Part shown: positions 1 to 64,000 of the stretch, one piece after another
Layout: every line of letters begins with the position of its first letter
Numbering within the stretch: the stretch's first letter is position 1
DNA from: an uncultured Trueperaceae bacterium
GTDB lineage: Bacteria > Deinococcota > Deinococci > Deinococcales > Trueperaceae
Reading direction: 5' to 3'
Assembly (NCBI GenBank): GCA_963727505.1
Contig: CAVSGP010000004.1
Coordinates: 288,001-352,000 of the forward strand
Length of the DNA stretch: 64,000 nt
Position numbers and translations under genes: made by a program
Notes under the pieces: generated by a model
Told to the model about the DNA's origin: nothing
Database searches by the model: none
Seen by the model: the letters and a program-made list of their open reading frames with translations, nothing else

Positions 1-3000
1 GGTTACCGCTCCGCTCGCATCGGAAGCGGCGGATTCGGCAGCGGCGGATTCGGCAGCGGTGGGCTTGGCACCGGCGAGCTTGTCACCGGCCCGCCCTTCG
101 GCGGTGTGGGCCGCGCCAGCGTCCGTCGCCGGCCCCGGCTTCGACACGGCCGCAGCGGTCGAGCCCGGCGCGGCGCGGCGGCGGCGCGAGGCCGGCTCCG
201 GGCCCCCGCCTCGTGCCGGCACGACCTCGGCGTGCTCGCGCGCGGCACGAACGAAGGCGAGGGCGGAGCCGGCCACGTCCCCGCCGTCGCGGGCCGCGTC
301 CAGCAGGGCCAGGAAGGTCCGGCGGGGCCGGCGCAGCGTCCAATCGAGGCGGGCCTGCCTCCAGCTCGGGGATGCCGGCACCGGCGAGCTGGTCGTGAAG
401 CCCGGCGTAGCTGCCGTCGACGTCGTGCACCTCGCGGACCTCGGTGAAGGCGCGCGCCTGGAAGCCGTCGAGGTCGAAGCGCAATCCCTGCCGGACCAGA
501 TCGTCGGAGCGATGGAGGTAGTCGAGGCCGGTGAGCCGCTCGCGGAGGATGGTGAAGCGGCGCTCGCCACCCGCGACGCCGAGGGCCTCGTGGAGTGGCT
601 CGGTGCGCGTCCCACCGTCCGACCAGGGCTCGGCGAAGAAGACGCTGCGGTGGATGGTGACCTCGGCGCGGGCGTAGCGGTTGTTGAACAGCACCAGCGA
701 GGCTCCGCCATCGGCCCGGTTGCTGTAGGCATAGACGTCCTCGCGTACCGTGCCGTCGTCCCCGTAAGCGTCGAACAGCCGGAAGGTCTCGGCCGGAGCG
801 AACTGCGCGCGGCGATGCAACAGCGGTGCGATCTCGCGCCGGTGGCGCGCGACCATGCGTGCGTCGGGCTCCTCCTCGAACGTGGGCGCCCGGTACTCCA
901 TGCCGTACTTCTCGCGAAATCCCTCGACCTGTCCGTGACCGAACATCGGCAGGCCGGGCAGGGTGGCCATCATCACCGCCGCACCGAAGTACTTGTCACC
1001 GTCGCCGAACTGCGCGATGGCGGTCTCCTCGTCGGGGTTGTTCATGAAGTTGACGAAGCGCCCGAGGATGCGCGGGTCGAACGCCAGCACGTTCTTCATC
1101 AGCAGACGGTAGTCGGCGTTCTCCTCCCGCTTCAACATGTTCATGAAGGCGCTGTTGTAGACCCGGTGCATGCCGAGGGTCCGAACGAAGTACCCCTCCA
1201 TCATCCAGAAGGCCTCGGCAAGGAGCAGCGTGCCGGGAGCCTCCTGCGCGACCCGGTCCACCACCTCCCGCCAGAACTCGGTCGGGAGGGCGCGCTCGAA
1301 CTCCTCGGCGCTCATGCCTCCGTAGGCGCTGCGCGACGGGATGGCGCCGCCGTGGCCGGGAGGCGGGTACCAGAGCCGCTGGACGTGGCGCTTGGCCAAC
1401 GTCATGGCGGCATCGAAGCGGATGATCGGCACCGTCCGCGCGACATGCAGGATGGCCTGGATGACCGCCTCGCGGACCTCCGACTTCAGGTAGTCGAGCT
1501 GCGCGGTGTCGTTCCATGGCATGGTCGTGCCGTCGTTGCCGTGGTAGAGGTAGCGCGCCTCGCCGCTCGAGCGCTCGACACGCTTGAACACCACGGCCGC
1601 GTCGCTGTCGTCCCAGTAGTGGTCCTCGATCATCACGGCCATCGACGGGTGCGACGAGAGGTCGGGGCCGTCGAAACGGTAGCCCGGGTAGGGCGGGTGG
1701 TCGAGCTGGATGAACCAGTCGGGGTGCTCCGCCACCCACCGGCCGTCGATGCCCACATGGTTGGGCACCATGTCGCCGGCCAGGCGGATGCCGCGGCGGG
1801 CGGCCCGCCGCTCGAGCTCGCGCAGTCCGGCCTCGCCGCCGAGGTCGTCGGCCACCACGTAGTCGTACAGGGCGTAGGCGCTGGCAAGCGCGTCGGCCTG
1901 ACCGCGACGTTGCTTGATGCGCCGTGACGCCTCGCTGCGCTCCCACAGGCCGATCAGCCACAGGCCGTTGAACCCGCGCTCCGCCAGCTCGTCGAGGGCC
2001 TCATCGGGAATCTGGTCCAGACGGCGGACCTCCCTGCCGAAGCGACGCTCCAACTGCGCCAGCCACACGTAGGTGCTCTTGGCGACCAACACCACGCGGG
2101 GCATCCAGTCGCTGTCGGGGCTGAACGCCTCGATCTCGCCGGGGCGGGCCAGGGCCTCGGCGTCGAGCACCGGAGCCGGCCCGGGCCCAACCGGGCCACG
2201 GCTGCGCTCCTCCCGGAGGGCGTCGGTCGAACGCAACAGCCGCGCCAACAGCCCGGCATAGCGCTCTCCCAACACGGCCCCCCACAGCTCCTCGGCCACG
2301 CGCAGCTGCCCCTCGAGCGAGGTGGGGCTCCGGCGCTGCGGCGCCCACAGCAAGTCGATCAGCGACATGCCCCCCGCCCACGTCGTGCCTTGCTCGCGCA
2401 GGCCTTCCTCCAACAACGGGAGCGCCCGCTCGTAGGCGCTCGAGCGGCGCAAGGGAGCATCATCGAAGAGCTCCTGCAGGCGCTCCAGCGCCGGATTGGC
2501 GTTGGCCAGCCAGAGCAACAGCGCCTCCTCCAGCACGACCAGCCGGTTGGACGTTCCTTCGGTCGTTCCCGCCAGGTAGCGCTGCGCATCCTCCCAGCCA
2601 TCGGCAACGGCAGGGGCCGGGAAGCGCTCGACGAACGCGCGCTGCATGCCACCCAGAGCGCCGTCGCCGATCGCGCCCTCCAAGCGACCCAGCGCGTCCT
2701 CGACCACGTTCCGGCCCGATCGCTCGGAGGCGGTCTGCAGCACAGCGTGCATCAGCTCGTGCAGCAGCGCCGCGCCGTACAGCTCGCTGCCAGCGATCGA
2801 CAACTCGGGGTAGCGCCCGGCCTCGCGCACGTCGTTCATCCGGGCCGCCAGGCGGTAGGCGGTGGCGAGATCACCGAACATCACACGGCCACGCAGGCCG
2901 AACAACTCACCCTCGATGCGATAGCGGCGCCGTGCATCGAGCGCCACATGAAGATGGCGCGCGCGGTGCGGCTGCAAGGCGGCACACTCGGGGCGGCGGT

Positions 3001-3019
3001 TGTCGTTGCATGTGCTCAC
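1..3019 (-). CDS. Alpha-amylase family (GH13) glycoside hydrolase, large; apparent frameshift near 358, corrected frame runs off the window
   Basis: GH13 motifs DMVPNH, IRFDAAMT (nucleophile), LLAEAFW (acid/base), NNPDEE. Probable GTG start at 3019 after GAGGG. The ORF-track C-terminus turns to Arg/Pro-rich noise after ...IPELE, while the shifted frame reads ARLDWTLRRPRRTFLALLDAARDGG. Confidence 0.85.
26..55 (-). repeat. 15-bp tandem repeat x2 (gcggcggattcggca), encoding an AAAES-type linker in the corrected GH13 frame
   Basis: Exact copies at 26-40 and 41-55. Confidence 0.8.
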
Positions 3020-3211
3020 GGTCTCGCCCTCCCGGGGGCCTCGAACACCAGGCACGCCGCTCCGGCCCCAGGACGCGGCACTGCCACGCGAGGCCACTCC
3101 GACCCCGCGCACTTCCTCGTAGTCCCCCGGAGCGTAGCACGCGCCCCGCGCGCTGCACGTCCCCCGAGGGACGTGAGTAGCGTCACCGACGTCTTTGCTG
3201 TGAGCGTTCCA

Positions 3212-3241
3212 TTGCCGGGAGGCCGGCTGCGCGGGTACAAT
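3212..3241 (+). promoter_or_regulatory. Putative sigma-A promoter for the cohesin/dockerin module
   Basis: TTGCCG-N18-TACAAT. Confidence 0.55.
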
Positions 3242-3277
3242 CCCATTCATCGGAAGCCCGCAACGGGAGAGGAGCGG

Positions 3278-4141
3278 ATCGCCACGTCACGCCAGCAGGG
3301 AGCCAACCGCACCGTTCGGCGTGCGAGCGCGGCGAGACCGCTCGTCGCCGCCTTGCTCGCCTCCCTCCTCCTGAGCGGCTGCACCGGCGATCTCAACACG
3401 CCCGGCGAGGCGCTCCGGATCCTCGGCACCGGGATCCCCCCCGCATACCTCGGGCAAGCCTACGACCAGCCCATCCAGGCCGTGGGCGGCCTGCGCCCCT
3501 TCGAGTTCGCGCTCGCCGACGGAGCGTTGCCGCCCGGCATCCAGTTGCAGGGTGGCACGCTCCGCGGCGTGCCTAGTAAGACCGGTCAGTATACGTTCAC
3601 CTTGCAGGTCACCGACGCGAACCTTTCCAAGACCGTCCAGAAGTACACGCTCTCGGTGGCCGAACTCCCTCCTCCCAGTCTGACCCTCAACGTTCCCAAC
3701 ACCGAGATCGACCACCGCATCACGCTGCGGGGGTACCTGCACAACGGCCGGGGCTTCCAGGGGCTCCGTACGCAGATCCGGTGGGACCCGCAACGCTTCG
3801 AACTCGTGCAGGGCAGCGTGCGCGCCAGTCGTCAGGGTCTGGCGCTGCTCCACCAGGCGGCCAGCGGGCAGCTCCAGGTGGCACTGGCTCCGCTCGGCAA
3901 CAATCTCGACGGCGACGTCGGCCTCTTCCAGTTCGACCTGCAACCCACGGCAGGCGCGAGCTACCTGAAGCTCGACGCGCAGACGGAGTTCATGTCCGTA
4001 AGGGGCCACGACTTCGCCCAGACGAGCGAGGGACGCCAGCCGCCGCCCACCGGTTCCGGGACGACGGGCACCGGAACGACGGATGGCATCCCGACGGACA
4101 CGAAGCCCTCCTCCCCTGGCAACGGCGGTGGCACGCAGTGA
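3278..4141 (+). CDS. Lipoprotein with a putative Ig (He_PIG-like) domain and a C-terminal cohesin-like domain; start uncertain (possible ATC)
   Basis: Lipobox LLLSGC (Cys codon at 3380). Ig-like segment GGLRPFEF..GALPPGIQL..GTLRGVP..TGQYTFTLQVTDA. Cohesin-like segment GLRTQIRWDPQRFELV..GQLQVA..DGDVGLFQF. Thr/Gly-rich tail. Confidence 0.75.
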   Translation: MATSRQQGANRTVRRASAARPLVAALLASLLLSGCTGDLNTPGEALRILGTGIPPAYLGQAYDQPIQAVGGLRPFEFALADGALPPGIQLQGGTLRGVPSKTGQYTFTLQVTDANLSKTVQKYTLSVAELPPPSLTLNVPNTEIDHRITLRGYLHNGRGFQGLRTQIRWDPQRFELVQGSVRASRQGLALLHQAASGQLQVALAPLGNNLDGDVGLFQFDLQPTAGASYLKLDAQTEFMSVRGHDFAQTSEGRQPPPTGSGTTGTGTTDGIPTDTKPSSPGNGGGTQ

Positions 4142-4734
4142 ACGCGCGCTCCCAGGCCCCAGGACGCCACGGCCTGCCAGCATTCGCGCGCCGCCTGGCG
4201 AGCGCGCTGCTCGCCGCGGCGCTGTTCGGCGTGCCGGCCAGCGCGACCACCTATCTGCACATGACGCCGCAGGCGATGCTCGCCAAGGCGAGCCTGGTGT
4301 TCGTCGGTACGGTCGCCGAGGTTCGCGTCACCAACGACGTCGGCACGCCCTGGACGCACGTGCGCTTCAACGTCGACACTGCCCTCGCCGGCGTGCCGGT
4401 CGGCGCCGACGGCAAGGCACGACAGCCCGTCGAGCTCGCCTTCCTCGGAGGCACCGTTCCCGGAGGCCCGGCACTCACCGTGAGCGGCATGCCGCAGTTC
4501 GAGTCCGGAGAGAAGGTGCTGGTGTTCGCCTACGACCAGACCTACGCCTCCCCCATCGTGGGCTTCCGTCAGGGCCTGTGGCGCATCACGCCCGCGGGTC
4601 TGCGCGACGAGGACGGCCAATTCCTGTCGGTGTCAGACACCGGAAAGCTGGTCGCGGGCGGATCGGGCGCCCCGCTCGACAGCATCGTCCAGGCCATCCG
4701 CGACGGACTCGCGAGTTCGGGCGGAACGCCGTGA
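4138..4734 (+). CDS. Secreted hypothetical protein, TIMP-like/OB-fold type as often found beside matrixin domains
   Basis: GTGA overlap with the upstream stop; signal peptide ending PASA; ASLVFVGTVAEV..THVRFNV..LGGTV..VSGMPQFESGEKVLVF pattern. Confidence 0.7.
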   Translation: MNARSQAPGRHGLPAFARRLASALLAAALFGVPASATTYLHMTPQAMLAKASLVFVGTVAEVRVTNDVGTPWTHVRFNVDTALAGVPVGADGKARQPVELAFLGGTVPGGPALTVSGMPQFESGEKVLVFAYDQTYASPIVGFRQGLWRITPAGLRDEDGQFLSVSDTGKLVAGGSGAPLDSIVQAIRDGLASSGGTP

Positions 4735-5651
4735 GGGGCGCTCACCGTCGACGCCGGACCGCCCTGGCGGCGCTCCTGTTCCTGCTGGTCGCCGCCCCCG
4801 CTACGGCCCAGGACGGCTCGTCGCTGCCGCTGCCCATCGCTCCGCCCACGACGCCTCCGCCTGCCGCGACGCAGGCCCCCACAGCGACCACCGACGCCGC
4901 CTCCGCGCCCACCAGGACGGTCACCGTCGACGCCGGTGGCGGTCCCGCCAGCCTGCAAGACGACCTGAAGGCGGCGATCGCCGCCTGGACGAAGGCCGCA
5001 CCCGACCTCGCGAGGCTCACCATCGACCCCGCGGCGGCCTCCAGCGTCGGCTACGCCGCGCCCGCCCGACTCGGTCCCGAAACGCTGTCGCTCGACCTCC
5101 GCGTTCCCGGCCGCGACGGCGTCGAGGTCCACATCGCCTCCGGCGCGCCCGCCGAGCACCCCATGGTCCTGCTCCACGAGGTCGGCGTCCTGCTGGGCCT
5201 CCCCGAGGGCGGCAGCGGGGTCATGGCGTTCGCGGTCCCCGCCAGTGACGAGCCGACCGCGCCGACCGCGGGTGACGTGCAGACGCTGCGGGCCCAGCGC
5301 AGCTACGCCCGCGAGGACCTCAACCACGACGGCACGATCGACTTCTACGATCTGGTGCTGTTCGGCCAGGCATACGGGGCGCAAGGCGTGAACCTTCCGG
5401 CGGACTTCAACGGCGACGGACGCGTCGACCGGCAGGACCTGTCGATGCTGGAGAAGGCCTATACCTTCGCGCCCCCGTCGAAGACGGGCCCAGGCGAGAA
5501 CGCACCCGCCCCGGCTCCCTCACCGACCACGCCTTCGGCGCCCCCTGCCAGCAGCGAGACGCCTGCGCCGCCCGCGGCGCCCGGCTCCTCCGACACGCCG
5601 AATGGCGGCGCCACCGGCGGCAAGGGGTCGACCCCAGCGGGCGCCCCCTGA
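4731..5651 (+). CDS. Secreted protein with a degenerate metzincin-like domain and a dockerin domain
   Basis: GTGA overlap; signal peptide ending ATAQ; LLHEVGVLLGLPE then SGVM (Met-turn-like); paired Ca-binding loops DLNHDGTIDFYD and DFNGDGRVDRQD; Pro/Ala/Thr linkers. Confidence 0.75.
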   Translation: MRGAHRRRRTALAALLFLLVAAPATAQDGSSLPLPIAPPTTPPPAATQAPTATTDAASAPTRTVTVDAGGGPASLQDDLKAAIAAWTKAAPDLARLTIDPAAASSVGYAAPARLGPETLSLDLRVPGRDGVEVHIASGAPAEHPMVLLHEVGVLLGLPEGGSGVMAFAVPASDEPTAPTAGDVQTLRAQRSYAREDLNHDGTIDFYDLVLFGQAYGAQGVNLPADFNGDGRVDRQDLSMLEKAYTFAPPSKTGPGENAPAPAPSPTTPSAPPASSETPAPPAAPGSSDTPNGGATGGKGSTPAGAP

Positions 5652-5933
5652 TCAACCCAGCTTCTGGATCGACCCTGCCATCTCCAGGTCGGCGTCTGTC
5701 ACGCCTCCGGCGTCGTGGCTCACCAGCTCGATGACAACGCGGCTGTAGCTGTTCTGGATGTCGGGATGATGGTTGCTCTTCTCGGCCAGCAACGCCACCC
5801 GGCTGAGGAAGCCGAAGGCGGCCGAGAAATCGTCGAAGCGGTACTCCCGTCGGAGCTTGCCCTCCCGGAGGCTCCAGCCTTGAAGGCCGGAGAGACGGTC
5901 GCGGATGGTGGCGTCGTCGAGGATCTGCGCCAT
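5652..5933 (-). CDS. phhB: Pterin-4-alpha-carbinolamine dehydratase
   Basis: AEKSNHHPDI, SHDAGGVTDAD motifs. Confidence 0.93.
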   Translation of the reverse strand: MAQILDDATIRDRLSGLQGWSLREGKLRREYRFDDFSAAFGFLSRVALLAEKSNHHPDIQNSYSRVVIELVSHDAGGVTDADLEMAGSIQKLG

Positions 5934-5987
5934 GGTGCTGCTCCCTTCTCGGGCCGTTACGTGGTGTGTCGTCGGCGGGCGAGCGCC

Positions 5988-7901
5988 TCAGAGCGCCTGG
6001 CCTGCGCCGGTCTTCAACTCCGGTACGTAGAGCACGGCCAGCTCCTGCTCGCCACGAACCAGGGTCACCGTACCGTTACCGACCGGGGCGATCAGGTAGT
6101 CCGTGAACGAGCCCAGCACCTGACCGGGCAACATGGCGACCAGGCTCTCCTGCGTGTCCCGGCTCCGCCCGCGGTACTGACGGACGGTGATCTTCTGCCC
6201 GCCCAGATCGATCGTGAGCGGCTCACCGGTGAGCTGGTAGACGTTGGCGTCGGCGCCGGGAACGCGTTCGATGACATCGGAGAGATCGCTGGCCTCGACC
6301 GTCATGGCATCGACGAAGCGCTGGACCAGACCGAGCACGGCGTTGTCGTCGAGTGTCACGCCGGCCGCGCGGGCGGCCCCTCGCAGCAGACCCTCCACGG
6401 CCTGGCGCCGGTTGGGAGCGCGGGCGCTGACGTTGTTGGCCCGAGCGACGGCGCGCGCGACGAGGTCCTGCGGGTCGCCCTGCACCGAGCTCGCCAGCAC
6501 CTTGAGCACTGTCAGCAGGTCATCGCGCCGGCGATCGGCCAGCACGAACAGCACGACCAGCGCTTCGGCCAGCCTCACCGCCAGCGAGCGTCCCTCGTCG
6601 CGATAGCGGAAGTGGACGTAATCGCCCTCGCTGAACACGCTCAACTTGCTGCGGCCGAGGTCGAGCACCAGCCGGCCCTCGAGCGCCACCTCCTGGTCCC
6701 CGACGAACAGCGAGCGGGACGGTCCCGTTCCCATGATCGCGATCTCGTGGTCCGCCAGCGTGAAGCGCACCGGACCGACCAGCCGAACCGTCAGGGCCGC
6801 AGCGCCCGGGGGCACGGCGTCCCACCGGAGAGCGGGGTTCACGGCGAACAGCACGCCGCCTTCGAGCTGCGGGCCGCTCGCCCTGCCGCCCACCGAAGTC
6901 GGCAGGTAGTCGGCCAGCCGCTCGAAGAAGGCGTGGACCAGATCGCTGAACTGCAGCACGTCGCGCTGGAACAGCTGCCTCTGGTTGCGCTCGAAGGCGA
7001 GCGTCTCGGCCAGGCGCTTCTCCAGCTCCTTACGGTGCGCGCCGCGTTGCCCGTCGGGAAGACGCTCCTTGGCGATCTCCTGGATCGCCAGCCGGAGTTG
7101 CTTGCTGCTCGGCCCCCGGTGTTCGATCAGCGACAACGCACCGGCGTAGGGGTCTTGCGCGACCGCCCCGGCAACCTGACGCACGAACGCCAGCGCGTCC
7201 GCCTCGCGCACCTCCAGATCGGCGAAGGAGCCTCCCCGCTTGCCGAGCGTCATGACGGTGTTGACCAGCTCGCGGACGAGCTCGGCAAGGGCGTCCAGGT
7301 CCGACAGCGACACCAGCGGATCGTTGAACTCCGGGATCGGCTCGTACACCTGGAAGCCGCGCAGGTTCACGTCCTGCGCGAAGGTCTTCTTCGCGCTGTT
7401 GCGCTGCAGGTTCTGCAACGTCGCGTACACCAGCCGGGCCGTCTGACGCTCCCGTTCGGCACGCCAACCGGCTGCCACCTTGAGCACGAACTCGTCGAGC
7501 TGCTCCCACCAAACACGCTGCGCCAGACGTTGGAGGACCGCCTGCTCCTCGCGCTCCTCCGGTCGGTCGGCCGGCGTGGCGATCGGCGCCACGTCGTGGT
7601 CGTCGAGCTCGACGTCGGACTCGTCGCCAAGCACCAGCGCATCGATGTCGGGGGCACGCTGAGCCGAGCCTTGCGCCCCGTCGGAGATGAGTTTGAGGCT
7701 CTGCGACACGGCCTCGAGCCGCGCCCGCTCCTCCTGGCTGAGCGATGTCATCTGGCGGCTGAGGTGCCCGTAGAGCTCCCACATGCCGTTGACGCCGCCT
7801 TGTACCTGCCGGGTGGCGCGATACTCCGACACCTTGTACTCCAGCAGCTCGAGTGCGACGCTCTCCAACTTCAACATACGGTTTCCAGTATACGGTTGCA
7901 T
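5988..7901 (-). CDS. Hypothetical protein (637 aa, cytoplasmic, helical/coiled-coil segments)
   Basis: Long ORF with normal amino-acid composition and codon bias; no family recognised; alternative start at 7877. Confidence 0.8.
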   Translation of the reverse strand: MQPYTGNRMLKLESVALELLEYKVSEYRATRQVQGGVNGMWELYGHLSRQMTSLSQEERARLEAVSQSLKLISDGAQGSAQRAPDIDALVLGDESDVELDDHDVAPIATPADRPEEREEQAVLQRLAQRVWWEQLDEFVLKVAAGWRAERERQTARLVYATLQNLQRNSAKKTFAQDVNLRGFQVYEPIPEFNDPLVSLSDLDALAELVRELVNTVMTLGKRGGSFADLEVREADALAFVRQVAGAVAQDPYAGALSLIEHRGPSSKQLRLAIQEIAKERLPDGQRGAHRKELEKRLAETLAFERNQRQLFQRDVLQFSDLVHAFFERLADYLPTSVGGRASGPQLEGGVLFAVNPALRWDAVPPGAAALTVRLVGPVRFTLADHEIAIMGTGPSRSLFVGDQEVALEGRLVLDLGRSKLSVFSEGDYVHFRYRDEGRSLAVRLAEALVVLFVLADRRRDDLLTVLKVLASSVQGDPQDLVARAVARANNVSARAPNRRQAVEGLLRGAARAAGVTLDDNAVLGLVQRFVDAMTVEASDLSDVIERVPGADANVYQLTGEPLTIDLGGQKITVRQYRGRSRDTQESLVAMLPGQVLGSFTDYLIAPVGNGTVTLVRGEQELAVLYVPELKTGAGQAL

Positions 7902-7972
7902 GGTGAGCTCGTGCTGGCGGAAACCTCACGCGACCCAACCGTCCTGGACGCGGGAACCGGCTCTCGTACGGG

Positions 7973-9073
7973 TTACGCGGGTACGCCCGCTGGCGCGTGC
8001 GCCTCACCGGCGAGATGGGTGAACACCGCGCGCAGCACCCCCACCGCACGCGCGTACTCGGTCAGGTCGATGCGTTCCTCGGGCGTGTGATCGAGCGACG
8101 CGTCGCCGGGACCGTACGCCACCATCGGAACCGCCCAGTGGGGGGCGACGACGTTCATGTCCGAGGTCCCCGTCTTCACCTTGGCCCGCGGACGGGCTCC
8201 TGCCCCGCGGATGGCGACCCGGAAGGCGCGAGCCAGCGACGAGTCCTTCGGGCCACGATAGGCCTGCTCGGGCCCGCTGATGGAGAGCCGCACGCCGTGG
8301 GGCAGGGCCAACGCCTGCAGGCTCTCGCTGAGCGCCCGCGGCGGCCAGCGTGGCGGCAGGCGGAAACCCAGCACCGCCTCGCAGCGCTGGGTGAGTCCAT
8401 CGTTGTCCGAGCGCAGCGATTGCAGCGAGACCTGCAGCGCGTCGAACCTCCCCTCCACACCGTGGTTGTCCTCTTGCACGAAAGCCCGAACGGTCGCGAA
8501 GCCGGTCACCGCCAGCTCGGCGGCGGTCGGCTCGTCACGGGAGGAATGGCTGTTGGGTCGTTCGGCACGCAGGCGCACCAATAACCTGCCCTTGTACCCC
8601 AGGGTGTAGGCGTCCCAGCCGCTGGGCTCGCCGATGATCACCAGGTTCGGGGTCTCGTAGGCTTCCACGGCGTAGCGTGCCCCCTTGCTGCTGGGTGCCT
8701 CCTCCTCGACCGCGCCGATCAGGCGCAGCCGGAGCGCGCCCTTGAGCGACGACGGCAGCCCAGCGACCGCCGCCATCGCGGCGCAGAAGCTCCCCTTGGC
8801 GTCCACCGCGCCCCGGCCGTGCAGGACGCCGTCTTCCCGACGCACCCGGATCTCGCCCGGAACCGTATCGATGTGGCCCAGCACGGTCACGGCCAGGTCG
8901 CCGTGCCCCCACACGCCGACCGCGTTGCCGGCCTCGTCGACGAACGCTTCGTCGGCGAATCCCGCCATGGCCTCCACCAGCAACGCGGCGACGGCGGCCT
9001 CCTGCCCTGAAGGGCTGGGTGTGGCCACCGCGCGCTCCAACAGATCGGCCGGGTCGAGCAACCCTTCGCTCAC
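7973..9073 (-). CDS. lysK: [LysW]-lysine hydrolase (M20 family)
   Basis: LGHIDTVPG, GRGAVDAKG, VEEE, GEPSG, GTSDMN, DHTPEE; GTG start overlaps the lysJ stop. Confidence 0.93.
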   Translation of the reverse strand: MSEGLLDPADLLERAVATPSPSGQEAAVAALLVEAMAGFADEAFVDEAGNAVGVWGHGDLAVTVLGHIDTVPGEIRVRREDGVLHGRGAVDAKGSFCAAMAAVAGLPSSLKGALRLRLIGAVEEEAPSSKGARYAVEAYETPNLVIIGEPSGWDAYTLGYKGRLLVRLRAERPNSHSSRDEPTAAELAVTGFATVRAFVQEDNHGVEGRFDALQVSLQSLRSDNDGLTQRCEAVLGFRLPPRWPPRALSESLQALALPHGVRLSISGPEQAYRGPKDSSLARAFRVAIRGAGARPRAKVKTGTSDMNVVAPHWAVPMVAYGPGDASLDHTPEERIDLTEYARAVGVLRAVFTHLAGEAHAPAGVPA

Positions 9074-10266
9074 GACGCCAGCACGCGCGCCGTCCGGGCC
9101 AGCACCTCGTCGATCTGCGCTTCTTCGATCACCAGCGGAGGCAGGAAGCGGATGACCGTGGCGCCCCCGGCGATGGTGAGCACGCCCTCTCGCTTGAGCG
9201 CAGCGATGAGCGGAGCGGCCTTCTCCTTGAGCTCGACGCCGACCATCAGACCCCGCCCGCGCACCTCCCGCACGCGGTCGCCCCCGATGCGGCGCAGGCC
9301 CTCCATGAGGCGCTCCCCCATCGCTTGCGCGTGCTCCATGAGTCCGCGCTCCTCGATCTCCTCGAGCACCGCCAGGCCGGCGGCGCTCGCAAGCGGGTTG
9401 CCACCGAAGGTGGTGCCGTGGCCTCCCTTGGGCATGCTCGCCGCCACGGCGTCGGTCATGAGCAACGCGCCGATCGGCACGCCACCGGCGAGACCCTTGG
9501 CCAGCGTGACCATATCCGGATCCACGCCGTACGCTTCGCTGGCGAGGAAGGTACCCGTGCGTCCCACGCCGCACTGGATCTCGTCGAATACCAGCATCGC
9601 GCCGGCGGCGCTCGCCACCTCCCTGGCGGCGCGCAGGAAGCTCTCGTCGGCAGGGTGGATGCCCCCTTCGCCCTGCAGCGGCTCGAGCAGCACCGCCGCC
9701 ACGTCCTCGTTCACCGCTGCGCGGAGCTCGTCGACGTCGTTGTAGCGGATGAACTCCACGTCCATGGCATAGGGACCGAAAGGCTCGCGATACTTCGGTT
9801 CCCAGGTCATCGGGAGCACACCTAGCGTCCGCCCGGAGAAGCCGCGCTTGGCGGCAACGAAGCGACTCCGACCCGTGGCGGCGCGCGCCCACTTCAACGC
9901 CGCCTCGTTGGCCTCGCTGCCCGAGTTGCACAGGAACACTCGGTTCAGGGGCGCCGGGACGTGCCGGAACAGGCGATCGACGAACGCGGTGCGGGCGTCG
10001 TTGCCGAGGTTCTGCGGACACACGATGAGTCGCTGGGCCTGCTCGGCCACGGCGCGCGCCAGCCTGGGGTTGGCGTGCCCGACGCTGGCCACCGCGATGC
10101 CGGCCATGCAATCGAGGTACTCGTTGCCGTCCAGGTCGTACAGGAGCGCGCCATCGCCACGCACGAACACCGTGTCCGGTTCCCAGAGACCCGAACGATG
10201 CACGGCGTCGCGCGCAAGGAGCTCGGCACTGGTGATGCCCCTACTGCGTTCCTCGATGTCGGTCAT
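9070..10266 (-). CDS. lysJ: [LysW]-aminoadipate semialdehyde transaminase (class III aminotransferase)
   Basis: NSGSEANEAA, FSGRTLG, EPLQGEGG, DEIQCG, LAKGLAGG; lys operon context. Confidence 0.93.
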   Translation of the reverse strand: MTDIEERSRGITSAELLARDAVHRSGLWEPDTVFVRGDGALLYDLDGNEYLDCMAGIAVASVGHANPRLARAVAEQAQRLIVCPQNLGNDARTAFVDRLFRHVPAPLNRVFLCNSGSEANEAALKWARAATGRSRFVAAKRGFSGRTLGVLPMTWEPKYREPFGPYAMDVEFIRYNDVDELRAAVNEDVAAVLLEPLQGEGGIHPADESFLRAAREVASAAGAMLVFDEIQCGVGRTGTFLASEAYGVDPDMVTLAKGLAGGVPIGALLMTDAVAASMPKGGHGTTFGGNPLASAAGLAVLEEIEERGLMEHAQAMGERLMEGLRRIGGDRVREVRGRGLMVGVELKEKAAPLIAALKREGVLTIAGGATVIRFLPPLVIEEAQIDEVLARTARVLAS

Positions 10267-10329
10267 GCGATCCCTTCCTTCCTGGGCGTTGCCGCCATGG
10301 CGGGCGCCGGGCCTGTCGGTCGGACATGT

Positions 10330-11160
10330 CTACGCAACGACGGTGCCCTCGCCCCGCAGGGCGCGCTCGATCGGTTCGGGTACGCGGGCGTCGGCGAACA
10401 CGACGCGCCCCACCCCTCCGGCCACCGCCTCCGCGGCTCCGAGAACCTTCTTCTTCATCCTGTCCTGCGCGATCTCCAAGTACTCCTCGACGCGGGCGGC
10501 GGGGATCTCACGGATCAGGCTGGCCTCGTCCGGGAACGCGGCGAGCAGCCCCGGCACGTTGGAGAGCAGCACCAGCGCCTCGGCCCCGAGCGCGGCCGCG
10601 ACGGCGGCGGCCGCCCTGTCGCCGTCGACGTTCACGGCGACCCCTTCGAAGCTGGCGCCGGGCGGCGTCAGCACCGGCAGGTAGCCGTGGTCGAGAAGCA
10701 GCCGGAGGAGTCCGTCGTTGACGCGCTCCACGGTACCGGTGTGGTCGCCCCGCAAGATGACGGTCTTGCCCTCCTCCACGCTCCGGACGCTCTTCTTGTG
10801 CTTTCCCTCGAACACGCGGCCGTCGAGGCCCGAGAGCCCGACGGCGTTCACGCCGCGTCGCTGCAGTCTCTCGACCAGGCCCTTGTTCATCTTGCCGCAG
10901 TAGACCATCTCGAAGATCTCGAGCGTCTCCCGATCGGTGAAGCGGCTGGTGAAGCCGCTCGGACTCGTCACGAAGCGGGGCGGGTGTCCCAGCGCCTCGG
11001 CCACCCGGTTGGTCTCCGCGCTACCACCGTGCACCAGCAGCAGTCGACGCCCCGCGCTCTGCAGGGCAGCGATATCGTCGCATACGGCGTCGTAGTCGAT
11101 GCCTTCGGACCCGCCCACCTTCACGACCACCAGGCCGCCCATGGCCGCTGCCCCGCTCAC
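10330..11160 (-). CDS. lysZ: [LysW]-aminoadipate kinase
   Basis: VVKVGGS, VHGGS, TSPSGFTSRFTD, NVDGDRAA, RMKKKV. Confidence 0.93.
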   Translation of the reverse strand: MSGAAAMGGLVVVKVGGSEGIDYDAVCDDIAALQSAGRRLLLVHGGSAETNRVAEALGHPPRFVTSPSGFTSRFTDRETLEIFEMVYCGKMNKGLVERLQRRGVNAVGLSGLDGRVFEGKHKKSVRSVEEGKTVILRGDHTGTVERVNDGLLRLLLDHGYLPVLTPPGASFEGVAVNVDGDRAAAAVAAALGAEALVLLSNVPGLLAAFPDEASLIREIPAARVEEYLEIAQDRMKKKVLGAAEAVAGGVGRVVFADARVPEPIERALRGEGTVVA

Positions 11161-11587
11161 GCCGCACCCCGCTCACGGATCATGAATCGCTCCCGGCGTT
11201 CGCCCTGCAGCGGGCCGAACCCGAAGCGGCGGTAGAGGTCGTGCGCATCGCGCGTGAAGAGCGTCCAGTAGCGCACCGTCGAGAGCGCCTCGTAGCCGGT
11301 CACGCACTCCAGCAGGAAGCTCCCCAGTCCGCGTCCGCGCTCCGCGTCCAGCACGAACACGTCGGCGAGGTAAGCGAAGGTCAGCGCATCCGTGACGACG
11401 CGAGCGAAGCCCACCTGGCGTTCGCCCAGATAGAGACCGAAAGGCAGGCTGTGGTCGACCGCTACGCGCAGCTCCTCGAGGCTGCGACCGCGGGCCCAGT
11501 AGCTGTTGGTGAGGAACTCCTGCATCATCGCAAGGTCGAGCCGATCGCGGTCGGTGTCGACCACGGCGTCACCCCGGCGCCATACGC

Positions 11588-11591
<4 letters not shown>
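11157..11591 (-). CDS. GNAT family N-acetyltransferase
   Basis: SYWARGR, QVGFARVVTD, LADVFV..RGRGLG, TRDAHDLYRRFGF; ATGA overlap with the upstream gene. Confidence 0.88.
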
Positions 11592-13968
<2,377 letters not shown>

Positions 13969-14835
13969 TCAGACCGGCACGACCTGCTCGGCGGCGTAGC
14001 GCACCACCCGTACCGGGATGTCGACCCCGGTGGTGGAGACCGAGTTCCGGAACTCCATGGTGTGGTTCACCTCGACGACCAGCAGGCCACGCTCGGATTC
14101 GATGACGTCGACCGCCAGCACGCCCCCGCCGACCGCTCGGGCGGCGGCGGACGCCACCTCGACCAGGTCGTCGGTGAGAGGGCAGTTGCTGGCGCTACCG
14201 CCACGTGCGGTATTGGTGATCCAGTGCTCGCTCGAGCGGTAGATGGCGGCGATCACCTCGTCGCCGACCACGAAGGCGCGGATGTCGCGCCCGGGCTTGC
14301 GCACGAACTCCTGGACGTAGAAGACCTTGTGCTGCGGGCCCCCCAGCACCTCCTTGTGCTCGAGCACGGCCTCGACCGCATCTCGATCCGAGAGCTTGGA
14401 CACCATGCGCCCCCAGCTCCCGACCACCGGCTTCAGCACCACCGGGTAGCCGAAGCGCTCGCACAGCTCCAGCACCGCATCGGTCGTGAACGCCACGCCG
14501 GTGCGCGGGGCGGGAACGCCGGCGGCGGCGAGCGCAGCGTTGGTGGCGAGCTTGTCGCCGCAGGTCTCGATCACCTCCGGCCCGTTGATGACCCGCGCCC
14601 CCGCCGCCGTGTACAGGCGGCTGAAGGCGAGCCCCCGTGTCTGCGACAGACAACGTTCCATCACGACATCGAACGGCGAGCGCTCGAAGCGGCTGAAGTC
14701 CACCGCCTGATGGGGCGCGTAGACCTGCTCGAACGGCACGCCACCGCGCTCGAACGCCTCGAAGAGCATGCGCTCCTCGGGACGCAGGCGGTCGTAGACC
14801 ACGGCGATCCGGGGGTGGGCGGCAACCTCGCTCAA
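13969..14835 (-). CDS. lysX: Alpha-aminoadipate--LysW ligase (RimK-family ATP-grasp)
   Basis: [33 protein letters not shown]. Confidence 0.95.
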
Positions 14836-14838
14836 GGC

Positions 14839-15003
14839 CTACTCTCCCCAGTCCTCGTCCTCCTCGGGGGCCGGCTCGAAGCGCAACGGATCGAGCCCGA
14901 CGACTTCGAGCTCGGCGCCTTCGTCGGTGACCACCAGCTCGCCGAGGGTGAGATTCTCCGGGTCCACATCCACGCGACCGTAGGGGGTGTCGATCGTCTG
15001 CAT
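14839..15003 (-). CDS. lysW: Amino-group carrier protein LysW (cysteine-free variant)
   Basis: 54 aa ending EEDEDWGE, with GAELEVVGLDPL; RBS AAGGAG. Confidence 0.95.
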   Translation of the reverse strand: MQTIDTPYGRVDVDPENLTLGELVVTDEGAELEVVGLDPLRFEPAPEEDEDWGE

Positions 15004-15118
15004 GCCTGGTTCTCCTTCTGGAGCGGCGTGGGAGCGCCGCGGGGTTGGGGCCCGTCTGCCTCGAAGCAGCCCACGTCCGCCTCGGGCCCGCAGCGGACGT
15101 GCGCGGGATGGATGATTC

Positions 15119-15657
15119 TCAGCCGGCACGCTCCGGGGCGGAGGCGTCCTCGCCCGGGAAGCGGCCGTGCTTCTTGAAGAACGCCAGCACCGAGCCTTCG
15201 CTCAGGACCTCCTGCAGGAACTCGGGTACCGGCGGCAGCGAAAGGCTCTCCTCCACACCGTCCTCGCGCAGCCGAACGAGGCGCCCGTGCGCCATCTCCA
15301 GCCTCACCCCGTCGCCGTCGCGCAGCGCATCGACGAGGTCGGGGGCGGCGAAGGCGGGGATGCCGAGGTTGAGGAGGTTGCGGTAGTGGATACGTGCGAA
15401 CGAACGCGCAACGATCGCGCCGACCCCCAGGCGCTTGAGCGCCTGCGGGGCGTACTCGCGGCTCGAGCCCAGACCCCAGTTGCGCCCCCCCACCAGCACG
15501 TCACCGGGCGCCACCTCGGCGGCGAACTCCGGCCGCAGGTGCGCGAAGGCGTAGCGATGGAACACCTCCTCACCGACCATGAGGGGAGCGTACTTGCCCG
15601 GGAGGATGTCGTCGGTATTCACGGCATCGCCGAAGCGCCACACGCGGTTGCCTGCGC

Positions 15658-15661
<4 letters not shown>
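15119..15661 (-). CDS. lysU: Homoaconitase small subunit
   Basis: NTDDILPG, GLGSSREYA, SFARIHYRN. Confidence 0.9.
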
Positions 15662-18302
<2,641 letters not shown>

Positions 18303-18446
18303 TCAACGAAATACGATCAGAAAGGGATTTTCTGTCGATTCCAAGGAGCCGGATCGTCGACGCCGAGGATCGCCTCACGGGTCCCCTCGGCGGCTTGCGA
18401 TTGCCTGGCCGTGCCCGCTCGATACCTACGATTCGTAATGCGTGGT

Positions 18447-19160
18447 TCAGGCCCCGACGAGCACCATGCCGATGGGTACCTCGCCCCGACCGTCCACCTG
18501 CAGTAGCTCCGACAGCTCGTCGTCGTAGAAGTCGGCCAGAAAGTGCGCTGCCAGGCCCATACCGGAGCATCCCAGCACCACGGACTGCGCCGCGGCCCCG
18601 ACGTCCAGGCATAGGTAGCGCAACGCACGACCGTTGCTGCCGGCCCGATGCCGGGCGAAGATCCCCGTGAAGCACAGCGCCACGGCCTGCGCGCCGACGT
18701 CGACCGGGTCGACCAGACTGGCGGTGAAACCGTCGGTCGGATCGCCCGTCGACAGGTGCTCCAGGGTGTGGTCGCGGGGGTTGTAATGGTAGACGCCGGC
18801 GAAGAGGTCTTCGACCTGCCGGGCCACGACGTAGGTCTCGATGCTCGAGACGTCGACCGCCGACAGGTGGGTACGCTCGAAACCGAAGGTGAAGCCGGCC
18901 GCGCCCCACAGGAGCTGCGAGAGCTGCGCCTGCTTGAGGCGCCCGCCCTCGGCCGCACCGTCGCGAGCGGTCGACAACACGCTCCACAGACCCGAGCCCC
19001 CCCGGAGTTGCGGCACCGGCAACGCGGCGACCTCACGCGGGTTGGCGTACACCTTGAACGGCGGCGCCACCCGCGTACGCGTGCGCGGCACGTTGCCGCG
19101 GCGGTACTTCGTTTGGGCATGGAACTCTGCCCCTATCGACTTGTCACGGCTGTGAGCCAC
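18447..19160 (-). CDS. SagB/ThcOx-type nitroreductase-fold protein, degenerate motifs
   Basis: FHAQTKY, PFKVY, LSQLLW, IETYVV, GVYHYNP..HTL, LDVG, FYDDEL; GTG start after GGAG. Confidence 0.82.
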   Translation of the reverse strand: MAHSRDKSIGAEFHAQTKYRRGNVPRTRTRVAPPFKVYANPREVAALPVPQLRGGSGLWSVLSTARDGAAEGGRLKQAQLSQLLWGAAGFTFGFERTHLSAVDVSSIETYVVARQVEDLFAGVYHYNPRDHTLEHLSTGDPTDGFTASLVDPVDVGAQAVALCFTGIFARHRAGSNGRALRYLCLDVGAAAQSVVLGCSGMGLAAHFLADFYDDELSELLQVDGRGEVPIGMVLVGA

Positions 19161-19393
19161 GGGTGCTCCCACGCGAGTCTAGCACCCGGCGCGTGTCCCC
19201 TCGGCGACCTCGATCGAAGGCGCCACGACGGCGATGCCGACGGCGTCTCCGGCACCGTTGCGGGACCCGTCGGCCCGTCCGCCGCGACGGCGAGCGCCGC
19301 GCCCGAGGCAGGGTGGGGAGGCCCGGGCGGGGAGGCCCGGGCTGGCGCTGCGGCGGACCGCCACCAACCCGGCGCCGAGGGTACCCTGGCCGG

Positions 19394-20443
19394 GTGAGAC
19401 GCGCCCTCGCGAGCTGGTTCACCGAGCATGGCCGGTCCCTGCCGTGGCGGCCCATGGACACACGCGCTCTCCACGCGCCGCGGGACCCGTACGCGGTGCT
19501 GGTCTCCGAAGTGATGCTGCAGCAAACGCGGGTCGAAGCGGTGGTGCCCTACTTCGAACGCTGGATGCGCCGCTTCCCCGACGTCCACAGCCTGGCAGTC
19601 GCCGATGAAGACGAGGTCCTCAAACGGTGGCAGGGGCTCGGCTACTACCGCCGTGCGCTGCGCCTGCACGAAGCGGCCAGGCTGGTGGCTCTGCAACGTG
19701 CCGGCGTCTTCCCTACCACCCGCGCCGAACTCCAGGCCCTCCCCGGTGTCGGCGGTTACACCGCGGCTGCGGTCGAGGCGCTGGCCTATGGCCGGGACAC
19801 GATCGCCGTGGACGGCAACGTGCGGCGCGTGGCCGCGCGCTTGCTGGCCTGGTCCGCCCTGCCGCCCGACCGGGAGGTCGAGCGCGCGCTGGCCGACCTG
19901 CTCGACGACGACACGGCCGCGGGAGCGGATCCGCGCCCGCCGGAGCCTCCGCTCGCTGAGGCGCTGATCGAGCTGGGGGCCCTGGTGTGCACGCCGCGCA
20001 CGCCGGCCTGCCAGCGGTGCCCGTTGGAGCCCCACTGCCGGGCGGCGGCACGCGGGACGCCCGAGGCCTTCCCGATTCCGAGGGCGCGCAGGGCGACGCC
20101 CCGGCGCCGGCGCTTCGCGCTGGTGGCGCTCGAGGCCGACCGCCTGTGGCTGCGACGCCGCGGCCGGAACGAGATGTTGAGCGGCCTGTGGGGGTTCCCG
20201 CAGGTCGTGAGCGCTCCGGATGGCGCACGCTGCCTGACGAGCGTGCGCCACAGCTACAGCCACTTCCACCTCGAGCTGGTGCCCGCGTTGGTCGAGCCGG
20301 CCCACCCGGTGGTAGCCCGCGCCGCCGACGCCACGCCGCGACCGCTGGCCGATCTTCCGGGCCTGGCCCTGTCGGGCGTCGACCTTCGGGTGCTCGAGCG
20401 GCTCCGGCAGGAAGGGCTGCTGCCCGGACCGGCGTTAAGCTGA
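19394..20443 (+). CDS. mutY: A/G-specific adenine glycosylase
   Basis: VSEVMLQQT, WQGLGYYRRA, LPGVGGYTA, VDGNVRRV, Fe-S motif CTPRTPACQRCPLEPHC, HSYSHFHL; GTG 6 nt after TACCCT. Confidence 0.92.
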   Translation: MRRALASWFTEHGRSLPWRPMDTRALHAPRDPYAVLVSEVMLQQTRVEAVVPYFERWMRRFPDVHSLAVADEDEVLKRWQGLGYYRRALRLHEAARLVALQRAGVFPTTRAELQALPGVGGYTAAAVEALAYGRDTIAVDGNVRRVAARLLAWSALPPDREVERALADLLDDDTAAGADPRPPEPPLAEALIELGALVCTPRTPACQRCPLEPHCRAAARGTPEAFPIPRARRATPRRRRFALVALEADRLWLRRRGRNEMLSGLWGFPQVVSAPDGARCLTSVRHSYSHFHLELVPALVEPAHPVVARAADATPRPLADLPGLALSGVDLRVLERLRQEGLLPGPALS

Positions 20444-20446
20444 GCC

Positions 20447-20887
20447 ATGGCCGCGACCGCCGACCCGCCCGACGAGAGCCCGGTCCTTCACCTGCGGGTG
20501 CGCTTCGCCGAGACCGACCAGATGGGCATCGCCCACCACGCCGTCTACCCGGTGTGGATGGAGGCCGGACGCGTGCAGTGGCTGAGGGCGCACGGACTCT
20601 CCTACCGCGGCATCGAGGAGAGCGGCGTGTCGCTGGCGGTCTCGGGGCTCGAGCTGCGCTACCGCCGGGCCGCCCGCTTCGACGATCTCGTCGCGGTCCA
20701 CACCCACCTGAGGGTCGCGCGGAGCCGTGCCATGCGCTTCGAGTACCGCCTGACGAGGGTGGACGACGGCGGCCTGCTCGCGACGGGCGCCTCCGTCCAC
20801 GTCCCCACCGACCGGCGCGGCCATGCGGTGCGGCTTCCCGAGACGTGGCTCACGCCGATCGCGGCGCTCGTCGAGCCGACGTCCTGA
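20447..20887 (+). CDS. Acyl-CoA thioesterase (YbgC/FadM hot-dog family)
   Basis: RVRFAETDQMGIAHHAVY..WMEAGR, ARFDD. Confidence 0.9.
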   Translation: MAATADPPDESPVLHLRVRFAETDQMGIAHHAVYPVWMEAGRVQWLRAHGLSYRGIEESGVSLAVSGLELRYRRAARFDDLVAVHTHLRVARSRAMRFEYRLTRVDDGGLLATGASVHVPTDRRGHAVRLPETWLTPIAALVEPTS

Positions 20888-20977
20888 GCGCTGCGTGGGC
20901 CCTACCGGTGCCGGCGTGAGGCGCCCGTATACTGTCGCAATGCCGCGCCCGCGAAGCGCGCGACCGCGAGGTGAACC

Positions 20978-22483
20978 ATGACCGAGACCGCGCAGATCCT
21001 ACCGAACCGCGAGCGCACCCGCTCCGCCAAGATCATCGGTGAAGCCCTGACGTTCGACGACGTCCTGCTGGTGCCCGCCCACTCCGCCGTGCTTCCGCGT
21101 GACGTTTCGGTCGTGTCCCGTTTCTCCCGGTCGATCGAGCTCGGGATCCCCGTCGCCTCCGCGGCCATGGACACCGTCACGGAGACGAAGATGGCCATCT
21201 CCATGGCGCGCCAGGGCGGCATCGGCGTGATCCACAAGAAGATGGCGGTCGACGTGCAGGCGGAGATGGTGCGCAAGGTCAAGCGCTCCGAGTCGGGCAT
21301 GATCGTCGATCCCATCACTCTGGGGCCGGGGGCCACCCTGGAGCAGGCCGAGCACCTGATGAGCGAGTACCGCATCAGCGGCGTGCCGATCGTCGACCCG
21401 CAGGGGCGGCTGCTCGGCATCCTCACCAATCGTGACCTGCGCTTCGAGACCGACTTCGCGCGCCGCGTCGACGAGCTGATGACCTCGCAGAACCTGGTGA
21501 CGGTCCCGGTGGGCACCACGCTCGAGAAGGCGCGCGAGATGCTGCGCCAGCACAAGGTGGAGAAACTGCTGGTGGTCGACGAGGCCAACATCCTGCGTGG
21601 CCTCATCACCATCAAGGACATCCAGAAGAAGTTGGACTACCCCGACGCCGCCAAGGACGCGCTCGGCCGCCTGCGGGTGGCCGCCGCCGTCGGGGTCTCC
21701 CAGGACCTCGAGGCCCGCAGCGCTGCGCTGGTCGAGGCGGGCGTCGACGCGCTGGTGCTCGACAGCGCGCACGGCCATTCCCAGGGCATCCTCGACGCTC
21801 TGGTCTACCTCAAGGAGTCCTACGAGGTGGACGTGGTGGCCGGCAACATCGCCACCCCGGAAGCCGCCGCCGACCTGATCGATCGCGGCGCCGACGCGGT
21901 CAAAGTCGGGGTGGGGCCCGGCAGCATCTGCACCACCCGGGTGGTGACCGGCGTGGGCATGCCGCAGCTCAGCGCCATCCTGTCCATCGCAGAGCTCACG
22001 GGCGAGGCCGACATCCCACTCATCGCCGACGGCGGCATCAAGTTCACCGGCGACGTCCCCAAGGCGCTGGCGGCCGGCGCCGACAGCGTCATGGTGGGAG
22101 GGCTGCTGGCCGGGACCAGTGAGGCGCCCGGCGAGGACATCCTGCGCGACGGCCGCCGCTACAAGGCCTACCGCGGCATGGGCAGCCTGGGCGCCATGGC
22201 GGGCGGCAGCGCCGATCGCTACTTCCAGGAGGACGCCAAGAAGCACGTTCCCGAAGGCATCGAAGGGATGGTCGCCTACAAGGGGCCGGCCGAGGACGTG
22301 CTCTTCCAGCTGATCGGCGGGTTGCGCTCGTCGATGGGCTACTGCGGGGCGCCCGACGTGCCCGCCCTGAAGCGCTCCGGCCGCTTCGTGCAGATCACCC
22401 AGGCGAGCCTCGTCGAGTCCCACCCGCACGACGTGACCGTCACCAAGGACGCCCCCAACTACTCGCTGAAGCGCCGCTCCTGA
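20978..22483 (+). CDS. guaB: IMP dehydrogenase (with CBS pair)
   Basis: [40 protein letters not shown]. Confidence 0.97.
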
Positions 22484-22514
22484 GTCCGGGCGGCACCGGA
22501 AGCGGCGCGGAAGC

Positions 22515-24098
22515 TCAGATGCGCACGGCGAAGGCGCCCTCGGCCCCGATCGAGGTGTAGGCCGCCATCGTCGGTTGGATCCCGAACTTCAGGAAGGCCC
22601 CGAACGGGCTGAGCACGCGCTCGGACGGCTGGCCGAGCGGGAGCAGGTGGGCGCGAAGGCGCTCGAACTGCGCCCCTGTGATGGCGTCTTCGCGGGCCAG
22701 CGCGGCCGCCGTCTTGCTCCGGAGACGCTGAAGCGTGTTCTCCAGGTAACCGCGTCCCCGGTCGACCGTCCCCTGCAGGGTGGGATCGATCCCCTCCACC
22801 GAGACGAGCAGACGATCCATAGCACGTTCGAGATCGTCCGCGGTCGAGCGGAAGCGCTCGCCGTGGCCGCTCCGCTCGAGCACCACGCGCTCCAGGCAAC
22901 CCTCCGGGTCCGCCTGGAAGGCGGCCACGTCGAGGCCGTACTTGTCGAGGATGCGCGCGACCGGCGGCTCGACCAGTGTGGCGGTGGCCCGCGGCCACAC
23001 CAGCGGCATCGGCACCCCGTGGCGCGCGTACACGCCCCTGAGTTGCGCGAAGTAGCGCAGCTCGCCCGGCCCCAGCACCACCACGGCCGTGGGCAGCACG
23101 GCGTCCTGCACCACCGGCCGCAGGCCGGCCGCGGGCGTGAGCGAGGCGGCGTCCTGTTCGAGCCGGGCGCGCACGTCGTCGATCGACAGCACCCGACCCT
23201 CCAATCGGAAGTTCCGACCTTCGTGCCGCAGCAGCACCCGGCGCGGCGTGGCGCCGTCGCCGACCTCGAGGAACAGGTTGGTGGCGTCGGCGCCGCGACC
23301 GAGTTGTGGATCGAAACCCAGCCGCCGCAGCCGCCGGGCGGCCCGGTTGACCTCGGCAACGCTCTCCTCCGGCCGCTCCAGCTCGCGCTCGAGCACCGGC
23401 CTGAGCAGGGGGGCGGTCTCGGCGTGCATGGGGTCGAACAGCACCAGTCCCTGGTCGCCGAGAAGCCGGTAGAGCACCGCGGCGAACCAGTCGGCGTAGG
23501 TCACGGCCGGCCCGGCCGACTCCCACAGCAGAGCCACCACCTCGTCGCGGAAAGGTGCCGCCGGGCGCATGGCGTCGATGCCCTGCACCACGCCGTCCAC
23601 CATCGCCTCCGTCAGGCGCACCCGTCCGGCAGGCGCGTCTTCCGGCAGACCGACGCTCAGGTGGTGCAGTCGTTCCTCGCCGTCAAGCAGGTGCGCGTGG
23701 TCGATCTCGGCGGTGTCGTGATCCTGGCTGGCGAGCCAGAACACCGGCACCACCGGCCGGTCCTCGCGGTCCAGACGGCGGGCGAGCTTCACGGCGGTGA
23801 TCGCCTTGGAGAGCGTGTATGCGGGCCCGAGCAGCAATCCCGTCTGCTGGCCGGTCACGACCGCGCGCGACGCAGGGTGCTCGAGCCGCTCAAGGCTCTC
23901 GAACACCGCCCGCGGCGCCCCCAGCGCGCCGGCGTGGCTGCGCATCGCCGCGGCGAGGGCGGGGCGCCCGGCGGGGCGCGGCACCCGCAGGGCCGCATCG
24001 ACGTCTCCCGCCGGTAGATCGAAGAACTCGCTCAGGCCCCCAGACCGGTAGTGGTCCAGGAAGCTCGTACGGGACGGCGGCGCATCGTCGCGGGACAC
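22515..24098 (-). CDS. bshC: Bacillithiol biosynthesis cysteine-adding enzyme
   Basis: VVTGQQTGLLLGP, VFWLASQDHD, LRPVVQDAVLP, GPGELRY, PSERV; GTG start 5 nt after TAAGCT. Confidence 0.92.
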   Translation of the reverse strand: MSRDDAPPSRTSFLDHYRSGGLSEFFDLPAGDVDAALRVPRPAGRPALAAAMRSHAGALGAPRAVFESLERLEHPASRAVVTGQQTGLLLGPAYTLSKAITAVKLARRLDREDRPVVPVFWLASQDHDTAEIDHAHLLDGEERLHHLSVGLPEDAPAGRVRLTEAMVDGVVQGIDAMRPAAPFRDEVVALLWESAGPAVTYADWFAAVLYRLLGDQGLVLFDPMHAETAPLLRPVLERELERPEESVAEVNRAARRLRRLGFDPQLGRGADATNLFLEVGDGATPRRVLLRHEGRNFRLEGRVLSIDDVRARLEQDAASLTPAAGLRPVVQDAVLPTAVVVLGPGELRYFAQLRGVYARHGVPMPLVWPRATATLVEPPVARILDKYGLDVAAFQADPEGCLERVVLERSGHGERFRSTADDLERAMDRLLVSVEGIDPTLQGTVDRGRGYLENTLQRLRSKTAAALAREDAITGAQFERLRAHLLPLGQPSERVLSPFGAFLKFGIQPTMAAYTSIGAEGAFAVRI

Positions 24099-24242
24099 GC
24101 GACAGCTTACCCTCCGGGTACTGCGGGGGAAGTCGCGTGCTACGCACGCGAGGGCGCGGGAATCGTGCGCGCCTCGTGGTAGAATCCCGTTCGTGCGTCT
24201 GCGCGGCTCTCCGCGCCGCCGCGACCGGCGCAACCCCCACGT

Positions 24243-24977
24243 ATGCGCATCCACACCGACCTCACCCCCACCGGCAGCTACCACGACGTCGTCGTCCTGG
24301 TCGACGTTCTACGGACCTGTACGGTGGCTCCGCTGCTGTTCGAGCGCGGGCTCACCGAGCTGGCGCTCACGCCCAGCCTGCGCAGCGCACGCGCGGCCGC
24401 CCGAGAGGGCTGGCTGCTGCTGGGCGAGCGCCAGGGCGTGCCGGCGGAGGGGTTCAACTACGGCAACTCCCCCGCGGAGCTCACGGGCATCGACGTCACG
24501 GGCAAGCGAGCGGTGATGGTGTCGGAGAACGCGCCGCACTGGCTTCCCCAGATCGCGGACGCCCGACGCGTGCTTCTCGGCTCGCTCTACAACGCCTCCG
24601 CCGTGGCCGAGGTGGCGTCGCGCCAGGCCCTGGAGAGCATCGACCTGGTCGGCTCCGGCTTCGAAGGCGAACCCGACCTCGACGATGCGCTCGCCGCCGG
24701 CGTGCTGGCGGCGATGTTGGCAGAGCGCCTGCCCACGGCCGCGCGCAGCGGCGCCACCCGCTTCGCCCTCAGTCTGCTGCGCGCCTTCCCAGACCCGATG
24801 GAAGCGCTGTGGCAGTCGGTCTCCGGGCACTATCTACGGCGGGTCGGGCTCGAGCGTGACCTGGCGTTCTCGGCCCAGATTTCGGCCAGTAGCGTCGTGC
24901 CGCAACTGGTGGGCCGCCAGCCGGGTGCCGGCAGCGCCCCCCTCTACCTGTTCGCGCCCGCGCCCCGCCCGAGCTGA
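24243..24977 (+). CDS. comB: 2-phosphosulfolactate phosphatase (ComB) family protein
   Basis: VDVLR, LGERQG..GFNYGNSP. Confidence 0.8.
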   Translation: MRIHTDLTPTGSYHDVVVLVDVLRTCTVAPLLFERGLTELALTPSLRSARAAAREGWLLLGERQGVPAEGFNYGNSPAELTGIDVTGKRAVMVSENAPHWLPQIADARRVLLGSLYNASAVAEVASRQALESIDLVGSGFEGEPDLDDALAAGVLAAMLAERLPTAARSGATRFALSLLRAFPDPMEALWQSVSGHYLRRVGLERDLAFSAQISASSVVPQLVGRQPGAGSAPLYLFAPAPRPS

Positions 24978-25717
24978 TGGAACGGGCCCCCGGCCCGCGC
25001 CGCTGGCTGCTCGGCCTCCCGGTGGACGCGCTCACGCTCCCCGAGGCCGCGACCTGGGTGCTGGACGCCGCGCACGGCGACCGTCCCCGGCTGGTGGTGA
25101 CCCTCAACCCCGAGATCGTGGTCGGCGCGCACGACGATCCGCGGCTCTTCGAGGCGCTCCGCGGCGCCGACCTCAGCGTGGCCGACGGCGTCGGCGTCGC
25201 CTGGGCGGCGCGCCGTCAAGGGGAGCGCCTGCCTGGGCGCGTGCCCGGCGTCGATCTCGTCGTCGAGGTGCTGCGCACGGCCGGGCCGGAGCTGAGCGTG
25301 TTCCTGCTCGGCGGTCGTCCCGGCGTAGCGGAGCGGGCGGCGTCCGCCGTGGTGCGCCGCTACGGCACTCGGGTCGTCGGCGTGCGCCACGGCTACTTCC
25401 GGCGTCCCGAGGAGGTCCCCGAGGTCTGCCGCGAGGTCGCGGCGAGCGGTTGCCAACTGCTGCTGGCCGGGCTCGGCGCGGGCCAGGAACGCTTCCTGTG
25501 GGAGAACGCTGCCGAGCTCGGCGCGCCGGTGTCGATCGGGGTGGGCGGCACCCTCGACGTGCTCGCCGGCGAGGTGCAGCGCATGCCCGCCTGGAGCAGC
25601 CGGCTCGGCGTGGAGTGGCTGCTCCGGGTCGGGCTCGACGCCAAGCGCTGGCGACGCGTACCCCGGCTCCTGCGGTTCACCTGGATGGTGCTGCGGCGCA
25701 ACGACACGCGCCCCTGA
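24977..25717 (+). CDS. WecB/TagA/CpsF family glycosyltransferase
   Basis: TLNPE, ADGVGV, RVPGVDL, HGYF, GVGGTLDV, LGVEWL.R. Confidence 0.92.
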   Translation: MERAPGPRRWLLGLPVDALTLPEAATWVLDAAHGDRPRLVVTLNPEIVVGAHDDPRLFEALRGADLSVADGVGVAWAARRQGERLPGRVPGVDLVVEVLRTAGPELSVFLLGGRPGVAERAASAVVRRYGTRVVGVRHGYFRRPEEVPEVCREVAASGCQLLLAGLGAGQERFLWENAAELGAPVSIGVGGTLDVLAGEVQRMPAWSSRLGVEWLLRVGLDAKRWRRVPRLLRFTWMVLRRNDTRP

Positions 25718-25726
25718 AGGCGCCCT

Positions 25727-27190
25727 TCAGACCGGCGCTACCTCGACCGGCCGCTCGTTCTCCGCGTCCAGGCCGTCCTTCTCTGCTTCCTCACCGGGGT
25801 GCCCGGCCGGATAGCGGCCGTCGAAGCACGCTAGGCAGGTCCTGTCGAGCGCGATGGCGCGCGCCAACCCAGGTTCCGACAGGAAGTGCAGGGTGTCGGC
25901 GCCGATGCGCCGGCGGATCTCGTCGACGCTCATCGTGGCCGCGGCCAGCTCCTTGCGGGCGGCGGTGTCGATGCCGTAGTAGCAGGGGAAACGGATGGGC
26001 GGGCTCGATACGCGGAAGTGGACCTCCGTCGCGCCCGCCTCCCGGAGCAGCTGCACGATGCGGCCCGAGGTGGTACCCCGAACGATCGAGTCATCGACGA
26101 GGACGACCCGCTTGCCACGCACCGCAGGCGTCGGAGCAAGCTTCAGTTTCACCTTCTGGTCACGCAAACGCTGGTTGGGGTGGATGAACGTGCGCCCCGC
26201 GTAGGGCGACTTGTAAAGCCCCATGTCGTAAGGGATGCCGGAGGCGCGCGCGTAACCGATGGCGGCGGCCAGCCCCGACTCGGGCACGCCCACCACCACG
26301 TCGGCCGAGACCGGGTCCTCCGCGGCCAGCACCTCTCCCATGCGGATGCGCGATGCATGCACCTCGACGCCGTCGAGAACGGAGTCCCCGCGCGCGAAAT
26401 AGATCCACTCGAAGGCGCAGGGCGTGGGCTTGGGGGAGAGTACCTGATAGCTGTGCAGCCCCTCGTCGTCGGCCATCACCAGCTCGCCCGGCCGGACGTC
26501 GCGCAGGAACGTGGCGCCCATCACGTGCAGCGCCGACGGCTCGGAAGCGAGCACGTAACCCCCGTCGATCTCGCCGATGACCAGGGGCCGCACGCCGTTG
26601 GCGTCGCGCAGCCCGAGGATGCGGTGGCGGTCCATGAGCACGACCGCGAAGCCGCCCTCGAGTTCGCCCATCACCTGCGCGGTGGCGTCGCGCAGGCTGA
26701 GATGGCTGTAGCGGGCGATGAGGTTGATCATCACCTCGCTGTCGTTGGTGGTCTGGAAGACCGCACCCTCGTCGAGCATGCGCGCGCGCATCGACTTGGC
26801 GTTGGTGAAGTTGCCGTTGTGCGCCAGCGCCAGCAGACCCTTGTTGGAGCGCACCGTGATGGGCTGGGCGTTGAAGCGCAGGCTCGAGCCCGTCGTCGAG
26901 TAGCGGGTGTGGGCGATGCCGGTGCGCGCGCCGGCGAAGCGAAGCCTCTCGAGGCGGTCCTCGGTGAACACGGCGCTGACCAGCCCCATGTCCTTCTCGA
27001 TGCGGATCTCGTCGTCCGACGCCACGCAGATGCCGCACGACTCCTGCCCGCGATGTTGGAGCGCGAACAGGCCGATGTGAAGCAGTGACGCCATGTCGCT
27101 CGCCTGCGGCAGGTGCGCCGCCACCACGCCGCACTCCTCGTGCAGCTTGTCCTCGCCAAGGATGTCCCAGGGGGTGCCGTCCATCGCCAT
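25727..27190 (-). CDS. purF: Amidophosphoribosyltransferase
   Basis: Propeptide then ECG, LQHRGQE, HTRYST, VDDSIVRGTT, CYYGID. Confidence 0.96.
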   Translation of the reverse strand: MAMDGTPWDILGEDKLHEECGVVAAHLPQASDMASLLHIGLFALQHRGQESCGICVASDDEIRIEKDMGLVSAVFTEDRLERLRFAGARTGIAHTRYSTTGSSLRFNAQPITVRSNKGLLALAHNGNFTNAKSMRARMLDEGAVFQTTNDSEVMINLIARYSHLSLRDATAQVMGELEGGFAVVLMDRHRILGLRDANGVRPLVIGEIDGGYVLASEPSALHVMGATFLRDVRPGELVMADDEGLHSYQVLSPKPTPCAFEWIYFARGDSVLDGVEVHASRIRMGEVLAAEDPVSADVVVGVPESGLAAAIGYARASGIPYDMGLYKSPYAGRTFIHPNQRLRDQKVKLKLAPTPAVRGKRVVLVDDSIVRGTTSGRIVQLLREAGATEVHFRVSSPPIRFPCYYGIDTAARKELAAATMSVDEIRRRIGADTLHFLSEPGLARAIALDRTCLACFDGRYPAGHPGEEAEKDGLDAENERPVEVAPV

Positions 27191-29412
27191 CAGCGTAGCG
27201 CCTCCGCCAGGGGTCTGTGGTAAGCCGTCCGAAGGTTCGTCAGGGGCACGGCGAACGCCCCGCGGACGGTGCGCATGCGGACGTCCTGACCTTCGCTGGT
27301 CCCCAGCCGGTGGCAGGGAACGCCCGCCTCCGCGCAGCGCCTCTGCGCCTCGACGACCCGCTCCTCGCCCTGCAGCGCCAGCACGATGCGCGCCGCGCCC
27401 TCCCCGAAGAGGACGGCGTCGTCGGACGCCCCCGAAACGCCGGGCAGGGTCGCGTCGAGGCCGAACGCACCGGTGATCGCCATCTCAGCCAGCGCCACCG
27501 CCAGCCCGCCTTCGGAGACGTCGTGCGCGGTGTCGCACAGGCCCTCCTGGATCAGGGAACGCACCACGCTCTGCACCGCCACCTCCCGCTCGAGGTCGAG
27601 CGGCGGTGGAGCGCCGGCGACGGTGCCGTGCAGCCGCGCCAGCATCTCGCTCGCGCCCAGCGAGCCGGCAGCCTCGCCGACGAGCAGCAGAACGTCGCCT
27701 GTTCGCTTGAGAGCCATGTCGGCGCGGTGCCCGACGTCCGGCAGCACCCCGACCATCCCGACCGTGGGCGTCGGGTCGATGGCGTGGTAGCCGTCCTCGG
27801 AGCGGTACTGGTTGTAGAGGCTGACGTTGCCGCCGGTCACCGGCGTTCCCAGCGCCAGGCAGGCCTCCTTCAGGCCTTCAACCGCCTGCTCGAGCTGGTA
27901 GTAGACCTCGGGGAGGTAGGGGTTGCCGAAGTTGAGGTTGTCCGTCACGCCGAGCGGCGTGGCGCCCACGCAGGTGAGGTTGCGAGCGGCCTCGGCAACG
28001 GCGTGGGCTGCCCCCAGCCGCGGATCGAGGCGCACGTAGCGGGCATTGCAGTCCACCGTCGCCGCCACACCCAACGGGCTCCCCTTGACCCGCAGGACCG
28101 CCGCGTCACCGCGACCGGGCAGCACCACGGTGTTGGTCATGACCTGGTGGTCGTACTGCCGGAACACCGCTTCCTTGCTGGCGATGGTGGGGCTCTCGAG
28201 GAGCGTGAGCAGGGCGCCAGCAGGGTCGGGCGTATCGGAGACATCCACGTTGCGCGCGCGCAGGGCCACGGTCTCGGCCGCCTCCACGCCCTCCCGGGTA
28301 TAGGTGGGGGGCTCGTTGAGCGCCGCCACCGGCAGATCGCCGATGAGCCGCCGGCCGTCGTACAGCCGCAGGCGCCCGTGGTCGCGCACCACGCCGATGG
28401 CATGGGCATCGAGCTCCCACCGTTCCAGAAGCTCCAGCAACTCCTCCTCGCGCCCCGGCGTGGCGGTCAGCAGCATGCGCTCCTGCGACTCCGAGAGCAT
28501 CACCTCGAGCGCGCTCATGCCGTCCTCGCGACGTGGCACCCGGTCGAGGTCGAGGTCCACGCCGAGCCCGGCCCGGTGCGCCATCTCGGCCACGCTGCTG
28601 CTCAGCCCTGCCGCGCCCATGTCCTGCACGCCGGCGACGAGCCCGCGAGCGTACGCCTCCAGGCAGGCTTCGAGCAGCAGCTTCTCCATGAAAGGGTCGC
28701 CGACCTGCACGGCCGGTCGGTCCGCATCGGAGGCCTGGCTCAGGTCGGCCGATGCGAACACAGCGCCACCGAGCCCGTCCCGCCCGGTCTTCGACCCCAC
28801 GTAGATGATGCTGTTGCCAACCGCGCCCACCGTGCCCCGCTTGAGCTCGTCATGACGCAGGTACCCGAGCGCCATGACGTTGACCAGCGGATTCTCCTGG
28901 TAGCAGGCGTCGAACGCGATCTCGCCGCCGACAGTGGGGACGCCGATGGCGTTGCCGTACAGGGAGATGCCCTGCACCACCCCCGCCAGCAAGTAGCGGT
29001 TGCGCGCCTCGCTGAGGTCACCGAAGCGCAAGGAGTCGAGCACCGCCACCGGCCGCGCGCCCATGGCGAAGATGTCGCGCAGGATGCCTCCCACGCCGGT
29101 GGCCGCGCCCTGCACCGGCTCGACCGCGCTGGGATGGTTGTGGCTCTCCATCTTGAACGCCACCGCCCAGCCGTCGCCGATGTCGACGACGCCGGCGTTC
29201 TCCCCGGGCCCCTGGAGAACCTGCGCACCGGTGGTCGGCAGGCGTTTCAGGAGCGGACGCGAGTTCTTGTAGCCGCAGTGCTCGCTCCACAACGCACCGA
29301 ACACGCCTGCCTCGAGCGCGTTGGGCTCGCGACCCAGTCGCTCGACGACGTCGTCGAACTCGACGTCGCTGAGCCCGAAGGTGGCCGCCGACGCGCGCAG
29401 GCTCGCGCTCAT
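27190..29412 (-). CDS. purL: Phosphoribosylformylglycinamidine synthase subunit PurL (small type)
   Basis: [32 protein letters not shown]. Confidence 0.96.
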
Positions 29413-29455
29413 CGTCCGCTCCGTCGCCACGCACGCCGCGCGCGAAAACATCCGC

Positions 29456-30163
29456 TCATGCGCGCGCCGCCCCGTCGTGCAGGTGCTCCAGCATGCCGCG
29501 AAGCAGCTCCGCGCCATCGACCGAGCCGAGCAGCGGCTCGACCGCGCGCTCCGGGTGAGGCATCATGCCGAGCACGTTGCCGCGCTCGTTGACCACGCCG
29601 GCGATCGCGTTCACGCTGCCGTTGGCGTTGGCCTCGGGCGTGGCGCGGCCCTGTGGGTCGACGTAGCGGAAGACCACTCGCCCGTCACCTTCGAGGCGCT
29701 CGAGAGTGGAATCGTCGACGTAGAAGCGCCCTTCGTTGTGCGCGATGGGGAGACGGAGCACCTGGCCGCGCTCGAAGCGGCGGGTGAAGAGCAGGTCGTC
29801 GCGCTCGACGCGGAGGTGCACGTCCCGGCACAGGAAATGGAGCGAGGGGTTGCGCGCGAGCTGACCCGGCAACAGGGCCGCCTCGGTGAGGATCTGCCAG
29901 CCGTTGCAGATCCCCAGGACGGGGCCGCCCCGCCGCGCGAAGCCGCGTACGGCCTCCATCACCGGGCTGAGCGCCGCCAGAGCGCCGCCGCGAAGGTAGT
30001 CGCCATAGCTGAAGCCGCCCGGCAACACCACGGCGTCGGCGCGGCCCAGAGAGGTGTCCCGGTGCCACACGAAGCGCACCGGAGATCCGAGAACGAACTC
30101 GAACGCGTGCCGGGCGTCGTCGTCACAGTTGCTACCTGGGAAACGGACAACGGCGATGGTCAT
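29456..30163 (-). CDS. purQ: Phosphoribosylformylglycinamidine synthase subunit PurQ
   Basis: [30 protein letters not shown]. Confidence 0.96.
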
Positions 30164-30296
30164 GGTAATCCTGGGGGCGCACGGCGCCCGCCAGCTGCAG
30201 CCGGCGACCCTGCGACGCGCGTACTGTACCACCGGCCGCTAGAGAGGGGTGGGCGCGACGCGTGAGCCTGCTTGGGGCGCTCAAAAGGAGGGATTC

Positions 30297-30557
30297 ATGT
30301 CGCTGCTCCGCACGGTCGCCAGTCTGCCGCACCTGGTGCCGCTCCGCCGCATCGCCCAGGACTACCCCTGGATCCACACCGGTCTGGGCCTGGTCGGGAA
30401 CACCACCTTCTTCGTAGGGAGCATCTTCTTCCTGTTCGCGGGCCTCAAGGAAGCCGGCACCTGGCTGTTCATCACCGGCAGCCTGGGCATGCTGATCGAC
30501 AGCGTGGGCGAGGCGCTCCTGCGTGTCGAGGGCTACGCCGACCTGGCGGAGCGCTGA
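30297..30557 (+). CDS. YrhK-like small membrane protein
   Basis: YPWIHTGLGLVGNTTFFVGSIFF..GTWLFITGS; RBS AAGGAGG. Confidence 0.75.
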   Translation: MSLLRTVASLPHLVPLRRIAQDYPWIHTGLGLVGNTTFFVGSIFFLFAGLKEAGTWLFITGSLGMLIDSVGEALLRVEGYADLAER

Positions 30558-30611
30558 CCCCCGGAGCGCAGAATCCGGAACTCCCGGTCCGTCGCAGGCT
30601 CTCGCAGGCCC

Positions 30612-30641
30612 TTGCCGGACACGGGCCCCTACCGTTACGCT
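30612..30641 (+). promoter_or_regulatory. Putative promoter for tRNA-Leu/secG
   Basis: TTGCCG-N18-TACGCT. Confidence 0.55.
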
Positions 30642-30672
30642 TGGATGCGGGCGGCGTGAGCCGCCTGTCCGG

Positions 30673-30757
30673 GCCGAGATGGCGGAATCGGTAGACGCAG
30701 TAGACTCAAAATCTACCGGGGCAACCCGTGCGGGTTCGAGTCCCGCTCTCGGCACCA
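30673..30757 (+). tRNA. tRNA-Leu (anticodon CAA)
   Basis: Acceptor stem GCCGAGA/TCTCGGC, anticodon arm GTAGA-CTCAAAA-TCTAC, long variable arm, GTTCGAG T-loop, encoded CCA. Confidence 0.97.
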
Positions 30758-30840
30758 CCTTGCCGTAGGATCGGCGTGAGAGTTCGGCGCGAGAGATCGG
30801 CGGGCGCACCTGTCCGCTTCCCGTTCGCCGCGGAGGAAGC

Positions 30841-31077
30841 ATGTTCTGGATTGCCTTCATACTGTTCGTCATCGACTCGGTCCTGGTGACCGTCGTCATC
30901 CTCATGCAGGAGCCCAAGCAGTCGGGGCTCGGTGACGCCCTGGGGGGCGGCGGCGGGGGAGGCGGCGACTTCGGGACGATGGGTGGCACCGCCGGCGGCC
31001 TGCACCGGCTCACCATCTGGCTCGGCACCGTCTGGGGCGTGCTGGCGCTGGCGCTGCAGGTCATCCCCAGGGCCTGA
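30841..31077 (+). CDS. secG: Preprotein translocase subunit SecG
   Basis: Two TM helices, LMQEPKQSGLG, LHRLTIW; next to tRNA-Leu. Confidence 0.9.
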   Translation: MFWIAFILFVIDSVLVTVVILMQEPKQSGLGDALGGGGGGGGDFGTMGGTAGGLHRLTIWLGTVWGVLALALQVIPRA

Positions 31078-31239
31078 CGAGAGCACCGGGGGTGCCGCGT
31101 CCTTGCGCTGCATGAGAGATCCTCTTGATGCAGAGCATGACAGCGGGTAGGCTTGCTGACGTAGTTCCAACGGATGAGCAGGCTCCCTGCGGGTGTTCCC
31201 GCGGTCCAGCCATTCGCATGTCCCCGAGGAGGTATGTCA

Positions 31240-33054
31240 GTGAAGCGAACTCTGTTGTTCGTCGTTGCGGCAGCGCTTCTGGCCGTGGCCACCGCGCAGG
31301 TGGAAACGTTCACCTGGCCGAAGGATTACGCGCCGACGCTGAAGAGCGGCGGTACCGTCAACGAAACATTGTTCGGCGATATCACCACCCTGAACCCCGT
31401 CCTCACCTCGAGCGCCAACGAAGCGGCGATCATCGGCATGTACGCCGGGCCGGCCGCCATCTATCGCGACTGGGTCGGGAACCGCTCCTTCCAGAAGGCT
31501 GACGGCAGCTACAACATGCAGTGGGCCAAGGACATCCAGGTCCTCAAGAAGGACCAGCAGTTCATCGTCACGGTGCGCAAGGGCTGGAAGTGGTCCGACG
31601 GCGTCGAGATGACCACCGACGACGTCAAGGCGACCTGGGACATCGTGGGCGACCCCAAGGTGGAGTCGAACAACTACTCCTGCTCGGTGGTGGGCGACAA
31701 GAAGGTCGACCTCAAGATCCTGGGCAAGTACCAGTACGAGATCACGCTGCCCGAGCCGCAGGTCAACGCGCTGGCCAACAACGACTGCGTGACGCTGAAC
31801 GGCCTGATCCCGGCCCATATCTTCATGCCCGTGTACAAGGCCAAGGGCGCCGACGGCGTCAAGGCGCTGTGGGGCGTCGACGCCGACGTGAGCAAGATCG
31901 TATCGGGCGGCCCCTACATGCTGAAGGAGTTCCGGGCCGGTGAACGCGTGGTCCTGGTGCGCAACCCGCAATACGCCGAGCAGGTCAAGGCCGCCGACGG
32001 CAGCGGCGTGCCCGGACCCGACACCTGGAACGTCACGCTCGTCAAGGACGCCAACCAGGTGCTGAGCCGCGCCGTCACGGGCCAGTCGGACTTCTACTGG
32101 CCGGTCAACCTCGACCAGGTCAAGGCCGTCAAGGACGCGCTCGACAAGGGCACCATCAAGGGCGACCTCTATGCCAACATCGGGCCCAGCAGCGCCGTCG
32201 ACTTCATCACCTACAACTTCAACAACACCGACAAGTGCAAGGCCGACATGTTCGGCAACGTCTACTTCCGCCGCGCCATCAGCGACATGATCGACCGCAA
32301 CGCGCTGGTCAACGCCGCTCTGGGTGGCCTGGGCTTCCCGGCCAAGGACTGGAACACCGAGGCGGCCAAGCCCTTCGACGCGCCCAACGTCAAGCCCTTC
32401 GCGTTCGACCCGGAGCAGGGCGTGCAGCTCCTGCACAACATCGGCTTCACCCAGAAGGATTCCGACGGGGTGCTCACCAACCCCACCACCGGCTGCAAGG
32501 TGGCGTTCGACCTGCAGTACAACAGCGGCAACACCCGCCGCGGCCAGGAAGCGCAGGTCATCGCGCAGACCGTGGCGCCCTACGGCGTGAAGATCAACCC
32601 GCGTGAGGTCTCGACACAGATCTGGGCCAACTCCATCGTGGGCACGAGCGCCGACTACGACCCCGCCAAGGGCCGCACCGTCAACTACGACGCCCAGATC
32701 TGGGGCCTCGCCGGCGGCGACGTCGACAACCCCAGCTTCGACAACGGTCTGCGCCCGGGCACCAACCTGAACTCCTGGAACAAGAGCAAGACCGACCTGC
32801 AGTCCTGGGAGATCCTGATGGGCCAGTACACCGTCGAGATGAACGCGGCCCTGGACCTGCAGAAGCGCGTGGATCTCTACAACCAGCGCGCCGCGCTGAT
32901 GCGCGAGTGGCTGCCGCTCACGCCCCTGATCAGCCAGGCCTTCAGCTTCTACACCGATCTGGGCAACACCTGGCCCAAGTCGGCGCTGGACGCCAACAGC
33001 ATCCAGTCGCCCTACAACCCGGGCAGCTATCGGGAGTTGCTCACCGCAAACTGA
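31240..33054 (+). CDS. ABC transporter substrate-binding protein (family 5, peptide/oligosaccharide)
   Basis: Sec signal ending ATAQ, TLNP, KWSDG..TTDDV, SGGPY, FRRAIS..IDR; GTG after GGAGG. Confidence 0.92.
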   Translation: MKRTLLFVVAAALLAVATAQVETFTWPKDYAPTLKSGGTVNETLFGDITTLNPVLTSSANEAAIIGMYAGPAAIYRDWVGNRSFQKADGSYNMQWAKDIQVLKKDQQFIVTVRKGWKWSDGVEMTTDDVKATWDIVGDPKVESNNYSCSVVGDKKVDLKILGKYQYEITLPEPQVNALANNDCVTLNGLIPAHIFMPVYKAKGADGVKALWGVDADVSKIVSGGPYMLKEFRAGERVVLVRNPQYAEQVKAADGSGVPGPDTWNVTLVKDANQVLSRAVTGQSDFYWPVNLDQVKAVKDALDKGTIKGDLYANIGPSSAVDFITYNFNNTDKCKADMFGNVYFRRAISDMIDRNALVNAALGGLGFPAKDWNTEAAKPFDAPNVKPFAFDPEQGVQLLHNIGFTQKDSDGVLTNPTTGCKVAFDLQYNSGNTRRGQEAQVIAQTVAPYGVKINPREVSTQIWANSIVGTSADYDPAKGRTVNYDAQIWGLAGGDVDNPSFDNGLRPGTNLNSWNKSKTDLQSWEILMGQYTVEMNAALDLQKRVDLYNQRAALMREWLPLTPLISQAFSFYTDLGNTWPKSALDANSIQSPYNPGSYRELLTAN

Positions 33055-33087
33055 GCCTCCGGTAACAGGCCTCTATGCAAGGGGAAC

Positions 33088-33118
33088 GGGGGCTCCGGTA
33101 CGACAGGCCGGAGCCCCC
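33088..33118 (+). terminator. Strong hairpin after the substrate-binding gene (terminator or mRNA stabiliser)
   Basis: GGGGGCTCCGG-N9-CCGGAGCCCCC; no U-tract. Confidence 0.65.
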
Positions 33119-33249
33119 GAATCCTGGAGGGCCACTCTCAGCCGACGGCTCCCCCATCTGGCTTACAATGCTCCATTGAGTGCCGGGCACGTGCCCGCCC
33201 CGTCTTCAGGGCGCGCCCCGCAAACCGACCCCGGAGGCCCGTCTTCGCG

Positions 33250-34230
33250 ATGTTGCCGTTCATCGTTCGCCGGCTGTTCAATCTCATCCCTACCTTCATC
33301 ATCGCGACCTTCCTCGCATGGGGCATCATCCAGGCGGCCCCGGGCGATTTCGCGACGCAGTTCGCCTTCGACCAGGTCGACCCCAACAAGGCCGATCGCA
33401 TCCGGCAGCTGCTGGGGCTCGATCAGGCCTGGTACGTCCGTTATTTCTACTGGCTGCGCAATCTGATCCTGCACTTCAACCTGGGCACCAGCATGACCAG
33501 TAAGGCCAGCGTGACCGCGCTCATCTTGCCGCTGATGCGCAACAGCATGGTGTTGCTGATCCCGGCGACCGTCCTGGCGTTCGCGATCGCCATCCCCATC
33601 GGCGTGTATTCGGCGCTTCACAAGTACTCGCTCGCCGACCGCTTCCTCACCGTCTTCAGCCTCCTCGGGCTGGCGGTTCCCAACTTCTTCCTGGCGCTCA
33701 TCGTGCTGGCGTTCAGCGTGCAGTGGTTCCACCACTACCACTGGTTCCTCATCCCGACCGGCGGCATGACCAGCACGGACTTCAGCAGCTTCAGCCCGGT
33801 CCGCCAGGTCCTCGACGTCGGGTGGCACCTGATCGGACCGGTGCTGGTGGTCACCCTTTCCTCCCTTGCGTTCGTCAGCCGCGTGATGCGCGGCGAGATG
33901 CTCGAGGTGCTCGGGCAGGACTACGTCCGGACCGCCCGCTCCAAGGGCCTGTCGGAGCGCTCCGTGAACGTCAAACATGCCCTGCGCAACGCCATCCTGG
34001 TGATCGTCGCCATCATCGGATCCACGCTGCCCGGCCTTGTATCCGGCGCGGGCTCGGTCGAGTACGTGACCGGCTGGCCCGGCATCACCCCGCTGTTCAT
34101 CAGCTCGATCTTCGCGCAGGACGTCTACGTGGTGATGGCGCTGCTCACCATCCTGACGCTGCTGTTGATGGTGGGAAACCTCCTGTCCGACCTGGCGCTC
34201 GCCATGATCGACCCCAGGATCCGGTACTGA
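33250..34230 (+). CDS. Opp/Dpp-type ABC transporter permease (B subunit)
   Basis: QDYVRTARSKGL..KHALRNA, DPRIRY. Confidence 0.93.
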   Translation: MLPFIVRRLFNLIPTFIIATFLAWGIIQAAPGDFATQFAFDQVDPNKADRIRQLLGLDQAWYVRYFYWLRNLILHFNLGTSMTSKASVTALILPLMRNSMVLLIPATVLAFAIAIPIGVYSALHKYSLADRFLTVFSLLGLAVPNFFLALIVLAFSVQWFHHYHWFLIPTGGMTSTDFSSFSPVRQVLDVGWHLIGPVLVVTLSSLAFVSRVMRGEMLEVLGQDYVRTARSKGLSERSVNVKHALRNAILVIVAIIGSTLPGLVSGAGSVEYVTGWPGITPLFISSIFAQDVYVVMALLTILTLLLMVGNLLSDLALAMIDPRIRY

Positions 34231-34231
34231 C

Positions 34232-35443
34232 ATGGAGCGCGTGCCTAACGAGGTCGAGACCGCGCAGGCCCCTGTGGACAAGCAAGCCGTCCAGGGCGCC
34301 AGCCTCACCACCATCGCCTGGCAGCAGTTCAAGAAGCACCCCATGGCGCGCACCGCGCTCGTCATCCTGGGCGTCATGTACCTGCTGGCGGCCTTCGCCG
34401 ACTTCGTCGCCCCCTATCCGGAGCACGACATCAACCCCAACGCCACCTTCGAGCCTCCGACCGTCGTCCACTTCCTCGACTCGCAGGGGCAGCTGACCTG
34501 GCCGTACATCTATGGCCTGAAGAAGACCATCAACATGCAGACCTTCGCATCGGTGTGGACGACGGATACCTCGACGCGCTACCCGCTGACGCTGTTCGTC
34601 CACCGCACGGGGATCCGCGACCGCTACGTGCCCTTCCCGGTGAACCTGATCCCGGTTCAGCTCCGTCACGTGCTCGGCATACGGCCCTGGGCGACGCTCC
34701 ACCTGTTCGGGGTCGCCGACGCGAGCGACCAGGCCAAGATCCATCTGCTGGGCACCGATGACATCGGGGCCGACGTCTTCGGGAAGCTGATGTTCGGAGC
34801 GCGCATCAGTCTCACCATCGGCATCCTGGCCAGCGCGGTGGCCATCGTCATCGGCATGCTCATGGGCGGGTTGGCCGGCTTCTACGGCGGCTGGCTCGAC
34901 GAGATCATCCTGCGCTTCGTCGAGGCGCTCTCGGCCATCCCCTTCCTGTTCCTATTGCTCACCCTGTCTGCCATCTTCTACCCACTCCACCTGCCGTCCA
35001 CCACGCAATTCATGGTGATCATCGTGGCGCTGTCGGTGATCGGCTGGGGTCAGATCGCGCGCGCGGTTCGCGGCCAGGTGTTGAGCCTGCGCGAGCGCGA
35101 TTTCACGGTCGCCGCACAGGCCCTCGGAGCGAGCAACATGCGCGTCATCACGCGCCACCTGTTGCCCCAGACCCTGAGCTTCATCATCATCTCCCTCTCG
35201 ATCCAGATCCCGGAGTACACGCTCGCCGAGTCGGTGCTGAGTTTCTTCGGGCTGGGGATCCAACCGCCCTCCACGAGCTGGGGCCTGATGCTCTCGACGG
35301 CGCAATCGTTCGCGGGCGTCACCGGTCTGGGCGACCGCTGGTGGATCTTCACGCCCGGCGTCGCCATCTTCGTCGCAGTGCTGACGTGGAACCTGTTGGG
35401 GGACGGCCTGCGGGACGCCTTCGATCCCAAGAGTCGCCGATGA
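34232..35443 (+). CDS. Opp/Dpp-type ABC transporter permease (C subunit)
   Basis: HLLGTDDIG, GARISL, AAQALGAS, NLLGDGLRDAFDP. Confidence 0.93.
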   Translation: MERVPNEVETAQAPVDKQAVQGASLTTIAWQQFKKHPMARTALVILGVMYLLAAFADFVAPYPEHDINPNATFEPPTVVHFLDSQGQLTWPYIYGLKKTINMQTFASVWTTDTSTRYPLTLFVHRTGIRDRYVPFPVNLIPVQLRHVLGIRPWATLHLFGVADASDQAKIHLLGTDDIGADVFGKLMFGARISLTIGILASAVAIVIGMLMGGLAGFYGGWLDEIILRFVEALSAIPFLFLLLTLSAIFYPLHLPSTTQFMVIIVALSVIGWGQIARAVRGQVLSLRERDFTVAAQALGASNMRVITRHLLPQTLSFIIISLSIQIPEYTLAESVLSFFGLGIQPPSTSWGLMLSTAQSFAGVTGLGDRWWIFTPGVAIFVAVLTWNLLGDGLRDAFDPKSRR

Positions 35444-35494
35444 CGGGCGCCGCGGCAGAGCCCGAACGTGCCGCCGCCATGGGACGGGAGGGAT

Positions 35495-35523
35495 TTGACC
35501 TGTGCGCGCCCGCGCTATATTCT
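35495..35523 (+). promoter_or_regulatory. Putative internal sigma-A promoter
   Basis: TTGACC-N17-TATTCT. Confidence 0.55.
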
Positions 35524-35854
35524 CGCGGGGACCGGCCCGCCGAAACGCGAGCGAGCCGCGCTCCTCGGGAGCGCGCCTCGGCCTCGACACTTCCTCGGCC
35601 CGTCCGGTACGCTCGGTCACAAGGGCGCGCTCGTCGTCCGACCGGGTTTCGGCACCGCCGCGACGCGGACCTTCCGGATCCGGGAGCGCCCGCAGGCGGA
35701 ACCGGCTATTTCCTTGCAATGGGGGTATCTCGCTGGGCGCGACGGCGTCTCACCATCTTGCGTGGGATCCACCGCGTCCCGGACGGGGGTTTGGCTCCCG
35801 TCCGACCCCGGCGTATTCGGGTAGAATCGAACCTTGTGAGGAGTGTACGCGCTG

Positions 35855-36868
35855 ATGCCTAGTTCCGACCGGCTACTCGAGGTCACGGACCTCAAGACCT
35901 ACTTCGACACCGACGAAGGCGTCGTGAAGGCCGTCGACGGGGTGAGCTTCCACCTCGACAAGGGCGAGACGCTTGCCGTGGTGGGCGAGTCCGGCTCCGG
36001 CAAGTCCGTCACCAGCCTCTCGGTCATGCGCCTCATCCCCACCCCTCCGGGACGGATCGCGTCCGGCCAGATGCTGTTCGAGGGCCAGGACCTGGCCCGC
36101 AAGAGCGAGCGCGACATGCGCCGGATCCGTGGCAACGACATCTCCATGATCTTCCAGGAGCCCATGACGAGCCTCAACCCGGTGTACACCGTGGGCGACC
36201 AGATCGCTGAGGCCATCGTCCTGCACCAGGGCAAGAGCTACCGCGATGCCATGAAGGTGGCCGTCGACATGCTGGATCTGGTCGGCATCCCCGAACCCGG
36301 CAAGCGCGTGAAGAACTACCCGCACCAGATGTCGGGCGGCATGCGGCAGCGCGTCATGATCGCCATGGCACTCTCCTGCGGGCCCAAGTTGCTGATCGCC
36401 GACGAGCCCACCACGGCCCTCGACGTGACCATCCAGGCGCAGATCCTCGACCTGATGCGCAAGCTGCAACGCGAGATCGGCATGTCCATCCTCTTCATCA
36501 CCCACGACCTGGGCGTCGTCGCTGAGATCGCCGACCGCGTGGTGGTGATGTACGCCGGACGGGCCGTGGAAGAGGGCGACGTCAACGATATCTTCGCCCG
36601 GCCCCAGATGCCTTACACGCTTGGCCTGATGAACTCCATCCCGCGCGTCGACCGCGCCGCCGAGCACCAGGACCGCCTCGAGGCCATCCCTGGCAACGTG
36701 CCCAACCCGCTCTACCTGCCCGAAGGCTGCGCCTTCCATCCGCGCTGCCGCTTCGCCACCCCCGAGTGCAAGGAAGCCATCCCGGCTCTCGAAGACACCG
36801 GCAACGGCCACATGGTGCGATGCATACGCTGGAAGGACCTCGATCTCAAGCAGGAGATGGTGGCATGA
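35855..36868 (+). CDS. Oligopeptide ABC transporter ATP-binding protein (OppD-like)
   Basis: [29 protein letters not shown]. Confidence 0.95.
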
Positions 36869-37878
36869 CTTCGTCGACGACCCGCGCGGAATCCGAAGCG
36901 ATCCGCGACGCCACGGACAACCTCCTCGAGGTCCGCAACCTTCGCAAGTACTTCCCCATCCGCGGCGGGATCTTCTCACGCGTCGTGGCGAACGTCAAGG
37001 CAGTCGAGGACGTGTCGTTCGAGATCAAGAAGGGCGAGGTCGTGGGGTTGGTGGGCGAATCGGGCTCCGGCAAGACCACGGCCGGCCGCAGCATCCTGAG
37101 GCTCATCGAACCCACCGACGGCGAGATCCTGTTCAATGGCGTCGACATCGCCAAGCTCCCCAAGGCGAAGATGCGGGACTACCGCAAGGAGATGCAGATC
37201 ATCTTCCAGGATCCCTTCGCCAGCCTGAATCCGCGCATGTCGGTCGGCGACATCATCGGCGAGGCCATGACCATCCACAACCTCGCTCGCGGCAAGGACA
37301 AGGAGCAGCGCGTCGCTGACCTGCTCGATCGCGTCGGCATGTCCCCGAACCACATGCGCCGCTACCCGCACGAGTTCTCCGGCGGACAGCGCCAGCGCAT
37401 CGGCATCGCCCGCGCCCTCGCGGTGGACCCGCAGTTCATCGTGGCCGACGAGCCGGTGTCCGCGCTCGACGTGTCCATCCAGGCGCAGGTCGTCAACCTC
37501 CTCCAGGACCTCAAGGAGGAGCTGGGCCTGACGCTGCTGTTCATCGCGCACGACCTGGGCGTGGTGGAGTACATCAGCGACCGCGTCGTGGTGATGTACC
37601 TGGGCCGCGTCATGGAGGTCGCTCCTTCGAAGGACCTCTACGCCAACCCGATCCACCCCTATACCGAGGCGCTGCTGTCGGCCGTGCCCATCCCGGACCC
37701 CACCATCAAGCGCGACCGCGTCATCCTGCAAGGTGACATCCCCAGTCCCATCAACCCACCCTCCGGCTGCGTGTTCCGCACGCGCTGCCCGATCGCGGTG
37801 GAGGACTGCGCCCACGTGGTGCCGCCGCTCGAAGAGGTGAGCCCCGGTCACTTCAAAGCCTGCATCCGGCGGCCCTGA
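36865..37878 (+). CDS. Oligopeptide ABC transporter ATP-binding protein (OppF-like)
   Basis: [32 protein letters not shown]. Confidence 0.95.
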
Positions 37879-37921
37879 GGCCGGTGCTGGCAACGCCTCG
37901 GCGCGAGCGCGAGGGGACGTC

Positions 37922-38938
37922 GTGAACGCGCCCGCCAGCGACCTTCCGGCACGCATCCGGCAGGCTGTCGTGGCGGCGTTGCCCGAGGGTCACAGCCATC
38001 CGGAGCTGCGGCGCTTCATCGAGCTGCAGCGTGCCTACCCGGAGCGCGCCGGCAAGACCCTGCGCGGCCAGATCGTGGTGCTCTCGGCCCGCGCGCATGC
38101 CGGCGACGAGCGATCGGCGCTGACCGCCGCCGCCGGCGTCGAGCTCTTCCAGAACTGGGTGCTGGTCCACGACGACATCGAGGACGACTCGGAGGAGCGC
38201 CGGGGACGGCCCGCCCTGCATCGGCTCGTCGGAACACCGATCGCGATCAACGTTGGCGACGCACTCCACGTTGCGATGTGGCGGCTCGTGATGTCGCTCC
38301 CCCCGGTCTCCGCCGGCGGACTCGATCGGGAAGCCGTCCTGCAGGAGTTCCTGTGGATGATCGAACGCACCGCCGAGGGGCAGCACCTCGATCTGAGCTG
38401 GGTCGCGTCCGGCCGCTTCGACGTCACCGAAGAGGACTACCTGACCATGGTCACGCTCAAGACGGCCTACTACACGGTCGTCTGCCCCCTGCGGCTGGGA
38501 GCAGCCTGTGCCGGCGTTGAGCCCTCGCCCGTCTTCGAGGCGGCCGGGATCGATCTGGGCGTCGCCTTCCAGATCCGCGATGACGTCCTGAACCTCACGC
38601 CCGGCATCGCATACGGCAAGGAGTTCGCCGGCGACCTCTACGAGGGCAAACGCACCCTCATCCTCGCCCACCTGCTGGCGAATGCCTCGAGCAGCGAGCG
38701 CGACGAGGTCGTGGAGGTGCTGGCCGAACCCCGCGACGTCAAGAGCCCCGACGGGATCCGTCGCGTACTCGATGCCATCGAGCGCCACGGCTCGCTGGCC
38801 TACGCCCAGTCCGTTGCGGAGGACCGCGCACGGCGCGGGCTCGCGCGCCTGTCCGAGGCGTTCGCGCCCCTGCCGGGTCGGCCGGCCGCGAACGAACTCG
38901 AAACGCTCCTCCGGTCGCTGGCGCTCCGCTCCACCTGA
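37922..38938 (+). CDS. Polyprenyl diphosphate synthase (GGPP synthase-like)
   Basis: GKTLR, VHDDIEDDSEERRG, GQHLD, KTAYY, FQIRDD, DLYEGKRT. Confidence 0.92.
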   Translation: MNAPASDLPARIRQAVVAALPEGHSHPELRRFIELQRAYPERAGKTLRGQIVVLSARAHAGDERSALTAAAGVELFQNWVLVHDDIEDDSEERRGRPALHRLVGTPIAINVGDALHVAMWRLVMSLPPVSAGGLDREAVLQEFLWMIERTAEGQHLDLSWVASGRFDVTEEDYLTMVTLKTAYYTVVCPLRLGAACAGVEPSPVFEAAGIDLGVAFQIRDDVLNLTPGIAYGKEFAGDLYEGKRTLILAHLLANASSSERDEVVEVLAEPRDVKSPDGIRRVLDAIERHGSLAYAQSVAEDRARRGLARLSEAFAPLPGRPAANELETLLRSLALRST

Positions 38939-39019
38939 CGCTCCCGCTCCTGCCCAGGACTGGCCGATCGCAGCCCATCACCGCCTCTCCCGGCCACGGG
39001 GTCCGGCTAGAGTCTGGGC

Positions 39020-39666
39020 ATGACCGTTCCCCTGCGTGCGCTCCGGTCCGCCTTGGAGGCGGGAGTGTCCGCGACCCTGGGCGCGACCCTGGGCGCGCTC
39101 CTGCCCTGCCCGGCCTGCGGCGCCCGGCCCGCCGGCCGGCGGGGCTGCTGCGGCCGCTGCCGTCGCCGAGCCTGCCGTCCAGGGCGCCTCGGCGACGCGT
39201 TGTGGCTGGGGCCGTATACAGGGCCGCTCGGACGTGCGGTGCGCGCCCTGAAGTACCGCGGCGCCACGCGGCTGGCCGGCTGGCTGGGCGAGAGACTGGC
39301 GCGCGAGGTGGCCGACGCCGGCTGGCACCCTACGGTGGTGAGCGCGGTGCCCTTGCACCCCTCCCGCCGTCGCCGGCGCGGCCATGACCAGGCGCTGCTG
39401 CTGGCCCGCCATGCGGCCGCCGCGCTCCACGTGCCCTACCGCCCGCTCCTGGTGCGCACCCGCGCCACGGAGTCACAAGCCCGGCTGAGCCGCGAAGCAC
39501 GCTTGCGCAACGTAGTGGGCGCCTTCCGCAGCGAGCGGGCGCCCGGCGCCTCGGTCCTGCTGGTGGACGACGTGCTCACCACCGGCGCCACCGCCGCGGC
39601 CTGCCGTGAGGCGCTTTACGCCGCCGGTGCATCCAGGGTTCACCTGGCCGTCATCGCCCGCTCTGA
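39020..39666 (+). CDS. comF: ComF family protein (zinc finger plus PRTase); expected stop is out of frame, see findings
   Basis: CPAC..CGRC, ALKY, VPLH..RRRRRGHDQA, VLLVDDVLTTGAT; recognisable homology ends at VIARS. Confidence 0.85.
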
Positions 39667-39721
39667 ACGCTCGCACTCGCCGTCTGCGACGTCGCGCGTG
39701 CCGACCGCGCCTCCGCTCCGC

Positions 39722-40165
39722 TCAAAGGGCGACCAGCAGGGCGGTCGTGATGCCGACCAGGGCCCCCACCAGCACCTGCGGGTAGGTGTGCCCGAGGAGC
39801 GTCTTGAGCGCCTGGGGTTGGAAGCCCTCGTCGAACAGGTGCGCGAGCTCCTGCACGAGGTCGTTGATCAGCTCGGCCTGCACGCCGGCCGCCCTGCGGA
39901 TACCGGTGGCGTCGTACATCACGATCGAGCCGAAGACCGCTGCGATCGCGAACTGCGGGCTCCCCCAGCCGAAGCGCAGACCGAGCGACGTCGCCAGCGC
40001 CGTGACGGCAGCCGTGTGCGACGAAGGCATCCCGCCGGTCTCGAGAAACCTCCCGAGGGCCAGACGCCGCTCGGTCATGACGACGAGCAGCACCTTCAGG
40101 ATCTGCGCCGCAGAAGTCGCGATCAGCGCGGTCAGCAACACGCCGTTGGACAGCACCGTGCTCAT
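39722..40165 (-). CDS. Divergent PAP2 family protein (DUF212)
   Basis: TGGMPSSH, VMYDATGIRR, LLGHT. Confidence 0.92.
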   Translation of the reverse strand: MSTVLSNGVLLTALIATSAAQILKVLLVVMTERRLALGRFLETGGMPSSHTAAVTALATSLGLRFGWGSPQFAIAAVFGSIVMYDATGIRRAAGVQAELINDLVQELAHLFDEGFQPQALKTLLGHTYPQVLVGALVGITTALLVAL

Positions 40166-41004
40166 CCGCTCGAGCGCCTGCGCCGGGCCGCCTCCACGGT
40201 GGTGTCGATGACCATGGCCACCGTCATCAGGCCCGTGCCCCCGGGCATCGGGGTCAGGTGACCCGCCACCTCGGCGACGTCCGGCGCGACGTCCCCTACG
40301 ATGCCCTGCTCCTCCCGGGTCATGCCGACATCGAGCACGGCGGCCCCAGGCTTGACCATCCACCCGCTGATCATCCGGGCACGGCCCGCCGCGGCGACCA
40401 CGATGTCCCCTTGCCGTACGACGTCACCGAGGTCGCGCGTGCGCGAGTGCGCCATCGTCACCGTGGCGTTGCGGTGCTGGAACAGCGCGGCCGCCGGCCG
40501 GCCGACCAGGTTCGAGCGCCCCACGATGACCACGTGCCGCCCCTCGATCTCGACACCGTAATGGTCGAGAAGCGCCAGCAGCCCGCGCGGCGTGGCGGGC
40601 GCCAGGGCGGGACGGCCGGTCCACAGCCGGCCCACGTTGACCGGGTGCAAGCCGTCGACGTCCTTGTCGGGATCGATGAGGTCGAGCACCGGCTGCGACG
40701 CCAGACCGTCGGGCAACGGTAGCTGCACCAGGATGCCGTCGACCTCCGGGTCGGCGTTCAGGTCGCCGATGAGCTTCTCCAGCGCGCCCTGCGACGTCCC
40801 CACCGGCAACACGTGCGTCTCGGACACGACTCCCACGCGCTTCGCCATGCGCTCCTTGGAGCGGACATAGAACGCGCTCGCCGGGTCCTCTCCGACCCGG
40901 ACGAACACCAGCTTGGGCGCGAAGGCGAGCTCCGCCACCGTCTCCTTGAGCCGCTCGGCCACCGCCGCCGAGACCACCTTGCCGTCGAGCCTGATCGCCG
41001 CCAC
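40162..41004 (-). CDS. folD: Methylenetetrahydrofolate dehydrogenase/cyclohydrolase
   Basis: GILVQLPLP, KDVDGLHP, GRSNLVGRP, TPMPGGTG. Confidence 0.96.
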   Translation of the reverse strand: MAAIRLDGKVVSAAVAERLKETVAELAFAPKLVFVRVGEDPASAFYVRSKERMAKRVGVVSETHVLPVGTSQGALEKLIGDLNADPEVDGILVQLPLPDGLASQPVLDLIDPDKDVDGLHPVNVGRLWTGRPALAPATPRGLLALLDHYGVEIEGRHVVIVGRSNLVGRPAAALFQHRNATVTMAHSRTRDLGDVVRQGDIVVAAAGRARMISGWMVKPGAAVLDVGMTREEQGIVGDVAPDVAEVAGHLTPMPGGTGLMTVAMVIDTTVEAARRRRSSG

Positions 41005-41017
41005 GTGTTACCTCATC

Positions 41018-41494
41018 TCATGCTCGTTCGCCGGCCAGGCGCCGGAACAGCTTGGCCAGCACGCCGTTGACGAAGCGTCCGGACTCCTCGCCGCCGAACT
41101 TCTTGGCGAGCCGGACCGCCATCTCGATCGCAACTTCCGGGGGCCCAGGGGGCCCGTACCTCATCTCGGTCACCGCCAGGCGCAACACGTTGAGATCGGT
41201 CTGCGCCATCTGGCCGAAGCTCCAACCGCTGACGAGGTCGGTCAGCTCGCTGTCGACCTCGTCCCGGTGCTCGGCATACGCCCGCACCAGGGTCTGCGCG
41301 AAATCGAGGGCCGGGGTATCCAGGCCCTCGCCGTAGGCCGCGTCCGCCTCCGGCTCGGGCTCCTCGAGCGCCTCCTCGCGGACCTGACGCCAGACCTCGA
41401 GGACCGGAGTACCTCCACGCTCGGATTGGAACAGGGTGCGGAACGCCAGCTCGCGTGCCTTCCGCCTAGCCACCGGGCGGTTCCTCCGGAGCAT
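41018..41494 (-). CDS. nusB: Transcription antitermination factor NusB
   Basis: RRKARE, DLNVLRLA, AVRLAKKF, FVNGVL; alternative start at 41473. Confidence 0.94.
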   Translation of the reverse strand: MLRRNRPVARRKARELAFRTLFQSERGGTPVLEVWRQVREEALEEPEPEADAAYGEGLDTPALDFAQTLVRAYAEHRDEVDSELTDLVSGWSFGQMAQTDLNVLRLAVTEMRYGPPGPPEVAIEMAVRLAKKFGGEESGRFVNGVLAKLFRRLAGERA

Positions 41495-41810
41495 CGACGC
41501 TCTCCACGTTGACGTTGACGCTCCGGACCTTCAGGCCGGTCATCGACGCCACCGCCTCCCGCACCGACGTCTGCGCCCGCGACGCCACGGCGGGGATCTC
41601 CACGCCGTAGGCAACCGCCACCCGCAGGTCGACGTACACGTCCGCGCCTTCGCGCTCGATCTGGATCCCCTTCGCGCGGCGGCCGCTCAGGAACTCGCCG
41701 ACCCGGGCCGGCGGCACGATCGGTCGCATGCCCTCGATCTCGTCGAGGGCGAGCTGAGCGATGCCGTACAGCACATCGGGGGCGATCTCGAGATCGGGAC
41801 CTTCGGTCAC
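41466..41810 (-). CDS. Asp23/Gls24 family protein
   Basis: VAYGVEIPAVA..Q..VREAVASMTGLKV..VNV; usual position between accC and nusB. Confidence 0.9.
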   Translation of the reverse strand: MTEGPDLEIAPDVLYGIAQLALDEIEGMRPIVPPARVGEFLSGRRAKGIQIEREGADVYVDLRVAVAYGVEIPAVASRAQTSVREAVASMTGLKVRSVNVNVESVDAPEEPPGG

Positions 41811-43144
41811 GGTGACATCCTTCGAGCCACGAAGTTGGTGTAGATCGCGCCACGCCGGAAGAAAGCGTTGTCCAGGACCTTCAGGTGGAACGGCACGGTG
41901 GTCTTCACCCCTTCGATGACGGTCTCGCGCAGGGCGCGCTCCATGCGGGCGATCGCCTCTTGCCGGGTAGGCGCCCAGGCGATGATCTTGGCGATGAGGC
42001 TGTCGTAGTTGGGCGGGATGCGATAGCCGGCGTAGACGTGCGAGTCCACACGGATGCCCGGCCCGCCGGGCCAGTGGACGTCGCTGATGGTTCCCGCCGA
42101 GGGGCGGAAGTCGTGGTCGGGGTCCTCCGCGGTGACCCGCACCTCGATGGCGTGCCCCTCCAGGCGCACGTCCTCCTGGGCCAGCGAGAGGCCCATGCCG
42201 GCCGCGACCCGGAACTGCTCCTGCACCAGATCGAAGCGGGTGACCATCTCGGTGGTCGGGTGTTCGACCTGGATGCGCGTGTTCATCTCGCTGAAGTAGA
42301 AGTTGCCGTCGCGGTCGACCAGGAACTCGCACGTGCCGGCGCCGCGATACTCGATGTGGCGCGCAAGCTTCACGGCGGCCTCGATGATGCGCTGGCGCAG
42401 GTCGTCGTCGACGATGCTGGGCGCCTCCTCCAGCATCTTCTGGTAGCGACGCTGGATCGAGCAGTCGCGCTCGAAGAAGTGGATCACGTTGCCCTCGCCG
42501 TCCCCGAACACCTGCACCTCGATGTGCTTGGGCTCCTCCAGGTACTTCTCCATGTAGAGCTCGGGATTGGCGAAGGCGGCCCGCGCTTCCTCCTGGGCGT
42601 TCACGAACTGCCGCTCGAGGTCCTGGAAGCTGTGGACGACGCGCATGCCGCGCCCCCCACCCCCTGCCGAAGCCTTGAGGATGAGCGGGAAGCCGATGCG
42701 CTCGGCGAACGCTCGAGCAGCGTCCAGGTCCTTGAGCGGCTCCGACCCCGGCGTGATCGGGACCCCCGCCTCCTCGGCCAGCCGCCGCGCGGCCGCCTTG
42801 TCGCCGATGCGCTGGATGTTCTCGGCGCGGGGGCCGATGAAGACGAGATTGTGCTCCTCGCACTTCTCCGCGAACTCCGCATTCTCGGCCAGGAAGCCGT
42901 AGCCCGGATGGATCGCCTCGGCGCCGGTCACCAGCGCCGCGGACAGGATGTTACGGACGTTGAGGTAGCTCGCGCTCGCGGGGGCGGGGCCGATGCAGAT
43001 GGCCTCGTCGGCGAGCAGGACCGGCAGCGAGTTCTCATCGACCTGTGAGTACACCACCACCGTCTGGATGCCGAGCTCACGCGCGGCGCGCAGCACGCGC
43101 AGGGCGATCTCGCCTCGGTTCGCGATCAGGATCTTGCGGAACAC
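41807..43144 (-). CDS. accC: Acetyl-CoA carboxylase biotin carboxylase
   Basis: IANRGEIA, HPGYGFLAEN, ERDCSIQRR, EMNTRIQVEH. Confidence 0.97.
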   Translation of the reverse strand: MFRKILIANRGEIALRVLRAARELGIQTVVVYSQVDENSLPVLLADEAICIGPAPASASYLNVRNILSAALVTGAEAIHPGYGFLAENAEFAEKCEEHNLVFIGPRAENIQRIGDKAAARRLAEEAGVPITPGSEPLKDLDAARAFAERIGFPLILKASAGGGGRGMRVVHSFQDLERQFVNAQEEARAAFANPELYMEKYLEEPKHIEVQVFGDGEGNVIHFFERDCSIQRRYQKMLEEAPSIVDDDLRQRIIEAAVKLARHIEYRGAGTCEFLVDRDGNFYFSEMNTRIQVEHPTTEMVTRFDLVQEQFRVAAGMGLSLAQEDVRLEGHAIEVRVTAEDPDHDFRPSAGTISDVHWPGGPGIRVDSHVYAGYRIPPNYDSLIAKIIAWAPTRQEAIARMERALRETVIEGVKTTVPFHLKVLDNAFFRRGAIYTNFVARRMSP

Positions 43145-43162
43145 GATGTCGGTCCCCGAGCC

Positions 43163-43659
<497 letters not shown>

Positions 43660-43660
<1 letters not shown>

Positions 43661-44217
43661 CAGGCACGCCCCAGGTATTCGCCGCTGCGCGTGTCGACGC
43701 GGATCACCTCGCCCTGCTCGATGAACAGGGGCACGTTGACGGTCGCCCCCGACTCGAGAAGCGCAGGCTTGTTGCCGCCCGAGACGGTGTCCCCGCGTAC
43801 GCCGGGATCGGTCTGCGTGATCTCGAGCTCGACCACGTTGGGCAACGTGACCTTGAGGGGTCTGCCCTGGTAGTAGTCCACCGTCACCTCCAGGTTGGGC
43901 TTGAGGAAGCGGGCCGTTTCACCGATCTGGTCCCGGCTCAGCACGGGTTGCTCGAACGTCTCCATATCCATGAAGGTGCACAGGTCACCGTCGGCGAACA
44001 GGTACTGCATCTGACGGTAGTCGATGAAGATGTCCTGCAGCTTCTCCGTGGCGTTGAAAGTGCGCTCGACGATCGACCCGCTCTCCAGGCTGCGGAACTT
44101 GCCGACCACCTTGGCACCCCCCCGCCCGATCTTCTGGTGCTGGTAGTCCAGGCACTCCCACAGGCCGCCATCCATCTCGACCTTCGTCCCGTTGCGCAGG
44201 TCCGTCACACTGATCAT
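43660..44217 (-). CDS. efp: Elongation factor P
   Basis: HQKIGRGGA loop, TDPGVRGDT, VPLFI, DTRSGEY. Confidence 0.96.
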
Positions 44218-44361
44218 CCACTAGCCTCCGACGCATCACGGCACGTACCCGACCGCAGATGGCGGCACGCGCTCGCGGAAGTTCAAGACGCAGCACAGTG
44301 TAGCACCCGGGCACGCGTGCCCCTGGCGCGCCGTGCTGCTCGTTCAACGCTCTGGGCGCCT

Positions 44362-45264
44362 TCAGGACGTGAGCTCGAGCACCGTCGGCTCGAGCCCCGC
44401 CTCCTCGATCATGGCACGGTAGCGCTCGGCGGAGAGCTCGCCCGAGCCTCCATCGATGGCGACGAACGCGGCCTCCAACAGATTCGTACCCACGCTGCGC
44501 CCGTCGAAACGTGGGGTGGTCGTGATCAGGGTACGCACGCCGCGCGCCTTCAGGAAGGCGACATCGGACTCGGTGGTGGTGTTGGTGAGCACCGTCTTGC
44601 CACGCATATCGTCGGGGGCGTAGCGACGGATGAAGTGCCAGTCTCCCGCGATGACGTCGGCCCAGCGGTAGTAGCGCGAGAAGCGCTCGGTGGTGACCTC
44701 GGTCTCCTGGCTCGCCCCTACCGGGTAGAGCCACTTGAACGGGAGCTTCACGAACACCGGCAAGAGGACCGTGGCGAGGGCATGCAGGGTCCCCAACCGG
44801 TACAGCGGGATCGGCAGGCCCAGCGAGAAGATGAAGTCTCCGAACAGCACGTGGGCGCCGTGCGACGCCAGCTCCTCAGCCATGCCGAAGCGGTCGAGCG
44901 CGGAGACCATCAGCACCTTGCGTCCCTGCCACGGCAGCCGGTCCGAGAGTGCCCGCACCATGGCCCGCTCCAGGCTGTTCTTCAGGCCTGCGCCGCACAC
45001 CACCGGCGTGCGCTTCGCCGCCGCAGCGAGGCCGCGCGCGTCGCGAAAGTAGTAGCGCCGGCTCCCCACCGGAAGGAAGAGGTCGATGCCCCCCAGACCG
45101 ATGGCGTCGACCTCGCCGTCGAGCTCACGGATGAGGTCACGCGCGGCGTCGAAGTCGCCCTGCGTCCCCCGCCGTTCCAGGTGGACCTGCTCGCCCAGGA
45201 TGCTGACGGTCTGATCGGTATCGCGCGTGGCCGAACCGAGGGAGACGCTGACGACATGCTTCAT
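44362..45264 (-). CDS. Conserved hypothetical protein (family often labelled 'quinate 5-dehydrogenase'; function unverified)
   Basis: MKHVVSVSLGS..RD, DAIGLGGID, GLKNSLER, DRFGM, WLYPVG, GDWH, TNTTT, GRSVGTN; ATG 7 nt after TATCCT. Confidence 0.75.
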   Translation of the reverse strand: MKHVVSVSLGSATRDTDQTVSILGEQVHLERRGTQGDFDAARDLIRELDGEVDAIGLGGIDLFLPVGSRRYYFRDARGLAAAAKRTPVVCGAGLKNSLERAMVRALSDRLPWQGRKVLMVSALDRFGMAEELASHGAHVLFGDFIFSLGLPIPLYRLGTLHALATVLLPVFVKLPFKWLYPVGASQETEVTTERFSRYYRWADVIAGDWHFIRRYAPDDMRGKTVLTNTTTESDVAFLKARGVRTLITTTPRFDGRSVGTNLLEAAFVAIDGGSGELSAERYRAMIEEAGLEPTVLELTS

Positions 45265-45353
45265 GGCGGAAAGGATACACCGTCGTCTCCCCGGGGCACA
45301 CATCCCTGCTCGCCCCGTGCGGTCGGGGTCGCGATTCTCCGTCAGGCCCAGGG

Positions 45354-45890
45354 TCAGCCGAGCTGCTTGGCGTACCAGTCGAGCACGGGCTTCGCGTCGA
45401 TCGCGAAGGCGTACCCCAGTCTCTCCCAGAAGCGGCGCGCGCGCGGATTCTGCCCGTAGATGCTGGCGAGCACCCGTCGCACGCGGCCGCGTAGACGCTC
45501 TTCGAGATCGCGCACGCATTGGCCGCCGATGCCGCGCCCCTGCAGGTCGCCTTCGACCAACAGCAAGTTGACCGTGGCATCTCCGGCGTCGGGGTAGTCG
45601 AGCTTGTAGTCGAGGTAGCCCACGACCTGACGCCCGCTCACCGGGTCCTCGAGTTCGGTATCGCGCGGAAGGCGCTCATGAGGAGGCAAGAGCACCAGCT
45701 CGATTCGCCGCCGGCTGTCGCGGACCGCGGTGTCGAGGTCCGTCTTGACTTCGGCGAGCGTCGGGATCGGGATGGAGATGACGTCGAAATAGCCGGGGGT
45801 CTTCTCGTAGAGTCGATGGACCAGGGTGGCATCTGACGCGTCGGCGGGACGCGTCAGGGCACCGGGCGACGTCAGATTCAATGCGCTCAT
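45354..45890 (-). CDS. GNAT family N-acetyltransferase
   Basis: VGYLDYKLDYP, NLLLV..QGRGIG, NPRARRFWERLGY. Confidence 0.88.
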   Translation of the reverse strand: MSALNLTSPGALTRPADASDATLVHRLYEKTPGYFDVISIPIPTLAEVKTDLDTAVRDSRRRIELVLLPPHERLPRDTELEDPVSGRQVVGYLDYKLDYPDAGDATVNLLLVEGDLQGRGIGGQCVRDLEERLRGRVRRVLASIYGQNPRARRFWERLGYAFAIDAKPVLDWYAKQLG

Positions 45891-46122
45891 CCTTCCGGCA
45901 CTCCTCGCATGCACGGCACGTAGGTTTTGACGGCCACGGCACGAGTATATCGTGCCCGGCGGAACACTCGCGGAGGATTGGGTCACACGCCGAGGGCCCC
46001 TGGGGCCCGTTCCCGTTCGCTGGAGGACAGGGCGATAAGGAGGAAACATCGCTTGCGCCTGGGAGCACCATTGCGTAGGGTGTGACGAGCCATCGCCCCC
46101 GTGCAGGACTTCGACGGGTGCG

Positions 46123-46131
46123 TGCTATAGT
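46123..46131 (+). promoter_or_regulatory. Extended -10 promoter of the spt-like operon
   Basis: TG-C-TATAGT upstream of the GGAGG RBS. Confidence 0.55.
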
Positions 46132-46166
46132 GCCCTAATTGGCTTGCAGCCGCGTTGGAGGAAGTC

Positions 46167-47423
46167 TTGTCAGAGGTCGTTGACGCCCGCCAGAATCCGG
46201 TGACTCAGGAAGGCTCCGAGCAGCGCTCGGGGCGAGCCCGGGACGCCTTCGCGAAGGCCTTCGCGTTCAGTCGCGCCGAACAGGCCGAGTCGGCGGGCCT
46301 GCACCCCTACTTCAAACCCATCGCCGCCCAGCACGGCGGAACCGTCCGCGCGAACGGACGGGAGATGGTCATCACCGGTTCGAACGACTACCTGGGCCTG
46401 ACCCAGGACGAGCGCCTCAAGAACGCGGCCCGCGACGCGCTGGACGACTTCGGCACGAGCTGCACCGGCTCGCGCTTCCTGACCGGCACGCTGACGCTCC
46501 ACGAGACGCTCGAGCAGCGTCTCGCGAGCTTCCTCAACAAGGAGGCGGCTCTCACGTTCAGCGCCGGTTATCTCGGTTGCCTCTCGGTTGTGAGCGCCCT
46601 CGCCGGTCGGCACGACATCCTGTACTACGACCGCGAGAACCACGCCTCGCTCTACGACGCTGCTCGTCTGTCGTTCGCGACCTTGCGCAAGTACGATCAC
46701 AATGACCTCGATCACCTCGAGCGCCTTCTGGCTGCGGACGCCGACAAGCCGGGTGGGCGCATCATCGTGTCCGACGGCGTCTTCTCCATGAGCGGCCACA
46801 TCGTGGACCTGCCGGGCCTGGTCGAGGTCAAGCGCCGCTACGGCGCGCGCCTGATGATCGACGACGCCCACGCCAGCGGCGTTCTGGGCGACGGCGGCCG
46901 TGGCACCGGCGAGCACTTCGGCCTCGAGGACGAGGTCGACGTCATCATCGGCACCTTCTCGAAGTCGTTCGCGAGCGTCGGCGGGTTCATGGCCGGTGAT
47001 CACAAGGTGGTGCAGTTCGTCAAGCATCACGCGCGCCCCTTCATCTTCACCGCCGCCCTGCCCGCCATGCAGATGGCGGCCGCGCTTGCCGCGCTCGACA
47101 TCATGGAGACCGAACCCGAGCATCGCCGGCGCCTGTGGAGCAACGTCCAGCGCTTCCGCACCGGGATGCAAGAGCTCGGCTTCGATACGCTCGGCTCCGA
47201 GACCCCGATCGTGCCTGTGCTGGTAGGCGAGGATGACCGAGCGCTGGCCTTCTGGAAGGGCCTGTGGGACGCGGGTGTGTTCACGACCCCGGCGCTGCCG
47301 CCCGGTGTTCCCCCCGGGCACTCGATCATCCGGACCAGCGTCAACGCGAACCACACGGACGACGAGCTCGACCGCCTTCTCACCGCGTTCGAAACGGTGG
47401 GCAAGGGGCTTGGTGTAATCTGA
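46167..47423 (+). CDS. spt: Alpha-oxoamine synthase, serine palmitoyltransferase-like
   Basis: PYFKPI, GSNDYLGLT, GTSCTGSRFLTGT, NHAS, DGVFSM, DDAH, PLP-lysine motif GTFSKS, RPFIFTAALP; TTG start after GGAGG. Confidence 0.8.
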   Translation: MSEVVDARQNPVTQEGSEQRSGRARDAFAKAFAFSRAEQAESAGLHPYFKPIAAQHGGTVRANGREMVITGSNDYLGLTQDERLKNAARDALDDFGTSCTGSRFLTGTLTLHETLEQRLASFLNKEAALTFSAGYLGCLSVVSALAGRHDILYYDRENHASLYDAARLSFATLRKYDHNDLDHLERLLAADADKPGGRIIVSDGVFSMSGHIVDLPGLVEVKRRYGARLMIDDAHASGVLGDGGRGTGEHFGLEDEVDVIIGTFSKSFASVGGFMAGDHKVVQFVKHHARPFIFTAALPAMQMAAALAALDIMETEPEHRRRLWSNVQRFRTGMQELGFDTLGSETPIVPVLVGEDDRALAFWKGLWDAGVFTTPALPPGVPPGHSIIRTSVNANHTDDELDRLLTAFETVGKGLGVI

Positions 47424-47447
47424 CAACCGAATAAGGGGTGATCAGCC

Positions 47448-48557
47448 ATGGTCGAGATCAAGAAGGTCGCGACGAAGCGCGACCTCGGTCGTTTCATTGA
47501 TTACGTCTACGACAAATACCGGGGTGATCCGACCTTCGTGCCCCCGCTGCGCATGGGGGAGTTCGACAAGCTGAACCCGAAGAAGAACCCCTTCTTCGAG
47601 CACGGCCGGATCACCCCCTACCTCGCCGAACGCGACGGACGCATCGTCGGCCGCATCGCCTGCATCGACAACGACGCCCACAACGAGCAGTTCGGAGACA
47701 ACCTGGTGTTCTTCGGGTTTTTCGAGGCCGAGGACGCCGAGATCGCCGCGGCGCTGTACGAAGCCGTCGAGAAGGAGGCGCGGGCGCTGGGCAGGGACAC
47801 CGTTCGCGGTCCCGCCAACCCCACCATGGACGACGGCGCCGGCTTCCAGATCGATGCCTTCGAGACCAGGCCGTTCATCATGATGCCGCAGAATCCGCCG
47901 GACTATCTGGGCTTCGCCGAGGCTTCCGGTTACAGCAAGATCAAGGACCTCTACGCTTGGAAGATCGACATCCGCCACGGCGCCACCGAACGCCTGGAGC
48001 GCATGGCCGATCGCGTACGCAAGCGCTACGACGTCACGGTGCGACCCGCCGACATGAAGCAGTTCAAGCGCGAGGTCGGCCTGCTCAAGCACCTCTACAC
48101 CGTCGCCTGGGAGGAGAACTGGGGGCAGGTGCGCGGCACCGACGCGGAGTTCGACTATCTTGCCAACGACCTCAAGATGATCATGGAGCCGGAGCTGGCG
48201 CTCTTCCTCGAGTACAAGGGGGAGACGGTGGGGCTCTCGATCACCATCCCGGACCTCAACCAGGTGCTGGCGAAGTTCAACGGCCGGCTCTTCCCCTTCG
48301 GGATCTTCCACCTGCTCAACCGCAAGAAGATCATCGACCAGGGACGGCTCGCCATCCTCGGGGTGTTGCCGGAGTATCGCCGGAAGGGTTTCGAGCTGCT
48401 CATGATCGCCGAGACCGCGCGGCGCGGTCGCGCCATCGGCTACACCGGCGGCGAGTGCAGCTGGGTGCTCGAGGACAATGACGCCATGAACCGTGGGATC
48501 GAGGCGGCGGGCAGCGAGCTCTACAAGACCTACCGTATGTACCAGAAGGCGCTGTGA
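47448..48557 (+). CDS. Double-GNAT N-acyltransferase resembling bacterial ceramide synthase (bCerS)
   Basis: FVPPL..KKNPFFEH, VGRIA, FGFFE, RGPANP, MMPQNPPDY, AWEENWG, IPDLN, GRLFPFG, LGVLPEYRRKG, SWVLEDN. Confidence 0.75.
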   Translation: MVEIKKVATKRDLGRFIDYVYDKYRGDPTFVPPLRMGEFDKLNPKKNPFFEHGRITPYLAERDGRIVGRIACIDNDAHNEQFGDNLVFFGFFEAEDAEIAAALYEAVEKEARALGRDTVRGPANPTMDDGAGFQIDAFETRPFIMMPQNPPDYLGFAEASGYSKIKDLYAWKIDIRHGATERLERMADRVRKRYDVTVRPADMKQFKREVGLLKHLYTVAWEENWGQVRGTDAEFDYLANDLKMIMEPELALFLEYKGETVGLSITIPDLNQVLAKFNGRLFPFGIFHLLNRKKIIDQGRLAILGVLPEYRRKGFELLMIAETARRGRAIGYTGGECSWVLEDNDAMNRGIEAAGSELYKTYRMYQKAL

Positions 48558-49288
48558 GCCCGCTGCGTTCGGTCGGCGTGGTGTTCGCCGACCTGGCGCA
48601 GCTGTTCGACCGGAAGCACGCCCGGCTGTGGTTCCTGCTCACTGCGGCGGTGCTTCTGCAGGTGGGATTCTGGTACATCGCCAGCCCCGGCCCCGCGCTC
48701 ATGCAGTTCCAGCCGCGCACGCTGACGACAGGCATCACCACGGTGGCGTGGTCCCTGGTGTTCCTGCTGGCCCTGCCCGCACTGTTGCTGGCGGTCGTGG
48801 GCGTCGATCTCAGGCACGTCGGGCTTCGCCTCGGCGACGCCCGGTTCGGCCTCTCCGTGGCGCTGGGCGGCGCCGTGATCGTCGTGCCGCTGATGTACCT
48901 GGCCAGTTTCGACAAGGGGCTCCAGGCGACCTACCCCTGGGCGGGCGCCTGGGTCGGGCGCAGCCTCGGCACCATCTTGCTTTGGGCCCTCATCTACGGC
49001 CTGTACTACGTCGCGTTCGAGTTCTTCTACCGAGGCTTCCTGCAGCGCATCGTCGCCGACGCCTGGGGCGCCCCGCAGGGCATCTGGGTGCAGACGTTGG
49101 CGGCCACCCTCATCCACCTAGGGAAGCCCATGACCGAGCTGCTGGCCGCGCTGCCCGCCAGCCTGCTCTTCGGAGCGCTGGCGCTGCGCAGCCGGTCGGT
49201 GCTCTACTCCACCATCATCCATCTGGTCATCGGCCTGTCCACCGATCTGTTCGTGCTCTACCACCAGGGCCTGCTGTTCCACCGCTGA
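48554..49288 (+). CDS. CPBP (CAAX protease-like) intramembrane protein
   Basis: Multiple TM helices, EFFYRG, IHLGKP..E, C-terminal His; GTGA overlap. Confidence 0.85.
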   Translation: MSPLRSVGVVFADLAQLFDRKHARLWFLLTAAVLLQVGFWYIASPGPALMQFQPRTLTTGITTVAWSLVFLLALPALLLAVVGVDLRHVGLRLGDARFGLSVALGGAVIVVPLMYLASFDKGLQATYPWAGAWVGRSLGTILLWALIYGLYYVAFEFFYRGFLQRIVADAWGAPQGIWVQTLAATLIHLGKPMTELLAALPASLLFGALALRSRSVLYSTIIHLVIGLSTDLFVLYHQGLLFHR

Positions 49289-49363
49289 CGCCATGGCCCG
49301 CCGCGACGCCCGAAATGACCGAGCGAGACCCCTTCCTGGTAGGCTTGGATGGCGACGGCTGTC

Positions 49364-50350
49364 ATGAAAGTCCTGGTTACCGGTGCCCATGGCTTCCTCG
49401 GGAGCCACATCAGCGAACACCTGCTGGCCGCAGGCCACCAGGTGCGGGCCCTCGTCTCCCCCTGGGGGACCATCGGGAACCTGTCCGCGGTGCTCGATCG
49501 GCAGAGCTTGGAGATCCGGCGCGCCGACCTCAGCCGCGAGGGCGCCCTGGGCGGCGCCTGCGACGGCGTCGATGCCGTGGTGCACGCCGCCGCCCGCGTC
49601 GCCGACTGGGGACCTTGGGACGCCTTCTACCGCACCAACGTGATGGGCACGCAACAGCTCCTGCAGGAGGCCACCCGTGCGGGCGCAGCTCGTTTCGTGC
49701 TCATCTCCAGCGTCGCCGTCCACCGCTACAGCGGCTTCCGCAACGCCGACCCGCGTGAGGTCCCCCGCGACAACCTGCGCGAGGCCTACGCGCACTCCAA
49801 GATCATGGCCGAGGACCTGGTCCGGCAGGCCGAGGGGATCGAGGGCGTGATCGTGCGCCCCGGGCTGTGGCCCTTCGGCCCGCGGGATCCCAACTTCCGC
49901 CGCGTGGCACGCGCGCTCGAGCAGGGCGTTCTCCCCATGGTGGGGAGCGGCGACAGCGTCATCAACACGGCCTACGCCGAGAACCTCGCCCTCGGGATAC
50001 GCCTGGCGTTGGAGCGCGCGGAGGCGGCCCACCGCTCGTACGTGATCGCCGACGACGGCATGCCGAGCTGGCGGGAGCTGCTCGCCGAGCTGGCGCGCCT
50101 CCTGGGCGAGCGTCCGCCCCGGTTGCGCCTGCCCGGGACCCCCACCAAGGCGCTCGCCCGCGGCGTGGAAGCGACCTGGGGAGCCCTCTTCCCGCGCAAC
50201 GAGCCCCCCATGACACGCTACCGTGCTGGATTGATGACCCGCGACGTGCACTTCAGCATCCGGCACGCCGTGGAGGAGCTGGGCTACCACCCGGTGGTGT
50301 CCTGGCGCGAGGGGCTGCGCCGCTCGGTAGGTGCCCTCGCCCCCGTCTAG
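49364..50350 (+). CDS. Extended SDR, NAD-dependent epimerase/dehydrogenase (candidate 3-oxo-lipid reductase)
   Basis: TGAHGFLG, VHAAA, NVMGT, ISS, YAHSK, GPRD. Confidence 0.85.
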   Translation: MKVLVTGAHGFLGSHISEHLLAAGHQVRALVSPWGTIGNLSAVLDRQSLEIRRADLSREGALGGACDGVDAVVHAAARVADWGPWDAFYRTNVMGTQQLLQEATRAGAARFVLISSVAVHRYSGFRNADPREVPRDNLREAYAHSKIMAEDLVRQAEGIEGVIVRPGLWPFGPRDPNFRRVARALEQGVLPMVGSGDSVINTAYAENLALGIRLALERAEAAHRSYVIADDGMPSWRELLAELARLLGERPPRLRLPGTPTKALARGVEATWGALFPRNEPPMTRYRAGLMTRDVHFSIRHAVEELGYHPVVSWREGLRRSVGALAPV

Positions 50351-50416
50351 GGCCGGTTCGACGTGCCGCCGCCCCTCCAACCGGGAGCTCTGGCGGCGGT
50401 GGTATGGTGGCGCGAC

Positions 50417-51517
50417 ATGAGCGAGGGATTCGACTTCCTCATCGTGGGCGCAGGCTTCTCGGGAGCTGTCCTCGCCGAACGGATCGCCAGCCAGCGCGGC
50501 GGTAGCGTGCTGGTCGTGGACCGCCGCGATCACATCGGGGGCAACGCCTACGACGAGTACGACGACAACGGCGTGCTGGTCCACCGCTACGGGCCGCACA
50601 TCTTCCACACCAACGCCAAGAGCGTGTTCGATTACCTGTCACAGTTCACGGGCTGGCGTCCCTACCAGCACCGCGTGAGGGCCCTGGTCGATGGCCGCCT
50701 GGTGCCGATCCCGATCAATCTCGATACCATCAACACCCTGTACAACCTCGACCTGTCGAGTTCCGAGCTGGAGGCGTTCTTCTCGGCGCGCGCCGAGAAG
50801 CGCGAGCGCATCGAGACGTCCGAAGACGTGGTGGTGGCGCGCGTCGGGCGGGAGCTGTTCGAGAAGTTCTTCCGCGGCTACACCAAGAAGCAGTGGGGGC
50901 TCGAGCCCAAGGAGCTCGACGCCACCGTGACCGCGCGCGTGCCGGTGCGCACCAACCGCGACGACCGCTACTTCACCGACGTCTACCAGGCGATGCCCCT
51001 CCACGGCTACACGGCGATGTTCCGCCGCATGCTGCGCCATCCCAACATCAAGGTGATGCTCAACACCGACTACCGCGAGGTGGCCGATCTGGTACCCCAC
51101 AAGCACCTGATCTACACCGGTCCCATCGACGGCTACTTCGAGCACAGCCTGGGCCCGCTACCCTACCGTTCGCTGGAGTTCGAGTTCGTCACCCACGACG
51201 AGGAGCAGGTGCAGGAGACCGGCACCACCAACTACCCGAACGACTACGCCTACACCCGGCGCACCGAGATGAAGCACCTGACCGGCCAGCGGCACGCCAA
51301 GTCGGTGCTCGTGTACGAGCACCCACGCGCCGAGGGCGATCCCTACTACCCGGTGCCCAGGCCCGAGAACCGGGCGCTCTACGAGGAGTACAGCACCATG
51401 GCCGCCGAGCTCGCGCACGTCACGTTCGCCGGCCGTCTCGGTACCTACCGGTACTACAACATGGATCAGGTCGTGGCACAGGCGCTCAAGACCTTCGAGA
51501 CGCTGCCGGACGTGTGA
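50417..51517 (+). CDS. glf: UDP-galactopyranose mutase
   Basis: GAGFSG, HIGGNAYD, YGPHIFHTN, YTKKQWG, PYYP, GRLGTYRYYNMDQ. Confidence 0.96.
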   Translation: MSEGFDFLIVGAGFSGAVLAERIASQRGGSVLVVDRRDHIGGNAYDEYDDNGVLVHRYGPHIFHTNAKSVFDYLSQFTGWRPYQHRVRALVDGRLVPIPINLDTINTLYNLDLSSSELEAFFSARAEKRERIETSEDVVVARVGRELFEKFFRGYTKKQWGLEPKELDATVTARVPVRTNRDDRYFTDVYQAMPLHGYTAMFRRMLRHPNIKVMLNTDYREVADLVPHKHLIYTGPIDGYFEHSLGPLPYRSLEFEFVTHDEEQVQETGTTNYPNDYAYTRRTEMKHLTGQRHAKSVLVYEHPRAEGDPYYPVPRPENRALYEEYSTMAAELAHVTFAGRLGTYRYYNMDQVVAQALKTFETLPDV

Positions 51518-51542
51518 CGTCCGGGACACCGGGGTCAAGCTC

Positions 51543-52721
51543 ATGACGTCACCGAGCGGCACGCGCCCGCGCATCCTCATCGCCATGATCGAGGCCGGGG
51601 GCGGACACCGGGCGCCCGCCCTGGCGTTGCAGGCCGCCCTGGAGCGGGTCCGGCCCGGACGCTTCGACGTCGACGTCTTCGACATCATGCGCCACGTCGG
51701 CGAGGTGGCGCTGGACCGTCGCCACAAGCAGAGCTGGAAGTGGATGCTCGCCCACCCGCGGGTCACCTTCGTGCTGCAGAACGCCATCGATCGCGTCGTA
51801 CCCGTGGCCTGGACCCAGGCCGTGCAGGCTCGGACGCTAGCCGGCTTCCGCCGACGTCTCTCCTCCTTCGTGCGCGAGCAGGGCTACGATCTGGTCGTGG
51901 CCGTGCACTTCATGCCGCTGCAGGCGGCCGCGATGGCCCGCCGTCGGGGCGAGCTGGGCGCCCGGGTGGTGGGCGTCGATACCGACCCCTTCGACGGCCA
52001 CGCCCTCTGGGCGGTCCGGGACGCCGACGAGATCGTGGTGGCGAGCGAGCAGGCGAGGGCGCTGCTGAGCGCCAAGGGCGTGCCCGCTGAGCGGGTGAAG
52101 GTCTTCGGCTACCCGCTCAACCTCGCCTTCGTGGAAACCGTTCCCGACGCCGAAACCGCGCGCCGTCAGCTCGGCCTCGACGCCGCCCGCCTCACCGTGC
52201 TCCACACTCCGGGAGGCGAAGGCATCGGCGGTGATGTCGAAGGCATCGTCAAGGCGGTGCTGGCAGCCGATCTCGACCTGCAGTATGTGGTCATCGCCGG
52301 GCGCAACGAGCAACTCCGCGCGCGGCTGCAGGACCTGGCGGACGCCCACGCCGCTCGGGGAGGCCGGACCCGCCTCAAGGTCGAGGGGTTCACCACCAAC
52401 ATGCCGGAGTGGATCGCGGCCAGCGATCTGGTGCTCGGCAAGGCCGGGGCGGCATCGACCTTCGAGGCGCTGGCGCTGGGCAGGCCCATCTTCCACACCA
52501 GCTACGTGGCGCCCAACGAGAAGCGCAACCTCGAGTACTGCCGGCAGCACGAGATCGGCGGCTACGTGCCCAGGCCCCGAGACGTCGTCGGGCTGCTGGC
52601 GCCCCTCTGCCAGGATCCGGCGCCCCTGCACACCTGGCAAGAGCGCGTCCGAGCTCTGGGCCTCCAGCCGGGAACACTCGACATCGCTGAGCATCTGGCG
52701 GCGCTGGCGGAGGCCCCTTGA
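51543..52721 (+). CDS. MGDG synthase-like glycosyltransferase (GT28/UgtP-like)
   Basis: AGGGHRAPA, VHF, TD, GGEGIG, IAGRNE, GFTTNMPEW, GKAG, NEKRN. Confidence 0.85.
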   Translation: MTSPSGTRPRILIAMIEAGGGHRAPALALQAALERVRPGRFDVDVFDIMRHVGEVALDRRHKQSWKWMLAHPRVTFVLQNAIDRVVPVAWTQAVQARTLAGFRRRLSSFVREQGYDLVVAVHFMPLQAAAMARRRGELGARVVGVDTDPFDGHALWAVRDADEIVVASEQARALLSAKGVPAERVKVFGYPLNLAFVETVPDAETARRQLGLDAARLTVLHTPGGEGIGGDVEGIVKAVLAADLDLQYVVIAGRNEQLRARLQDLADAHAARGGRTRLKVEGFTTNMPEWIAASDLVLGKAGAASTFEALALGRPIFHTSYVAPNEKRNLEYCRQHEIGGYVPRPRDVVGLLAPLCQDPAPLHTWQERVRALGLQPGTLDIAEHLAALAEAP

Positions 52722-53713
52722 ACAGGATGGTCCTGCGCTCGCTGATCGTCTCCATGGTGCTCAGCGCGTTGGGGCTCGCCTGGGTCGTGTTCCGGGTAGG
52801 CACGCTCCAGGACCTCGCCAGCATCCGCCAACTACGATGGACCTACGGTGTCTGCGCCGTGCTCGGCCTGCTCGGCGCCTTCGTGATGGCGGCGTTCCGG
52901 TTGCGCTTCATGTGCCGCCGCCTGGGCCACACGGTGAAGCTCCGCCATGCCCTGAGAGCGCACATCTTAGGCATGTTCAGCGCCACCGTCACGCCGGGCG
53001 GAAGCGGCGCCACTCCAGCCCTGGCCCTGTCGCTGCAGAGCCAGGGTCTGCCGCCGGGGGTGGCGTGGGCGGTAGGCGTGTCCGTGTTCGGGGCCGACGC
53101 GCTGTTCCACGCCTGGGGGCTCCCCATCGCGCTCGGTCTGCTCTACGCCCTGCATCTCTACCCGCACGCGCCCGGTTGGCTGGCGCTCGGCGCGCTGACG
53201 GTGGCGCTGTCGGCGGGGGTGGCCTACCTGGTGCAGTTCCGGCTCGAGTGGTTGGAGCCGATCGCGCGCTGGGCTCTCCGCGGGCCGCTGGTCCGCTTCC
53301 GCCGTCGCGGATTGCGCTTCGTCGAAACCATGCTCGAGTCCAACCGACTGTTCAAGCGCGCACCGGCGCGCTTCCACCTGATTCTGCAGGCCCTCACGAC
53401 TCTCTCATGGATCTCGTTCTTCTCGGTCCTGTTCTTCGTGGCGCGCGGCCTCGGGCTGCTGGTCTCCCTCGCCTCCATCGAAGCCGCACAGATGGTGGTG
53501 ACGGTGATGTCCACCTTCGTGCCCACACCGGGCGGGAGCGGCTTCCTGGAGCTCGGCATCTCCTACGTGCTGGTCTCGTCCGGAGGCAGTGCGTCGGCAT
53601 CGGTCCCTGCGGCGGTGCTGCTGTGGCGGCTCGTGACCTACTACTCGATCTTCCTACTCGGCCCCCTACTGGGCGGGTACCTGCTGACGCAGCGGATGGC
53701 CCCCGATGCCTGA
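52718..53713 (+). CDS. Lysylphosphatidylglycerol synthase TM-domain (flippase-like, YbhN/AglD2-type) membrane protein
   Basis: Many TM helices, VTPGGSG, PTPGGSGFLE, WRLVTYY. Confidence 0.85.
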   Translation: MNRMVLRSLIVSMVLSALGLAWVVFRVGTLQDLASIRQLRWTYGVCAVLGLLGAFVMAAFRLRFMCRRLGHTVKLRHALRAHILGMFSATVTPGGSGATPALALSLQSQGLPPGVAWAVGVSVFGADALFHAWGLPIALGLLYALHLYPHAPGWLALGALTVALSAGVAYLVQFRLEWLEPIARWALRGPLVRFRRRGLRFVETMLESNRLFKRAPARFHLILQALTTLSWISFFSVLFFVARGLGLLVSLASIEAAQMVVTVMSTFVPTPGGSGFLELGISYVLVSSGGSASASVPAAVLLWRLVTYYSIFLLGPLLGGYLLTQRMAPDA

Positions 53714-53765
53714 GAAGCCGCCCGGCCGCACCCACGACCGGGTGCCCGGTGGTACGCTTCGCCGG

Positions 53766-55025
53766 ATGAGCGACTCGGAGACGGCGCTCCGCTTTGCACT
53801 CGCCACGCCGGACTACCCCCCCGATCCCATGGGAACCGGCATCGGAACCTACGCCAAGAGCCTCGCCGAAGGCCTGACGAGGCGTGGGCACCGGGTCCAC
53901 GTTGTAACGCGGGGGCCGGAGGGGGACGCCACGGTCGACGACGGCGGCGTGACGGTTCACCGTATCGGCGTGCAACGGCCGGACTTCCCGACCCACATCG
54001 CCCCGCTCGCCTTCGTAGGCCTCGCCGCGCGGAGCATCGCGAACGAGTTCCGCTACCGCTCGCGCGTCGCGGCCACGCTCGACATGCTGGTGCGGCGCGA
54101 AGGCGTGCAACTCGTGGAGGCCGCGGACTCCTTCGTAGAGGCGCTCTTCTACCGAGCCGCCCGCCACCCGAAGGTGCCCTTCGTGATCCGGCTCCACACC
54201 CCGATGTCGGTGGCAGAACGCTTCGATCGGAACTTGCCCGAGCCGGCCCGCCGCTTGCTTCAGAGTATCGAGCGCGTCCATCTGCGTAGGGCGACACATC
54301 TGAGCGTGCCGAGCGCCACTCCCCGCCGCACCTTCCGGGAGGCCATGCGCCTCGGCGGTCGTCCCATCGAGGCCATCCCCAACCCGCCGCCGGGAATGCC
54401 CGCTGTCACGGCTGCACGAACCAGCATCACGAACGCCGTAACGGACCCGGCCGCACCCGAGGTCCTTTACGTCGGGAGGATCACCGCCGTCAAGGGCGTA
54501 TTCGTGCTCGCCGATGCCATACCCAAAGTGCTCGAGAAGGTGCCAGGAGCGCACTTCCGCTTCGTGGGCGCAGACAGCCCTGCCTCCTCCGGATCGGGCA
54601 CCACGGTGGAGGCCCTCAGGGACCGCCTACCGCAGGCGGCCGCAGCGAAGGTCACCTTCGAGGGGCGCGTTCCGCTACAGCGCATCGGCGCCTACTTGCA
54701 GGGCGCGAGCGTTTGCGTCTTCCCCTCGTTGTTCGAGAACTTCCCCTATACCTGCCTAGAGGCGATGGCTGCCGGCAAAGCCGTCGTCGGCAGCGCGGCG
54801 GGCGGCATGCAGGACATGCTGGACGGCGGGGAGTGCGGCCTTCTTTACCATCCTCCGAACGTCGGCGAGCTCGCCGACGCCATCGTCCGGCTTCTCACCG
54901 ATCACGAGCTTCGCAGCCGCCTGGGCGCCGCTGCCCGTCGCCGCGCCGGCGATGCGTACGGCGAGGACCGGGTCTTCGACGCGACCGTCGGCTTCTACCG
55001 GCGCGCCATCGAGAGCCTCGCCTGA
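53766..55025 (+). CDS. Glycosyltransferase family 4
   Basis: DYPP..GIGTY, YVGRITAVKG, FPSLFENFPYTCLEAMAAG; ATG 7 nt after TACGCT. Confidence 0.92.
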   Translation: MSDSETALRFALATPDYPPDPMGTGIGTYAKSLAEGLTRRGHRVHVVTRGPEGDATVDDGGVTVHRIGVQRPDFPTHIAPLAFVGLAARSIANEFRYRSRVAATLDMLVRREGVQLVEAADSFVEALFYRAARHPKVPFVIRLHTPMSVAERFDRNLPEPARRLLQSIERVHLRRATHLSVPSATPRRTFREAMRLGGRPIEAIPNPPPGMPAVTAARTSITNAVTDPAAPEVLYVGRITAVKGVFVLADAIPKVLEKVPGAHFRFVGADSPASSGSGTTVEALRDRLPQAAAAKVTFEGRVPLQRIGAYLQGASVCVFPSLFENFPYTCLEAMAAGKAVVGSAAGGMQDMLDGGECGLLYHPPNVGELADAIVRLLTDHELRSRLGAAARRRAGDAYGEDRVFDATVGFYRRAIESLA

Positions 55026-55083
55026 TGTCGCACCGGCCGAACGTTCACGATTTCGTTCTGGAGCGCCCTGTACACTGGGGGTC

Positions 55084-57651
55084 GTGACGGCGCTGCGTCG
55101 TTTGGCCCTCCTGAACCTGCTCCGGCACCCCTGGCGCAGCCTGGCCACGGTCCTGGGTGTGGGGATCGGCATCGCGGCGGTGCTGACCACCCTGTCGGTC
55201 GGCGCCAACGTCGAGGCCAACGTGCGCGGCGCGCTGCAGGCGGCCGCGGGCAAGGCCGACCTGCTGGTCACGCCGGGCGCCGGCGGACGCGCCGTCTTCG
55301 AGGACGGCCCCGCCCTCGACCTGCTGCGCACCGTCACCGGCGTGAAGGCGGTCTATCCGGTCCTCAACACCCGCGCGGAACCCGTGCGCGCCATCCAGGA
55401 CTTCCAGAAGTCGATCATCCCCGGCGTCGATACCGGGTTCCAGCTCAGCGGTCGCGTCACGACCGAGCCCGCTGACCTGCCGGCCGAGCTCGCGCAGGGC
55501 GCCCTCCCCCAACCCGGGTCGAACGGCGTGGCCATCGCTCAGGGATTCGCTCGCGAACGCGGGATCGCGATGGGCGACACCGTTCGCTTCGCCACCAGCT
55601 TCGGCGACATCCCGCTCACGGTGACGGGCCTCCTCGACGACCGCTACGGGCTGGCCAGCACCAACGGCGGGCGGGTCGGCATCATCGCCATCCAGGACCT
55701 CCGGACCATCCTCCACATGCAGGGGCGCGCCTCCCACATCGAGGTCCTGGTGGATCCATCGGTGCCGGTGGAGGACGTGCGCACGCGCATCGAGGCCCGT
55801 CTCCCGTCGCTGTCGCAGGATCTGACCGTCACCTACCCGGCGGTATCCGGCAACGTGGCATCGGGCATCGTCGACACGCTGCAGTCAGGGCTGTCCGTGC
55901 TTGCGGTGACCCTGCTCGCGCTGGGCGGGTTCATGGCTTACAACACCTTCATGGCCTCGGTGGTGGAGCGCACGCGGGAGTACGCGCTGCTGCGCACCAT
56001 CTGTATGACGCGGGGGGACGTGCAACGCCTGGCGCTGTACGAGGCGGGCGCCCTGAGCCTCGTCGGGGTGCTGGCGGGGCTTGTCCTCGGCGTCGGACTG
56101 GCCTACGTCATCACGCGCATGAACGCGGTCAACCTGGGTTTCGATTTCCGGACGCTGGTCATCCCGGTTCGCAGCGTGGCCCTGGCATCCGGGGTCGGCA
56201 TGATCGTCTCGCTGGCCGCAGGCGTCCTGCCGGCGCGCAGCGCCTCACGCACACCCCCCATCGCGGCCAGCCGCGTTGCGGACGAAGCCCCGTCGCCGCG
56301 CCTGGCGGCGCTGGGCTGGGGCCTGCTGGCATTGGGCGTGGTGTTGGGCGTCCTGCCGTGGTCGGGGTATCTCGCGCTCGCCGCCAGCGGCACCGCGATG
56401 GCGGTGTTCTTCGTCGGGGTGGCCCTGGCCACGCCGAGCCTGCTCCGCCCCTCCCTCCGGCTGCTCACGCCCCTGCTCGCGCGCCTCTTCGGCGCCTCGG
56501 GACGCCTGGGCAGCAACTTCGCCCTGCGCAACGCCGCCCGCAACGGCGTGGCCATCGGCACCGTGGCCGTCGGCACCGGGCTGATCATCGGCGTCGGGTC
56601 GATGGTCGCCGGCATCAACCGGGCCATCGGCTCCTGGGTCGACACCACCATCGTGGGTGACCTGTTCGTGACCTCTCCGGTCAGCTTCCCGGACGACTTC
56701 GAGCAGAAGGCGCAGCAGGTCCCGGGCGTGAACGTGGCCAGCGGCGTCGGCATCCGGGTCGTCCGGTTCGAGCCGAAGGGAGGCGGGCGCGGCCGCTCGA
56801 TCGCGATGATCCTGGTCGACCCGCAGCGCTTCGACCCCAGCGGCGGCTTCGGCCACTTCCAGTACATCCAGGGCCAGGGCGACAACCGCGAGGGCTACCG
56901 CGCTCTGTCGAAGGGCAGTGAGGTCCTGGTGGCCAACACCATGCGCGACAAGTATGGCGTCCAGAAGGGCGACACCATCCGCTTGCGAACCGTCGACGGC
57001 TTCAAGGACTTCCCCGTCGCCGGCGTGGTGGTCGACTTCACCGGCGGTGGCGAGACGGTGGTGGGAAGCATCCACGACCTGCCCCTGTTCGGGGGCGGCT
57101 CGCCCGACCTCTTCGTCATCGCCGACAAGCCCGGTGCCGACCCGCAGCAGGTGCGCCAGGCGTTGCTGACCCGTTTCCCGGGGCTGCACCTCGACGTCAC
57201 CCTCAACGCCGACTACCGGCGCTACGTCTTGAGCCTGACGCAACGATCGTTCCAGACCACCAACATGCTGCTGCTCATCGCGGTGCTGGTCGCGGCGCTG
57301 GGCGTGGCCAACACGCTGGGTATGAACCTGGTGAGCCGCAGTCACGAAATCGCCGTCCTGCGCACGGTCGGCATGACGCGCGGCGGAGTCAGGCGTCTCA
57401 TCGCCTCAGAGGGTATGGTGGTGACTTTGGTGGGCGCCGTACTCGGCGTGGCCTTCGGGTTGCTCCTCTCCCGCGTGATCAGTGCGGGCGCGAGCGCCCT
57501 GACCGGCTTCCTGCTGACGCCTGCGATCAACTGGGCCCTGGTGGGCCTGGCGCTGGCGGCGTCCCCCCTGGTGGGCCTGCTCGCGTCGCTGCTCCCCGCG
57601 CGGCGTGCGGCGCAACTCTCCCCCACCCGGGCGCTGGGATTCGTGGAGTGA
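55084..57651 (+). CDS. ABC transporter permease, duplicated MacB/FtsX-type
   Basis: Two repeats of a TM-periplasmic-3TM unit; NTFMASVVERTREYALLR, NTLGMNLVSRSHEIAVLRTVG, PARRAA; GTG 7 nt after TACACT. Confidence 0.9.
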   Translation: MTALRRLALLNLLRHPWRSLATVLGVGIGIAAVLTTLSVGANVEANVRGALQAAAGKADLLVTPGAGGRAVFEDGPALDLLRTVTGVKAVYPVLNTRAEPVRAIQDFQKSIIPGVDTGFQLSGRVTTEPADLPAELAQGALPQPGSNGVAIAQGFARERGIAMGDTVRFATSFGDIPLTVTGLLDDRYGLASTNGGRVGIIAIQDLRTILHMQGRASHIEVLVDPSVPVEDVRTRIEARLPSLSQDLTVTYPAVSGNVASGIVDTLQSGLSVLAVTLLALGGFMAYNTFMASVVERTREYALLRTICMTRGDVQRLALYEAGALSLVGVLAGLVLGVGLAYVITRMNAVNLGFDFRTLVIPVRSVALASGVGMIVSLAAGVLPARSASRTPPIAASRVADEAPSPRLAALGWGLLALGVVLGVLPWSGYLALAASGTAMAVFFVGVALATPSLLRPSLRLLTPLLARLFGASGRLGSNFALRNAARNGVAIGTVAVGTGLIIGVGSMVAGINRAIGSWVDTTIVGDLFVTSPVSFPDDFEQKAQQVPGVNVASGVGIRVVRFEPKGGGRGRSIAMILVDPQRFDPSGGFGHFQYIQGQGDNREGYRALSKGSEVLVANTMRDKYGVQKGDTIRLRTVDGFKDFPVAGVVVDFTGGGETVVGSIHDLPLFGGGSPDLFVIADKPGADPQQVRQALLTRFPGLHLDVTLNADYRRYVLSLTQRSFQTTNMLLLIAVLVAALGVANTLGMNLVSRSHEIAVLRTVGMTRGGVRRLIASEGMVVTLVGAVLGVAFGLLLSRVISAGASALTGFLLTPAINWALVGLALAASPLVGLLASLLPARRAAQLSPTRALGFVE

Positions 57652-57653
57652 CC

Positions 57654-58394
57654 ATGGCGACGAGCGACGTTCCTGTCCTACGTGCGACCGCGTTGACCAA
57701 ACGCTACCGCCTCGGCGACCTCACCATCGAGGCGCTGAAGGAGGTCGATCTCACCGTGAAGGCGGGCGAGTTCCTGGCCGTGATGGGCCCCAGCGGCAGC
57801 GGCAAGAGCACGCTCCTGCATCTGCTGGGGCTGCTCGACCTGCCGGACGGCGGCGGCGTCGAGGTGGCCGGGCAGGTCACCGCCGACCTGGACGACGACG
57901 CCCTGACGGGGCTGCGGCGCACCAAGCTGGGGTTCTTGTTCCAGAGCTTCGAGCTGATCCCCAACCTCACGGCCCGTGAGAACATTCTGTTGCCGGCGGA
58001 GATCGCCGGACGCGCTGCCCAGGCGGCCGACCGTCTCCGCGAGCTCTCCGAGCAACTCGCCATCGTCGATCGGCTCAACCACCGTCCCCGTCAGCTTTCC
58101 GGCGGCCAGCGACAGCGTGTGGCACTGGCCCGCGCGCTCATCAACGACCCCGTGGTGGTGCTTGCCGACGAACCCACCGGCAATCTCGACACCCACACCG
58201 GTTCCGAGGTCCTCGACCTGCTCCGGCACGGGGTCGATACCCTTGGTTGGACCGTGGTGATGGTCACCCACGACCCCAACGCCGCCATGCACGCCGACCG
58301 CATCGTATTCCTGCGTGACGGCCGGGTCTCGGGCGAAACCGGCACCGCCCAGAGCAACGCCCGCGACATCATCGAACATTTCGTGGGGGTGTGA
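57654..58394 (+). CDS. ABC transporter ATP-binding protein (LolD/MacB-like)
   Basis: GPSGSGKST, LSGGQRQR, ADEPTGNLD, VTHD. Confidence 0.94.
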   Translation: MATSDVPVLRATALTKRYRLGDLTIEALKEVDLTVKAGEFLAVMGPSGSGKSTLLHLLGLLDLPDGGGVEVAGQVTADLDDDALTGLRRTKLGFLFQSFELIPNLTARENILLPAEIAGRAAQAADRLRELSEQLAIVDRLNHRPRQLSGGQRQRVALARALINDPVVVLADEPTGNLDTHTGSEVLDLLRHGVDTLGWTVVMVTHDPNAAMHADRIVFLRDGRVSGETGTAQSNARDIIEHFVGV

Positions 58395-58422
58395 GCGGGC
58401 CGGCGCGGCCCCCGCAAACCGC

Positions 58423-60663
58423 ATGTTGAGACGCATCGCAAGGATCACGGCCCGCTACCCACGATGGGTCCTGGCCGCGTGGCTGTTGCTGGCGGGGATC
58501 TCGCTCCCCTTCGCAGCGCGGGTCGGCGACGTCCTTACGGCCCAGCCTGGAATGGCGCCGCACAGTGTCGCCAAGCAGGTGCGTGCCGTGCTGCGCCAGC
58601 AGTTCGCGCTGCCCGACGACTACAACGTCGTGCTGGTGGTACACGGCGTCGGCGACAAGGTGGGGCAACCCGCCTTCGACGACTCCTTCGCCCGGGTGGT
58701 CGACAACATCAAGGCGGTCCCCGGCGTCACAGCGGTCCGCGACCATCGCAGTGTCACCGGACTGAACCTGGTCGCGCCCGACAACAGCTACACGGTCGCC
58801 CTGGTCAGCATGGCGGCGCCCGACCTCGGCAAGGCCAAGATCATCACCAACCGGATCCGCCAGGTCTTGAAGGGCGCGCCCGGTCTACGCTTCACCATGG
58901 CCGGCGGGCCGGCCACCGTACAGGAGCTCGAGCACGTGAGCGAACGCGACGCTCGGCGCGCCGAAGTGTTCGGCCTGCCCATCTCGTTGCTCATCCTCAT
59001 CATCGCCTTCGGCGCCGTCATCGCCTCGGCGCTGCCGCTTCTGGTGGCGCTGGCCTCGATCACTGTTTCGCTCGCCGCCCTCTACGCCATGGGCCAGGTG
59101 GTCGAGTTCGCCGTGTTCACCCAGACGATCGTCACCATGCTGGGGCTGGCGACGGGCATCGACTACGCGCTGTTGATGGTGAACCGCTTCCGCGAGGAGC
59201 TCCGCCACACCTTCGACCCTCGAGAGGCGGCCGAACGCACCGCGCAGACGGCGGGTAAAGCCGTGGCCTTCAGTGGGCTGACGGTGGTGATGGCGTTGAG
59301 CGGCCTGCTGGTGCCCCCGCTGGCGTTCATCCGCTCGATCGGCGTCGGCACCATCATCGTGCTCCTGATCAGCGTCTCGGTGTCGGTCACGGCGCTGCCC
59401 GCCGCGCTGGCGTTGCTCGGACACCGGGTGAACTGGCTCAAGGTCACGCGCCGCGAGCCCGGGCTGCGCAGCCGCAGCTTCTGGCGCGCCCGCGCCAACG
59501 AGATCATGAGGCGCCCCGTGCTCTGGGCGGTCATCGGTGGGGTCGTCCTGGTCGCTGCCGGGTTGCCTGCGCTCGGCATGCAGGTGGCCGACCCGGGTCC
59601 CCGCGGGCTCTCGAAGACCACCGACGCCAACCGCACCGTCACCGCACTGGAGAACCTGGGCCTGGAGGGCCTGCTGAACTCTTTCGACGTGCTGGTGGAT
59701 TTCGGCCCCAAGGGCTTCTACCGCCCGGACAACGTCCGCAAGATCTCACAGCTCGACCGTAGCCTGACGGAGCTGGACCGGGTGGAGGCCATCACCAGCC
59801 CGATGGCTGTCAGCAGCGTTCCGCGGCTGTTCCTCTACCAGTACTACGCTTCGCCCGACATCGCCTTGAAGAGCGAGATCGCCCCCCTCGCCCGGGCTAC
59901 GATCAGCACGGCCGGGCGCTACGCGCTGGTCCGGGTCTTCCCCAAGGGAACGCTCACCCCCGCGCAGGGCGGTACCCTGCTGTCTACGATCGAGCATCGG
60001 GCGCAGGCGCTCGGCCTCGACGTGAAGGTAGGCGGGGGCTACGTGCAGGAGGCCGAGTGGGCGGCGGTGCTCTATCGCAGCTTCCCGTGGGCGGTGCTGC
60101 TGGTGTACCTCGCCACCATCGTGGTCCTGGGCCTGGCCTTCCGGTCGCTGCTGATCCCCATCAAGGCCATCATCCTCAACACGCTCACCGTCGCTGCGGC
60201 CTACGGCGTCATCACCCTGGTGTTCCAGCAGGGCGTGCTGACGACGCTCTTCGGAGGCGGGCCGGTGCTCGGGTACATCGACACCAGCGCGCCGCTGTTC
60301 ATCTTCGCGATCGTGTTCGGGCTCAGCATGGACTACGAGGTCTTCCTGGTGGCGCGCATCCTCGAGCAGCACGAGCGCGGCGCAAGCGACCGGGAGGCCG
60401 TCGCCACCGCGCTGTCGGCCACGGGCGGCGTGATCACCAGCGCTGCGGCCGTCATGATCACGGTCTTCGCGCTGTTCCTGTTCAGCCACGTGGTGCTCGT
60501 ACGTACCCTCGGCCTGGGGCTTTCCGTCGCGGTCTTGCTCGACGGCACCCTGGTGCGCATGGCGCTGGTCCCGGCGGTGATGACCCTGGCGGGCCGCTGG
60601 AACTGGTGGATGCCGGCTGCACTGACGCGCCTCACGAAGCGAAGCAAACTCAGCCCCGACTAG
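58423..60663 (+). CDS. MMPL family (RND) transporter
   Basis: LGLATGIDYAL..RFREE, TAGKAVAFSG, FGLSMDYEVF, VITSAA, LVPA. Confidence 0.93.
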   Translation: MLRRIARITARYPRWVLAAWLLLAGISLPFAARVGDVLTAQPGMAPHSVAKQVRAVLRQQFALPDDYNVVLVVHGVGDKVGQPAFDDSFARVVDNIKAVPGVTAVRDHRSVTGLNLVAPDNSYTVALVSMAAPDLGKAKIITNRIRQVLKGAPGLRFTMAGGPATVQELEHVSERDARRAEVFGLPISLLILIIAFGAVIASALPLLVALASITVSLAALYAMGQVVEFAVFTQTIVTMLGLATGIDYALLMVNRFREELRHTFDPREAAERTAQTAGKAVAFSGLTVVMALSGLLVPPLAFIRSIGVGTIIVLLISVSVSVTALPAALALLGHRVNWLKVTRREPGLRSRSFWRARANEIMRRPVLWAVIGGVVLVAAGLPALGMQVADPGPRGLSKTTDANRTVTALENLGLEGLLNSFDVLVDFGPKGFYRPDNVRKISQLDRSLTELDRVEAITSPMAVSSVPRLFLYQYYASPDIALKSEIAPLARATISTAGRYALVRVFPKGTLTPAQGGTLLSTIEHRAQALGLDVKVGGGYVQEAEWAAVLYRSFPWAVLLVYLATIVVLGLAFRSLLIPIKAIILNTLTVAAAYGVITLVFQQGVLTTLFGGGPVLGYIDTSAPLFIFAIVFGLSMDYEVFLVARILEQHERGASDREAVATALSATGGVITSAAAVMITVFALFLFSHVVLVRTLGLGLSVAVLLDGTLVRMALVPAVMTLAGRWNWWMPAALTRLTKRSKLSPD

Positions 60664-60714
60664 ACCTCCGAGCACCGCGCGTGCACCGGCCGCTTGCCGG
60701 CGCACGCACCTCGG

Positions 60715-61614
60715 TCAGCGCAGCGTGCCGGTCAGGAGCGCCGTCGCATCGACCTGGTGGCTGGCGAGCCCGGGGGCCTGCAGGCTGAGCGGACCCGACA
60801 CCCGGAAGTCGAGGCTGCCGGCGCCCGACGCCACGGCCGAGACCTGGGCCGCCAGCGCGGGTCCGACCTGCAACGGGTTGAATCGGAACCGCAGGTCGAT
60901 GGGAACGGTCGCGCCCGCGGGCGCGATGATCCGACCGAGTTGCAAGGTGGCGACGTTGGCTCCGCCGAGCACGAGCCTCACGGTCGGTGCCTGGACGACG
61001 TAACCCAGCGGCGACGGGTTGTGTAGCGTCGCCTGGATGTCGAGGGTCGCGCTCGTCAGCGAGTCGACGTGCAGCGTGGGGCCCGAGGAAGCCAGACGGA
61101 TCTCGGGCGCGACCCACTTCGGCGACCACCGAACGCTCCCCTGGGCCAGGGTGGCGCGCGGGAAGCGCTGCACGGCACCGAACACGCGCACGCCCACCGT
61201 GGCGTCCACGCGGTAGGAGGTCGCGGCGCCGGTGAGCAGGCCGGCGACGGTCTGGAGGAGGGCGGGCGCCTGGGCGAGCGGCACCCGGACCTCCATCGTG
61301 AGATCGCTGCTGCCCCGCGCAGGAAGCTCGATGCCGTGACGGAAGGTGGTCGTGGCGGCCCGGCGGTCGCCAAGGTAGAAGTCGCCGTCGAGGGTGGCCA
61401 GACTCAGGCCGATGCTGTTGGGGTTGTGCGCCCGCAGGTGGATGTCGAAGACGGCGGCGCCCTCCCCGACCCCGGGCGGATCGACGTACTGGAAGCCGGT
61501 CCCACTCTCCAGCACCGTGAACGTCGGCGCAGCGATGGCCGGCTCCGCGCCCGGCGCACACGCTGTCAACAGCAGGGGGATCGCCACTAGGAACAGAAGC
61601 CATGAGCGACGCAC
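60715..61614 (-). CDS. Lipoprotein with two LEA_2 (WHy) domains
   Basis: Lipobox LLTAC; HNPNSIGL and HNPSPLG motifs; GIELPARGS; GTG start after GGAGG. Confidence 0.8.
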   Translation of the reverse strand: MRRSWLLFLVAIPLLLTACAPGAEPAIAAPTFTVLESGTGFQYVDPPGVGEGAAVFDIHLRAHNPNSIGLSLATLDGDFYLGDRRAATTTFRHGIELPARGSSDLTMEVRVPLAQAPALLQTVAGLLTGAATSYRVDATVGVRVFGAVQRFPRATLAQGSVRWSPKWVAPEIRLASSGPTLHVDSLTSATLDIQATLHNPSPLGYVVQAPTVRLVLGGANVATLQLGRIIAPAGATVPIDLRFRFNPLQVGPALAAQVSAVASGAGSLDFRVSGPLSLQAPGLASHQVDATALLTGTLR

Positions 61615-61645
61615 ACGACACCTCCGCGGCGCTCGGAAGCGCCTG

Positions 61646-62590
61646 TCACCGCAGGGTAATGCGGGGATTGAAGGCGGCATATAAGATATCCGCCACCAGG
61701 TTCGCCAGTGCGAATCCGAGCACCGCCACCAGTGCCACCGCCTGGAGCAGCGGGATGTCGCGCCGCGCGATGGCGAAGGTCAGCAACCTGCCCAGTCCAG
61801 GGTAGTTGAAGACGTTCTCGACGACGATGAGCCCGCTGATGAGCCAACCGAAGCTGATGGCCACCACCGTGATGGTCGGCAGCAGGGCGTTGCGTAGCAC
61901 GTGCGCCACGACCACGCGCCGCCAGCGCACGCCCTTGAGGACGGCCGTGCGGACGTAGGGACGTTTGAGCTCGACCAGCATGCTGGCACGGGTCAAGCGC
62001 GCGACGTAGGCGAGCAACACCAGGGTGGCCGTCAGGGCCGGCAGCACCAGCGACGGCAAGGCCGCGATGAAGCCGGTGTCCGGCGCGATGGATGAGTTGG
62101 CCGGCAACCAGCCGAGCCGGAAGCTGAAGATCTGGATGAGCACCAGTCCGGTGATGAACTCCGGCAGTCCCACCACCGACAGGCTGGCGAGGCTGATGAG
62201 GGTGTCGATCCAGCTCTCCTCGTAAAGGGCGGCAACGACCCCCAGTGTGACGGCGGTCGGCACGGCGATGACGAGCGTCAGTCCGGCCAGCTCGAGCGAG
62301 TTCCCGAGCCGCGCCAGCACCAGGGCGCGCACGCTCTGACCGGTGCTGAACGACGTGCCCCAGTCGCCACGGACGAAGTCGCCCAGCCAGCTCAGGTACT
62401 GCATGGGCAGGGGGCGGTCGAGACCGAGCTGGCTTCGGAGCTGGTCGAGCGCCTGCTGGCTCGCCTCCCGGCCCAGCAGGATACGCGCGACGTCACCGGG
62501 AAGCGCCTGCGTGATGAGGAAGATCAGCAAGGAGGTGAAGACCATCGTCAGGAGCAGGAAGCCCAGACGCCGGAGCAGGAACCTACCCAT
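61646..62590 (-). CDS. Dipeptide/nickel-type ABC transporter permease
   Basis: LPGDVA, LGLDRPL, YVRTAVLKG, HVLRNALLP, NPRI. Confidence 0.93.
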   Translation of the reverse strand: MGRFLLRRLGFLLLTMVFTSLLIFLITQALPGDVARILLGREASQQALDQLRSQLGLDRPLPMQYLSWLGDFVRGDWGTSFSTGQSVRALVLARLGNSLELAGLTLVIAVPTAVTLGVVAALYEESWIDTLISLASLSVVGLPEFITGLVLIQIFSFRLGWLPANSSIAPDTGFIAALPSLVLPALTATLVLLAYVARLTRASMLVELKRPYVRTAVLKGVRWRRVVVAHVLRNALLPTITVVAISFGWLISGLIVVENVFNYPGLGRLLTFAIARRDIPLLQAVALVAVLGFALANLVADILYAAFNPRITLR

Positions 62591-64000
62591 GGTCCTCCTG
62601 CTCCGGACCCGCATCGCGCGCGTACCCGAACGCGGGCGCTTGCGAAGCGCGGAGCTCCTCCAGCGGGATGTGGCAGTAGATGCCGTGGGCATCCGCCGCT
62701 TCTCGCCAGGGGGGCGGTTCATCGCGGCACACGTCCCCGAGGTAGCGGGGGCAGCGCGTGTGGAAGGGACATCCGGAGGGCGTGTCTACCGCGCTCGGCA
62801 CCTCCCCCTCGAGGCGGATGTGCGAGCGCTCCGCGCCCGGGTCGAGAAGCGGGATCGCCGACAGCAGCGCCTCGGTGTAGGGGTGGTAAGGGGGCTGCAG
62901 CACCTGCTCCGCCGGACCGGACTCCATCACCTTGCCCAGATACACCACCGCCACGTAGTCGGCGAGGAAGCTCACCACCGCTAGATCGTGCGAGATGAAC
63001 AGGTAACCCGTGCCCCGCTCCTCCTGCAACGAGCTGAGGAGGTTGAGGATGGCCGCCTGGACCGACACGTCGAGCCCCGATACGGACTCGTCGAAGACCA
63101 GCACCTCGGGCTCGGCGGCGAAGGAGCGTGCGATGGCCACGCGCTGCTTCTCGCCTCCCGACAGTTCCGACGGACGGCGCGTGGCGTAGTCTCCCGTGAG
63201 TTGAACGTCCTGGAGAAGCTGGGTGACGCGCTGCGAGGCCTCGGAGCGCGACAGGCCCGCCAGCCGGCGGAAGGGCCGGCGCAGGGTGGCTCCCACCGTG
63301 CGGTAGGGGTTCAGCGCCTCATCGGAGCTCTGGAACACCATCTGCAAGCGACGGATGGCACGCTGCGAGCGCCGCTCGAGCGCGCGCGCTACCGGCTCGC
63401 CAACGAGCTCGATGGTGCCCGCGGAGGCGGGATCGAGCCCAACGATGGCGCGCGCCGTGGTGCTCTTGCCCGAACCGCTCTCCCCCACCAGGCCCAGCGT
63501 GTGGCCGCGCCTCACGGTAACGCTGATGTCCTCCACGGCGCGCACCGCGCGTTGCGGTCCGCCCGAAAGCAGCTCGCCCAGCGACCGCCGCAGCGGAAAG
63601 TGCTTGCGCAGGCCGGCGACGTCGAGCACGGCGTCGACCTCGCCGGCAGGCGTCGAGACGCGCGAAGGGGGCGCGCTCTGGTGCGGGTCCACGCTCCCAG
63701 CCTCGATGTCGCGCCATCGGATGCACCGCACCGAGCCCTCCCCGGCGGCCTCCAGCGGAGGCTGATCCGCACGGCAGGCGTCGATCGCGATCGGACAGCG
63801 CGGCGCGAACACGCATCCGGGCGGCAGCGCCGACGGTGAGGGGATGCGTCCCGGAATCGGTCGCAGCGCAACCGACCGTCGGTTGGTCCCCAGCCTCGGC
63901 ACGCTGTCGAACAGACCCTGGGTGTACGGGTGACGCGGGCGATCGTACAGCTCCCGGGTCGGCGCGTCCTCCACCAGCTCGCCGGCGTAGAGCACCGCGA
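62583..64000 (-). CDS. Dipeptide-type ABC ATP-binding protein with fused double ATPase domains (5' end outside the window)
   Basis: GCVFAPRC then a second domain with [25 protein letters not shown]. Confidence 0.92.
   Translation of the reverse strand, partial: AVLYAGELVEDAPTRELYDRPRHPYTQGLFDSVPRLGTNRRSVALRPIPGRIPSPSALPPGCVFAPRCPIAIDACRADQPPLEAAGEGSVRCIRWRDIEAGSVDPHQSAPPSRVSTPAGEVDAVLDVAGLRKHFPLRRSLGELLSGGPQRAVRAVEDISVTVRRGHTLGLVGESGSGKSTTARAIVGLDPASAGTIELVGEPVARALERRSQRAIRRLQMVFQSSDEALNPYRTVGATLRRPFRRLAGLSRSEASQRVTQLLQDVQLTGDYATRRPSELSGGEKQRVAIARSFAAEPEVLVFDESVSGLDVSVQAAILNLLSSLQEERGTGYLFISHDLAVVSFLADYVAVVYLGKVMESGPAEQVLQPPYHPYTEALLSAIPLLDPGAERSHIRLEGEVPSAVDTPSGCPFHTRCPRYLGDVCRDEPPPWREAADAHGIYCHIPLEELRASQAPAFGYARDAGPEQEDHG

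Follow-up and report, generated by a model that had tools for sequence, protein, structure and literature searches.

In Caulobacter crescentus, the genes of the ceramide pathway are Spt (CC_1162), bCerS/CerS (CC_1154), CerR (CC_1164), AcpR and AasR. Galactofuranosyltransferases known so far belong mostly to GT2, and in Firmicutes the glycosyltransferase UgtP/YpfP is paired with LtaA. Trueperaceae and Rubrobacteria have a reputation for withstanding radiation and desiccation. We know of no characterised sphingolipid pathway in Deinococcota and of no lipid analyses that identify sphingolipids in any Trueperaceae. Dihydroceramide in Caulobacter is reported to require CC_1154 (PMC9386255, PMC11324152), and the homologues named for this gene include yghO ECD_02850 in E. 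coli BL21 and DRN02_007910 in S. paucimobilis (PMC9386255). The core Spt-bCerS pathway has previously been predicted for many phyla (PMC11334938). The genome paper of Truepera radiovictrix reports the polar lipids as an uncompared mixture of glycolipids and phospholipids (PMC3072082).

Here we describe a block of genes at 46155-60663 of the window, the 64,000-nucleotide stretch of DNA from an uncultured Trueperaceae bacterium that was analysed. Probably this block serves, as one operon, to make a glycosylated dihydroceramide and to export it. Ceramide would most likely be made by the known bacterial route, combined with an unusual reductase and a glycosylation and export module.

Organization of the locus

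Open reading frames and matches to Pfam and NCBIfam models place eight genes, all on the + strand, where the sequence-only reading had described eight co-oriented, packed genes. The intergenic gaps calculated from the coordinates are 24, -4, 60, 12, 25, -4 and -8 nt. The block proved longer than that reading had given. It extends in the same orientation, to 60663, through a duplicated MacB/LolCE-type ABC permease (54952..57651, + strand; PF02687 and PF12704, two stretches each), a MacB/LolD-like ABC ATPase (57648..58394, + strand; PF00005, 111.7 bits; LolD and MacB models at 210-229 bits, under cut-off) and an MMPL-family RND lipid transporter (58315..60663, + strand; PF03176, 249 bits). Unrelated minus-strand genes lie on both flanks. 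In contrast to Proteobacteria, no ACP or acyl-ACP synthetase gene was found inside the block.

A tandem-GNAT acyltransferase in a conserved gene arrangement

The second gene (47448..48557, + strand) encodes an N-acyltransferase whose sequence-level domain signal is only a weak PF00583 match. The best Foldseek matches of its AlphaFold2 model (pLDDT 83.2) are the tandem-GNAT structures 2wpw, 5kf1, 7q3a and MshD (E 1e-13 to 1e-10), and the label of double GNAT given to it earlier is therefore right. The protein is 31% identical to the acyltransferase (aca) of the Sphingomonas cluster over residues 2-369 (E 2e-61) and 31% identical to E. coli YghO across 100% of its length; both of these proteins sit in sphingolipid clusters. 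When the Sphingomonas acyltransferase was searched against the window's own genome, the GNAT was the single match. A sequence search for a related solved bCerS structure found none. The comparison with bCerS that had been suggested thus yields a full-length, genome-unique relative of the family, through direct comparison for the Sphingomonas and E. coli proteins and through the published homologies for Caulobacter. By fold and homology we predict that this protein is a bCerS-family N-acyltransferase acting as ceramide synthase.

We used the GNAT to fetch 80 loci from Trueperaceae, Rubrobacteria, Acidobacteriota, Ignavibacteria-type Bacteroidota and Bdellovibrionota. An alpha-oxoamine synthase (AOS) lies within 8 kb of the GNAT at 66 of the 80 loci and immediately upstream on the same strand at 47, an SDR follows within 2 kb downstream at 49, and both AOS and SDR are present at 46. 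This gene arrangement is not chance. A synteny check across Trueperaceae had been called for, and the AOS-GNAT linkage is kept both across that family and in further phyla. In Rubrobacter radiotolerans RSPS-4 the AOS-GNAT-SDR cluster is on plasmid 1. Within Deinococcota, 87 of 102 Trueperaceae genomes and all ten genomes from one other family carry the GNAT, and the largest two families gave weak matches only. The window's lineage keeps lpxA, lpxC and lpxD, which the control genomes of Thermus thermophilus and Deinococcus radiodurans do not.

A predicted variant reductase and its putative membrane partner

The fourth gene (49349..50350, + strand; PF01370, 102 bits) encodes an extended SDR that is a predicted 3-keto reductase in place of CerR. 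The sequence-only reading had set the locus against the Spt-bCerS-CerR scheme, which stands here in so far as the SDR has an intact NAD motif (TGxxGxxG, with G12, G15 and G18) and S-Y-K triad (S120/S121, Y147 and K151), all invariant among 16 sequences, and fails in that the SDR belongs to another type than CerR. We rejected it as an orthologue of CerR (CC_1164-type). It is 30% identical to the Sphingomonas CerR-type protein (E 9e-15) and, in a search of its own genome with that protein, ranks third at 36.9 bits, after 43.7 and 39.5. It is also distinct from the SDR of other loci: by our count, about 45 of the 80 loci have an SDR that matches the Sphingomonas or E. coli protein at 73-139 bits, compared with 44-81 bits for the window type. 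Judged by sequence, a clear CerR homologue is missing from the window's genome. As a protein outside the CerR type, the SDR is assigned to the reduction step from context and chemistry only. Its NCBIfam matches are OleD (160 bits) and HpnA (141 bits), both under cut-off, and the better of the two, OleD, is a reductase acting on long-chain 3-oxo lipids.

Between the GNAT and SDR genes lies a gene for a CPBP/Rce1-like membrane protein (48554..49288, + strand; PF02517, 38.3 bits against a cut-off of 22.4), in which residues E156, R160, H188 and H223 are invariant among 16 relatives. A CPBP gene is present at 19 of the 80 GNAT loci, and the SDR is of the window type at all 17 loci where CPBP and SDR are both whole, as counted from our tables. 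We predict that, in this sub-lineage, the CPBP protein together with the OleD/HpnA-like SDR takes over the role of the canonical CerR.

Predicted glycosylation and export genes

Four further lipid genes follow. The first encodes Glf, UDP-galactopyranose mutase (50363..51517, + strand; TIGR00031, 388 bits against a cut-off of 303.75), which is found beside ceramide genes at just 4 of the 80 loci. The second, a GT28 or MGDG-synthase-like gene (51543..52721, + strand), encodes a predicted ceramide glycosyltransferase that exceeds the Pfam thresholds of PF06925 (36.5 against 25) and PF04101 (29.8 against 22). Its best solved relative is Arabidopsis MGD1 (95.9 bits), with a processive DAG glucosyltransferase at 66.8 bits; by these matches it belongs to a family of membrane-lipid glycosyltransferases. 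Next come a flippase-like membrane protein of the LPG_synthase_TM family (52718..53713, + strand; PF03706, 114 bits; TIGR00374, 88.8 bits against a cut-off of 43.2), on which a GlcN-PG flippase model scores 66.5 bits, under its cut-off, and a GT4 glycosyltransferase (53706..55025, + strand; PF00534, 109.5 bits; PF13579, 74.6 bits) that is predicted to add a second sugar and whose relatives of solved structure are generic GT4 only. No GT2 galactofuranosyltransferase is present in the block, which counts against our reading, as does the rarity of Glf beside ceramide genes. Among the 80 loci, a MacB/LolCE-type permease lies 3' of the lipid genes at seven and an MMPL transporter is found at four.

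In loci of Trueperaceae and Rubrobacteraceae alike, GT28 precedes the flippase-like gene, and the order AOS-GNAT-SDR-GT28-flippase is kept in both families. Of the 95 Trueperaceae genomes in both of our tables, 75 have GNAT and GT28, 7 GNAT only, 2 GT28 only and 11 neither, although genomes so closely akin are no independent observations. Gene order and co-occurrence lead us to infer that the ceramide would be glycosylated and that galactofuranose may be used.

It is possible, if unlikely, that the ceramide core is correctly read but that the product of the four genes from Glf to GT4 is a glycolipid built on diacylglycerol or a diol, and that an envelope-lipid island is all that brings the two sets of genes together. 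Diacylglycerol is indeed the acceptor for the two characterised enzymes closest to GT28 (MGD1 and the processive DAG glucosyltransferase), one of GNAT and GT28 occurs without the other in 9 of the 95 genomes, and GT28 identity across Trueperaceae beyond the window's genus is just 33-50%. Galactofuranose also occurs in Thermus glycolipids, which we count in favour of such a product. Against this reading stand the position of GT28 and the flippase-like gene behind AOS-GNAT-SDR, an order common to two phyla, and the overlaps of 4 and 8 nt between genes inside one co-oriented block. Moreover, GT28 is missing as well in 11 of the 13 listed Trueperaceae genomes that lack the GNAT, some of which are 95-100% complete.

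The Spt-like alpha-oxoamine synthase

The ceramide reading begins with the first gene (46155..47423, + strand; PF00155, 200.7 bits), an Spt-like AOS that is predicted to convert serine and acyl-CoA to 3-ketodihydrosphingosine. Its closest NCBIfam model is SPT-CFB (NF047600), and it misses every SPT equivalog cut-off (NF047600, 432 against 640 bits; NF047599, 385 against 500; NF047603, 299 against 670). The NF047600 cut-off is narrow, since only 4 of the 151 genomes in a Bacteroidota sample pass it. Among solved structures the top relative is the Sphingobacterium SPT (3a2b/8guh), at 361 bits, with Thermus BioF/Kbl at 290 bits. The GTFSKS motif, earlier read as typical of SPT, forms the lysine motif at residues 266-271. 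TFSK occurs at the lysine in all 13 SPT-side alignment rows (TFSKS in 11) and in none of the five BioF/Kbl rows, and the TFSKS context of the window AOS is common to all six SPT references.

The tree that had been proposed was built from 53 rows with SPT, BioF and Kbl references. Six sequences served as SPT references: four that pass NF047600, the Sphingomonas SPT, which matches 2jg2 at 907 bits, and the E. coli beta-type SPT, which reaches 600 bits where the cut-off is 500. These six and every GNAT-linked AOS, the window's included, are split from the BioF/Kbl references with support of 100/96, and a quick tree gave the same split with support of 96. The window AOS falls in its own clade with those of Rubrobacteria, Acidobacteriota and Bdellovibrionota; Bacteroidota AOS below the cut-off fall on the SPT side as well. 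We conclude that the AOS is most likely an SPT-type enzyme, predicted to condense serine.

Sequence does not settle which amino acid the AOS uses, because a solved cysteate acyltransferase matches the AOS at 270 bits and the tree was built without ALAS, CqsA and cysteate acyltransferase. The product of AOS, GNAT and SDR could instead be a long-chain amino lipid that is N-acylated but not built on serine, for example a capnine or sulfonolipid type (cysteate) or a 1-deoxy base (alanine or glycine). The missed SPT cut-offs, this fairly close solved relative and the presence on the same side of the tree of sub-cut-off Bacteroidota AOS with no assigned substrate would all fit such a product. Nevertheless we regard it as quite improbable: at 361 bits the characterised SPT is a clearly better match than the cysteate acyltransferase at 270, Pfam and NCBIfam models find no cysteate synthase gene in the block, a 1-deoxy base would be without the C1 hydroxyl that the linked glycosyltransferases would presumably need, and the partner GNAT is in the family required for Caulobacter ceramide. 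That the AOS is a housekeeping BioF or Kbl with unrelated neighbours is hardly credible, as the BioF and Kbl models do score 385 and 355 bits but stay under their cut-offs of 426 and 460, the genome encodes just one other AOS, which is a true Kbl (664 bits, above the cut-off of 493), BioB was not found in this 97% complete genome (best 28.6 bits against a cut-off of 225), and both the tree separation and the linkage at 66 loci speak against it.

A proposed glycosphingolipid pathway

The AOS tree, the GNAT homology and the synteny support ceramide synthesis, as the sequence-only reading had suggested. In the pathway that we propose from homology and context, the Spt-like PLP enzyme would condense L-serine with acyl-CoA to 3-ketodihydrosphingosine, which the tandem-GNAT would N-acylate. 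The SDR, in the role of the canonical CerR, would then reduce the 3-keto group, and the CPBP membrane protein, its constant companion, may cooperate with it. The GT28 enzyme would transfer a hexose onto the C1 hydroxyl and GT4 would attach a further sugar, with Glf producing UDP-galactofuranose as a possible donor for GT4. The flippase-like protein may carry the glycolipid across the inner membrane, and the MacB-type ABC system and the MMPL transporter may serve its outward transport.

A bolder scenario, which we offer as speculation and think fairly unlikely, is that Trueperaceae and Rubrobacteria have a common mobile glycosphingolipid cassette, in which the canonical reductase was replaced in the window's sub-lineage by a new two-part system of CPBP protein and OleD-like SDR. 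Its product would be a galactofuranose-bearing hexosyl-dihydroceramide with branched chains, a major envelope glycolipid for which MacB and MMPL would be the dedicated exporters, in a lineage of Deinococcota that keeps lpxA, lpxC and lpxD.

No study that we know of has resolved the Truepera envelope lipids, and for strains that can be cultured (Truepera radiovictrix, Rubrobacter radiotolerans and R. taiwanensis) the locus gives a testable prediction. The core chemistry, the known Spt-bCerS route, is not new, with earlier predictions covering dozens of phyla. What would be new is a reductase step carried out by a different SDR and a CPBP partner, in a new lineage, and the tie between a ceramide core and an MGDG-synthase-type glycosyltransferase, a flippase-like protein and dedicated exporters.

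Comparison with known systems

Caulobacter and the window have in common the clustering of an SPT-type AOS, an N-acyltransferase of the YghO/CC_1154 family and an SDR. Export genes are nearby in both, reported as second LptF/LptG copies in Caulobacter (PMC11324152) and present as MacB and MMPL in the window. The window block differs in being without AcpR and AasR genes, in having an SDR of another type accompanied by a CPBP protein, and in its head-group genes, GT28, flippase-like, Glf and GT4.

The Sphingobacterium multivorum SPT, which we take to be of a stand-alone, acyl-CoA-using type, aligns with residues 36-411 of the window AOS and has TFSKS as well. The window AOS differs from the Bacteroidota SPTs in falling below the NF047600 cut-off and in forming a separate clade. 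Like the lipid glycosyltransferases of known pairs with a flippase (plant MGD1; YpfP with LtaA), the GT28-type enzyme would act on a membrane-lipid alcohol, and the gene after it encodes a membrane protein that may flip the product. The window differs in that the predicted acceptor is ceramide and the flippase-like protein is of the LPG_synthase_TM family and not MFS.

Rubrobacter-type loci have AOS 66-72% and GNAT 52-57% identical to those of the window. The Rubrobacter and Acidobacteriota clusters share the window's gene order, often with GT28 and the flippase-like gene, but have a CerR-like SDR and no CPBP gene, and the R. radiotolerans plasmid has an LTA-synthase-family gene where the window has GT28.

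Results

All eight genes of the putative glycosylated-ceramide operon proposed by the sequence-only reading were recovered on the + strand at 46123..55025 by ORF, Pfam and NCBIfam searches: an Spt-like alpha-oxoamine synthase (AOS), a GNAT acyltransferase (the candidate ceramide synthase), a CPBP membrane protein, an SDR, Glf, a GT28 glycosyltransferase, a flippase-like protein and a GT4 glycosyltransferase. Successive intergenic gaps measure 24, -4, 60, 12, 25, -4 and -8 nt. The co-oriented block extends beyond 55025, where a duplicated MacB/LolCE-type permease (54952-57651, +), an ABC ATPase (57648-58394, +) and an MMPL transporter (58315-60663, +) come next. Unrelated genes on the opposite strand occupy both flanks, with a RimI-like GNAT, EF-P and a biotin carboxyl carrier protein upstream; immediately 3' of the block lies an LEA_2 (late embryogenesis abundant) domain protein (60715-61680, -), followed by an oligopeptide ABC system. 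A promoter and terminator scan was uninformative (2 terminator-like sites vs 5.6 expected), and the sequencing runs listed as containing the DNA, which belong to two studies, are metagenomes of soil and sediment, with no RNA run among them.

The AOS ranks closest to serine palmitoyltransferase (SPT). Bacteroidota SPT leads its NCBIfam matches at 432 bits, ahead of BioF and beta-proteobacterial SPT (385 each) and Kbl (355), with no curated NCBIfam cut-off reached. Among solved structures Sphingobacterium SPT is the top match (361 bits), with Thermus BioF/Kbl (290), Sphingomonas SPTs (266-275) and cysteate acyltransferase (270) lower. We built a 53-row tree, from which ALAS, CqsA and cysteate acyltransferase are absent. 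Its SPT references were four Bacteroidota proteins above the NF047600 cut-off, a Sphingomonas parapaucimobilis protein (907 bits to 2jg2, 833 bits on NF047603) and an E. coli cluster protein (600 bits on NF047599); its BioF/Kbl references were E. coli K-12 BioF and Kbl, each missing a few terminal residues, five Deinococcota proteins above the BioF cut-off, and the window genome's own Kbl. A branch with 100/96 support (96 in a quick tree) sets every SPT reference and every GNAT-linked AOS apart from the BioF/Kbl references; also on the BioF/Kbl side are a second AOS from Trueperaceae and a long-branched row from Acidobacteriota. The window AOS thus groups with SPT, apart from BioF/Kbl, as the sequence-only reading had supposed, and its argument from the lysine motif (GTFSKS for SPT, as against BioF/Kbl) holds within the aligned sample. 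A housekeeping role for the window AOS is unlikely, since the second of the genome's two AOS genes is a true Kbl (664 bits) and no BioB was found in this 97% complete genome. We infer that serine is the amino-acid substrate. The biotin carboxyl carrier protein (43163-43660, -) is encoded although the genome is without BioB, and the organism probably imports biotin.

The description of the second gene as a double GNAT is supported by its AlphaFold2 model (pLDDT 83.2), whose top Foldseek matches are solved tandem-GNAT proteins, but not by sequence alone, which gives a single weak PF00583 match. No NCBIfam family was assigned, and a sequence search of solved structures gave no match (best E 0.18). 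The protein's family is large and well conserved, with 5481 proteins at E <= 0.001 of 8000 candidates scored. Whole-length matches in a plasmid collection were E. coli YghO and an S. parapaucimobilis N-acetyltransferase (31% each), and both are located in textbook sphingolipid clusters. The Sphingomonas order is SDR, ACP, SPT, ATP-binding protein, LptF, LptG, desaturase, acyltransferase; that of E. coli is acyl-AMP ligase, SDR, ACP, SPT, LptG, LptF, with yghO adjoining. Searched in reverse against the window's genome, the Sphingomonas protein has a single match, the window GNAT. Our direct comparison used these Sphingomonas and E. coli proteins, and the link to Caulobacter runs through a published homologue list: in PMC9386255, yghO ECD_02850 and DRN02_007910 of S. 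paucimobilis are entered as homologues of CC_1154, the Caulobacter acyltransferase needed for dihydroceramide (also PMC11324152), and the locus-tag spacing in that paper is consistent with the Sphingomonas gene order observed here. The E. coli PN43 record NZ_MG591698.1 (L083, 9843-15440) carries the yghO cluster, in which the SPT passes the NF047599 cut-off and lptG and lptF are second copies; it is the sphingolipid cluster that PMC9386255 describes for B-type strains of E. coli.

Species-representative genomes, scanned with an alignment of the GNAT, yielded 395 confirmed relatives, of which we retained the best 80. These loci come from Trueperaceae, Rubrobacteria and other Actinomycetota, Acidobacteriota, Melioribacter-type Bacteroidota, Bdellovibrionota, Myxococcaceae, Nitrospirota and Cloacimonadales. 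The synteny is widely kept among these best 80 of 395: an AOS lies within 8 kb of the GNAT in 66 loci and directly upstream in 47, an SDR lies within 2 kb downstream in 49, and AOS and SDR occur together in 46; several of the 14 loci without an AOS are short contigs. A Myxococcaceae MAG (L052) encodes two GNAT paralogues 2 kb apart (10001-11119 and 13259-14374), which share 46% and 31% identity with the window GNAT; no AOS lies nearer than 10 kb. The cultured strain Rubrobacter radiotolerans RSPS-4 carries an AOS-GNAT-SDR trio on its 190.9-kb plasmid 1 (L110, record 14230-19822), with type I-D CRISPR genes before it and an LTA-synthase-family gene after it; the GNAT is annotated there as 'hypothetical protein'. 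In a set of Acidobacteriota loci (L037-L043, L046, L047, L050, L053, L054, L063, L064, L069, L072, L077) the AOS is encoded on the other strand, downstream of GNAT-SDR. Those sampled in the tree cluster with the SPTs of Sphingomonas and E. coli and lie outside the window's clade, so GNAT and AOS histories differ in this phylum. Trueperaceae and Rubrobacteria AOS form one clade in the quick tree (SH-aLRT 98), which points to transfer between their two phyla.

Across 301 Deinococcota genomes, in tallies that count one unpublished genome (G251), the window's family has the GNAT in 87 of its 102 members, and a second family in 10 of 10. Matches in the two largest remaining families are few and weak (2/112 and 2/62 genomes, E 1e-6 to 1e-3), and a further family has none (0/14). 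Some Trueperaceae genomes without the GNAT are 97-100% complete. One Trueperaceae copy (G201:C8:2887-3984, E 1.5e-131) contains 10 in-frame stops (6 TGA, 1 TAG, 3 TAA) and looks like a decayed ceramide-synthase gene. A role in Deinococcus alkylamine lipids or Thermus long-chain diols was set aside, given only weak GNAT matches in the two largest other families, whose identity we infer.

The unusual element of the locus is its predicted reductase, the SDR, whose NAD motif and Ser-Tyr-Lys triad are both intact. Of the NCBIfam models, OleD, which reduces long-chain 3-oxo lipids, scores best, followed by HpnA, the model that the CerR-type proteins of Sphingomonas and E. coli also match best. The window SDR is only 30% identical to the Sphingomonas CerR-type protein, for which it is the third-ranked match in its own genome. 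Counted by eye over the best 80 of 395 loci, neighbouring SDRs are of two kinds. A CerR-like SDR (73-139 bits to the proteobacterial proteins) occurs in about 45 of the 80, including all Rubrobacteria, Acidobacteriota and Ignavibacteria types and some Trueperaceae. The window kind occurs in 17 Trueperaceae loci, scoring 268-570 bits to the window SDR and 44-81 to CerR-type. A CPBP gene precedes every one of these 17, and none was found at the CerR-like loci among the 80. The CPBP protein retains E156, R160, H188 and H223 in relatives.

The GT28 is related to MGDG synthase and processive DAG glucosyltransferase. It follows the ceramide genes together with the flippase-like gene, an order common to Trueperaceae and Rubrobacteraceae. 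In our own tally from two tables, 75 of 95 Trueperaceae genomes (related, hence not independent) have both GNAT and GT28, 7 GNAT only, 2 GT28 only and 11 neither. This co-occurrence connects GT28 with the ceramide module instead of a diacylglycerol glycolipid common to the whole family; it is no proof of the acceptor, which we predict to be ceramide. Glf scores above its equivalog cut-off, yet stands beside the cluster in only 4 of the 80 loci; the corresponding counts are 7 for MacB and 4 for MMPL.

Since lpxA, lpxC and lpxD are all present in the genome, we dropped the idea of a glycosphingolipid taking the place of LPS. A cluster of LpxD-like, LpxC, Gfo/Idh/MocA oxidoreductase and LpxA-like genes lies on contig C9 of the window's genome (G000) at ~311.5-315.7 kb (L109:5587-9642, minus), so this Trueperaceae genome has early lipid-A genes. 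Its LpxC scores 201 bits on PF03331 and 163 on TIGR00325 (cut-off 187); the lpxC family had no match in either control genome, Thermus thermophilus or Deinococcus radiodurans.

Discussion

The Spt-bCerS-CerR route is established in Caulobacter. A Black Sea survey predicts it for about 40 phyla (PMC11334938); the survey's main text contains no 'Deinococc', its phyla being listed in a supplement. Our literature search, which did not extend to the supplementary tables, returned no paper tying Deinococcota, Truepera or Rubrobacter to the pathway. The polar lipids of T. radiovictrix appear in its genome paper as an uncompared mixture of glycolipids and phospholipids (PMC3072082). The predicted core chemistry is the same as that of the known bacterial ceramide route; what appears new is the lineage, a predicted reductase paired with a CPBP protein, and the predicted GT28-based head-group module with its own exporters.
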